From positions 53,320,001 to 53,384,000 of the forward strand of contig NC_091478.1 of NCBI RefSeq assembly GCF_036971445.1: a stretch of 64,000 bases of DNA. Direction: 5' to 3'. The translations under genes were made by a program, and so were the position numbers. How positions within the stretch are numbered: the first letter of the stretch is position 1; each line of letters starts with the position of its first letter. Shown one piece after another: positions 1-64,000 of this stretch. The DNA is from Narcine bancroftii. Taxonomy: Eukaryota. Below the pieces are notes generated by a model. It saw only the letters and a program-made list of their open reading frames with translations. It searched no databases and had not been told where the DNA came from.

Positions 1-347
1 CTCTGCTGTATATGACGGGATGAATGTTTCCACACTATTTATTGCACTGTTTGTTTACATTTCTCTCTGTTGTATATAGTGAGGTGAATGATTCCAAAGT
101 GTATATTGCACTGCTTGTTGACATTTCTCTCTGTTGTATATGGTGGGGTGAATAGTTCCACGCTGTTTCTTGCACTGTTTGTTGCATTTCTCTCTGTGGT
201 ATATGGTAGGGGTGAAGCATTCCACACTATTTGTTGACATTTCTATCTGTTGTATATGGTGGGGTGAATGTTTCCATGTTGTTTATTACACTGTTGGCTG
301 ACATTTCTCTCCATTGTATATGGTGGGGTGAATAGTTCCACGCTGTT

Positions 348-1310
348 TTCAGAGCCAGCTCTTCAGCACTTGACGTCCTGCTTTGCGGAAACTGCCAAAA
401 TGTTTGGCCTGGAAGTCAGCCTGAAGAAAATTGAGGTCCTCCATCAGCCAGCTCCCCACCATGACTACCAGCCCCCACCACATCTCCATCGGGCACACAA
501 AACACAAACGGTCAACCAGTTTACTATCTCGGCTACCCCATTTCATCGGATGCAAGGATCGACAACGAGATAGACAACAGACTCGCCAAGGCAAATAGCG
601 CCTTTGGAAGACTACACAAAAAGTCTGGAAAAACAACCAACTGAAAAACCTCACAAAGATTAGCGTATACAGAGCCGTTGTCATACCCACACTCCTGTTT
701 GGCTCCGAATCACGTGTCCTCTAACGGCATCACCTACGGCTCCTAGAACGCTTCCACCAGCGTTGTCTCCGCTCCATCCTCAACATTCATTGGAGCGACT
801 TCATCCCTAACATCGAAGTACTCGAGATGGCAGAGGCCGACAGCATCGAATCCATGCTGCTGAAGATCCAACTGCGCTGGGTAGGTCACGTCTCCAGAAT
901 GGAGGACGATCGCCTTCCCAAGATCGTGTTATATGGCGAGCCCTCCACTGGCCACTGTGACAGAGTTGCACCAAAGAAGAGGTACAAGGACTGCCTAAAG
1001 AAATCTCTTGGTGCCTGCCACATTGACCACTGCCAGTGGGCTGATATCGCCTCAAATCGTGCATCTTGGCACCTCACAGTTCGGCGGGCAGCAACCTCCT
1101 TTGAAGAAGACCACAGAGCCCACCTCACTGACAAAAGACAAAGGAGGAAAACCCAACACACAACCCCAACCAACCAATTTTCCCTTGCAACCACTGCAAC
1201 CGTGTCTTTCTTTCCTCATCGGACTTGTCAGCCACAAACGAGCCTGCATCTGACGTGGACATTACCCCTCCATAAATCTTCGTCCGCGAAGCCAAGCCAA
1301 AGAAGAAAAA
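348..1310 (+). mobile_element. 5'-truncated RTE-clade LINE inside satellite A
   Basis: Near-identical to about 27310-28270 of the long RTE. Frameshifted RT C-terminus (QLRWVGHVSRMEDDRLPKIVLYGE); tail gccaagccaaagaagaaaaa. Confidence 0.93.
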
Positions 1311-2564
1311 ATATGGTGGAGTCAATTTTTCCATGCTGTTTATTGCATTGTATGTAGACATTTCTCTGTTGTATATGGTGGTATGAATGTTTCCAAGCTG
1401 TTTATTGCCCTGTTTGTTGACATTTCTTTCTGTTGTATATGGTGGCATAAATGTTTGCTCACTGTTTACTCCAGATTGTTGACATATCTCTCTGTTGTGA
1501 ATGAGGTGAATGCTTCCACACTCTTTATTGCACTTTTTTTGATATTTCTCTCTGTTGTATAACGTGGAATGAATGTTTCCACGCTCTTTATTGCACTGTT
1601 TTTTTTAATTTCTCTCTACTGCATAAGGTGGGATGAACATTTTCAAGCTGTTTATTGCACTGTTTGTTGCATTTCTTTCTGTTATATATGGTGGGGTGAA
1701 TGTTTCCATGACATTTCTTTCTGTTGTATATGGTGGGGTTAATAATTCCATGCTGTTTGTAGACATTTCTCTCCGTTGTTTGTGGTGGGATGAATGTTTA
1801 TGCCACTTTTTGTTGACGTTTCTCTCTGTTGTATATGGTGGGATGAATGTTTATTGCACTTTTTGTTGACATTTAACTCTGTTGAATATGGTGGGATGAA
1901 TGTTTCCACGCTGTTTATTCCATGGTTTGTTGACATTTCTTTCTGTTGTATACGGTGCTATAAATATTTCCATGGTGTTTATTCCACGGTTTGTTGACAT
2001 TTCTCTCTGTTGTAGATGGTAGGGTTAATGTTTCCACGCTGTTTATTGCACTGTTTGTTGACTTTTCTTTCTGTTGAATATGGTAGGATGAATGTTTCCA
2101 TGCTGTTCATAGACATTTCTCTCTGTTGTTTATGGTGGGAAAAATGTTTATTGCACTCTTTGTTGACATTTCCCTCTGTTGTATAAAGTGGGATGAATGT
2201 TTCCACATTGTTTATGGCATTGTTTGTTGACATTTTTCTCTGTTGTATATGGTGGGATGAATGTTTCCACACACTTTATTGCACTGTTTGTTGACATTAA
2301 CTCTTTTGAATATGTTGGGATGAATGTTTCCACGCTGTTTATTGCACTGTTTGTTGACATTTCTCTCTGTTGTGTAAAGTGGGATGAACGTTTCCACGCT
2401 CTTTATTGCACTGTTTGTTGACATTTATTTCTCTTGTATATGGTGTGGTGAATGTTTCCACGCTGTTTGTGGACATTTCTCCCTGTTGTTTAAGGTGGGA
2501 TGAATTTTCCATGCTCTTTACTGCACTGTTTGTTTACATTTGTCTCTGTTCTATATGGTGGGAT

Positions 2565-2656
2565 GATCAGCCATGATCTCGTTGAATGGCGGAGCAGGCT
2601 CGAAGTGTCGAATGACCTACTCCTGCTCCTATCTTCTATGTTTCTATGTTTCTATG
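2565..2656 (+). mobile_element. CR1-type LINE 3' terminal fragment
   Basis: gatcagccatgatc...gaatggcggagcaggctcg...cctactcctgctcctat followed by a (tttctatg)n tail. It interrupts a satellite monomer at ggtgggatg|aatgtttcc. Confidence 0.8.
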
Positions 2657-5600
2657 AATGTTTCCACACACTTTATTACACTGTTTGTTGACATTTCTCT
2701 CTTTTGTATATCGTGGGGTGAATGTTTCCATGCTGCTTGTAGACATTTCTCTCTGTTGTTTAAGGTGGGATAAATGTTTCCATGCTCTTTATTGCACTGT
2801 TTGTTGACATTTCTCTCTGTTGTATATGGTGGGATGAATTTTCCATGCTCTTTACTGCAGTTTGTTTACATTTGTCTCTGTTTTATAAGGTGGGGTGAAT
2901 GTTTCCATGCTGTTTGTAGACATTTCTCTCTGTTGTTTATAGTAGGAAAACTGTTTATTGCACTGTTTGTTGACATTTCTCTCTGTTGTATATGCTGTGG
3001 TGAATGTTTCCACGCTGTTTGTTGACATTTCTCTCTGTTGTGTATGGTAGGATGAATGTTTCCACGCTCATATTGCACTGTTTTTTTAAATTTCTTTCTA
3101 CTCTAGCATGTGGGATGAACATTTTCAAGCTGTTTATTGCACTGTTTGTTGCATTTCTTTCTCTTATATATGGTGGTATAAATGATTCCATGCTGTTTAT
3201 TGGACTGTTTGTTGAGATGTCTCTCTGTTTTATATGGTGGGGTGAATGTTTCCATGCCGTATATTGCACTGTTTGTTGACATTTCTTTGTGTTGTATATG
3301 GTGGGGTGAATGATTCCATGCTGTTTGTAGACATTTCTCTCTGTTGTTTATGGTGGGATGAACGTTTATTGCACTGTTTGTTGAAATTTCTTTCTGTTCT
3401 ATATGGTGGGGTAAATGTTTCCATGCAGTTCATTGCACTGTTTGTTGACATTTCTCTCTGTTGTTTATGGTGGGATGAATGTTTATTGCACATTTTGTTG
3501 ACATTTGTCTCTGTTGTATAAGATAGGATGAATGTTTCCACGTTGTTTATGGCACTGTTGGTTGACATTACTCTCTGTTGTAATGGTGGGGTGAATGTTT
3601 CCATGCTGTTTGTAGACATTTCTCTCTGTTGTTTATGGTGGGAAAAATCTTTTTTGCACTCTTTGTTGACATTACTCTCTGTTTTAGATGGTGGGGTTAA
3701 TGTTTCCATGCTGTTTATTGCACTGTTTGTTGACATTTCTTTCTGTTGTATATGGTGGTATAAATGTTTCCATGGTGTTTATTCCACGGTTTGTTGACAT
3801 TTCTCTCTGTTGTAGATGGTGCGGTGAATGTTTCCACGCTGTTTGTAGACATTTCCCTGTTGTATATGGTGGGATGAATGTTTCCACGCTCTTTATTGCA
3901 CTTATTGTTGACATTACTCTCTGTTGTATAATGTGGGATGAATGTTTCCATGCTCTTTATTGCACTGTTTGTTGACATTTCTCTCTGTTGTTTATGGTGG
4001 GATGAATGTTTATTGCACATTTTGTTGACATTTCTCTCTGTTGTATAAGATGGGATGAATGTTTCCACGTTGTTTATGACACTGTTGGTTGACATTACTC
4101 TCTGTTGTAATGGTGGGGTGAATGTTTCCATGCTGTTTGTAGACATTTCTCTCTGTTGTTTATGGTGGGAAAAATCTTTATTGCACTCTTTGTTGACATT
4201 ACTCTCTGTTTTAGATGATGGGGTTAATGTTTCCACGCTGTTTATTGCACTGTTTGTTGACATTTCTTTCTGTTGTAGATGATGCGGTGAATGTTTCCAC
4301 GCTGTTTGTAGTCATTTCCCTGTTGTATATGGTGGGATGAATGTTTCCATGCTCTTTATTGCACTGTTTGTTGACATTACTCTCTGTTGTTTATGGTGGG
4401 ATGAATGTTTATTGCACTATTTGTTGACATTTCTCTCTTTTGTATATCGTGGGATGAATGTTTCCATGCTGTTTGTAGACATTTCTCTCTGTTGTTTAAG
4501 GTGTGATAAATGTTTCCATGCTGTTTATTACACTGTTGAAATTTCTCTCTGTTGTATAAGGTGGGACGAATGTTTCCATGCTGTTTATTGAACTATTTAT
4601 TGACATTTCTCTCTGTTGTAATGGTTGGATCAATGTTTATTGCACTTTTTGTTGACATTTCTCTCTGTTGTATACGGTGAGATTAATGTTTCCACGTTGT
4701 TTATGGCACTGTTGGTTGACATTTCTTTCTGTTGTATATGGTGGTATAAATGTTTCCATAGTGTTTATTCCACGGTTTGTTGACATTTCTCTCTGTTGTA
4801 GATGGTGGGGTTAATGTTTCCACGCTGTTTATTGCACTGTTTGTTGACTTTTCTTTCTGTTGTATAAGGTGGTATAAATGTTTCCATGGTGTTTATTCCA
4901 CGGTTTGTTGACATTTCTCTCTGTTGTAGATGGTGGGGTTAATGTTTCCACGCTGTTTATTGCACTGTTTGTTGACTTTTCTTTCTGTTGTATATGGTGG
5001 TATAAATGTTTCCATGGTGTTTATTCCACGGTTTGTTGACATTTCTCTCTGTTGTAGATGGTGGGGTTAATGTTTCCACGCTGTTTATTGCACTGTTTGT
5101 TGACTTTTCTTTCTGTTGTATATGGTGGTATAAATGTTTCCATGGTGTTTATTCCACGGTTTGTTGACATTTCTCTCTGTTGAATATGGTAGGATGAATG
5201 TTTCCACACACTTTATTGCTGTCTTTGTTGACATTTAACTCTGTTGAATATGGTGGGATGAATCTTTCCACGCTGTTAATTAACATTTCTCTCCGTTGTG
5301 TATGGATGGATTAATGTTTCCACGCTCGTTATTGCACTGTTTTTTAAAATTTCTCTCTACTGTATAAGGTGGGATGAATGTTTTCAAGCTGTTTATTGCA
5401 CTGTTTGTTGCATTTCTTTCTGTTATATATGATGGTATAAATGATTCCATGTTGTTTATTGGACTGTTTGTTGAGGTGTCTCTCTGTTTTATATGGTGTG
5501 GTGAATGTTTCCATGCCGTTTTTTGCACTGTTTGTTGACATTTCTTTGTGTTGTATATGGTGGGGTGAATGATTCCATGCTGTTTATAGACATTTCTCTC

Positions 5601-6424
5601 TGTTGTTTATGGTGGGATGAATGTTTATTGCACTGTTTGTTGACATTTCTCTTTGTTCAATATGGTGGGCTGAATGTTTCCATGCCGTTTATTGCACTGT
5701 TTGTAGACACTTCTCTCTGTTGTTTATGGTGGGATGAATGTTTATTGCACTCTTTGTTGACATTTCTCTCTTTTGTATATCATGGGGTGAATGTTTCCAC
5801 GCTCTTTGTAGACATTTCTCTCTGTTGTTTATGGTGGGATGAATGTTTTTTTTAAATTTATCTCTACTGTAGAAAGTGGGATGAATGTTTTCAAGCTGTT
5901 TTTTGCTCTGTTTGTTGCATTTCTTTCTGTTATATATGATGGTATAAATTATTCCATGCTGTTTGACATTTCTCTCTTTTGTATATCGTGGCGTGAATGT
6001 TTCCAGACTGTTTGTAGACATTTTTCTCTGTTGTTTATGGTGGGATGGATGTTTATTGCACTGTTGTTGACATTTCTCTCTGCTGTTTAAAGTGGCATAA
6101 ATGTTTCCATGCTGTTTATTACACTGTTTGTTGACATTTCTTTTTGTTGTTTATGGTGGGATTAATGTTTCCACACTCTTTATTGCACTGTTTGTTGAGA
6201 TTTCTCTCTTTTGTATATGGTGGGGTGAATATTTCCATGCTGTTTGTAGACATTTCTCTCTGTTGTTTATGGTGGGATGAATGTTTCCACGCTATTTATT
6301 GCACTGTTTGTTGACATTTCTCTCTTTTGTATATGGTGGGGTGAATATTTCCATGCTGTTTGTAGACATTTCTCTCTGTTGTTTATGGTGGGTTGAATGT
6401 TTCCACGTTATTTATTGCACTGTT

Positions 6425-6535
6425 TGTTGACATTTCTCTAGTTGTATACTGATAATTAGAAATTCTGCCTGGTCCGGAGGAAAAATAATTTCAGCGTTAT
6501 GCATGAACTTTGACAATAAACCTAATCTTTGATCT
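6425..6535 (+). mobile_element. Rex1/Babar-type LINE 3' terminus contiguous with satellite A
   Basis: ctgataattagaaattctgcctggtccggaggaaaaataat...tgacaataaac matches the Rex1 3' UTRs at 32160-32230 (+) and 6650-6730 (-). Confidence 0.7.
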
Positions 6536-6639
6536 TTTTGTGACTCTATGACTATTCCCTATGACTTCCTCTGACTATATGAGAATAATGTCGGGAACTC
6601 AATACAGCACTTCCAATCTCTTGTCTCAACTAAAGTTTA

Positions 6640-7920
6640 AATCTCTTGGCAGAGTACATACATCACATACAACCCTGAGATTCTTTTTTCTGCTGGCGAG
6701 ACAGAATTTATACTCATCAGTAACTGTAAACTGTACTCAAGAAGAAAGATATGTTTACAAAAGAAAGAAATGTAAACAAACAAACTATGCAAATATAGAA
6801 AATATAAATGTTCAGCTGTAGTAGGCTGAGTGGCCACGTAGCATGGTGGTTCGAACCATCGACCGTGCAGCTGCCTTAGCAGGTGTGCAGCATCACCTCG
6901 GCCGAGGTTCCACATGGCGCTGAGAGCCAGGTTGCGGACCACTGGGAAGTTGGGTGCTCACCTACAAAATGGTGCAGGGCTTCTGTCGTCTTTAAGACAT
7001 GCGCCCTTCAGGTGAGTTGCAGGCATGGGGTGATGTCACTTCTTCTCCCAGGTATCTGGGCCGGAAGGGATTTAAAAGAGCAGGCAAATTTGAAATAAGT
7101 GTCTTTGCTGACCAGACTGTGTCTGGTGTATTGATTTAGTAGCTCTACTGGAGCAGTTGCTATACAGTAATAAATAATGCACAGAAGTAAGAGTCCTTAA
7201 ATGACTCTCTGATTGAGTTTGTCGTTGAGGAGTCTGATGGTGGAGGGATAGCAGCTGCTCTTGAACATGGGGGTGCAAGTCTTGTGGCACCTGGACCTCT
7301 TTCCTGATGGCAGCAGTGAGTACTGTGTGTGTGCTGGGTATTGTGGATCCTTGCTCTCCAATAGCAGCATTTCCCATAAATGTCCTCAATGGTGGGGAGA
7401 GTTTTCCCAACAACTTACTGGGCTGTGTCTAGCTTTTGCAAGGTTTTTTGCTCCGAGGTATCGGTGATCCAATGTCAGGTTGTGATGCACCTGGTCAGCA
7501 CACTTTCTACTATGCATCTGTAGAAGTTTGCTAAGGTATCTGATGATATACCAAACATCTGCAAATTGCTGAGAAAGTAGAGGTGTTGACATGCTTACTT
7601 CAAGATGACAATAGTATGATTGGGCCCTGAAAGATCTTCCAAGAGATAGTGACTTCCAGGAATTTAAATTTGCAGAGCCACTCTGCCTCAGATTCTCCAA
7701 TAATCACTGGTTTGCACACCTGTTTCTTTTCATTCCTTTGTATTGGCGACATTGACTTGTGAGGTGTTGATAGTACACCATTCAGCATGTTGACTCATCA
7801 CCCCTTTTGATACAGCCCACCACAAATTTGTAAATTATGTTATTGTCATACTAAGCTTTTCACAGTCATAGGTGTAAAGTGAGTAGAGCAGGGAACTAAG
7901 TATACAACCGTTCCTACAAA
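6640..7920 (-). mobile_element. degenerate Rex1/Babar LINE fragment (RT C-terminus plus 3' UTR)
   Basis: Shares ...AAIRKEVQVPQD and the 3' UTR (atttaaggactc..., tttgtttacatttctttcttttgtaaacatatc) with the Rex1 copy at 31270-32230. Split by the insertion at 6817-7167. Confidence 0.75.
6817..7167 (+). mobile_element. probable solo LTR inserted in the Rex1 3' UTR
   Basis: TGTA...TACA termini, TATA-like gatttaaaag and gaaataag. It separates two otherwise contiguous parts of the Rex1 3' UTR. No clean TSD. Confidence 0.5.
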
Positions 7921-8225
7921 CGTTTGTGGCCTTTTCTCCCAATTGCTGGAAAACCACTAATTACCACTTGTCAGCTTGGAAATGCTCCAATTATCCCAAT
8001 ACATTGTCTCTGTCGGCACTAAGATGTTGCCCTCCACTATATGACCCCTCATCTAGTATACAAATATCTGACACCTTGATGAATGCCATTTATTAATCTA
8101 CCCTTTCATATTTATCATCTCTTTTCCTGTCTTGCCAGATGGTGGTAATTTCTTATACTTTTGTCATTGGTGTTTCTTAAGAATTTTGTTGCTGCAGCAA
8201 TTATGAAATGTGTATATTACAATAT

Positions 8226-9161
8226 CTTTGGCTTGGCTTCGCAGATGAAGATTTATGGAGGGGTAAATGTCCACGTCAGCTGCAGGCTCGTTTGTGGCTG
8301 ACAAGTCCGATGCGGGACAGGCAGACACGGTTGCAGCAGTTGCAAGGGAAAATTGGTGGGTTGGGGTTGGGTGCTGGGTTTTTCCTCCTTTGTCTTTTGT
8401 CAGTGAGGTGGGCTCTGCGGTCTTCTTCAAAGGAGGTTGCTGCCCACCGAACTGTGAAGCGCCAAGATGCACGGATTGAGGTGATATCAGCCCACTGGCG
8501 GTGGTCAATGTGGCAGGCACCAAGAGATTTCTTTAGGCAGTCCTTGTACCTCTTCTTTGGTGCACCTCTGTCACGGTGGCCAGTGGAGAACTCGCCATAT
8601 AACACGATCTTGGGAAGGCGATCGTCCTCCATTCTGGAGATGTGACCTACCCAGCGCAGTTGGGTCTTCAGCAGCGTGGATTCGATGGTGTCGGCCTCTG
8701 CCATCTCGAGTACTTCGATGTTAGGGATGAAGTCGCTCCAATGAATGTTGAGGATGGAGCGGAGACAACACTGGTGGAAGCGTTCTAGGAGCCGTAGGTG
8801 ATGCCGGTAGAGGACCCGTGATTTGGAGCCAAACAGGAGTGTGGGTATGACAACGGCTCTGTATACGCTAATCTTTGTGAGGTTTTTCAGTTGGTTGTTT
8901 TTCCAGACTCTTTTGTGTAGTCTTCCAAAGGTGCTATTTGCCTTGGCGAGTCTGTTGTCTATCTCGTTGTCGATCCTTACATCCAATGAAATGGTGCAGC
9001 CGAGATAGGTAAACTGGTTCACCGTTTTAAGTTTTGTGTGCCTGATGGAGATGTGGGGGGGCTGGTAGTCATGGTGGGGAGCTGGCTGATGGTGGACCTC
9101 AGTTTTCTTCAGGCTGACTTCCAGGCCAAACATTTTGGCAGTTTCCGCAAAACAGGACGTC
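8226..9161 (-). mobile_element. 5'-truncated RTE LINE
   Basis: Intact 285-aa ORF 8276-9133 equals the C-terminal part of the RTE ORF at 26537-28219, ending FPCNCCNRVCLSRIGLVSHKRACS. Confidence 0.95.
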
Positions 9162-9889
9162 TAATCTACTCTCCAATCCAAACAACACCCTAGTGAACAT
9201 ATCCCACGCCCTCATCAAAACCTTGACATCCTTCCTGAATTGTGGTGACAAAACTGCAGACATTTTACCGTTATTATTGATAATGGATTCCATCAGTTCC
9301 CTGGAGTAAAACGTGAAAGTCTGCAGATGCTGTGATTGTAAAAACACGGAAATGCTGGAGGAACTTAACTGGTCTTGCAGCGCCCATAGGAGGTAAAGAA
9401 ATGTAGCTAAAATCTTGGGCCTGAGACCTTGAACAATATTAAGATAGATACTAAATATTAACATCTACATCATTGCTTTAATCTTTGTTCATCTCATTGT
9501 TCATGGGACCATCATTCACTTTCTATTTCTCTTTCTCTTTGAGAACCTGTCTGCTTTTTCATTTCTTGCTATTTTGGACTCATAGTCTATCTCATCCATG
9601 TTTACAAACTTCTAGAACTACTTTAATGTTTTCTAATCTTTCTCAATCCTCAGATCTACAAAATAGATATCTATTCCACTGAGAATTCCTTCTTATCAGT
9701 TGAATTGCCAAGTCTACTTTACCCAAATTAACTCTGTCAGCGAAACCGTTGCCCTTGTTCAAACTGTCATTTTCAAAATGAATGTTGAATTCTGCTGTAT
9801 GATAGAATGGTGGGAGGGGGGGAATGAAATGGGGAGAGGTGGCATTGCTTGTCAGGGAAAATATCACACTGTGCTCAGGCAAAACAGAC

Positions 9890-12552
9890 CAGAGGGCTCG
9901 TCTATGGAGGCTATGTGAGTGGAGGTGAACACAGGCAAGGTATGACCATACTCATGAGGTTGTATTATAGGCTACCCAATCAGAAGAGGAAATCTGGAGT
10001 GATTGGAGACAGCTGCAGGAAACAAGGTTGTGATAGTAGGGGATTTTAATTTTCCACATATTGACTCCCATAATGTAAAAGGGCTGGATGGCTTGAGTTT
10101 GTCATATGTGTTCAGGGAAGATTTCTAAATCAGTATCTAGAGGTACCAACTCGAGAGAGTGCAATACTGGAACTCCTATTAGGGAACGAGATAGGACAGG
10201 TGACAGAAGTATGTGTTGGGGAGCATTTTGGGTCCAGTGATTATAATGCTATTAGTTTCAAGTTACTGGTAATTATGGAGAAAGAAAGGTCTGCGCCTCA
10301 GGTTGAGATTATAAATTGGAAAAAGGACAATTTTGAGGAAATGAGAAAGGATCTAGAATGCATGGAATGGATAAATAGTTTTCAGGTAAGTGGAGGACCT
10401 TCAAAGGCAAAATTTTGAAAGTACAGAGCTTTCTGTACTTTCCAGTCAGGATTAAAGGCAAGGTTAGCAGGCATAGGAAACCTTGGTCTCAAGGGATATT
10501 GGGGATTTGCTTCGAAGAAGAGAGGTGTATATCAGGTAGAGACATCATGGAGCAAATTAGGTACTTGAGGAGTATAAATAATACAAGACAAACCTCGAAA
10601 GAAATTAGAAAGGCTAAAAGAAGGCATGAGGTTGCTTTGGTAGACAATATGAAGGAAAATCGTAAGGGTTTCTACAGGTATTTTAAAAGCAAAAGGATAG
10701 TAAGGGACAAAACTAGTCCCCTTGCAGGTCAGAGTTATCAGCTTTATATGAAGCCAGGAGAGATCTTAGATTTCTTTTCCATCAGAATTCACTCAGGAAA
10801 CAGGCACAGAGTCATGGGAAATTAGGAGAACAAGCAGTGAGGTCATGGAACCACTACAGATTAAAGAGGAAGAAGTTATTGATGCCTTGAAGCAAATAAG
10901 GGTGGATAAATCCCCAGAGCCTGAGAAGCTTTGACCTTGAAGTAGGATAGTGTAGAAATTTCAGAAATATTTAAAATGTCCTTATCCACAGGTGGATTGG
11001 AGGGTAGCTCACATTGTGCTGCTTAAGAAAGGCTCCAAAAGTAACACTGGAAATTATAGGCGGATGAGCCAGACTTGAGTAGCAGCCAAATTATTGGAAG
11101 ATGTTCTAAGAGATTGGATATACGATTATTTGGATAGCCAGAAACGGATTACAGATAGTCGGCATGACTTTGTGCATGGTAGGTAATGTTTAACTGACCT
11201 TACAGAGTATTTTGAGGAGGTTACCAGGAAAATTGACAAAGGAAAGCCTGTGGAGGTTGTCTACATGGACTTTAGTAAGGCCTTTGATAAGATCATACAT
11301 AGGAGGTTATTCAGGAAGGTTCAGACACCACGTATTCATGGTGAAGTAGTGAACTGGATTTGACAATGGCCGGAAGGGAGAGGCCATTGCTTCTCAGACT
11401 GGAGGCCTGTGACTAGTGGTGTACCTCAGGGACCATTGTTGTTTATCATCTATAGCAATGATCTGGATGATAATGTGGAAAATTAGATCAGCAAGTTTGT
11501 CACCTTCGTGCTACCCAGGCATGGGGAAGAACAACATGCACACCAAAGCCTTGGAATTGAGACTGGTTTAGTGCATGGCAGTCATGGTTATATGGGCCCC
11601 AGGAGCTGACATCAGGCACCACATCATCGGAGCACCGGCCTGTGATTGACTGGCGTTCCCTCCATAGTTCACCATCTTCCCGCCATGTGGGAAGTCACTG
11701 GGGACGACAGCCAGTGTCACCCTCAGGTCCACATGGCCGCTATGTTTGTCAACCATTTTCTGGGCCAGTCTGCATCTCCATGCGCAGGCCGCTACAACAC
11801 TAGCAAAGAGGGTTCTCAACCTTGTGGGGGGATCTGAACCAGGTGAAAAAATAGGCTGAAAAATGGCACATGGAATTTAATGCAGACAAATGTGAGGTTG
11901 CATTTTGGAAGGACAAACCAAGAAAGGACATATACAGTAAATGGTACAGCACTGAGGAATGTGGTAGAATTGAGAGATATTGGAATATAGATACATAATT
12001 CCCTGAAAGTGGTGTTGTAAGTAGACAGGGTTGTATGGAGAGCTTTTGGCATATTGGCCTTCATAAATCAAAGTATTGAGTACAGGAGCTAGGATGTTAT
12101 GGTAAAGTTGATTAAGACATTGGTTAGTCCAAATTTGGAGTATTGTGGGGAGTTTTGGTCACCTAACTACAGGAAAAAGATCAGTAAGATAGAGTTGAAA
12201 GGGTGCAGAGACAATTTACTAGGATGTTGCCTGTACTTCAGGAACTGAATTACAGGGAAAGGTTAAACAGGTTAGGCTTTATTCCCTGGATCTTAGAAGA
12301 ACAAGGTGAGATTTGATAGAGGTATTTACAATGATGAGGGGGAAAGACAGAGTAACTGTAGATAGGCTTTTTCCACTGAGGGTAGGTGAAATACAAACCA
12401 GAGAACATGGTTAAAGGGTGAAAGGCAAAAAGTTTTGGGAGAACATGAGGAGGAACTTCTTCACTCAGAGAGTTGTGCAAGTGTGAAATGAGCTACCAAT
12501 TGAAGTGATGAATGTGGGCTCAATTGTTACATTTAAGAAGAATTTGGACAGG
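9890..12552 (+). mobile_element. degenerate CR1 LINE ORF2 (EN and RT remnants); 3' UTR continues at 16939-17085
   Basis: Remnants GEHFGSSDYNAISF, KENRKGFYRYFKSKR, VYMDFSKAFDK, VTSGVPQG, PNLEYC.EFWSPNYRK with many stops and frameshifts. Confidence 0.88.
11498..11796 (-). mobile_element. probable solo LTR inserted in CR1 at the SKF|ADDTK codons
   Basis: Minus strand runs TGTAGCGG...GGTGACA with a catataacc TATA-like box. GC-rich block interrupting CR1 coding homology. Confidence 0.55.
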
Positions 12553-15500
12553 GATACTGGTGGGCAAAGACTTTAATTTCTGTCTGGATTCAGTTCAGGA
12601 TAGATTGGAAAGGAAATATACCAGGACAAAGGCAGCTAAAGCTACCTTGGAGTTAATGGAGGATCTGAACTTAATGGATATCTGGAGAAGGCTTCACCAT
12701 AGAGAGAGGGATTATTCCTTCTATTCAAGACAGCATGACTCCTACTCAAGGATAGATTTATTTTTGGTTTCAGCCCATTTACAAGGTAGGATCATGGAAA
12801 ATGAATATAAGGCAAAACTATTTTCTGATCACTCACGTCTTGTATTGACTATTGATATGTCAGATAAGAAGGAGACGGCCTTACTATATTGCTGTTAAAA
12901 AGGCCAGATTTTTGTAACTTTATTCAGATATAAATACTTGTGAGAGCAATTGTAATTCCACTGTGGATAATTTTTTTCAATGGAACACGTTAAAAGCATA
13001 TTTGAAAGGTCAAATAATTAGCTATGCCTTGAGGATTAAAAAAGAGTATACAAGGGAGGTGCATGAATTGGAAAAGGACCTTAAACAAGTTGGCTCTGGA
13101 GGAGAAATATAGACAGTTAATAAGAATCTCGTGTAATACAGTATATACGTATAAAATGGAAAAAATGAGAACAAGATCTAAAGAGAAACACTACAAACTA
13201 GGGGAAAGAGCCCATAAGGTCGTCTCCTGGCAGGTGAAAACAGAACACATCTCCAGAACAACAAATCAGATGATATAAATGAAGCTTTCACGCAATTTTA
13301 TGTTAATTTATGCAATTCTCAATTAGTGAATAAAATTGAGTTTCCTGTCACAATTGGATCTCCCAAATTTGAATTTAGGAGACAGGGTGGGGCTAAGTGC
13401 TCCCTTTACTCAAATTGAGATGGGGACATGATGGCCTCCTTGCAAATTAATAAATCCCAGGGAGGGGATGGATTTCTACCAGAATTTTTAAAAGAATTTA
13501 TAGAGTTATTAATACCTTTGTTTATGGAGATCAGGCAGTGGTGACCCACACTCTCCCAGAGTCCTCTTTAACTGCAATTATTATGATGATTCCCAAAAAA
13601 GACAGGGATCCAATGAAACCGTCGTCTTCTAGACCAATATCACGTTTGAATAAGGACTATAAGATTATTGCCAAAGTCTTGGCAAATAGATTGGCAACTT
13701 ATTTTCCAAAATTTATAAATGCTAATCAAACTGGCTTTGTGCAAGGGAGGCAATTGGTGGACAATACATGTAAATTGCTCAATATTATACATCTGGCACA
13801 AACAAGAGATTATTTGACTGTCACTGTGCCTATAGATGTGGAGAAAGCCTTTGACAGACTGGAGTGGGACTTTTATTTAAAGTACTGGAAATATTTGGAT
13901 GAAGACAAGCATTTATTAATTGGGTTAGAGCTCTATATTCTGACCCTAAAGCTAAAGTAATAACTAATGGTCAAACTTCATCAGAATTCCCATTGCCCAG
14001 ATGTGGCATTGTCCATTATCTCCAGCTCTTTTCCTCCAATATTGAACCATTAGCAGAATCCATCCATCTAGATCCAGGGATAAAGGGTTTCAGGTTCAAT
14101 CAGGAAGAATGTAAAATCAATTTATTTGTTGATGTCCTGATATATCTACAGAACCAGTTAACATTACAAAAATTACAGTCTAAATTGGAAGATTTTGGTA
14201 TTATATTGGGTTATAAAATCAACTGGGACAAGAGCAGTTATGCCTCTTATGGGTGGGAATTATGAACAAATTAAGAGAAAATTTAAGTGGCCACGCAATG
14301 GGACTAAATATTTAGGTATCAAGGTAGATAACAACCTGCAGGATTTATATCAGTTGAATTATCTTCCCTTGCTTCGGAAAATTGAGGATGATCATAATAA
14401 ATGGATGTCCCTCCAAATAACTGTTTGTAAGTGTATTAAAATGAATGTGCTGCCTAGAGTACAATCTTTTTTTTCAAAGTTTTCCTGTTCTTTCAAAAAC
14501 TGAATAAATGCATCAGGAAGTTTCTATGGAAAGATAAGCCTTCCAGAATCTCTATTGATAAATTAACTTGGAATTGTGAATTGGGAGGATTAACACACAC
14601 TCCCGGATTTCAATAAATAATTTTGGGCAACCCAATTGAAGTTTCTCACCTCCTTCTTTGATGGAGGAGACAAGTCTTCATGGGTTATATTGGAGTTGCA
14701 TAAGGTTGGTGAGAAGATAGCAGAAAACCACATATATAAATGGAATTTTAAATTATTATCTGGCCCAAAAGAAGCCCCACTATTAAAGCATATAATTACA
14801 GTATGGAATAAAATTAATGTTCATACTGGGGACAAGAGGGGACCTTTTACCTAAAACCCCAGCTCAAAATAGGTTAATTCCATTAATGATTGATAAAATC
14901 CTGGACACTTGGTCCCAGAGAGGGGTCAAGTGTATTGAGGATTGTTATGAGTAGGGACAATTTATGACGTTTGAGCAAATTAGGAATAAATATGGAGTTT
15001 TAAATACATCTTTTTTTATCCCATTTTATGTAAGGGACAATTAGGTTCCGCACCAACCTTACCGCAGTGCAGCTAAATAGAGACCCTGGTTTGAAAGGGG
15101 AACACAAAAAAAAATTATTTCAAAAATGTATTTCTTACTTAAGATGGAAACCCTAAATCAAGACAAAGGTGGGAATCAGACTTGGGTATAGAAATGGATC
15201 CATTTTGCTGGTCTGACTTATGCGATTAATAGAAGGTATCGGCTGGTGCAATACAACTTCTTGCCTCAGCTATACCTCCTTACTCCACAAAAGTTACTTA
15301 AATTAAAATCGGACATTTCAGACCAATGTTTTCAATGTGGTCAAGAAATAGGTACTTTCTTGAATTGAACATGGTCGTGTCCTAAAGCAGGGGTGTCAAA
15401 CTCAAATTCACGGAGGGCCAAAATTAAAAACTTGGACTAAGTCGAGGGCCGAACTAAATATTTATTGAAAATTTTCAACAACATCTGCATGTTTTCTCTT

Positions 15501-16938
15501 CTTTCAACATATGTAATGTTAAACTTTAGGATATAACTTTAGGAGGATAATGTTACAGGTCAGGAGTAGGTAGTTCAAGTTCACCCTTTGCTTGACCTGA
15601 GGGAAACATATTTGGTCCCTGTGGAGATGTAGTCAGCATTCACAGGCTGTGTCCATTTTGGCCTGCATCAGGACTCAGCATTTCCTGCTCGCTCCTCAGG
15701 CTCTAGGCCTCTATTCACCCTCGACCCACCATCCCTCTACCTGACCAGTCCTTTACCCAACCTCTACTCACCCCTCACTCCACTCGCTCTGCCTCTACCC
15801 ACCCGTGGCGACCGGGAGAAGTGCACTCGCGCTGTGGAAGGGCCTGGGGGCCTGGGGGCCATGCACAGCCTGCCATGCCCGTCGCGCCGACATGAAATCA
15901 CAGGTGCTCGCCCATCCGCTGCACCGCTCGACAGGTGGGAGAAGTGACTGGTTGTGCGGGGAGCCTTCCAACTGGTTTGCCGGCTGATGACATCGACAGA
16001 CTTCTCGTGTTACAATTTCTCGTGTTACAATGGGGAAGGATGTGCAATGAAGGGGGAGGATGGTGGGGGTGACATGACCAAAAAACAGCATCGGCTCTCG
16101 CTGCAGGGCGGGCCACCTCTAATACATTTTTGAAATGATCATGCGGGCTTTGGCCCCCGGGCCAGAGTTTGACATGTGTGCCCTAAAGTGACGCCTTCCT
16201 GGAAAGATTTGGGTAATATCCTGGAAAAAAAGGTACTGGAATTTGATACCCTCAGGTACCTGAATTATTTTTATTGGGGAATTTAGAAGACATAAGACAT
16301 GAGGCTGTTGAAATATCAATTAAAATTCATTAAGCTCGTTCTAGCAGTGGCTAGGAAATGCATAGCAGCTTTATCCCGCTGGAAGATAGAAATGCATAAT
16401 TTTATTCCCCTGGAGAAGATCACCTATAACCTCAGAAACAGGATGATGTATCCTCAAGAATATGGAATTCACAGCTAAGGTACATCGGGGTAAATCTTTA
16501 ACAATTCCTCCCTCCTGACTCTTCCCCCCGGTGCTCACAGCGCTGAGGACCCTCGATAAGTCAGGTTATTTGTCCTTTGATGGGAGTGGGGTTTAGCCTA
16601 GGTGAGGTCAATCCTTTCTTTTTCTTATTCTTACTTTTTCTTCTTTACTTCTTTCTTCTTGTTTCAGGGGGAGGGTTCCTCTTATTTTCTCCTTCTTTCT
16701 CTCTATTATCTTTCTAGTATCTTTCTCTCTCTCTGGTTTAACATGGACATTGGATTTGCATTTTTGTAGTATTATTGGAATTTTTCTTTCTTTATAGTAA
16801 TTGAATCACTTTAATATTGACATGTGGATCGATATTTGTATTATTTTGTGAATATTATATATGTTTTACTTTTTGATGATTTTTCTGTTTGGCTGCATGT
16901 TGAATGAAAATTCTCAATATAAAATATTTTTAAAAAAT
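12553..16938 (+). mobile_element. 5'-truncated L1-clade LINE (degenerate ORF2), 13-bp TSD
   Basis: EN motifs RDYSFYSRQHDSYSRIDLFLVS and SDHS; RT motifs RPISRLNKDYKIIAKVLANRL and DVEKAFDRLEW; A-rich end. TSD gaatttggacagg at 12540-12552 and 16939-16951. Confidence 0.92.
15388..16180. mobile_element. non-autonomous hAT (Charlie-like) DNA transposon/MITE inside L1
   Basis: TIRs caggggtgtcaaact / agtttgacatgtgtg. 8-bp TSD tcctaaag (15380-15387) and ccctaaag (16181-16188), one mismatch. Confidence 0.85.
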
Positions 16939-17085
16939 GAATTTGGACAGGTATATAGATAGGAGGGGTATGGAAGGCTGTGGACTGGGTGCAGGTCAGT
17001 GGGATACACAAATATAGTTTGCCACACACTAGAAGGGCCGAAGGGGCCTGTTTCTGTGCTGTAATGTCTAGGATTCTATGGAAGA
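16939..17085 (+). mobile_element. CR1 3' UTR (continuation of 9890-12552)
   Basis: ttggacaggtatatagataggaggggtatggaagg...agaagggccgaaggggcctgtttctgtgctgtaa...ttctatg. Confidence 0.8.
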
Positions 17086-17406
17086 CCATCCATAGGTCCA
17101 TGGAATGTTGAACTAGAGGACACAGTAGAGGTGGGGGGAACTACAATACTGAAATGGCATTATAATAGCACATGGATAGGAAAGTTTTGGAGAGGAATGG
17201 GTCAAACCCAAGCAAATGGTACCAGCTCAGGAAGTCAATTTGATCAGCATGGATAATTCAGTATGAAGAGTCTGTTTCCATGTTGTACAGTTCTATGACT
17301 CTTTCTGCCCAGAACCCTGGAATACTCAAATCCCAGCCTTGGTCACAGAGTGAATGCATCTTCGAATAAATACTGGATGCAGTCTATAAGACATGCTGTT
17401 GAAATA

Positions 17407-17842
17407 CAGGTACTCCCCGACTTACAACCTACTTGACATGTCCATCTGCACATACAATCAATTTTTTTTAAATAAGAAAAAATAGAGTTAAGGGTGCGAA
17501 TTCAATATTGTCAGGGCGCTTAACTCTCCTGCATGCACCAACTGAACTCCAGAACGCAAACCCACTATGCCTGCGCCAACCAAAGACTAACACATGCACA
17601 CAGGAATCAAGATGGCTGCGCCCAGCGTACAGACCCTGGAAAGCCAACTCACAAGGTAAGTACACACATTTAGGTACTTATATGCCCTGTATCCCTGTTA
17701 TAGTTTGTCAAATACAACAAAAATCTATGACAAAAAAAGGATTTGATTAAAAAGTTTGCTTTAAAACCTCAATTCTCCACATGTGCAGGCAAAATTACGA
17801 CACAACCAATCACAATTACAGTTGTAAGTCGAGGAGTACCTG
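17407..17842. mobile_element. Tc1/mariner (Tigger/pogo-like) MITE
   Basis: 22-bp TIRs caggtactccccgacttacaac / gttgtaagtcgaggagtacctg (one mismatch), flanked by TA on both sides. Confidence 0.9.
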
Positions 17843-18129
17843 TACTGCATCCTACACTAGTGTACCATAAAATGGGAACTGCTGCACACCAGTAGTTGAA
17901 AATGTGAGTTAGTGAAGACACTTGAATTCACAGTTTGATAAAGCAGCAAGATGTAGCTTCGAGGAAAGGCGTCACCACATGAGCAGGAGTCCAGTTGTTG
18001 CCAATTCAAAGCCCAAACAAAAATGTAGAGAACTGACCTTCCTCCCTGAAGCTAGCTTCAACAGATATTATATGGCTCAGGTCTGCTCCAGATAGATTCT
18101 TTACTTTCTTTCCTATTCGGCCAAGCTTA

Positions 18130-18364
18130 TTTTTTATATAATTCAGAGATACAGCACAGTATCTTCTGGTCTACAAGCCCGCACAGCCCAAATGGCCAAT
18201 AAACCCCTTAACCCCATCTGTCTTTGGAATATGGGAGAAAACCAGAGCACCAATGTAGTCATGGGGAGAACGTACAAACTCCTTACAGAGAGTGGCGATT
18301 TCAAATGCTGGCCACTGGCGCTGTAATAATGTCGTGTTAACCGCCACGTTAACTGTCCTGCCCT
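18130..18364 (-). mobile_element. tRNA-derived SINE
   Basis: Reverse strand has an A/B-box-like head and the core gtaaggagtttgtacgttctcccc, shared with the copies at 19380 and 28770. Confidence 0.75.
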
Positions 18365-18449
18365 TTTGTGCCAAAATCAAGGACCTTTCCTGCTTTCAGA
18401 GGAATATAGTGATCATATATTCAACATTCAATTTGAAAGTAACAATTTG

Positions 18450-18783
18450 GGAACCGTACATGGAACACAACAGAGAGGGCCAACCGCGGACCTCCACCCC
18501 CTAAAATGACAGAATGAGGAGAAGACGAAATGAACTGACCCAGTGTGTAAAAGTAGATGACACAATTTTCTTGTTTATTTTCATTGTGTGATGACCTTGT
18601 TTAATGGGTTTATTGTATTGAATATGTTGAACATTTAATGGGTTTGGAGGGGGTGGTAAGGAGGGAGGGAAGGGAGGGGGGAAAAGGAGAGAAAATGACA
18701 TTGTGTATATTCAAGATGGAAATGTTTGTGTGTATTTTGGTTAATATGGTTCATAGTATGAAAAATAAAAAAATATATTAAAA
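18450..18783 (+). mobile_element. L1 3' end fragment with 14-bp TSD
   Basis: ORF2 terminus ...EPYMEHNREGQPRTSTP*, G-rich 3' UTR, aataaa and A tail. TSD aaagtaacaatttg at 18436-18449 and 18784-18797. Confidence 0.8.
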
Positions 18784-19379
18784 AAAGTAACAATTTGAAA
18801 GAGGGCAACTGCATCACTAGCAGAGTTAATTTGGGTAAAATAGACTTGGCAGTTAGACTGATAGGAAAGAATTGTCAATGAAATAGATATCTATATTGTA
18901 CATCGGAGGACTGAGAGAGAAGTTTAGAAAACATCAAAGCAATTCTAGAAGTTGATAAACATGGAGGACATAGAATATGTGCAAAATAACAAAAAATGAT
19001 AAAGTAGACTCTAAAAGTTTTGCTAGGGTCTGAAAGAGAAAGAGAATAGAAAATGAATGCTGGTCCCTTGAAAGATGAGATAGACAAAGATCAAATAAAT
19101 ATTGTAGATGTTAACATTTAGTATCTATCTTCATAGTAAAATGTGCTGAAAACATTGCAGATATTCAAGTGGCAAAAGTGAATGGGGAATTTAAGGTCAT
19201 CTATATCACGAGGGGGGGGGGGGGCGGGGGGAGAAGTGCCAGAGAAACCTACAGGGTGAGTAAGAATTGTTATCCAATTCTCCTGAACATGATGGTCTAG
19301 TACCGAATGGTCTGAAAGAAGTACCTCAGAAGTAGCAGAGCACTGAGCATCATTTTCCAAAGTGCCCTAGAACCTAGCA

Positions 19380-19640
19380 AGGCGGCACAGTTAGCATCAC
19401 ACTGTTTCAGCACCAGCGATCGGGACCAGGGTTCGAATCCCGTGCTATCTGGAAGGAGTTTATATTTTCTCTCTGTCTCTACATGGGCTTCCTCTGGGGT
19501 TTCCTCCCACCATTCAAATTGTACCAGGGTCTGTAGGTTAATTGGGTATAATTGGGCAGCATGGGCTCGTGGGCTGAAATGGGCTGTTACCATGCTGTAT
19601 GCCTAAATTAAAAAATACATTTAAAAAAATTAATTTAAAT
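19380..19640 (+). mobile_element. tRNA-derived SINE
   Basis: ggcggcacagttagc...gggttcgaatcc (B box), core ggagttt.tattttctc, A-rich tail. Confidence 0.78.
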
Positions 19641-19736
19641 TAATAAAAACCTGGACAGGTTCAAAGTATGATGAATGGAAAACACTCTCCTAACCAGCAA
19701 TAAAATGAGAACAACTGTACTGGCCACTTGACTCAC

Positions 19737-19827
19737 CTGCGGTATTTGCTCTTTCTGCTTCAGAACTCCATTGGATCTCAATGAGGTCGATCTGTCATGG
19801 GACTTTCCAAGCTTTGAGCCACTGACA
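19737..19827 (-). CDS. HYDIN: probable HYDIN internal coding exon (91 bp, poorly conserved linker)
   Basis: Acceptor ctttttttggggttacag|T, strong donor CAG|gtgagt. Open in phase 2: (N)VSGSKLGKSHDRSTSLRSNGVLKQKEQIPQ, ends phase 0. Position and S/K-rich character fit the HYDIN linker, but sequence similarity is weak. Confidence 0.65.
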
Positions 19828-20344
19828 CTGTAACCCCAAAAAAGGTGAAGTAACTGAAAAGTTTTGCAAAATACCAGGTTATCCTAAATCACAACCAATG
19901 AACCTTTCCCTTGAACTTTCCTTAATTTTATTTTTTTTTACATTTACACAAGTAGTACAGTAACAGGCCATTTCGACCCACAAGTCCGTGCTGCCCAAGT
20001 CTTTTACTCCATTTAGTTATTCTCCTGCTCTTTCCCCTTAGCTATGAAATTTCATTCCTCTTCAAACCTTATCTACATTTCTTTCAAAATTTGCTGTATG
20101 TTCAAAGCAGTGGGCAAGGGAAGACTCAACAGTCCATCAAGTGGATGCATTAACCAGCATCCACACTTGCACATCCACAGATTCATCTACTTACCATCAA
20201 TCATGATCTCCAGAGAATATCATTTAAAAACTTGGAAAAAGGGTGATTCAGATTCCAAATAAGGACAGGAGGGAAAATATATTTTATATATAAACATTTA
20301 GTCCTCTTTTTATTTTTGAGGCTTATGAGGGGTTTTGGCAAAGT

Positions 20345-20610
20345 GAATGCTCTATTTCCCAGGGAAGAACGGAGGGCATAGGTTTAAGGGGAGAGACCTA
20401 TGGGGCAACTTGATCATTTGGGGGATGGTCCATGTCGGGAACAAGCTGCCAGAGGAAGATGTGGAAGTGGGTACATTCACAATGTTCAAAAGGCATTTGA
20501 GGATCAAAAGGATTAATAGGAATAGGCAGGGAAATGGGACTAGCCTTGAATATCAACTTGGTCAGCATGGATAAGTTGGGCTGAAATGTTGCATGATTGT
20601 ATGAAGCCAA
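20345..20610 (+). mobile_element. CR1 3' end remnant
   Basis: agggcataggtttaagg...ggaacaagctgccagaggaag...ggtcagcatggataagttgggctgaa. Confidence 0.65.
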
Positions 20611-21276
20611 ATTCATTTCCTTGTCAGGCAGTGGTTCCCAATTTGTATCAACTCAATACTTTCCGAACATTATCTCCAGTTCTCTCACCAAATAATTGAA
20701 AACTAGTTACTAAAACATATAACTAGGAGGCAGAAACACAAATACAGCGTACAGGAGTCAGGCTGACTACTGGTAGTTTGTTTTTATGCTGTGTTTGTAT
20801 GGAATTTTACACAGAACTTTTCAGGAGAAAATAAACAGCACATGATCACCTTTTCTCTCTCTCAATACCAGAAATGCAACGTAAACTAGTGGTTCAAAGT
20901 TTTGCCATTAGGTTCTGCAATTCAATGTGCTTTGGGCAGCTGGGTAGAATAGGTTGACCTTATTTGATAGAGTGATGGCTATGGAAACAGAGCAGGGACA
21001 CGCTGGAGCTGTTGACAGCATCTCTTTCGACACTGGAATTTAGATGCAGAAGCTGGCAAATTCGTCCTTACTTCCAGACTCATCCATATAGCTTCGATTT
21101 GTCACAAGGGTATGTGGTGGACTTTCTCCAATGGTGATAGTTGGACTCAACTCCTGTCCCATACTGGGCTGTAATGTTCAGTCCAGCTCGAAGCATTTTG
21201 CATAATGGAACAGATGAGCACACTGAACACGAGGTCTACACTTTCCTACACCAGATACAAGCCCAGTGATCCCAGG

Positions 21277-21278
<2 letters not shown>

Positions 21279-21318
<40 letters not shown>
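21279..21318. repeat. (TC)20 microsatellite
   Basis: Perfect TC run of 40 bp. Confidence 0.97.
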
Positions 21319-21321
<3 letters not shown>

Positions 21322-21689
21322 AGTGCTGGCTATGGAAAATGGCCTTCCTGAAGGGGTGCTTTTCCACTGGAATCATGCCATTTACCAGGAATAATTTCCT
21401 CTGGCAATGTATCTGCATGATTAGGGGGTGGAAATATTTCCTGGTGATTCCCAAGGCCAGGGTATTGGTGGGAGCTCTCCTGGCTGTGTGGATGAGGTCA
21501 ACAGGCAGCTGGACGCAGCAGTTCCACAGTCCCCACTGGAACCAAAGTGTCTGTTCAACTGCAGATCACTGCAGGTTGAGGGTCAGGGCAGAGATTTGCA
21601 GTGGACACGGGACAGGTGACTTAAGTGAGGAAGGTCAGAGGCAATGTCGCCTTCACCTCATTGATAAGCACAGTGCACCAGTCTGATAT

Positions 21690-22175
21690 GTAATGGGAAC
21701 TGATTCCATCTGTCCATCATCCTCACACCTCTCCACCTAGGCTTCCTCTCCCTGCCCTACTCTTCCTATTTCCTAACCCTCCTTCCTTCTGCCCATCGCC
21801 CACACACTGGGGTTTCGTCATCCTAACTGACCTTCCCTATTTCATTATCCTTCTGTTTGCATCTGCCATCATCCCTCCTTCACCTGGTTCTACCAATAAC
21901 CTTCCAGCCCCTCTCTCACTTCCCCTCCCCTCTCCACTACTTAGTGCCATCTGCACATTGTTTTTTTCTCTCCATTTCACCCTATCACTCAGCAGCTTCA
22001 TGGACTAAACTCCCCACTCCCCCTCCTCTGCTTCCACCGATTGGCTGCCATCTCCTTAACATCCCCTCCCCCTTTCCTCTCAGTCCTATCACAGACCATT
22101 GACTCCAAACATCAACCATCCCTCTGCCTCCACAAATGCTGAGGTCCTCCAGCAGTTGTTCTTTTTCAAGTTTAT
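21690..22175 (+). mobile_element. Penelope-like element terminal region (C/T-rich)
   Basis: Pyrimidine-rich tract ending aaacatcaaccatccctctgcctccacaaatgctg...tccagcag. A similar end appears reversed at about 23550-23760. Family call is from recollection only. Confidence 0.45.
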
Positions 22176-22184
22176 ACTTGACCA

Positions 22185-22745
22185 TAAAGACCATAAAAAA
22201 TAGAAGCAGAAATGTGTCTTCAGCCCATTGAGTCTGTCCCACCATTTAATCACGAGCTGATCCATTTTCCCACTTAGCCTTTTCCCCATAATCATAACCT
22301 AGCTAATCAAGAACCTGTCAATCTCTGCCTTAAATATATCCAATGATTTCCCCCCACCACTGCCTGTGGCAATAAACTCCACAGGTTTACCACCTTCTGG
22401 TGAAAGTAATTCCTCCGCATCTCTGTTCTAAATGGGCACTCTTCAATCCTGAAATTGTGCCCTCTTGTCCTAGACTCTCCCACCATGGGAAACATCTACA
22501 TCTACTCTAGCCATGTCTTTCAATTTTCAAAATGTTTCAATGAGATTCCCCCTTGTTTGTCTAAATTCCTACGAGTACCGGTCAAGTGCTGTCAAATGCT
22601 CTTCATGTGATCACCCTTTCATTCCCAGAATTATCCTAGTGAACATCCTCCAAACCCTCTCCAACATCAGCACATCTTTTCTTAAATGAGGAGCCCAAGA
22701 CTGCTCAAAGTAATCCAAGTGAGGTCACTCCAGAGCCTCAACATC
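22185..22745 (-). mobile_element. CR1 3' end
   Basis: ORF 22307-22495 MFPMVGESRTRGHNFRI...RNYFHQKVVNLWSLLPQAVV is the CR1 ORF2 C-terminus; (ttatggtct)n tail. Confidence 0.85.
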
Positions 22746-23040
22746 AAATCCTTCACCAAGAAATGAGCAGGTCCAACTGATTTTTGGGTCCAAAACACAC
22801 ACATTGCCTCATTTTATTTGGTATTCCCCTCCCACCTTGTGACACAGAGATCACTGTAGGGGCAGTAAATCCAGCCAGGATCCTCCTCTCTGAATATAGA
22901 GCCTCTAAAACCAGCTGCGATGCCTCACGAGTGAGAAATTCTCACGGAGCTGAGAGAGAGAAAATCACAAATAGAGCAAAGGCTGTCGAACCACCTCCAC
23001 CTCTTCCCACACAAGGAGTCATGTTAAGGGATGCTCTTAC

Positions 23041-23276
23041 TTCTTTGACTGACGAGACACCATGCCAGGTATTTTGAAGATGAAGTATTTGAACTCAAAT
23101 TCCCCCGTGTTCTCAAGAGTGAAGGTACGATTTCTGCGGCCGGCCACCACCACAGTGCCAAAGTTAACCTCCTTGGCAGGTAGTATTTGATAGGTACTGA
23201 AGATAGCGCAGGCGGATATCTTCACTGGAATGCTGGCAATGACCTCTCCTCCTTCACCTAGGCTGGGTTCAATTAC
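23041..23276 (-). CDS. HYDIN: HYDIN internal coding exon (236 bp)
   Basis: Acceptor ttctctgtctgacttcag|GTA, donor AAGAA|gtaaga. Encodes VIEPSLGEGGEVIASIPVKISACAIFSTYQILPAKEVNFGTVVVAGRRNRTFTLENTGEFEFKYFIFKIPGMVSRQSK, like HYDIN IIEPNISEGGEIIASIPIKFSA...INFGAL...FTIENQG. Phase 0 in, 2 out. Confidence 0.92.
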
Positions 23277-23889
23277 CTGAAGTCAGACAGAGAAAATGCC
23301 TTACAGAAGGTCCAACCAAGCATCTTTCATTCTCTTGTTTCATAGGCTACAGAATGCATAAACCCATGAATTACAGGTATGGGGATTCTGTAACATAGAA
23401 GAATGAAACTACCAACACTGTGGCAAGACTGAGATATCTGTAACAAGCAGGCGTTTTCAATAAACATTAAACATGGCTGAACAGATGTGAAGCTCCTCAA
23501 TACAATCCATGGTCTGGGGCTTATGTGGATAGAAACTAAGGCCAAAGGAGATGGAACAACCCACAGTGCTGGAAGAACACAACGGGTCAGCCAGCATCTG
23601 TGGAAGGCAATAGTCAATCAACATCTCAGGCCGTAACACCATTGAAAAAAATTCCAAGTTAAGGGCTCCAGCCTGAAACAGTGACCTCACACGGATGCTC
23701 CCTGTCCCGTTGAGTTCCTACAGGACTCTATTGCTCCAGTTTTCCAGCATCCACACTCTCTCTTATTTACCTCCAAAGTGAATGATCTCATTGCATTGTT
23801 TATTTGGCAGGCTGTTGTTTAAGAATATGTGTGCTCTTGGTCACTATCTCTGTTTGAATCAAGATTCATTGTTACCCAGCTGCCCAACT

Positions 23890-24205
23890 CGTTCATACTA
23901 ACCAAGATGCCACGCATCGCTTATTCCATTTGCCAGAGTTTGGCCTGTCACGTTCTGAACCTTTCCTATCCATGCACTTGTCCAAATATTTTTTTAGTGT
24001 TTTAAACCCACCTTTACCATTTTGTTCCTGGTAGAGTGTTCCAGATAACCACCAATCTTTGTGTGAAAACCTGCCTCTCAGGTCCCCTTTCATTCTTTCC
24101 CGTCTCACCTTAAAGCTATGCTGTGCTTTTAGTTTTTGATTCCTCTCCCAGGAAGAAAATTGTGACCATCTCACCTTATCTAAGCCTCTAGTAATTTTAT
24201 CAAGT
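23890..24205 (-). mobile_element. CR1 3' end remnant
   Basis: ORF 23893-24174 contains HSFKVRRERMKGDLRGRFS. Confidence 0.7.
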
Positions 24206-24510
24206 CATCTCTCAGCAGGTAAATGGCCTGTTAAGGGAGTTTATTTTAAAATCCTGCAACCACGGTGTCTGCACCCAAGATGGTGGTGCCTATGTACAGG
24301 GTTGCAGACTCTGTGGACTTGTACAGGGCACCAGTGCACACAGTACTGGCCCCACCCTTTACACCCATGGTTTGTGTGCCGTGGCCAAGCAAGCTGGGAC
24401 GTGGCAGCGAGGTCCTTGGGTCGTAGGTTTTATATCGGAGTGGCCTTCTCCAATGCACGTTTCTTACCCAGGCTGGAGGGGTCTGCCTCCCCTCCTAGGT
24501 CGGTCCATAC

Positions 24511-24925
24511 TGCCCGGACCAGGGCCGAGGCCGCCGCTGCTTTCCCTGTGCCCAGACTGGGGCCGCCGCCTCCTACTTTCTGCCCAGACTGGGGCATCCG
24601 CCTGCCTCACTCGACCGAGGCCGGGGCCGCCGCCTCCCCTTTGCTCTTGCCCGGATCGGGGCCACCACCGCCTACCCTCTGCCCGGACCGGGGCCAGGGC
24701 CGCCGCTGCTTTCCCTGTGCCCGGACTGGGGCCACCGCCTCCTACTTTCTGCCCGGACCAGGGCCTCCGCCTGCCTCACTCGACCGAGGTCGGTGCCGCC
24801 GCCTCCCCTTTGCTCTTGCCCGGATCGGGGCCGCCGCCGCCTACCCTCTGCCCGGACCGGGGCCGGGGCCGGGGCCAGCGCTGCTTTCCCTGTGCCTGGA
24901 CTGGGGCCTCCGCCTCCTACTTTCT
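24511..24925 (+). repeat. GC-rich hierarchical tandem repeat in RTE 5' region (about 183-190 bp unit x about 2.3, built from about 32-38 bp gcccggac...gccgcc subunits)
   Basis: The block cgctgctttccctgtgcc...cctcctactttct occurs three times and ctgcctcactcgaccgagg...cctaccctctgcccggaccgggg twice. Confidence 0.9.
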
Positions 24926-24957
24926 AAAAGCTCCTTTGCGCAGGCCCGAGGACAGGT

Positions 24958-25033
24958 CCACGTCCTCCCCCTCCACATCCTCCCCCTCCACGTCCTCCCC
25001 CTCCACGTCCTCCCCCTCCACGTCCTCCCCCTC
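24958..25033 (+). repeat. 15-bp tandem repeat (ccacgtcctccccct) x5, encoding (STSSP)5
   Basis: Directly visible, immediately upstream of the EN start KLKLACWNIRT. Confidence 0.95.
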
Positions 25034-28000
25034 AAAAGATGCTTACAAACTCAAGCTAGCATGCTGGAACATCAGAACCATGCTAGACAAGGCTGACAGC
25101 CACTGACCTGAATGTCGGTCTGCCCTCATTGCACATGAACTCCTCAGACTTGACATCGACATAGCCGCTCTCAGTGAAGTCCGCCTGCCAGATGTAGGCA
25201 GCCTCCAAGAACGCGGCGCAGGCTACACATTCTACTGGTCTGGCAAGCCTTTGGATGAACGACGCCTATCTGCTGTAGGCTTCATGGTCAAGAACTCCAT
25301 TGCCTCCAAACTCGAAAACCTCCCGACAGGCCACTCGGACCGGATCATGTCCATGCGACTCCCCTTTCAAAACAAGTGTCGCATCACCCTCATCAGTGTC
25401 TATGCTCCAACCCTCCAGGCAGAACCAGCAGAAAAGGACAAGTTCTACATTGACCTGCGCAACCTCATTCAACACACCCCTACAGCCGACAAAGTTGTCA
25501 TCCTTGGCGACTTCAACGCTCGCGTCGGCAAAGACTCAGAATCCTGGCCAGGAATCCTGGGCAAGCATGGTGTCGGCAAGTGCAACGACAATGGGCGCCT
25601 CCTGTTGGAGCTCTGCGCAGAACAGCGGCTTGTCATTACAAACACCCTTTTTCAGCAGAGGGACAACCTGAAGACTACCTGGATGCATCCCCGATCCAAA
25701 CACTGGCACCTCCTGGACTACGTCCTGGTGCGAGAAAGAGACAAACGAGATGTGCTCCACACAAGGGTCATGCCCAGCGCGGAATGCCGCACTGCCCACC
25801 GGCTGGTTCGCTGCAAGCTCAACCTTCACTTCAAGCCAAAGCCCCCAGAACGAGGTTCAATGTTGGAAACCTGCAGTCAGACGAAGTGAGAGGAAACATC
25901 CAGGCAAACCTCAAAGCAAAGCTCGAGGATGCAATCCGCCTCACGGACTCGTCCCCTGAAACCCTCTGGAATCAGCTGAAGACTACCATACTGCAATCCA
26001 CTGAAGAGGTACTGGGCTTCTCCTCCAGGAAAAACAAGGACTGGTTCGACAAAAACAGCCAGGAAATCCAGGAGCTGCTGGCAAAGAAGTGTGCTGCCCA
26101 CCAGGCTCACCTTACAAAGCCGTCTTGGCCAGAGAAGAAACAAGCCTTCCGTCGCGCATGCAGCCATCTTCAGCGCAAACTCCGGGAGATCCAAAATGAG
26201 TGGTGGACTAGCCTCGCCAAGCGAACCCAGCTCAGCGCGGACATTGGCGACTTCAGGGGTTTGTACGAGGCTCTAAAGTCTGTGTACGGCCCCTCAACCC
26301 AAGTCCAAAGCCCGCTGCGCAGCTCAGACGGCAAAGTCCTCCTCAGCGACAAGATCTCCATCCTCAACCAATGATCAGAACACTTCCAATCTCTTTTCAG
26401 TGCCAACCGCTCAGTCCAAGATTCCGCCCTGCTCCAGCTCCCTCAACAGCCCCTAAGGCTAGAGCTGGATGAGGTCCTCACCTATGAAGAGACATATAAG
26501 GCAATTGAACAACTGAAAAGTGGCAAAGCAGCAGGTATGGATGGAATCCCCCCAGAGGTCCGGAAGTCTGGCGGCAAAACTCTGCATGCCAAACTGCATG
26601 AGTTTTTCAAGCTTTGTTGGGACCAAGGAAAACTGCCTCAGGACCTTCGTGATGCCATCATCATCACCCTGTACAAAAACAAAGGCGAGAAATCAGACTG
26701 CTCAAACTACAGGGGAATCACGCTGCTCTCCATTGCAGGCAAAATCTTCGCTAGGATTCTCCTAAATAGAATAATACCTACTGTCGCCGAGAATGTTCTC
26801 CCAGAATCACAGTGCGGCTTTCGCGCAAACAGAGGAACTACTGACATGGTCTTTGCCCTCAGACAGCTCCAAGAAAAGTGGAGAGAACAAAACAAAGGAC
26901 TCTACAACACCTTTGTTGACCTCACCAAAGCCTTCGACACCGTGAGCAGGAAAGGGCTTTGGCAAATACTAGAGCGCATTGGATGCCCCCCAAAGTTCCT
27001 CAACATGGTTATCCAACTGCACGCAAACCTACAAGGTCGGGTCAGATACAGCAACGAGCTCTCTGAACCCTTCTCCATTAACAATGGTGTGAAACAAGGC
27101 TGCGTTCTCGCACCAACCCTCTTTTCAATCTTCTTCAGCATGATGCTGAACCAAGCCATGAAAGACCTCAACAATGAAGACGCTGTTTACATCCGGTGCC
27201 GCACGGATGGCAGTCTCTTCAATCTGAGGCACCTGCAAGCTCACACCAAGACACAAGAGCAACTTGTCCGTGAACTACTCTTTGCAGACGATGCCGCTTT
27301 AGTTGCCCATTCAGAGCCAGCTCTTCAGCGCTTGACGTCCTGTTTTGCGGAAACTGCCAAAATGTTTTGCCTGGAAGTCAGCCTGAAGAAAACTGAGGTC
27401 CTCCATCAGCCAGCTCCCCACCATGACTACCAGCCCCCACACATCTCCATCGGGCACACAAAATTCAAAACGGTCAACCAGTTTACCTATCTCGGCTACA
27501 CAATTTCATCAGATGCAAGGATCGACAACGAGATAGACAACAGACTCGCCAAGGCAAATAGCGCCTTTGGAAGACTACTCAAAAGAGTCTGGAAAAACAA
27601 CCAACTGAAAAACCTCACAAAGATAAGCGTATACAGAGCCGTTGTCATACCCACACTTCTGTTCGGCTCCGAATCATGGGTCCTCTACCAGCATCACCTA
27701 CGGCTCCTAGAACACTTCCACCAGCGTTGTCTCCGCTCCATCCTCAACATTCATTGGAGCGACTTCATCCCTAACATTGAAGTACTCAAGATGGCAGAGG
27801 CCGACAGCATTGAATCCACGCTGCTGAAGATCCAACTGCGCTGGGTAGGTCACGTCTCCAGAATGGAGGACCATCGCCTTCCCAAGATCGTGTTATATGG
27901 CGAGTTCTCCACTGTCCACCGTGACAGAGGTGCACCAAAGAAGAGGTACAAGGACTGCCTAAAGAAATCTCTTGGTGCCTGCCACATTGACCACCGCCAG

Positions 28001-28759
28001 TGGGCTGATATCGCCTCAAACCGTGCATCTTGGCGCCTCACAGTTCGGCGGGCAGCAACCTCCTTTGAAGAAGACCGCAGAGCTCACCTCACTGACAAAG
28101 GACAAAGGAGGAAAAACCTAACACCCAACCCCAACCAACCAATTTTCCCCTGCAACCACTGCAACCATGTCTGCCTGTCCCGCATCGGACTTGTCAGCCA
28201 CAAACGAGCCTGCAGCTGACGTGGACATTTACCCCCTCCATAAATCTTCATCCGCGAAACCAAGCCAAAGAAGAAGAAGACAGGGCACCAGAAAGTGGGA
28301 ACCCTCCGCCACCATTTGAAAAGGACAATCAGAGGTGTGACTCACAGGACAGTGACCCCAGCGGCTGACCAGCGAGGGTCTCTGTGGCTGAAGATTACAC
28401 AGGCAATGGGTTGTTGGTGACTCGAGGCAAAGAACCCATAGAGACTGCTGGCTGCTGACAACTGAGCTGAAGGGACTCACACCAAGCTGCGCACAGGAGA
28501 CTGGCTAGAGATCATTGAAGGGGCACCAGGTACTGGAACCAGGGATGTGAGAGGATGCTGAGCGCTTCCTGATCGTGCCAGAGATTGTGATCTGGAGCTC
28601 GGGTTGTCGATGATTTGGACTGAAGTCTGTGTGGCTGTGGGAGCACTGGAGGGGAATCCATGACTGTGAGGGGATCCTCATTTGCTTCCCTTTTTTCCAC
28701 TTTACAGTAGACAAGAAGAAATTTTGTGTATTATTACATTTTCCCATTTATTACATGAC

Positions 28760-29017
28760 AATTTATTATATTTAGACAAACAGCATGGTAACAGGCCATT
28801 TTGGCCAACAAGTCCATGCTGCCCAATTTACACCCCATTAACCTGCACCCCTGGTACGTTTAGAATGGTGGGAGGAAACCAGAGCCCTCGGGGAAAACCC
28901 ATGCAGACAAGGGGAGAACGTACAAACTCCTTACAGACAGTGTAGGATTCGAAGCCTGGTCCCAATCACTAGTGCTGGGAAGGCATTGTGCTAACCGCTA
29001 CGCCAACTGTGCCACCC
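28760..29017 (-). mobile_element. tRNA-derived SINE
   Basis: Reverse strand gggtggcacagttggcgtagcggttagcac...ggcttcgaatcc...gtaaggagtttgtacgttctcccc. Inserted in the catgacaat|aaaagaatcttgaatc tail of the host repeat. Confidence 0.82.
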
Positions 29018-29349
29018 AATAAAAGAATCTTGAATCTTCAGCCCCAGCCTACTCAATTAATCCTTATAACGAACGAGCTTGAGCTCCAGCCCTGTGAATC
29101 ATCATCTCATTTCATCCTCCTTCTGGTCTGATGGGCCAGAGGTGCATAAAAAGTGAATACAAAAGAGTCAATGTCACATGAGACAGCAACAGGCATTAGA
29201 TCTTGGCCATTTACTCCTGCAACTACTTCATCACCCATGGAAGACAGACTTGTATGAGAATGGAAGAGGGAATGCAACTCTGCCATGAACATGAAATATA
29301 GAACACTAAAGCACAGTGCAGACTCTTCAACCCATGATGTTGTGGCAAC

Positions 29350-29698
29350 CAACATTCCCTCTAATTTTTAGTAGCCAGTGTGAGCAAAATTCTTATGTTG
29401 TGGAAATTTTTTTTCCTGTGACAAAAGTATGTGTGCACTGAAATCTTGTGCAAATATAAACTTGAAATGATTTAAAGATCATTTGGGCACAGCCTCTCTC
29501 TCATGGCGAATAAAACTGTATTGGTATTTTTTAATATGGTACAAGAATGATTGCATTCTACAAAGTAACATATTTAGTTAAGATTTTATAATGATTAATT
29601 ACTATATTATTTTAGGTAACTAATCTTTTGTGCACACATGAATTTACTTTGCGCATTGGATGCAAAATATGAGTGGGCACACAGCTTAGAGGGAACCT
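29350..29698. mobile_element. degenerate hAT-type MITE
   Basis: Inverted termini ttccctctaa (29355-29364) / ttagagggaa (29686-29695), AT-rich interior. TSD not discernible. Confidence 0.6.
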
Positions 29699-30912
29699 AT
29701 TTCACAATAATCTAACACTCTCGACCTCACACCCATAACCCACTATTGTTCATAAATCCATGTGCCCATCCATTCTTTTGAATGTCCCTATTGTAGTGGT
29801 TAGAGCACAGGTCTTGAAAACCAGGGATCATGAGTCCATTCATCACTGGAGCCTCATTTCTGTGAGGAGCGCTGGACAATGTGGTGACTGTCTTCTTTAC
29901 GGTAGACATGGTTGAAGAATTTCATGTTATGTTACATTCTATAATTAGTACGTGACATTATTGGAATCTTTACCAGGTTCTACCACCACCACCAGCAATG
30001 CCTTCCAGTCACCCACCCCTCTATTTGGTAAAAAAAGTTACCTCTGACATCGCTCCTAAACTTTCCTCTCCTCATCTTAAACTAATGCCCTCCAATGCCC
30101 CAGTAAAATGGTCCTGGCTGTCCACACTATGTCCCGCATAATCTTACATGCTTATTGGGTCACAATCCCACCAGTGGTATGACTTCAGAAGCCTTCCCGT
30201 AGTCTTAAGGTAGGCATCAACAAGTCAAAATCCATAAAGCTGGTTGATATACAAGACCCTTTGACAGCCCAAGATGGAGTGCTCGTGGCGTGAGCTGATT
30301 GTGCTTTCCACCGCTGGCCAACTAAGAGGAGCGTTCATAGTCGGAGTACAGGGGGGGCAGAGACTGCTGTTGTGGAAGAACCCCCACCCCAGGTGGTGAT
30401 GTACCAAGTCCCACACTTTCACAAGAAAAGGTGACAATTTGCAGAAACCCATGCGATTCACCTGTGACACTGACTCGTAGGCAGTGGCAGATGTTGTCTG
30501 CTGCCCAATGCTAATGAGATTCAGGGCACAGAAAGGATCAAGCTCCCTTTAGGAGATGTCAGACTGCTGAGCAGACCGTTCGTTGTCCAGTTCAACCTGC
30601 TCTGCTTCTGTCACTACTTGATAATTGGGTAAAGGGTGTTGATTTGAGAAAATCAGTGGAGGAAACAGAAAAATGATTCATTTATTGGATGAATTGTAGC
30701 TTGTGTGGGACCAAGTTACTTTGGGCTGGTCAGTGGTTTGAGTTGGGGAAATGTGAAAAAAAGTCATAAAATAACATACTGAATTTACACATTATTTGGC
30801 AACTTGCCTGATTGGGAAGGGCCGCTTGCAAAACAAAACAGGAAATGCAACAATTAAAACGGAGGATTCCCCTGTGAGAGCTTCTCACCACCTCCTGGAC
30901 CTTTGATCTTAC

Positions 30913-31081
30913 CTGGCAGTGGAGAACAGGCTCATCCTTGATCTCAGTGCTGGTGCTGCTGTGGAAGGTGATGTAGATGTGACTGGCACGGTCATTGGGG
31001 AGCAGAGAGCCTTTCATTGGCTGGATGGCAAGCAGAGAGTTCAGATCTGGCATGTGGCGTTTGGTGGGTTGCAGTTGAAAC
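30913..31081 (-). CDS. HYDIN: HYDIN internal coding exon (169 bp)
   Basis: Acceptor ctctctccttcatcag|G, donor CAG|gtaaga. Encodes FQLQPTKRHMPDLNSLLAIQPMKGSLLPNDRASHIYITFHSSTSTEIKDEPVLHCQ, like HYDIN ...SVQPKKGSL...PVLRCQ. Phase 2 in, 0 out, compatible with both neighbours. Confidence 0.9.
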
Positions 31082-31269
31082 CTGATGAAGGAGAGAGCAG
31101 AACGTTACAAGCAATGACACAACCAATATTGCAATCCTGGGGTTCCACAGCGAGGCCGCCATCACCTCAACTGTTAGGAGGCACTGATCCTTCCACTGGT
31201 TTATGATCCATCAGAACTATTGTTCAATCCCCATTTTACAGCACCTTCCACATCTCCCAAGCTAGTGCA

Positions 31270-32230
31270 GATTGGCAAGAACATCTTCTCAATCTCCATC
31301 AGAACCAGAGCCCCACAGGATTAGAATAGCCCACTGCTCTACTTGCTTTATACATGACTGTGTAGCTCGATATGACGACACCATTTACAAATTTGCTAAC
31401 GATACCACCATAGTGGGCAGTATAAAGGGGGGGGGGGGTTATAAATCAGCAGAGAGAGATTAAAAACTTGGCTGAATTGTGGACAAACAATAACCTGTCT
31501 CTCAATGGTACCAAGACCAATAGACTTCAGGAAAGGAAAACCATAGGCGTACAATCGAGTGATCATTGGGGAACCAGAGTTGGAGATGATGAGTATCTTT
31601 ACATTCCTGGGGTTCATTATCTTAAAGGACCCAACTTATTAATGCCATTGTGAAGAAAGCACATCACCATCTGTAATTCCTCAGGAGTTTGCAGAGGTTC
31701 AGAAGGTCACGGGAAACGTTAGCAAACCTCTACAGATTAGTGGAAAGTGTGCTGACCAGCTACATCACAGCCTGGTATGGCGCACCAGTTCCTCTGAGTA
31801 TAAAGCCCTTCAAACAGTCCACTATATCACAAGCAAAACTCTCCACCACTGAGAAAATCTACAAGGAACATTGCTGTCGGAGAGCAGCAGCAATCATCAA
31901 GGATCCACAGCACCCAGGTCGTGTTCTGTTCATGCTGCTGCCATCAAGAAAGGAGGTACAGGTGCCACAGGACACATAAGGAATAGTTGCTACCCTTCAA
32001 TTATCAGACTCCGGAACAATATACAAATTAATTTAGAGACTCATTTAAGGGCCTGTACCTGCTCATGATTTATTCCTGAATATTTATATTTTCTGTATTA
32101 GCACAGTTTGTTTACATTTCTCTCTTTTGTAAACATATCTTTCTACTTGAGTATACAGTTGCTGATAAGTAGATATTCTGCCTTCTGTTTAAAATTCTTT
32201 CTTAGACATTCTACCTGGCTGTAGGAAAAA
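31270..32230 (+). mobile_element. degenerate Rex1/Babar LINE (RT C-terminal half plus 3' UTR)
   Basis: HDCVARY..IYKFANDTTIVG, LANLYRLVESVLTSYITAWYG, IIKDPQHPGRVLFMLLPS and RNSCYPSIIRL are Rex1-clade motifs. Confidence 0.85.
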
Positions 32231-32261
32231 AGAAATGTAAACAAACTGTGCTAATACAGAA

Positions 32262-34037
32262 GCTTGGCTTCGAGGATGGAGATTTATGGAGGGGGTAAAA
32301 GTCCACGTCAGCTGCAGGCTCGTTTGTGGCTGACAAGTCCGATGCGGGACAGGCAGACACGGTTGCAGCGGCTGCAGGGGAAAATTGGTTGGTTGGGGTT
32401 GGGTGTTGGGTTTTTCCTCCTTTGCCTTTTGTCAGTGAGGTGGGCTCTGCGGTCTTCTTCAAAGGAGGTTGCTGCCCGCCAAACTGTGAGGCGTCAAAAT
32501 GCACGGTTTGAGGCGATATCAGCCCACTGGCAGTGGTCAATGTGGCAGGCACCAAGAGATTTCTTTAGGCAGTCCTTGTACCTTTTCTTTGGTGCACCTC
32601 TGTCACGGTGGCCAGTGGAGAGCTCGCCATGTAACACGATCTTCGGAAGGCGATGGTCCTCCATTCTGGAGACGTGACCCATCCAGCGCAGCTGGATCTT
32701 CAGCAGCGTGGACTCGATGCTGTCGACCTCTGCCATCTCGAGTACTTCGACGTTAGGGATGAAAGCGCTCCAATGGATGTTGAGGATGGAGCGGAGACAA
32801 CGCTGGTGGAAGCGTTCTAGGAGCCGTAGGTGATGCCGGTAGAGGACCCATGATTCGGAGCCGAACAGGAGTGTGGGTATGACAATGGCTCTGTATACGC
32901 TTATCTTTGTGAGGTTTTTCAGTTGGTTGTTTTTCCAGACTCTTTTCAATCTTCTTCAGCATGATGCTGAACCAAGCCATGAAAGACCCCAACAATGAAG
33001 ATGGTGTTTACATCCGGTACCGCACGGATGGCAGTCTCTTCAATCTGAGGCGCCTGCAAGCTCACACCAAGACACAAGAGCAACTTGTCCGTGAACTACT
33101 CTTTGCAGACGATGCTGCTTTAGTTGCCCATTCAGAGCCAGCTCTTCAGCGCTTGACGTCCTGCTTTGCGGAAACTGCCAAAATGTTTGGCCTGGAAGTC
33201 AGCCTGAAGAAAACTGAGGTCCTCCATCAGCCAGCTCCCCACCATGACTACCAGCCCCCCCACATCTCCATCGGGCACACAAAACTCAAAACGGTCAACC
33301 AGTTTACCTATCTCGGCTGCACCATTTCATCTTATGCAAGGATCGACAATGAGATAGACAACAGATTCGCCAAGGCAAATAGCGCCTTTGGAAGACTACA
33401 CAAAAGAGTCTGGAATATAGGAGTTGGGAGGTGATGTTGAGATTGTATAAGACGTTGGTGCGGCCTAATTTGGAGTTCTGTGTGCAGTTCTGGTCACCTA
33501 ATTATAGGAAGGATATAAACAGAGTGGAGAGAGTGCAGAGAAGGTTTACCAGAATGTTGCCTGGGTTTAAGCATCTGGAGTATGGGGAGAGATTGGACAG
33601 ATTGGGTCTTTATTCTTTGGAGCGTAGAAGGTTGAGAGGGGATTTGATAGAAGTATTTAAGATTATGAAAGGGATAGACAGAGTGGATGTGGATAGACTA
33701 TTTCCGTTAAGAGGAGGAAAGATTAAAACAAGAGGACATGAGTTAAGAATTAAGGGGCAGAGGTTTAGAGGTTACATGGGGGGAACTTCTTTACTCAGAG
33801 AGTGGTAGCTGTGTGGAAATATCTTCCGGGAGAAATAGTGGCGGCGGAGTCAATTGTATTATTTAAGAAAAGGTTGGACAGGTATATGGATGAGAGGAAG
33901 ATGGAGGGTTATGGGCATTGTGCAGGGAGGTGGGATTAGAAAGGGGTGTTTGGTTCGGTGCGGACTAGAAGGGCCTAATGGCATGTTTCCGTGCTGTAAT
34001 TGTTATGTTTATTATGTTATTAAAAACAACCAACTGA
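32262..34037 (-). mobile_element. RTE LINE with inverted 5' segment (32262-32946 minus; 32940-33415 and 34022-34037 plus)
   Basis: The minus part equals 27581-3' end of the long RTE. The plus part equals about 27120-27608, the immediately upstream segment, in opposite orientation. Confidence 0.92.
33416..34021 (+). mobile_element. young 5'-truncated CR1 inserted in the inverted RTE segment
   Basis: LYKTLVRPNLEFCVQFWSPNYRKDINRVERVQRRFTRMLPG...LERRRLRGDLIEVFKI with a (ttatg)-type tail. It splits the RTE sequence gagtctgg|aaaaacaaccaactga. Confidence 0.92.
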
Positions 34038-34089
34038 TATATGTATATATACATACATGTACTGCCCTACCTTCATTCTTCCTGTAATG

Positions 34090-37000
34090 AAGTGGCCAGT
34101 ACTGAACACCACATTCCAAGGATGGTCTTAATGTGCTAACTAATGAAACCCATCAGCCTTCTTAATTATCCTATCAACCTGAGAGGCAACCTTGAAAGAT
34201 GCATGGATTTGAACCCCCAAGGTCGCTCTGTTCTTCCACATTGTCAAGTGCCCTACCATAACCATGTACTCTGCCTTCAGGTTTGACCTTCCAAAATGCA
34301 TCACCTCACACTTATCCAGATTGAACTCCATCTGCCACTTTTCTGCCAAAGTCTGCATATCCTGTTGTAACCTATGACAATCTTCAACACTATCCACAAC
34401 ACCTCCAACCTTCGTATCATCCACAAACTTACTGACCCATCTTTCTACTTCTTCATCCAGGCCTTTTATAAAAATCACAAAGAGCAGGGGTCTCAGAACA
34501 GATCCTTATGGAACTCCACTCGTCACCGACCTCCAGGCAGAATATGTTCACTCCACTACTATCCTTTCCACAGGCATGTCAATTCTGAATCCTGTGCCTC
34601 ATGATTTTCTGAACGAGTCTTCCATGGAGGAGGACCTTGTCAAATACCTTACTAAAATCCATACATACATGTACCGCCCTACCTTCATCAATTTAATTTC
34701 TTTTTGTTCAATTCTGTTTTATCGCAGTAATTACAGAAAATTATTCTTAGAAGACTTCATACCAATTGTGCAGTAGGAACTGGCCCAGGCTGCTGGATCA
34801 CAGGCTGCTCTGGTTTGCTTTCTTTCTGTTCTAAAATAGTTGGCAAGATTTCATCCTTGTTGACGTGATCAGGGAAGGATTTCTTGGGTCCAATTTTACC
34901 ACTTGGGTCCCTTGGGAGCATTATTTTAATGATCCCTGAGAAGATTAGGCTTCTTTAAATGCTCATAAATCCTGTCCTTCAAAATCCTCTCCAATAGTTT
35001 ACCCATCACTGATGTAAAACTCACTTCTCTATAATTCCCAAATTCTCCCCATTACTTTTTTTAAACAAGGGGACCATATTTTCCCTTCTCCAATCTTCCT
35101 GCACCTCCCTTCCAGCCAAGGAGGATCATTCCCAATGCCTCAACAACCTCTTCCCTCCCTTCCCATCACAACTTGGCCTGGGGGACAGAGCAATCTTTTT
35201 TAAGATCCAGCACTTGCTCTTTTTCATTTCAACATGATCCAGCACATTCTATTCTGACCTTTCTCTGATGAACACTTTAGCAAAATATTCAAGCAAAGTA
35301 TTCATTTAGGACCTCCCCACCCTCCTCTGCATCCAGGAACATGTTGCCTCCTTTATCCTTAAGCGACTCTATCGTCAATCTTGTCATCCTTCTGTTCTTC
35401 ATATATGCATAAAACACCTTAGGGTTTTCCTTCATCCTACATGCCAAGGCCTTTTCATGTCCCCTTTGAGGTCTTCCAAGTCTTTTCTAAAGTTTCATTC
35501 TGGCTATCATGTCATTCTCATGAGCTCTTTCAGTTTTTTGCTTCCTCAGTCTTATGTATGCTTCCTTCTTCCTCTTCATCAGCTACCTCACCTGTTTTAT
35601 CAACCATGTTTCCCTTTTTCTGCCATCTTTTCCCTATCCTGAACCCAGTGCAAGTGGTCCCAGATCATCCCCTGCACTACTACTGTGCTTTCTCCCATCA
35701 ACATCTGTTCCCAGTTTACTCTCCCTAGTTCCTATCTCATCCCATCATAATTAGCCTTTCCACAATTAAACACTTTACCATTTTGTTTGCTTTTATCTTT
35801 AACTATAGCAATGATGTAGTGTGGTCACTATCACCCAAATGCTCCCCACTGAGAGGTCTGCCACCTGAGCACGTTCATTAGCCAGAATTAGATCCAGTGT
35901 GGCCTCTCTTCCAGTCAGCTGGTCCACATACTGTGTCAACCCTGACAAATTTTGCCCCATCTATTCCTCTTGCCAGTCAATATTTGGTAAGTAGTCTTCC
36001 ATAACAACAATACTGTTATTTCTGCACCTTTCCAAAATCTGCCTAATTTTCTGTTCCTCAGTGTTCCAAGGGCTATTTAGGGGCTTATAGATTATTTCCA
36101 ATAATTGCTCCCTTCCTATTTCTGACTTCCACCCACACCAACTCAGTGGACACAACCTCCACAGCATCCTCCCTTTCTGCAGACGAATGCAATACAATCC
36201 CTGACAAGTAATGCTCCTCCACCTCACCACCCTCCCTTTTCCACCCATCCTATCCCTTTTAAAACATCTAAACCCCGGTACCTGCATCAGCCAATGACTC
36301 TGTAACAGCCACAACATCATGTTTGATGTACTGATCAATGCTCTAAGTTCATCTTCTTTATTCCAAATACTCCTTGTATTGAAATATGCACATTTCAAGC
36401 CCTCCAACTGACTACATTTCTGCTTCCTCTCCCCTGTCTGTCCTTCATCACAAACCCACAACACCTAGCATCATGCTATCTACCTTCTTCCCTATTTTCT
36501 CCCCTCACAGTCTGGTTCCCATTCCCCCTGCCAAACTAGTTTAAACCCTCCCCAACAGGTCTAGCAAACCTGCCCACCAGGATATTGGTCCCCCTCCAGT
36601 TCAGGTGAAGCCTGTCCTTTTTGTACAGGTCACACCTTCCCCAGAGGAGATTCCAATGATCCACAAATCTGAACCTCTGTCCCCTGCACCAACTCTTCAG
36701 CCACACATTTAGCTGCCACAATTTCCTATTCCTACTCTTATTGGCATGCCACAGAGCCAGAATTCTGAGATAACCACTGTTAGGTCTGCTTTGTTCATGA
36801 ATGAGTGAGACAAACACCAGGCTGAGTCGAAATCAGGGTTCTTTGTTCTTTATTACCGGATTGTAACACTTGCGACCAACCAGGTTAGTCGGAGAATGCA
36901 TTCTGCCGTTATCAGCAAAATGGTGATTTTTTATACCCTTGGATATGTGCTTAGAACATCATCATATCATTACTTGTCCAATGACTAAAACTGTTGCTAT

Positions 37001-37550
37001 CCTTTCCCTGCTAGCTTCCTGCCTCTCAATCCATCAATGTCTCTCTTATCTTGTAAGTACAAGGATGCATTCACATCTTGTTACTGCCCCGTACATTCCC
37101 ATCTCATGATGTTTTACCTAACAGGAGTACAAGGACACCTCCCCTTCTTGTTACAGCCTTGTACAGGGTAACTCCCTACACATTCCCATCTCATGATGTT
37201 TTACCTTACACCACCCTTCAGGTCCTACTTTTCAGTTTCCTTCTTAACTCCCTCTTCAGGTTCTCATCCTACTCCCATCTATGTCATTGGTACCATCGTG
37301 GACCACAACATCTGGCTGCTCACTCTCCCATTTCAGAATACTGTGGACTCGATCTGAGACATCCCTGACCCTGGCATCAGGGAACTAACATACCTTCTGG
37401 GAGCCTTGATGTTGTTCGCAGAACCTCCTACTGTAACTATTTGCCTAACTATTGAATCTCCAATCACTATAGCTCTCCTTTTCTCCCCCCTTCCCTTCTT
37501 AGCTGAGGGGCCTGACTCTGTGCTAGAGACCAGGGTGAAGACATAGCACT
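34090..37550 (-). mobile_element. long degenerate CR1 with ORF1 SGNH/GDSL esterase remnant and ORF2 remnants
   Basis: ORF1: RAIVIGDSIVRQ and LNVWLKSWCRGQRFRFVDHWNLLWGRCDLYKKDRLHLNWRGT. ORF2: LKCAYFNTRSIWNKEDEL and VSKFVDDTKVGG...WQMEFNLDKCEVMHFG. Confidence 0.88.
36778..37210 (-). mobile_element. solo LTR with 4-bp TSD in CR1 ORF1
   Basis: Termini tgttagg...ccttaca; TSD ccac at 36774-36777 and 37211-37214; TATAAAA and AATAAA on the minus strand. Confidence 0.85.
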
Positions 37551-37659
37551 CCTCCACAGGGAACCTACTGCTCAGTTGTGATTTGACAGCCTTATACTGA
37601 CTTTGAACTGTCTGTTAAAGGAGACAAAGGTGATTTTTTAAAAACCTTTTGAAGCAGCA

Positions 37660-38525
37660 GAGGTCTGTGCCCAAGATGGTGGTACCCATGCTCAGCAGTG
37701 AACCAGGGTGAGGGGGGGGCGGGGTGGTATGGGTGTGGTGATACAACCACTACTATAACTGCACTCCTACTGGCCTACTGCAGGGGATAACCACTGTATC
37801 TGCAGGTAGGCAAGCTGGGAGGCTGGCTCCACCTGTCCGCTGTCAATCCAATGATTCAAATCGGCCCCTTCCTAAATCAGTCGGGCATGCAGAACCAGAG
37901 GCTACACAGACCTGATGTTCACTTTGGTGTTCAACTTTAAGCTGATTAAAGCCTGTAGTACAGTCTTCTTGAGTTTTGTGTTTGTTTGCTGCACCACAGT
38001 AGCCTTCAAGAGAAAAGCAGGCAAGCACAGGGCTTCAGAGCAGAGAGCATCCTCTGCTGAGAAGGTGAAACCTGAGGGACAACCCTACAGGGATGGAGAC
38101 CACAAGAGTCGACAAGCAAGGACATCAGCGGCTGAATGACCCACACAGGCTGTTGGCAATTGGAAACTGGCTCTTCAGAAACAGGTTCTGGGAACGAGAT
38201 GGCAAGAGGGTTTCTACAGAGGCCTCGGCCACTGAAAGCTTCCGATTCTATCAAAGGGTCGAGACCAGGAGCACAGAATCACTGGTAAAATTGACTGGAG
38301 GCCATGCGGCTGCAGAGGCTGTGGAGCGCAGGAGGAGAATCCGTGGACACTAGAGGTTTCTGAAAGGATGCTCTTTTGCTTCTCTTTCTATCAGTGGTGG
38401 GGAAGCTGGCCCATTCTAGTGGCACCTTTTTGTGTGCCATTATGGCAGCCAAAAGTTCATGAATTTTGTGTAGTATTACATCTGTGTATTAGCACATGAC
38501 AAGAATAGAATATTGTTATTGAACC
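37660..38525 (+). mobile_element. non-autonomous interspersed repeat (same family as the RTE host)
   Basis: 5' cccaagatggtggtacccatg and 3' aattttgtgtagtattacat...catgacaag ends. Confidence 0.5.
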
Positions 38526-39004
38526 TATGTTTCTAATGGTGCAGTGAAGACACAGTTCACAGGCAGGCTTAGGGTGACATAGGGCTTCCTTAACTGAGAA
38601 CTCATTTCTCTGTGATCAGAAACATTTTCTCTCATTACTCAAATTGTATTGCTCTACATGCACGCTTTAATTATTTCATTCCATCAAACATCTTCTCTGT
38701 TCAATCATAGCCTACCCATAATTAAAATAATATGACATGTACTGTATCCTGTTCTTAATGAATAGCACACAAATTATTGTTCTTCCATAATTCTGGGAGA
38801 ATTTGCATGAAGACTGATTTCTGTAAATTAGCTAACCTGGGGAACCTCCACACACAATGCAAAGGTCTTCAGATTGATAGAAGGATCTGGGGTTAATGCA
38901 AGAATGTGGCATTGAGGTGAAGTGTCAACATAATTTAATTTACTGACAGGAGGAATCAGGACTCCTGCTTCTACTTCCAAACATTACACATGCCAGTCTT
39001 CATA

Positions 39005-40100
39005 AGGCCATAAGATAAAGGAGTGGAATAAGGCCATATGACCCATTGATTCTGCCCCTCCCCATTCCATTATGGCTGATTTAAGTATCCTTTTCAATCA
39101 CATTCTCCTGCCTTTTCCCTGTAACCTTTGATTCCTTTCCTAATCAAAAACCCATCAATTTTAAATACCCCAAATGACTTGGCCTATATAGATTTCCGTG
39201 CCAATAAATTACACAGATTCAACACTCTCTTGGTGAATCTGAATTGTGACAGAATATTTTGAAGTGGTTTGGGAGGAATTATTAGAGCAGCTTGCACACA
39301 CACACATTTTAAAACACAGAATGTTTGCAGGACTTTTGCAGAATGCTTTTTGCAGGAGGAAACAAAGTATCGACAACAGCTTGCCTGGGAGAACATGTGA
39401 TCTTTGCAGACAGAGAAGAAGAGTTTTGCTCTCAGAGAGGGAGGGGGTGAAACAGAAAGAGAGGAGACAGAAATCATTTCCAGAAGGACAAGCTGGCAAA
39501 CTTTGGAAGGCAGCCTGATCAAAGGAGAAGATTGACGGTCTGAAAGGTGACCTGAAAGAATGAGGATCATCTGGAGAACCCTGAAGGGGGAAAGTTTCGT
39601 CAGCAAGACTGATTGAGAAGGAATCAGCTGCGGATGTACTGATGTGTAATGAAAACCAGCAAGAACCCTCCTGAGTGGTAACCATTTGACTGTTAAGCAG
39701 TGGTGAACTTTGTTAATGCTAACCTCTGTGCACAGAACAAGAATTGCCTGCAACCAGTGAGATTGGACTGTCATCCAAAGAACTTTCTAATCTTAAATAT
39801 ACATTACACACACCTGTGCTTAGTATTAGAAGGGGGATTAAGTAAAATAGGTTAAGTAATAAGTTAATTTAGTTTTCTTGTTCAAATATAATTAAAAACA
39901 ACTTTTGTTGAAGTAACCCTATGTTGTGGTGAATATCTATTGCTGCTGGTTTTTGGGGTCCTCTGGATTCTGTAACTGAAGAAATGCCTCCCCATTCTGT
40001 CCTAAAGGGAAGGTCTTGTATTCTGCTTCTGGCCCCTCTCCACATCTACCGTATCCAGTCCTTTCAGTATTTGATATGTTTCAATGAGATCCTGCCCTCA
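39005..40100 (-). mobile_element. CR1 3' end split by a solo LTR
   Basis: cataagataaaggagtggaataaggcc...cacagattcaacactctcttggtgaa|gaaatgcctccc...ggcccctct. Confidence 0.7.
39245..39976 (+). mobile_element. probable solo LTR
   Basis: Inverted termini tgtgacagaat / attctgtaac; tgaa present on both flanks; interrupts the CR1 3' end. Confidence 0.65.
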
Positions 40101-40394
40101 ACATCAGTGATAGTTAATTTCTCTCTCTCTGCTCTCAACATTTTCTGTCTCCTCCAGACATCTCTCCTGTACCTGCCTCCAGCTGACACAAGCCCACACT
40201 CTTGCCAGATTTTCAGCCTGTCAGAGACTATCCCCTCTGCCCTCCTTGCCCCTCACATGTCCATCATTTTCTCCAAATCTTTAAATTAGTTTATTCTCAA
40301 AAGTTCTAAGATCTGCTGAAGTGTCCTCCAGCTGAAACATTACTTCTGATTTCTCTCTCAACACATGTGAACTGGCCTGCTGGATGCTTCCATT

Positions 40395-40965
40395 TTGTTT
40401 CAGGGCAGAGTTGGCACTGGGGATTTGATGTGTTTCAGAAGAGAATGGGCTTGGTGATCAAGTGTGTTTCAGCAGAGAGTGGGCACAGGGATCTGGTGTG
40501 TTTCATGGAGAATGGGCATCAGGGATCTGGTGTGTTTCATGGAGAGTGGGCATCAGGGATCTGAAATGTTTCAGGGGAGAGTGGGCATCAGGGATCTGAT
40601 ATGTTTCAGGGGAGAGTGGGCACAGGGATCTGGTGTGTTTCATGGAGAGTGGGCATCAGGGATCTGGTGTGTTTCATGGAGAGTGGGCACAGGGATCTGG
40701 TGTATTTCATGGAGAGTGGGCATCAGGGATCTGGTGTGTTTCATGGAGAGTGAGCATCAGGGATCTGATATGTTTCAGGGGAGAGTGGGCAGAGATCTGA
40801 TGTGTTTCATGGAGAGTGGGCATCAGGGATCTGATATGTTTCAGGGGAGACTGGACAGAGGAGATCTGATGTGTTCCCAAAGAGTGTGGGCACTGAAGAT
40901 CTGAAGTGTTTCAGGGGAGAGTATGCACTGGAGATCTTGTGTGCTTCAGGGGAATATGGACAATG
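40395..40965. repeat. 33-34-bp minisatellite (tggagagtgggcatcagggatctggtgtgtttca), related to satellite B
   Basis: About 16 tandem units, most homogeneous at 40475-40850. Confidence 0.92.
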
Positions 40966-41229
40966 AAGATCTGGCGACTGACACATAAGTGTGGGACCTG
41001 GGGATCTAGTCTCTATCAAGGAATGTGGTACATGGGTTCTGGTGTTTTCCAGATCAGTTTGGGCAGCGGGGGTCTGTTGTATTTCAGGGCAGAGTGGGCC
41101 TTGGGAAACTGATGTGAAGTGTAAGAGAAGAGAAGGCACTGGGTATTTCAGCAGAAAATGAGTTTTGGGATCTGATATTTCAGGAGTGTGGGAACCAGGG
41201 ACTGGTGTACTTCACGGGATTTTGCGCAG

Positions 41230-44200
41230 TTGGAATCTGCTGTGTTTCAGGGGAAAGTGGCTGCCAGGGTCCTCGTGTGTTTCAGGTCAAAGTGGACACT
41301 GGGCACCTGGTGTGTTTCAGGTCAGTGTGGACAGTGGGTACCTGGTGCGTTTCAGGTCAGTGTGGACACTGGGCATATTCTGTGTTTCTGGTCAGTGTGG
41401 ACACTGGACACCTGGTGTGTTTCAGGTTAGTGTCAGCACTGGGCATCTGTTGTGTTTCAGGTCAGCATGGACACTGGGAACCTGAACCTATTGTGTTTCA
41501 GGTTAGTGTGGACACTGGACACCTTGGTATCTTTCAGGTCAGCGTTAGCACTGGGCACCTGGTGTTTCAGGTCAGCGTGGACACTGGGAACCTGTTATGT
41601 TTCAGCTCATTGTGGATACTGGACACCTGGTGTGTTTCAGGTCAGCGTGGCCACTGGGAATCTGAACTTGTTGTGTTTCAGGCCAGTGTGGACACTGGAC
41701 ACCTGGTGTGTTTCAGGTCAGCGTCAGCACTGGGCACCTGATGTGTTTCAGGTCAGTGTGGACACTGGGAACCTGTTGTGTTTCAGGTCAGTGTGGGCAC
41801 TGGGCACCTGGTGTGTTTCAGGTCAGTGTGGGCATGAAACAGTATTTGGCAGAAAGTCAGAATTTAGAGAAAGAAATAGCATTGTAAGAGAGGAAATTTC
41901 AGAAGAGTTCAACTGAAGATAATAAGGTACAATTATCTAAATTGAAAATATGTTATAACACTTTGCAAACTTATAAGTATGAGAAAGTGATTCAAAGATT
42001 GAAACAACATTATTATGAGTTAAGTGAGAGAGCCCATAGGTTCTACCTTGGCAGTTGAAGACTGAACAAATATCTAGGACGATCAATGCAGTCAGGAGAA
42101 ACTCAATGATAACATATAAACCCCAGGAAATTAATGATGAATTTTGTACATTTTTACACATCTGGGGGAACTCAGGATATTGAACAGATTTAATCTTTTT
42201 AGGCTAATTTAAATTTACCTTTGTTAAATGAAAAAGATATTAAGGATATTAAGTCCATTTACTGATTTAGAGCTTAAGAAGGCATTGCAATCTATGCCTA
42301 GTGGGAAATCTCCAGGAGAAGATGGATTTACAATGGAGTTCTATAAAGAATTTTATGACTTGTTACTTCCTGTATATACAGAAGTACTTAAGCAAGCGAC
42401 AGAAATGGGTTTATTTCCAGAGTCATTCTCAAGAGTGTTGATAACACTTATTCTAAAGAAGGACAGATATCCATTAAAAGTGACTTCATATAGACTGATA
42501 TCTTTATTGAATATGGATTATAAGAATGTAGCAAAGGTATTAGCGAACAGATTGGCTAATTTTCTACTACAATTAGTACATGTGGATCAAGCAAGTTTTA
42601 TAAAGAATAGATATTCAGCTTATAATATTACTAATTTGATTAAAATAATTAATGCTTCAAGACGCCAACTCAACTGCTAGATGCGGAAAAAGCTTTTGAC
42701 TGTGTTGAGTGGAATTTTTTATTTAAAGTGTTAGAAAGATTTAAATTTGAACCACTAAATAGTTGGATGGGTGAAAGCATTATATACCAATCCTTCTGCC
42801 CGGGTGGTGACGAATGGACAGATTTCACCTGCATTTAATTTGTCTAGATCAACCAGACAGGGCTGTCCATTATCACCAGCCTTATTTGTATTAGTTATAG
42901 AACCATTGGCTCAAATGATAAGACAAGATATTAATATTAAGGGAATTAAAATAGGTGAACAAGCGTATAAACTTAATTGTGTTGATATATTTATCTTATC
43001 CTAGAAATTCTTAAGAGCCATTACAAAATTTGCTGAATCAATATGGAGTAATTTCGGTTATAAGGTTAACTGGGATAAAAGTGAAATATCGATATCAGAT
43101 GAAGACTATTCAGATTGTAAACAGCTTACAAAGTTTAGATGGTCTAATAAAATTAAATATTTTGGGATAATAGTAAATAGAGAATATCAAAATCTGTATG
43201 GTTTAAATTAAATAAGATAAAATTTGTTTTAAATAGATGGAAAGATTTGCCTTTAATATGATTGGAAGAGTAAATTGTATCAAAATTAATATATATCCTC
43301 ATGTTCATTATCTTTTTCAGTCTATTCTGTGTTCTATACCAAGGAAATTTTTTAAGGAACTAAATAAAGTAATTTGTTTGTTTTTATGAAAAAGTAAGTT
43401 GTTGAGTTTCCCTGCAGATGTTGATATGGAGGTATGATTTAGGTGGACTTTAATTACCACATTTTCAGAATTATTATGAAGCAGCACAACTAAAATTTAT
43501 CAATAGGATGTTTGATATTGATCAACCCTCAGTATGGGCAAAGGTGGAGTTGGATTAGATATCTGAGAATAAAGTACATCATTTTATATATAAATGGAAT
43601 TCTTCTCTTTTGCAAAAGTATAAACTGCCTGTATTGAGCATTTAATGGATATCTGGTATAAATTGGACCAGATTATAGGAACTAAAGGTAAAATTTCAGC
43701 TAAGAGACCATTATATCAGAACAAGATCATTCCTTTTTCTCTCAATAACCCCTATTTGAAAGATTGGGAAATGAAAGGTGTGAAATTGGTGGAGGATTAT
43801 TTTGAACCAGGTATGTTTCTTTCTTTTATTAGACTTGGAGAGAAATTTGGGATATCACTGAATTCTTTATTTGTTTATTATCAAGTTTGAGATATATTGT
43901 TAGAAAATTTTGGAAGAGATTTGGTGTTACCTGGTCAAACTAAAATTGAGATATTAATTGCTGATAAGGGAATGAAAGGGTTTATTTCCAAAATGTATGC
44001 GTTATTACAGGAAAAGATGATTAAGGTTGATGTATATAAAATGAAAGACAAATGGGAGAAGGATTTGTCCATTATATTATCTCAGGAGGAATGGTCGAAT
44101 ATATGAGTTGATAGCATTACAAAATTAATTAACGTGAGATATAGTTTGTTAATTATAATTTTTTACACCAGTTATATTTAACTCCAGAGACATTAAAAAA

Positions 44201-47200
44201 ATATGGTTTTAGTTCTTCGGATTTGTGCTTTTGATGTGGAGTACCGAGAGGAACTTTCTTACATTCAATATGGGCATGTACAAAAGTTAAACCTTTTTGG
44301 GCAAAAATTACTAAGTTTTTGGAGGATTTATTTAAGATGGATTTGCACCTTGATCTATTAGTGTGTTTAATGGGTTATACTTATACATTAACGACAGGTT
44401 TGTGATTGGATAAATCACAAATTGCATTTATACGATTAGAACTGGCAGTAGCCAGAAAATGTATAGCTGTTACATGGAAGAATGAAGTTGAATTCAATAT
44501 ACAATGATGGCACAATGAATTTCAATCGTGTCTTTATTTAGAGAAGAGAACTTAAAATTTGCAAAATAATTATCCTTATTTTGTTAAAATGAGGACTTTA
44601 TATTTGAAATATATGCGATTCGACATGAAGTAAATGATTTTTTGTGCGATGGCACACCAAGCAGTAAATACCCAATATAATTTTTTATTTCTCTGAAACG
44701 AGGGGTGAGGGGAGGAGGGGAAGAGTGGACACTGGGCACCTGCTGTTTTTAAGGTCAGTGGTCACTGGGCACCTGGTGTGTTCCAGGTCACCGTTCGCAC
44801 TGGGCACTTGCTGTGTTTCAGGTCAGCATGGGGACCGTGAGCACCTGGTGTGTTTCAAGTCAGTGTGGACAGTGGGATCCTGGTGTGTTTCAGGTCAGTG
44901 GGGAACTGAGCACCTGCTGTGTTTCACATCAGCGTGGACACCAGGCACCTGGTGTGTTTTAGGTCACCGTTCGCACTGCGAAATCTGGTGTGTTTCAGGT
45001 CAGTGTGGATACTGGGCACTTGGTATGTTTCAGGTCAGTGTGGAGAGTGGGTATCTGTCGTGTTTCAGGTCAGCGTTCGCGCTGGGGATCTGGTGGGTTT
45101 CAGTTCAGTGTGGACCGTGGGTACCTGGTGTGTTTTAGGTGAATGTGGACAGTAGCCACCTGGTGTGTTTCAGCTCAGTGTGGACACTGGACACCTGCTA
45201 TATTTCAGGTCAATGTGGATACTGGACACCTGTTTTGCTACAAGTCAACGTGGACACTGGGCACCTGGTTTGTTTCAGTTCAGCGTCGGCACTGGGAACC
45301 TGATGTGTTTCAGATCAGCGTGGACACTGGGAACCTGTTGTGTTTCAGGTCAGTTTGGATACTGGGCCCTTGGTGTGTTTCAGATCATTGTGGACAGGGG
45401 TTACCTGGTGCGTTTCAGGTCAGCGTTCGCACTGGGTACCTGGTGATATTCAGCTCAGTATGGATACTGGGAACCTGACATGTTTCAGGTCAGTTTGGAT
45501 ACTGGGTACCTGCTGTGTTTCAGGTCAGTTTTCATTCTGGGTACCTTTTGTCTTTCAGGTCATCGTGGACAGTGGCCACCTGGTATGTTTCTGGTCAGTG
45601 TGGTCACTGTGCACCTGGTGTTTTTCAGGTCAGCTTGGACACTGGACAACTAGTGTGTTTCAGGTCGCACTGGGTACCTGGTGATTTTCACGTCAGTATG
45701 GATACGGGGCACCTTCTGTGTTTATGGTCAGAGTGGACACTGGGCTTCTGGTGTGTTTCAGGTTAGCATGAGCACTGGGCACATGCTGTGTTTAAGGTCA
45801 GAGTGGACACTGTGCACCTGGTTTGTATTAATTCATTGTGGACACTGGGCACCTGGTGTGTTTCAGGCAAGACTTGGCAATGGGGAACTGGTGTGCTTCA
45901 GGTTAGCATGAACACTGGGCACCTGGGGTGTTTCAGGTCAGCAAGGACACTTGGCAGCTGGTGTGTTTCACGTCAGAGTGGACACTGGGCACCTTGTGTG
46001 TTTCAGGTCAGATTGGACAGTGGGCACCTGGTGTGTTTCAGGTCAGCATGGACACTGGACTCCTGGTGTGTTTTTGGTCAGTGTAGAAACTGGGCACCTG
46101 GTGTGTTTCAAGTCAGTGTGGACAGTGGGATTCTGGTGTGTTTCAGGTCAGCGGTCGCACTGGATACCTGCTATGTTTCAAGTCAACGTGGACACTGGGA
46201 ACCTGATGTGTTTCAGGTCAGCGTGGACTGTGGACAACTAGTGTGTTTCAAATCAGCGGTCGCATTTGCAATCTGCTTTGTTTCAGGTCAATGTGGACAC
46301 TGGGAACCTGGTGTGTTTCAGGTCAGCGTGGACTGTGGACAACTAGTGTGTTTCAGGTCAGCATTCGCACTGGATACCTGGTGATTTTCAGGTCAGTATT
46401 GATACTGGGCACCTGGTTTGTTTCACGTCAGCATAAACAGTGAGCACCTGGTGTGTTTCAAGTCAGTGTGGACAGGGGGAATCTGGTGTGTTTCAGGTCA
46501 GCGGTCGCACTAGGTACCAGCTGTGTTTCACTACAGTGTGGACACTGGGCACATTTTGCTTTTCAGGTCAGCGTGGGCACTGGGCATCTGCTTTGTTTCA
46601 GTTCATTGTTAATACTGGGAACCTGATGTGTTTCAGGTCAGCGTGGACTGTGGACATTCAGCTCAGTGTTCGCACTGGGTAGCTGGTGATTTTCAGGTCA
46701 GTATGGATACTGGTCATCTGGTGTGTTTCAAGTAAGCATGAACACTGCACACCTGGTGTGTTTCAGGTCAGCAAGGACACTCGGCACCTGGTGTGTATGA
46801 CATCAGCGTAGTCACTGGGTACCTGGTGATATTCAGCTCAGTATGGATACTGGGAACCTGACATGTTTCAGGTCAGTTTGGATACTGGGTACCTGCTGTG
46901 TTTCAGGTCAGTTTTCATTCTGGGTACCTTTTGTCTTTCAGGTCATCGTGGACAATGGCCACCTGGTATGTTTCTGGTCAGTGTGGGCACTGTGCACCTG
47001 GTGTTTTTCAGGTCAGCTTGGACACTGGACAACTAGTGTGTTTCAGGTCGCACTGGGTACCTTGTGATTTTCACGTCAGTATGGATACGGGGCACCTTCT
47101 GTGTTTATGGTCAGAGTGGACACTGAGCTTCTGGTGTGTTTCAGGTTAGCATGAGCACTGGGCACATGCTGTGTTGAAGGTCAGAGTGGACACTGTGCAC

Positions 47201-50200
47201 CTGGTTTGTATCAATTCATTGTGAACACTGGGCACCTGGTGTGTTTCAGGCAAGACTTGGCAATGGGGAACTGGTGTACTTCAGGTTAGCATGAACACTG
47301 GGCACCTGGGGTGTTTCAGGTCAGCAAGGACACTTGGCAGCTGGTGTGTTTCACGTCAGAGTGGACACTGGGCACCTTGTGTGTTTCAGGTCAGAGTGGA
47401 CAAGGGGGCACCTGGTGTGTTTCAGGTCAGCATGGACCCTGGACTCCTGGTGTGTTTTTGGTCAGTGTAGAAACTGGGCACCTGGTGTGTTTCAAGTCAG
47501 TGTGGACAGGGGGATTCTGGTGTGTTTCAGGTCAGAGGTCGCACTGGATACCTGCTATGTTTCAAGTCAACGTGCACACTGGGAACCTGATGTGTTTCAG
47601 GTCAGCGTGGACTGTGGACAACTAGTGTGTTTCAAATCAGCGGTCGCATTTGCCATCTGCTTTGTTTCAGGTCAGCGTGGACTGTGGACAACTAGTGTGT
47701 TTCAGGTCAGCATTCGCACTGGATACCTGGTGATTTTCAGGTCAGTATTGATACTGGGCACCTGGTGTGTTTCACGTCAGCATGAACAGTGAGCACCTGG
47801 TGTGTTTCAAGTCAGTGTGGACAGGGGAAATCTGGTGTGTTTCAGGTCAGCGGTCGCACTAGGTACCAGCTGTGTTTCACATCAGTGTGGACACTAGGCA
47901 CATTTTGCTTTTCAGGTCAGCGTGGGCACTGGGCAACTGCTTTGTTTCAGTTCATTGTTAACACTGGGAACCTGATGTGTTTCAGGTCAGCGTGGACTGT
48001 GGACAACTCGTGTGTTTCAGGTCAGCATTCGCACTGGATACCTGGTGATGTTCAGGTCAGTATTGATACTGGGCACCTGGTGTGTTTCACGTCAGCATGA
48101 ACAGTGAGCACCTGGTGTGTTTCAAGTCAGAGTGGACAGGGGGGATCTGGTGTGTTTCAGGTCAGCGGTCGCACTAGGTACCAGCTGTGTTTCACATCAG
48201 TGTGGACACTGGGCACATTTTGCTTTTCAGGTCAGCGTGGGCACTGGGCAACTGCTTTGTTTCAGTTTATTGTTAACACTGGGAACCTGATGTGTTTCAG
48301 GTCACCGTGGACTGTGGACAACTAGTGTGTTTCAGCTCGCTCAGTGTTCGCACTGGGTAGCTGGTGATTTTCAGGTCAGTATGGATACTGGTCATCTGGT
48401 GTGTTTCAAGTAAGCATGAACACTGCACACCTGGTGTGTTTCAGGTCAGCAAGGACACTCGGCACCTGGTGTGTATGACATCAGCGTAGTCACTGGGTAC
48501 CGTGTGTGTTTCAGGTCAGTGTGTACTCTGGGCCCCTGGTGTGTTTTAGATCAGTGTAGACCCTGGGCATCTGAGGTGTTACATGATAGCATGTACAGTG
48601 GGCACTCGGTGTGTTTCAGGTCAGCGTGGACACTGGGAACCTGTTGTGTTTCAGGTCAGTGTGGACACTGGGCACCTTGTGTGTTTCAGATCAGCATGGA
48701 CAATGGACTTCTGGTGTGTTTCATGTCAGTGTGGAGAGTGGGTACCTGGTGTGTTTCAGTGAAGCGTTTGCACTGGGAACCTGGTGAGTTTCAGGTCAGT
48801 TTGCATATTGAGCCCCTGGTGTGTTTCAGATCAGTGTGGATCCTGGGTTTCTGAGGTGTTACAGGTCAGCGTGGACACTGGACAACTAGTGTGTTTGAGG
48901 TCAGCGTTCGCACTGGGTGCCTGGTGATTTTCACATCAGTTTGGATACTGGGAACCTGGTGTGTTTCAGGTCAGCAAGGACACTCTGCATCTGGTGTGTT
49001 TCACGTCAGCGTAGGCACTGTGTACCTTGTGTGTTTCAGGTCTTAGTGGAAATTGGGCCTCTGGTGTAATTCAGATCAGTGTGGACTCTGGGCACCTGGT
49101 GTGTTTCAGGTTAGCATGAACACAGGGCACCTGGTGTGTTTCAGATCATTGTGGAGAGTGGGTAACTGGCATGTTTCAGGTCAGCGTTTGTGTTGGGTAC
49201 CTGGTGTGTTTCAGTTCAGTGTGGACCGTGGGTACCTGGTGTGTTTCAGGTCAGCGTAGATTCTGGTCACCTGGTGTGTTTAATGTCAGAGTGGACAGGG
49301 GGAATCTGGTGTGTTTCAGATCATAGTGGACATTGGGCCCCTGGTGTGATTCAGATCAGTGTGGACCCTGGGCAACTGAGATGTTACTGGTCAGTGTGTC
49401 CACTGAGCACCTGCTGTGTTTCAGGTCTGCGTGGACACTGGGTACCTGGTGATATTCAGGTCAGTATGGACACTGGGCACCTGGTGTGTTTCAGGTTAGC
49501 ATGAACACTGGTCACCTGGTGTGTTTTAGGTCAGCAAGGACACTCGGCATCTAGTGTGTTTCACGTCAGCGTAGGCACTGAGTATCTTGTGTGTTTAAGC
49601 TCAGAATGGATACTGAGCACCTGGTGTGTTACAGGTCAGTGCAGACACTGGACACCTGGTGTATGTTTGGTTAGTGTAGACACTGGGCACCTGGTGTGTT
49701 TCAGGTCAGCATGAACCGTGAGCACCTGGTGTGTTTCAGCTCAGCGTTAGCACTGGGTACCTGGTGTGTTTCATGTCATTGTGGACACTGGGCTCCTCAG
49801 CTCAGCGTTAGCACTGGGTACCTGGTGTGTTTCATGTCATTGTGGACACTGGGCTCCTGGTGTGTTTCAGATCAGTGTAGATCCTGGGCATCTGAGCTGT
49901 TACAGGTCATCGTAGAGACTGGACATCTGGTGTGTTTTTGGTCAGGGTAGACACTGGACACCCGGTGTGTTTCAGGTCAGCGTGGACTGTGGACAACTAG
50001 TGTGTTTCAGGTCAACGTTCGCAATGGGTACCTGGTGATTTTCAGCTCAGTATGCATACTGGGCACCTGGTGTGTTTCAGGTCAGTTTGGACACTGGGTA
50101 CCTGCTGTGTTTCAGATCAGTTTTCCCACTGGGTACCTGGTATGTTTCAGAGCAGCGTGGACAGTGGACACCTGGTGTGTTTCAGATCAGTGTGGGCACT

Positions 50201-53200
50201 GGGCACCTGGTGTGTTTCAGGTTAGCATGAACACAGGGCACCTGGTGTGTTTCAGGTCATTGTGGAGAGTGGGTAACTGGCATGTTTCAGGTCAGCGTTT
50301 GTGTTGGGTACCTGGTGTGTTTCAGTTCAGTGTGGACCGTGGGTACCTGGTGTGTTTCAGGTCAGCGTAGATACTGGTCACCTGGTGTGTTTAATGTCAG
50401 AGTGGACAGTGAGCACGTGATGTTTTTTAGGTGAGCATGGACAGTGCCCACTAGGTGAGTTTTTGGTCAGTGTAGACACTGGGCACCTGTTGTGTTTCAG
50501 GTCAGCATGGACAGTGAGCACCTGGTGTATTTGAAGTCAGTGTGGACAGGGGGAATCTGGTGTGTTTCAGATCATAGTGGACATTGGGCCCCTGGTGTGA
50601 TTCAGATCAGTGTGGACCCTGGGCAACTGAGATGTTACTGGTCAGTGTGTCCACTGAGCACCTGCTGTGTTTCAGGTCTGCGTGGACACTGGGTACCTGG
50701 TGATTTTCAGGTCAGTATGGACACCTGGCAACTGGTGTGTTTCAGGTTAGCATGAACACTGGTCAACTGGTGTGTTTTAGGTCAGCAAGGACACTCGGCA
50801 TCTAGTGTGTTTCTCGTCAGCGTAGGCACTGAGTACCTCGTGTGTTTAAGCTCAGAATGGATACTGAGCACCTGGTGTGTTACAGGTCAGTGTGGACACT
50901 GGACACCTGGTGTATGTTTGGTCAGTGTAGACACTGGGCACACGGTGTGTTTCAGGTCAACGTTCGCAATGGGTACCTGGTGATTTTCAGCTCAGTATGC
51001 ATACTGGGCACCTTGGTGTGTTTCAGGTCAGTTTGGACACTGGGTACCTGCTGTGTTTCAGATCAGTTTTCCCACTGGGTACCTGGTATGTTTCAGAGCA
51101 GCGTGGACAGTGGACACCTGGTGTGTTTCAGATCAGTGTGGGCACTGGGCACCTGGTGTGTTTCAGGTTAGCATGAACACAGGGCACCTGGTGTGTTTCA
51201 GGTCATTGTGGAGAGTGGGTAACTGGCATGTTTCAGGTCAGCGTTTGTGTTGGGTACCTGGTGTGTTTCAGTTCAGTGTGGACCGTGGGTACCTGGTGTG
51301 TTTCAGGTCAGCGTAGATACTGGTCACCTGGTGTGTTAATGTCAGAGTGGACAGTGAGCACGTGATGTTTTTTAGGTGAGCATGGACAGTGCCCACTAGG
51401 TGAGTTTTTGTTCAGTGTAGACACTGGGCACCTGTGGACAGGGGGAATCTGGAGTGTTTCAGGAAAGCGGTCGCACTGGGTTCCTGCTGTGTTTCAGCTC
51501 AGCGTGGACTGTGGCCACCTGGTGCTTTCCAGGTCTGCGTGGGCACTGGGCATCTGCTTTGTTTCGGGTCAATATTGTCACTGGGAACTTGTTGTGTTTC
51601 AGGTCAGCATGTGCACTGGGCATATTCTTTGTTTCAGGTCAATATGGTCACTGGGAACCTGGTGTGTTTCAGGTCAGCGTGGATACTGGTCACCTGGTGT
51701 TTTTCAGGTCAGCATGGACAGTGAGCAACTGGTGTGTTTCAAGTCAATGCGGACAGGGGGAATCTGGTGTGTTTCAGGTCAGCGGTCGCACTGGGTACCA
51801 GCTGTGTTTCAGGTCAGTGTGGACACAGGGCACATTGTGCTTTTCAGGGCAGCGTGGGCACTGGGCATCTGCTTAGTTTCAGGTCTTTGTTAACATTGGG
51901 AACGTGATGTGTTTCAGGTCAATATTAACACTGGGAACCTGGTGTATTTCAGGTCAGTGTGGACTGTGGACAACTATTGTGTTTCAGCTCTGCGTTCGCA
52001 CTGGGTACCTGGTGATTTTCAGGTCTGTATGGATACTGGCGATCTGGTGTGTTTCAGGTCAGCATGAACATTGCGCATCTGGTGTGTTTCAGGTAAGTGT
52101 AGACACTGGGCTCCTGGTGTGTCTCAGGTTAGCATGAGCACTGGGTACCAGGTGTGATTCATGTCAGCAAAGACACTTTGTACCTTGTGTGTTTCAGGTC
52201 TTAGTGAACATTGGGCACCTGGTGTGATTCAGATCAATGTGGACACTGGGCACCTGAGGTGTTACTAATCAGCTTGTACTCTGGGCACCTGCTGTGTTTC
52301 AGGTCAGAGTGGACACTGGGAACCTGCTTTGTTTAAGTTCATTGTGGACCGTGGGTACATGGTGTTTTTCAGGTTAGCATGGATACTGGTCACCTGGTGT
52401 TTAACGTCAGAGTGAACAGTGAGCACCTGGTGTTTTTTTAGGGTGAGCATGGACAGTGGCCACCAGGTGTATTTTTGGTCAGTGTAGACACTGTGCACCT
52501 GGTGTGTTTCAGGTCAGCACTGACAGTGAGCACCTGGTGTGTTTCAAGTTAGTGTGGACAGGGGGAATCTGGTGTGTTTAAGTTCATAGTGGACATTGGG
52601 CCTCTGGTGTGATTCAGATCAGTGTGGATCCTGGGGACCTGATATGTTACAGGTCAGCGTGGACACTGAGCACCTGGCGTGTTTTTGGTCAGCGTGAACA
52701 TTGGCTACCTTGTGTGTTTCAGGTCAGTGTGGACAGAGGGCACCTGGTGTGTTTCAGGTCAGTGTGTACTCTGGGCTCCTGGTGTGTTTCAGATCAGTGT
52801 GGACCCTGGGCACCTGAGGTTTTGCAGGTTAGCGTGACTTGGTCAGATGGTGTGTTTTTGTTCAGTGTAGACACTGGGCACCTGTGGACAGGGGGAATCT
52901 GGAATGTTTCAGGAAAGCGGTCGCACTGGGTTCCTGCTGTGTTTCAGCTCAGCGTGGACTGTGGCCACCTGGTGCTTTCCAGGTCTGCGTGGGCACTGGG
53001 CATCTGCTTTGTTTCGGGTCAATATGGTCACTGGGAACCTGTTGTGTTTCAGGTCAGCATGTGCACTGGGCATATTCTTTGTTTCAGGTCAATATGGTCA
53101 CTGGGAACCTGGTGTGTTTCAGGTCAGCGTGGATACTGGTCACCTGGTGTTTTTCAGGTCAGCATGGACAGTGAGCAACTGGTGTGTTTCAAGTCAATGC

Positions 53201-56200
53201 GGACAGGAGGAATCTGGTGTGTTTCAGGTCAGCGGTCGCACTGGGTACCAGCTGTGTTTCAGGTCAGTGTGGACACAGGGCACATTGTGCTTTTCAGGGC
53301 AGCGTGGACACTGGGCATCTGCTTAGTTTCAGGTCTTTGTTAACATTGGGAACGTGATGTGTTTCAGGTCAATATTAACACTGGGAACCTGGTGTATTTC
53401 AGGTCAGTGTGGACTGTGGACAACTATTGTATTTCAGCTCCGCGTTCGCACTGGGTACCTGGTGATTTTCAGGTCTTTATGGATACTGGCGATCTGGTGT
53501 GTTTCAGGTCAGCATGAACACTGCGCATCTGGTGTGTTTCAGGTAAGTGTAGACACTGGGCTACTGGTGTGTCTCAGGTTAGCATGAGCACTGGGCACCA
53601 GGTGTGATTCATGTCAGCAAAGACACTTGGTACCTTGTGTGTTTCAGGTCTTAGTGAACTTTGGGCACCTGGTGTGATTCAGATCAATGTGGACACTGGG
53701 CACCTGAGGTGTTACTAATCAGCTTGTACTCTGGGCACCTGCTGTGTTTCAGGTCAGAGTGGACACTGGGAACCTGCTTTGTTTAAGTTCATTGTGGACC
53801 GTGGGTACATGGTGTTTTTCAGGTTAGCATGGATACTGGTCACCTGGTGTTTAATGTCAGAGTGAACAGTGAGCACCTGGTGTTTTTTTTACGGTGAGCA
53901 TGGACAGTGGCCACCAGGTGTATTTTTGGTCAGTGTAGACACTTTGCACCTGGTGTGTTTCAGGTCAGCACTGACAGTGAGCACCTGGTGTGTTTCAAGT
54001 TAGTGTGGACAGGGGGAATCTGGTGTGTTTAAGTTCATAGTGGACATTGGGCCTCTGGTGTGATTCAGATCAGTGTGGATCCTGGGGACCTGATATGTTA
54101 CAGGTCAGCGTGGACACTGAGCACCTGGCGTGTTTTTGGTCAGTTTAGACACTTGACACCTGGTGTGTTTCATGTCAGCATGAACACTGCTCACCTGGTG
54201 TGTTTCAAGTCAGCAAGGACACTCGGCAACTGGTGTGTTTCACGTCAGTGTAAGCGCTGGGTGGCTTGTGTGTTTCTGGTCACTGTTCACACTGGATCCT
54301 GGTGTGTTTCAGGGCAGCGTTTGCACTGGGTACCTTGTGTGTATCAGGTCAGTGTCTAAACTGGGTACCTGGTGTGTTTCAGGTCAGTGTGGACACTGGG
54401 CACCTGCTGTGTTTAAGGCCAGTGTGCACACTGGGTACCTGCTGTGTTTCAGGTCAGTGTGGACACTGGGCACCTGGTGTGTTTCAGGCAAGAGTGGGCA
54501 CTGGGGAACTGGTGTGTTTCAGGTCATTGTGGGCACTGGGTAACTGGTGTTTTTCAGGTCAGCAAGGACACTCGGCATCTGGTGTGTTTCACGTCAGTGT
54601 AGGCACTGGGTACCTTGTGTGTTTAAGCTCAGAGTGGATACTGGGCACCTGGTATTTCAGGTCAGTGTGGACTGTGGACAACTATTGTGTTTCAGCTCCG
54701 CGTTCGCACTGGGTACCTGGTTTTTTTCAAGTCAGTATGGATACTGGATACCCGGTGTGTTTCAAGTCGGTGAGGACAGTGGCCACCTGGTGTGTTTCAG
54801 GTCAGTGTGTGCACTGAGAACCTGGTGTGTTTCAGGTAAGTGTGGACACTGGGCACCTGCTGTGTTTAATGTCAGAGTGGAAATTGGGCACCTGGTGTGT
54901 TTCAAGTTAGCTTGAAAACTGGGTACCTGGTGTGTTTCACGTCAGCATAGGCACCGGTTACCTTGTGTGTTTCAGGTCAGCGTGGACATTGGGCACCTGG
55001 TGTGATTCAGATCAGTTTGGACTGTGGGCACCTGAGGTGTTACAGGTCAGCATTGACACTGAGCACCTGGTGTGTTCTTGTTTAGTGTAGACACTGGGAA
55101 CCTGGTGTTTTTCAGCTTAGCATGAACACTGCTCACCTGGTGTGTTTCAGGTCAGCAAGGACACTCGGCACCTGGTGTGTTTCACATCAGCGTAGGCACT
55201 GGGTACCTTGTGAGTTTCAGGTCAGTGTGTACTCTAGGCCCCTGGTGTGTTTCAGATCAGTGTGGACCTTGTGCACCAGAGGTGTTACAGGATAGCGTGT
55301 TCAGTGGGTTCTGGTGTGTTTCAAGTCACCGTTCGCATTGGGCACCAGGTGTGGAAACTGGGCACCTGTTTTGTTACAAGTCAGTGTGGTCACTGGGCAT
55401 CTGCTTTGTTACAAGTCAGTGTGGACACTGGGAACCTGTTGTGTTTTTGGTCAGTGTAGACATTGGGCACCTGAGGTGTTTCAGGTGAGCGGGTACACTG
55501 GACACATGGTGTGTTTCAAGTCACTGTGGACACAGTGGGTACCTTGTGTGTTTCATTGCAGCGTTCGCACTGGGAACCTGGTGAGTTTCAGGTCAGTTTG
55601 GATACTGGGCCCCTGGTGTGTTTCAGATCAGTGTAGATCCTCGGTACCTGATGTGTTACAGGACAGGGTGGAAACTGGACAGCTGGTGAGGTCAATGTGG
55701 ACAACTGGGAACCTAGTGTGTTTCAGATCAGCATGGACTATGGACAACTAGTATGTTTCAGGTCAGCGTTTGCACTGGGTATCTGGTGATTTTCAGGTCA
55801 GTATGGATACTGGGCACCTGGTGTGTTTTAGGTCATTGTGGTCAGTGGCCACCTGGTGTTTTTCAGGTCAGTGTGGGCAATGGGGACCTGGTGTGTTTCA
55901 GGTCAGCGTGGACACTGGACATATAGTGTGTTTCAGGTCAGCGTTCGCACTGGGTAGCTGGTGATTTTCAGGTCAGTATGGATACTGGGCACCTGGTTTG
56001 TTTCAGGTCAGTGTGGACACTGGGCACATTGTGCGTTTCAGGTCAGTTTTCGCACTGGGCATCTGGTGTGTTTCAGATCACTGGATAGTGGCCACAGGTG
56101 TGTTTCAGGTTAGAGTGGACACTGGATACTTGCTGTGTTTCAGGTCCCTTTTCGCACTGGGTACCTGGTGTGTTTCAGGTCAATGTGGACAGTGGCCACC

Positions 56201-58680
56201 TGTTATGTTTCAGGTCAGATTGGACACTGGGCACCTGGTGTGTTTCAGATGATTGTTGTCACTGGTGACCTGGTGTGTTTCAGGTTACCATGAACACTGG
56301 GCATCTGGAGTTTTTCAGGTCAGCAAGGAGACTCAGTACCTGGTGTGTTTCACGTCAGCGTGGGCACTGGGCACCTTGTGCGTTACTGATCAGAATGGAC
56401 ACTGGGCACCTGGTGTGATTCAGGTCGGCGTGGACAGTGGGCAACTGGTGTGTTTCAGATCAGTGTGTACTCTGGGCCCCTGGTGTGTTTCAGATCAGTG
56501 TGAACCCTAGGCACCTGAGGTCTTACAGGTCAGCGTGGACACTGGACACCTGGTGTATTTTTGGTCAGTGTAGACACTGGGCATCTAGTGTATTTCAGGT
56601 CAGCATGGACAGTGAGCAGCTGGTATGTTTCAAGTCAGTGTGGACAGGGGGAATTTGGTGTGTTTCAGGTCAGCGGTCGCACTCAATACCTGCTGTGTTT
56701 CAGGTCAGCGTGGACAGTGGCCACCTGGTGCGTTTCAGGTTAGCGTGGACACCTGACAACTAGTGTGTTGCAGGTCAGCGTTTGCACTGTGTACCTGGTG
56801 ATTTTCAGGTCAGTATGGATACTGGGCAACTGGTTTGTTTCATGTAAGTGTGGACACTGGGCACCTGCTGTGTTTCAGGTCATTTTTCGCACTGGGTACC
56901 TGGTGTGTTTCAGGTCAGCGTGCACAGTGGCCACCTCGCTTGTTTCAGGTCAGTGTGGGAACTGGGCACCTGTTGTGTTTCAAATCTACGTGGACACTGG
57001 ACAACTAGTGTGTTTCAGGTCAGTGTTCGCACTGGGTACCCGGTGATTTTCAGGTCAGTATGGATACTGGGCACCTGATGTGTTTCATGTCTGAGTGGAC
57101 ACTGTGCACCTGGTTTGTTTCAGGTTAGCATGAAAACTGGGTACCTTGTGTGTTTCAGGTCAGCAAGGACATCGGCTCCAGGTATGTTTCACGTCAGCGT
57201 AGGCACTGGATACTTTGCGTGTTTCAGGTCAGAGTGGACATTGGGCACTTGGTGTGATTCAGATCAGTGTGGACCGTGGGCACCTGAGGTGTTACAGGTC
57301 AGCGTTGACACTGAGCACCTGGTGTGTTTTTGTTCAGTGTAGACACTGCGCACCTTGTGTTTTTCAGGTTAGAATGAACACTGCTCACCTGATGTGTTTC
57401 AGGTTAGCATGACCACTGGGTACCTTGTGTTTTTCAGGTCATAGTGGACACTGAGCACCTGGTGTATTTCAGGTCGTCAAAGACTCTCGGTACTTGGTTT
57501 GTTTCATGTCAGCGTAGGCACTGGGTACCTTGTTTGTTTCAGGTCAGTGTGTACTCTGGGCCCCTTGTGTGTTTCCGATCCATGTGGACCCAGGACACCT
57601 GAGGTGTTACCGGATAGCGTGGACACTGAGCACCTATTGAGTTTCAGGTCAGCCTGACATTGTTCACCTGGAGTGTTTCAGGTCAGTGTGTACATTGTAT
57701 ATCTGGTGTGTTTTTGGTCAGTGTAGGCTTTGGGCACCTTGTGTGTTTCAGCTCAGTGTGGACAATGAGCTTTTGGTCTTTTTCAAGTCAGTGTGGACAG
57801 TGGGTACGTAGTGTGTTTCAAATCAGTGTGGACAGGGAGAATCTGGTGTGTTTCAGATCAGTGTGGACACTGGGCCCATTGTGCGTTTTAGGTCAGTGTT
57901 GGCACTGTGTTCTTGGTGTGTTTCAGGTCAGTGTGGACACAGATCACCTGGTGTGTTTCAGGTCAGTGTGAACACTGGGCACATTGTGTGTTTCAGATCA
58001 GCATGGTACTGGGAGCCTGGTGTGTTTCAGGTCAGCATGACCATTGGGCACCTCGTGTGTTTGAGGTTAGCGTGGACACAGGGAACCTGGTGAGTTACAG
58101 CTCAGTGTGGAAACTGGGTATCTGCTGTGTTTCAGTTCAGCGTTCGCACTGGGTACCTGGTGTGTTTCAGTTTAGTATGGATCATGGATACCTGGTGTAT
58201 TTCAGGTAATTGTGGAGAGTGAGTATCTGGTCTGTTTCAGGTCAGAGTGGACACTGGGCACCTGGTGTATTTCACGTCAGCGTGTGCCCTTGTCACCTTG
58301 GGTTTTTCAGGTCAGAGTGGACACTGGGCACCTGGTGTATTTCAGGTCAGCGTGGACAGTGGGCAACTGGTGATTTTCAGGTCAGTGTGGACACTGGGCA
58401 CCTGGCGTGTTACAGGTCAGCGTCGGCACTGGGCACCTGGTGTGTTTCAGGTCAGCGTGGACACTGGGGTCCTGGTGTGTTTTTAGTCAGTGTAGACAGT
58501 GGGCACCTTGTGATTTTCAGGTCAGTGTGGACACTGGGCATGTTGTGTTTCAGATAAGTGTGGCCACTGGGCACCTGGTGTGTTGCAGTTCAGTGTGGAC
58601 AATGGCCTCCTGGTGTATTTCAGAACAGCGTGGACACTGGGATCCTGGTTTATTTCATGTCAGGGTGGAAATTGGACACA
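41230..58680. repeat. Satellite B: 35-bp tandem array (ggtcagtgtggacactgggcacctggtgtgtttca), roughly 400 diverged units
   Basis: Continuous head-to-tail units at 41230-41834 and 44724-58680. Confidence 0.97.
41835..44723 (+). mobile_element. degenerate AT-rich L1-clade ORF2 fragment inside satellite B
   Basis: ALQSMPSGKSPGEDGFTMEFYKEF, SYRLISLLNMDYKNVAKVLANRL, LDAEKAFD, STRQGCPLSPALFVLVIEPLA. Ends in a G-rich 3' UTR with no poly(A). Confidence 0.9.
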
Positions 58681-59055
58681 TTTTGTGTTTGAGTGGATTT
58701 GGACAGTTTGGATGTTTTTCATGTGAGTTTGGGCAAATTTACAGCTGTATTCAAGTTTAATAAAAGCAAATTAAAAAATGCAGGATTCTCGCAGCAAGTT
58801 GTGGAGCTTCTGCAGAGAGAGATACAAACTCAATGTGTCCGATCCTTGCCTTTGAGCTGAAATGTGAATATTTTTCTCTCTCTCTCTCTACAGGATTGAC
58901 TGACCCACTGAGTGTTTACTGCACTTTGGAATTTGAATTCAGATTTCTAGCATCTGAGGATTTCTGATTTAATACACTAATCATTTGATAACCATCTCTA
59001 TTGATCTATTATTCATTATCAAACAGTATCTTGAGAAGAAATGGAAAAAAAGTAC

Positions 59056-59155
59056 CTGTATCCAATCTCATATTTGCCTTTGTTCTTCAAGGTAATGGTC
59101 TGTTTCACTGTATCAATAACTTTAATGATTCCAAAATCAATCCCACCATCCGTAC
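59056..59155 (-). CDS. HYDIN: HYDIN internal coding exon (100 bp; not in ORF track)
   Basis: Manual translation: acceptor ctctgtgttgaag|GT, encodes (G)TDGGIDFGIIKVIDTVKQTITLKNKGKYEIGY(R), donor TACAG|gtactt. Resembles HYDIN GAEGGLDFGIVRV...LKNRGKYEI. Phase 1 in, 2 out. Confidence 0.9.
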
Positions 59156-60136
59156 CTTCAACACAGAGTTACGAATCGGGTGTTATTGTCTTTTTAAGTG
59201 CAACATCACAGGAACAAGAACAAAACATTGCAGACTTCTAAACTCAACAACTGCAGGAGTATATTGGTGTTTGGCTGAATATGCTGTTCTTGGCGAGTGG
59301 ATGAGGGAATGCTGGTGGAGAGATCAGAATGAGGGAGTCAGGCACTGAGTGATCAAGTATCTGGGTGATCTCAACAGGTTTGGATTGCTTTTAAGAATGG
59401 GGTGATTCGGTTGTGACTGGTGGCTGGTTGTAGTGATACATTGGTGGAGTGAAGGAATGACAATACTTTTCCACTCAGAATGGTGCGTGGTTCTGAGGGA
59501 AACTTCCAGAGGGTGGTGTCCTCATGCTTTTGCTGCCCTTAACTGGTGGGGGTGGTGGGTTTGGAAGGTTCTGTACAAGGAGTCTCAGTGAATTGCTGCA
59601 CTGCATCTAGTAGACAGTACAAACTGCTGCTCCAGTGTTTGGGTGGTGTAGTGAGTGTAGGGATATGTCACATGGTAACTGTGTCCTGGATGGTGTTGAG
59701 TTCCCAAGTGTTGTTGAATCTGCCCCCACTCTACTTTCTATAATATAATACTCTATAATATTATGTCATAAATTGAATATTTCTTATTTTTTTGGTATTC
59801 ATTATCTCATTTTGATTTAATTTAATATGAACTATTGAAGTTGTTTGTTTTCAGAGAGTAGCTGTTCATTTGCAGCGTGCACAAATATCGGTGCATTGGA
59901 CCATTGTACAATGTGTATGATAATAAACTTATTTCCGTTACCATTATCTATAATACTACGAGTTTTCATTTCAAATCATTCTTGCCCAGATAATTCAATG
60001 AAACATATGTCGTTGAGGAGTGAAAGAAAACATTTGGAAAGTGAACTTTTCTTTGTATGAACTGCAACAGTTCCCACTCGAACCATTTTAAAGCAGATAA
60101 CTGACCTAACACCTGTATCACTGAGAGGAAACTGTC

Positions 60137-60462
60137 ACAGGGGTTAGGCCATCACTCTGTCGTAGGGGTTAGGCCAGCCTTCTGTTGTAGGAGTTATGTC
60201 AGCCCCCCGTTTCAGGGGTTAGACAAGACAATCCCTCTATCACAGGGGTTAGGCCAGCCCTCTGTTGCAGGGGTTAGGCCAGCCCTCTATCGCAGGAGTT
60301 AGGACAGCCCTTTGTCACAGGGGTAAGGCCAGTCCCCTGTCGAAGGGGTTAGGCCAGTCTCCTCGCAGGGGTTAGGCCAGCCCTCTGTTCCACGGGTTAG
60401 GCCAGTCCCCTGTTGCAGGGGTTAGGCCAACCCTCTTTTGCAGGGGTTAGGCCAGCCCCCTG
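60137..60462. repeat. 25-bp minisatellite (caggggttaggccagccctctgttg) x about 13
   Basis: Directly visible in the HYDIN intron between the two 100-bp exons. Confidence 0.93.
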
Positions 60463-60711
60463 TCTGTAAATGGAGGAGTGCTTCTTTATGTTAGTGAATG
60501 CAAGTCTTTGGAACACTCCATCAGAGGCTAGTGATGGTCAGTCTTTGAGGGTGAGTAGATCTTGGTTTACTCAGGGGGTTGGTTACTGACCACGATAGTG
60601 AATGAGATGCACTTCCAATGATGGAGCAGCCACGTGCCAATTCTTGCTTCCATATTTTATGTTCCTCACATGGTCATGTTCTCAGAACCAGCAGTGCAAC
60701 CCGGACCTCAC

Positions 60712-60811
60712 CTTTGGGGAAACTGATGTCCAATGCCACGTCATAAGCTTCCGCAATGACCAGAATGTTCTCTGTCTGTACAATACCGAGAATGTTGTCT
60801 GCATCGTAGAC
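60712..60811 (-). CDS. HYDIN: HYDIN internal coding exon (100 bp)
   Basis: Acceptor cctctaccaag|GTC, donor AAAG|gtgagg. Encodes VYDADNILGIVQTENILVIAEAYDVALDISFPK(G), like HYDIN VLDAENLLGVVQIENIMVFAEAYDIALDITFPKG. Phase 0 in, 1 out. Confidence 0.92.
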
Positions 60812-61325
60812 CTTGGTAGAGGATAGGAAACAATTTAGCATGAACGTAAACATGCACTGGGTCTCCAGTGACCGGATCAAATGGTAAGTGGTGGTTGTTG
60901 CACCCTCTTACCACATCACACTCATTTACTTCGACAGAGCTACCACATTAATTGTATTGTTCATTACTTTAGTATAGTCATTGACCAGATGCCACAAAGA
61001 CTCCTCAAACTTTCTTTTCCTTTCTGCCAGGACTGCATGTCTGGGATTGAGCTTCTAGCTTGGGAACGATTTGCACAGATATCCAACATTGGACGTAAAT
61101 GAAAGTTAGAAAATCAAAACGTTTTATTTCCTGAGTCCCATTTCATGTTTGATGCTGACCTGACACCACATCATGGGGGCTTCACTCCAACCTGGGGGTC
61201 CCACAGGGCAGGCACATCTTGCCATGAGTTAAGATGGGCACTGGACCCTTCCTTGGGACAGCATTTCTGTTTTGCTGAATGCAGATTGTACCTCACCACT
61301 TGGGTGCTCTCCTGTTTTCACTTAC

Positions 61326-61524
61326 CTCCAGCCGAATATACTTTCTCAGATTGATTTGTCTTGTGGCTCGGAAATGCACCTGCACACAAAATTCGGCTTT
61401 GGGATCGATGACTCCCTGGTCCTGAGAGAGAGAGCAATCATCACCCAGATTCTCTAGCCCTGTGATTCTCCAAGCCACCGGGAGAAGACAAACGTTCCTC
61501 AAGGTCAGGCTCTTCGTGTCCATC
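61326..61524 (-). CDS. HYDIN: HYDIN internal coding exon (199 bp; first in window)
   Basis: Acceptor cttcccctcag|G, donor GAG|gtaagt. Encodes MDTKSLTLRNVCLLPVAWRITGLENLGDDCSLSQDQGVIDPKAEFCVQVHFRATRQINLRKYIRLE, matching my recollection of the vertebrate HYDIN segment LLPVAWRITSLEHLGDDF...KKAIRLE. Phase 2 in, 0 out. Confidence 0.92.
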
Positions 61525-61569
61525 CTGAGGGGAAGAAGTCAAAACTTGGCTTAACACATGGCCTTTCTG

Positions 61570-61784
61570 TTGTAAACCGTTGTTGCATATAATTGTCTGG
61601 ACAGGCACATCAATTGGCTGATTGACCCTGTGGTCCCTCCCCACAGGGTCCTCTATAAAGGTGACTGTTCCACAGCCCTTTCCTCAGTGCAGGACAGTTG
61701 AACAGTTTGGATGTGCCTATATGCTTAAGTGAATAAAAGCCTATTGGATTCTCAACAATTGTCTTCAAGTAACTGATATGCATC
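61570..61784 (+). mobile_element. possible short solo LTR
   Basis: attggctgattga (reverse CCAAT), ctataaag and gaataaaag in LTR-like order, ending ...catca. The 5' end and TSD are uncertain. Confidence 0.4.
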
Positions 61785-61879
61785 ATGTTCATGGTGCACA
61801 ATCATGCCAAGAGCAACCGTGACATAAAAATGGGAGGAATTCATTCTAACCAATGGGAAGTTAAGGATTTCTCAAAAAT

Positions 61880-64000
61880 AGTGTGTGTTTCCTTATGTGT
61901 GTGTGCATGTGTGTTTGTGTGTGTGTGAGTGAGTGTGTGTCTGTGTGTGAGTGAGTGTAAATGTGTGTGAGACTTTGAGAATGTGTGAGTGAGTGGCTGT
62001 GAGAATGTGTTTGTGTGAGTGAGTGAGAATGTGAGTGAGACTTTGAGAATGTGTGTGAGTGAGTGAGAATGTGTGAGACTGAGTGTGTGTGAGTGAGAAT
62101 TTGGGTGAGACTGTGAGAATGCGTGTGTGAGTGTATGAATGAGTGAGTGAGACTGTGAGTGTGAGACAGAATGTGTGTGTGTGAGTGACAATCTGTGTGA
62201 GACTGTGAGAATGTGTGTGCGTATGTGTGAGTGAGTGAGAATGTGTGTGTGAGACTTTGAGAATGTGTGAATGAGAGACTGTGAGAATGTATATGTGTGA
62301 GTGAGTGAGAATGTGAGTGTGAGATTTTGAGAATGTGTGTGATTGAGTGAGAATGTGTGTAAGACTGAGTGTGTATGTGTGAGTGAGTGAGAGTGTGTGA
62401 GACTGAGAATGCGTGTGTGAGTTTATGTGTGAGTGAGTGAGAATGAGGTGTGAGTCAGAATGTGTGTGAGTGACAATGTATGTGAGACTGTGAGAATGCA
62501 TGTGAGTGAGAATGTGTGTGAGACTGAGAATGCATGTGTGAGTGTATGTGTGAGTGAGAATGTGAGTGTGAGACTGAGAAAGTGTGTGTGTGTGAGAGAC
62601 TGTGAGAATGAGTGAGTGAGAATGAGTGTGTGTATGTGTGAGTGAGTGTGGATGTGAGTGTGAGACTGAAAAAGTGTGTATGTGTGAGAGACTGAGAATG
62701 TGTGTGAGTGTGAGTGAATGAGAATGTGAGACTGAGAAAGTGTGCAAGTGTGTGTATGTGTGAGTGAGAATGTGAGTGTGAGACTGAGAAAGTGTGTGTG
62801 TGTGAGAGACTGAGAATGGGTGTGAGTGAGTGAGAATGTGTGTGAGTGAGTGAGAATGTGTGTGAGTGTGTGTATGTGTGAGTGAGTGTGAGACTGAGAA
62901 AGTGTGTGTGAGACTGAGAATGTGTGTGAGTGAGAATGTGTGGGTATGTGTGAGTGAGTGAGAATGTGAGTGTGAGACTGAGAATGTGTGTGAGTGAGAA
63001 TGTGTGAGTATGTGTGAGTGAGAATGTGAGTGAGACTGAGAATGTGTGTGAGACTGTGTGAGAATGTGTGTGTATATGTGAGTGAGTGAGAATGTGAGAC
63101 TTTGAGAGTGTGTGTGAGTGAGTGAGAATGTGTGTGAGACTGAGAATGTGTGTGAGTGTGTGTATGTGTGAGTGAGTGACAATGAGTGTGAGATTTTGAC
63201 AATATGTGTGTGTGGGTGCATGAGAGTGTGTGTACATAAATGTGTGTGTGAGTGAGTGAGAATGTGTGTAAGACTGAGTGTGTGTGTATGTGAGTGCGTG
63301 AGAATGTGTGTGAGACTGAGAATGCGTATGTGAGTGTATGTGTGAGTGAGTGAGAATGAGTGTGAGTCAGAATGTGTGTGTGTGAGTGACAATGTGTGTG
63401 AGACTGTGAGAATGCATGTGTGTGTATGTGTGAGTGAGTGAGAATGTGTGTGAGACTGTGTGAATGTGTGTGTGAGTGTATATGTGAGTGAGTGAGAATA
63501 TGAGTGTGAGACTGAGAAAGTGTGTGTGTGAGAGAGATTGTGAGAATGTGTGTGAGTGAGTGAGAATGTGTGTGTGAGACTTTGACAATGTGTGTGTGTG
63601 GGTGCATGAGAGTGTGTGTGTGCATAAATGTGTGTGTGTGAGTGAGTGAGAATGTGTGTAAGAATGTGTGTGTGAGAGTATGGATGTGTTGTGGGTATGT
63701 ATGCATGAATGTGTGTATGCGTGTGACAGTGAGATTGTGAGAATATGTATGTGCAAGAGTGTGTGTGTGTGTGAGAGAATGTGAGCATGAATGTGTGTGT
63801 AAGTTTGTGTGCATGAACGTGTGTGTGTGAGTGCATATGTGAGTGTGTGTGAGAATGTGTAAGTGAGTGTGTGAGTGTGTATGTAAGTGTGTGTGAGTGT
63901 GTGAGAGAGTGTGTGAGTGTGTGTGTGAGTGAGTGTGTGTATGTGAGAGAGTGTGTGTGACTGTGTGTATATGAGTGTGTGAGTGTGATTGTGAGTGTGT
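61880..64000. repeat. compound TG/GA low-complexity tract (tgtgag, gagaat, gagact motifs)
   Basis: More than 2.1 kb of (TG)n interleaved with gagt/gagaat/gagact; runs off the window end. Confidence 0.97.

Follow-up and report, generated by a model that had tools for sequence, protein, structure and literature searches.

The window analyzed here, 64,000 nucleotides of the Narcine bancroftii genome, opens with a long tandem array whose unit resembles the 3′ untranslated region (UTR) of an abundant LINE. Did this array grow where it now stands, from one copy of that LINE, and how was its unit made? The reading that we favor, with a probability of about 0.7, is that it is a single-locus minisatellite of Rex1-like LINE UTR sequence that ends in the tail of that element, grew in place from one old copy, and probably has no function.

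TRF found a period of 64 at 1-348 and 1311-6448; the array starts about 80 bp to the left of the window, at about 53319920 on the contig (G000:C22), and its right end is at 6448. The array and its core motif lie where a preliminary description, made from the letters of the window, had placed them, although 1-6535 is not repeat throughout: two LINE inserts interrupt the array, and the repeat itself amounts to ~5.5 kb. Units were counted by cutting at a core anchor, which gave 88 anchors and 87 intervals; since a few intervals cover two units or an insertion, we put the array at ~90 units. The main-block intervals measured 64 bp in 37 cases of 87, 52 bp in 16 and 53 bp in 13. Divergence of the 36 units of 64 bp is 10.4% from their consensus and 17% between units, and block duplications of 200-520 bp (91-96% identity) occur at offsets of 116, 128, 463, 527 and 2259 bp. 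No G-quadruplex motif was found in the main block. Two retroelement insertions are later than the array. One is a fragment that we take to be RTE-type, at which no clear target-site duplication was seen; the other presumably comes from a CR1-like family (Table 1).

The array is intronic, at 53.3 Mb on a 108.8-Mb contig of a 3.3-Gb genome. It is flanked on either side by HYDIN exons of the minus strand and is therefore inside the gene, which bears out the placement in a HYDIN intron given in the preliminary description; no exon for mouse residues 3249-3365 was found between the two flanking exons. We see no sign of a role for the array or of an effect on HYDIN, and it is probably functionless. 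Elsewhere in the window, TRF placed the other long arrays at 40-64 kb. A 14-kb array of ~400 units of 35 bp occupies 44725-58690, with related 34-35-bp arrays at 40396-41831; an array with a 25-bp unit lies at 60132-60464, a long degenerate TG/GA-rich array at 61896-64000, and GC-rich 32/169-bp and 15-bp arrays at 24510-25033. Four other tandem arrays of the window, including the 35-bp array, had no match among the fetched loci.

Table 1. Positions of the array, its insertions and neighboring features, in window coordinates unless a locus is named.
Feature	Position	Strand	Remarks
Left block of minisatellite	1..348, begins ~80 bp outside window	+	abuts L1-type RT fragment there
5′-truncated RTE-type LINE fragment inserted into array	349..1310	+	93-95% identical to other window copies
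Main block of minisatellite	1311..6448	+	units of 64, 52 and 53 bp and rarer lengths
Short 3′ end of another high-copy LINE, inserted into one unit	~2566..2652	+	
Last unit, collinear with LINE 3′ UTR	6392..6448	+	profile match 6392-6534
Attached LINE tail	6447..6537	+	78/91 aligned bases equal family consensus; ~30-bp spacer and 12-bp piece missing
Interrupted opposite-strand copy of parent LINE family	6631..7339; UTR 6631-6816 (core ~6754-6795), ORF end 7161-7339	-	
Second family copy, ORF end and 3′ UTR	31911..32183 (core 32096-32133)	+	
HYDIN exon	23037..23279	-	matches mouse residues 3177-3248, E 5e-16
Later HYDIN exon	L031:2041-2271, ~7.7 kb left of window	-	matches mouse residues 3366-3440, E 2e-18

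First, the array core is 3′ UTR sequence of a high-copy LINE. Aligned to the UTR consensus, the unit consensus scored 47; dinucleotide shuffles scored 22.2 ± 3.4 (maximum 39), and none of 2000 reached 47. A 26-base core pattern, with one mismatch allowed, matched the genome at 60 sites, of which 30 belong to the array and 30 do not, and its reversed control had no match. The LINE tail then follows the core in all 30 outside matches, and the LINE ORF end lies upstream on the same strand in 16 of them (four further matches are on the opposite strand and are left out of this count). Three pairs among the 30 outside copies look duplicated, so about 27 are independent. With the last unit and its tail as query, the 38 non-array matches, all fetched, fell in 37 loci that have in common a conserved tail after the T-rich core, with the LINE ORF end present in many. 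Outside the array, a query of array sequence alone returned an intact UTR in which 38 bases in a row are 95% identical to the unit. The derivation from a Rex1-like 3′ UTR put forward in the preliminary description is thus upheld, as are the core-like stretches that it had pointed out at 32096-32133 (+) and ~6752-6795 (-). The two copies to which these belong are ordinary members of a family of ~2 × 10^5 candidates, and neither is the parent.

A possible objection is that the likeness comes from T-rich low complexity, with a LINE tail inserted beside an unrelated array. T makes up 45% of the array, and copies of the family are frequent around it (at least seven profile matches in 94 kb), which would suit such a coincidence, but the shuffles, the silent reversed control and the UTR setting of all 30 outside cores largely refute it, and across the junction the UTR order is kept in register. 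We consider this chance origin extremely improbable; the concern in the preliminary description that T-richness might be the sole likeness falls with it.

Derivation from the UTR being preferred, we can ask which LINE was the parent. A sister sub-family, picked by ORF similarity, scored 35 against the unit, a score reached by 17 of 1500 shuffles; this match is weaker (35 versus 47), and the unit therefore fits the sub-family of the attached tail. The parent LINE encodes RVT_1 followed by PF09004 (both found in L127, L129 and L132), and a first-look search gave ~203,000 candidates in the genome. Among 20 copies selected by ORF, 17 have the tail at the expected place. The best 120 of 828 relatives of its reverse transcriptase (RT) are 46-55% identical, nearly all with RT plus PF09004; the named ones among these 120 come from teleosts and a frog, and none is called Rex1. 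Rex1/Babar is thus a provisional label for the parent LINE. According to a review, Rex1 elements encode their non-LTR RT in a long ORF, after which come a conserved 3′ UTR and a short oligonucleotide tail (PMC6274825), and the architecture of the parent LINE agrees with that description. We found no literature linking Rex1 and DUF1891. An AP endonuclease upstream of the RT gave a weak match, below the cut-off, in a second lineage (lineage 2); none of 20 fetched copies of lineage 1, which has the core, is full-length. The ORF in L152 is of another RT type, with 24% identity to lineage 1. Internal repetition in the parent UTR is confined to an 18-19-bp duplication.

Two observations were made on other copies. 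At 32090-32261 there is a fold-back, in which a 36-base piece of LINE 3′ UTR lies inverted ~100 bp downstream (34/36 identical), directly against an RTE-type insertion at 32262. In five of 20 tail-piece matches (L188, L193, L194, L198 and L205), one and the same place in the LINE tail has an opposite-strand RTE-type element, either exactly there or no more than a few bases away; this may be a selection effect, the loci having been chosen for a T-rich ending, or may reflect a target preference.

Second, the last unit runs straight into the LINE tail. A single profile match spans both (E 3.6e-29), with the fusion at ~6447, in agreement with what had been read from the letters, and it continues to the end of the profile, so that the array has, on one side, a longer terminal copy reaching the LINE end. 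Over the tail, 27 other copies average 87.5% identity to the family consensus and the attached tail is similar, which makes the parent an ordinary old copy. The core-to-tail gap in 30 other copies is 12-52 bases, mostly 30-38, and in the array it is 0; because the other copies have this spacer, the direct fusion indicates a deletion of ~30 bases, and there is a 2-3-base overlap at the deletion point. The preliminary description had the core followed by the same sequence as in Rex1: this is right for the tail, found in 30/30 outside copies, but overlooks the spacer that was lost in the array. Its further point, that a tail of the parental type is still attached at the right end, stands, down to the sub-family. 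A short stretch of degenerate CTATGA-type repeats (6538-6630) separates the attached tail from that of the opposite-strand copy, and its first 100 bases had no match among the fetched loci.

At the left end, where upstream Rex1 UTR or ORF sequence had been looked for, we find instead an L1-type RT fragment (L031:8575-9920; a weak RVT_1 match, with 40 relatives scored) that runs up to the first unit and ends where L1 and the core briefly resemble each other in a T-rich stretch. L1 sequence does not resume within 3 kb to the right of the tail. A Rex1-like 5′ half (L031:7440-8575) lies on the same strand, 1.35 kb left of the array, and was tried as the 5′ half of the parent. It belongs to lineage 2: none of its 20 closest relatives has a tail of the attached type, and we rejected it because these relatives have another UTR at their ends. 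The simplest reading of the left junction is a deletion that removed the 3′ part of the L1 together with the upstream part of the parent. With no parental sequence on the left, the evidence for growth in place is therefore that of the right junction. The preliminary claim that one Rex1 3′ UTR copy was amplified in place is accordingly supported by the UTR unit and by the same-sub-family tail on the right, but finds no parent on the left. The fragments at L031:7440-9920 are nested, the lineage-2 5′ half being cut by the L1-type RT fragment, which itself holds an AC/AT microsatellite. On another contig (G000:C5:101498942-101688224), at least seven similar L1-fragment matches lie within 190 kb, several with identical scores, which suggests a large tandem or segmental repeat.

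The lack of parental sequence on the left and the ~30 bp skipped at the right junction could also be explained if the array was born elsewhere and was copied into a LINE tail by homology-directed repair. Against this, no donor array was found in our genome searches, the units are 17% apart with two old insertions among them, and unit and tail fit one sub-family. We regard such copying as very improbable, and continue with growth in place.

The array appears to be alone in the genome. A pattern for the G-rich half of the unit had no match outside it (10/10 genome matches lie within the array, and the window total is exactly 10), and a 521-base internal query gave 16 BLAST matches, 15 in the array and one of 38 bases in an intact UTR. 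Searches of the genome by pattern and by BLAST found no second array of the unit; these searches score the best candidates only, so that a diverged second array could escape them. The word satellite in the preliminary description, with the family of arrays that it implies, therefore overstates what is one array of ~90 units at single-copy depth, and we call it a local minisatellite. Contigs from two sequencing runs of one sample, probably the assembly's own, contain pieces of the array without differences, at a depth of 7-10 as in the flank. No listed read contig bridges either junction, so both junctions are taken from the assembly. For two further organisms, coverage by their runs is largely limited to the dispersed-repeat parts and misses most of the array; this does not prove that they lack it. 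Among the listed runs, a single sample of this species contains the stretch, and no RNA run does. In run X1, one contig connects 1661-1861 with 5224-5410, and run X4, from the same sample, keeps these apart; the join is probably due to a shared 31-mer, possibly to a shorter allele.

Third, we consider the makeup of the unit, which the preliminary description had treated as one contiguous UTR segment and which probably has two pieces. The contiguous UTR alignment covers 56 of the 64 unit positions and leaves an 8-base G-rich linker. The G-rich half matches a piece of the parent tail, 88 bases downstream, at 18 of 23 positions, ungapped and with exact spacing; no shuffle of 5000 did as well, or 2 of 1500 when 16 windows were allowed. 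The best match to the tail piece is the leftmost unit (19/23). A two-piece model accounts for 51 of the 64 positions, and both of its joins are at words present twice in the UTR. Of the seven non-array matches of the junction pattern, one (L168) is a natural copy in which a similar deletion has brought core and tail together. Within the tail-piece match only 4 of the 8 central bases agree, and the attached tail itself is without 12 bases of the proposed donor piece. The predicted tail-to-head join was seen in none of 20 copies inspected from 1225 pattern matches, and nascent arrays among 150 loci came to only six short 18-19-bp duplications matching the UTR profile. Four other sources had been tried for the G-rich half before the tail piece came up, so the p-value of the tail piece is optimistic. 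We consider it likely that the unit consists of two non-adjacent pieces of one UTR joined at microhomologies, and say likely rather than shown because the tests were made after looking.

A simpler account takes the unit as a single 56-base UTR segment with a G-rich linker, newly added or mutated, of ~8 bases, and the tail-piece match as chance. It needs fewer events, 56 of the 64 positions are indeed collinear with the UTR, and the upstream part fits at p ~0.02. It leaves the eight bases and two diagnostic G's unexplained, however, whereas the tail piece covers them without a gap (18/23, 2/1500 shuffles), and we think it unlikely. The other source of the G-rich half that is nominally significant, besides the parent tail piece, is the lineage-2 3′ UTR, which would make the unit a chimera with its core from lineage 1. 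Under four scorings, 0-1% of shuffles do as well as the gapped lineage-2 match, as do 0.3-1.5% of genomic windows, and the lineage-2 5′ half that stands 1.35 kb leftward, in the same orientation, lacks its 3′ half. When the entire unit is the query, however, the score is reached by 14-31% of shuffles, and without gaps the match falls to just 12/23 (p 0.83). The chimera also calls for a second donor and for two or three gaps, and the segment was picked once the match had been seen. This chimera is rather improbable. Two further candidates were tried and rejected: L1 as the source of the unit (score reached by 78/800 shuffles) and an inverted piece of the parent element as the source of the G-rich half (774/800).

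The two-piece unit remains our preferred model, and a history that would lead from one LINE copy to the present array can be proposed. A ~170-bp part of the UTR, from a TGAAT motif to a look-alike near the 3′ end, would have been duplicated head to tail at this microhomology. An 88-base deletion between two TTGTAT words of the first copy, before or after that duplication, would have shortened the unit to ~62-64 bp. Local duplication, through repeated slippage or unequal exchange, may then have brought the unit to ~90 copies; blocks would have been duplicated on the way, and deletions from one TGTTT word to another inside the unit would have produced the 52- and 53-bp variants. The last copy would have retained its run-out into the tail, with the loss of ~30 bp. 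Finally, a deletion at the left end may have fused the array to the L1 fragment at a short T-rich microhomology, taking with it the upstream part of the parent.

The locus can be read as a record of the birth of a tandem repeat from a retroelement tail, with the parent attached and the junction words, variants and insertions in order. If the two-piece unit is true, new repeat units can be assembled from non-adjacent parts of a parent, and the origin of many repeats would be hidden from simple alignments. Given a repetitive UTR that exists in ~10^5 copies, a local array is to be expected now and then. It is possible, if rather doubtful, that the Rex1-like 3′ UTR is a recurrent nursery of tandem repeats in these cartilaginous-fish genomes, its short words folding it by microhomology into compact rearranged units and independent arrays recurring, in which case this locus would be the earliest stage, before dispersal and with the parent still attached.

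A search of the openly available literature gave nothing on this array or on a Rex1 3′ UTR repeat in sharks or rays. Related systems are known. In the SINE-derived satellites (sSats) of squamates, from 56 genomes, the last of the tandem units is longer than the others and reaches the end of the element (Vassetzky et al. 2023, PMC10702118). The array resembles them in being made from part of an abundant retroelement, in its longer terminal unit, in its incomplete homogenization and in its alternating multimers. It differs in that the parent is a LINE 3′ UTR rather than a SINE, in that it occupies one interstitial intronic locus where sSats have many, often subtelomeric, and in that its unit probably comes from two non-adjacent pieces; parent sequence on both sides is a minor variant among sSats (PMC10702118). 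A review lists a common cetacean satellite from the L1 3′ UTR, the chicken HinfI repeat from CR1 and pea PisTR-A from the Ogre 3′ UTR (PMC9659126). Like ours, these units are homologous to the 3′ end of a retrotransposon, but they are named satellite families, whereas here there is a single 6.5-kb array; PisTR-A moreover grew from repeats already tandem in Ogre, and the parent UTR here has just its 18-19-bp duplication. In the catfish Harttia, the satellite HviSat04-2959 has partial homology to the LINE Rex-Babar (PMC11955569), again Rex-Babar sequence within a fish tandem repeat; it differs in its long composite unit, which includes Tc/Mariner, and the cited part of its description has no attached parent. 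Closest in scale are the TE-derived minisatellites of human and mouse (from Alu, LTR and MaLR, thousands of them in human), which are locus-specific short-unit arrays inside one element copy, although their parent class differs from the LINE parent here (PMC9659126). The array is thus a fresh example of a known process and involves no new mechanism; the two-piece unit is its new detail.
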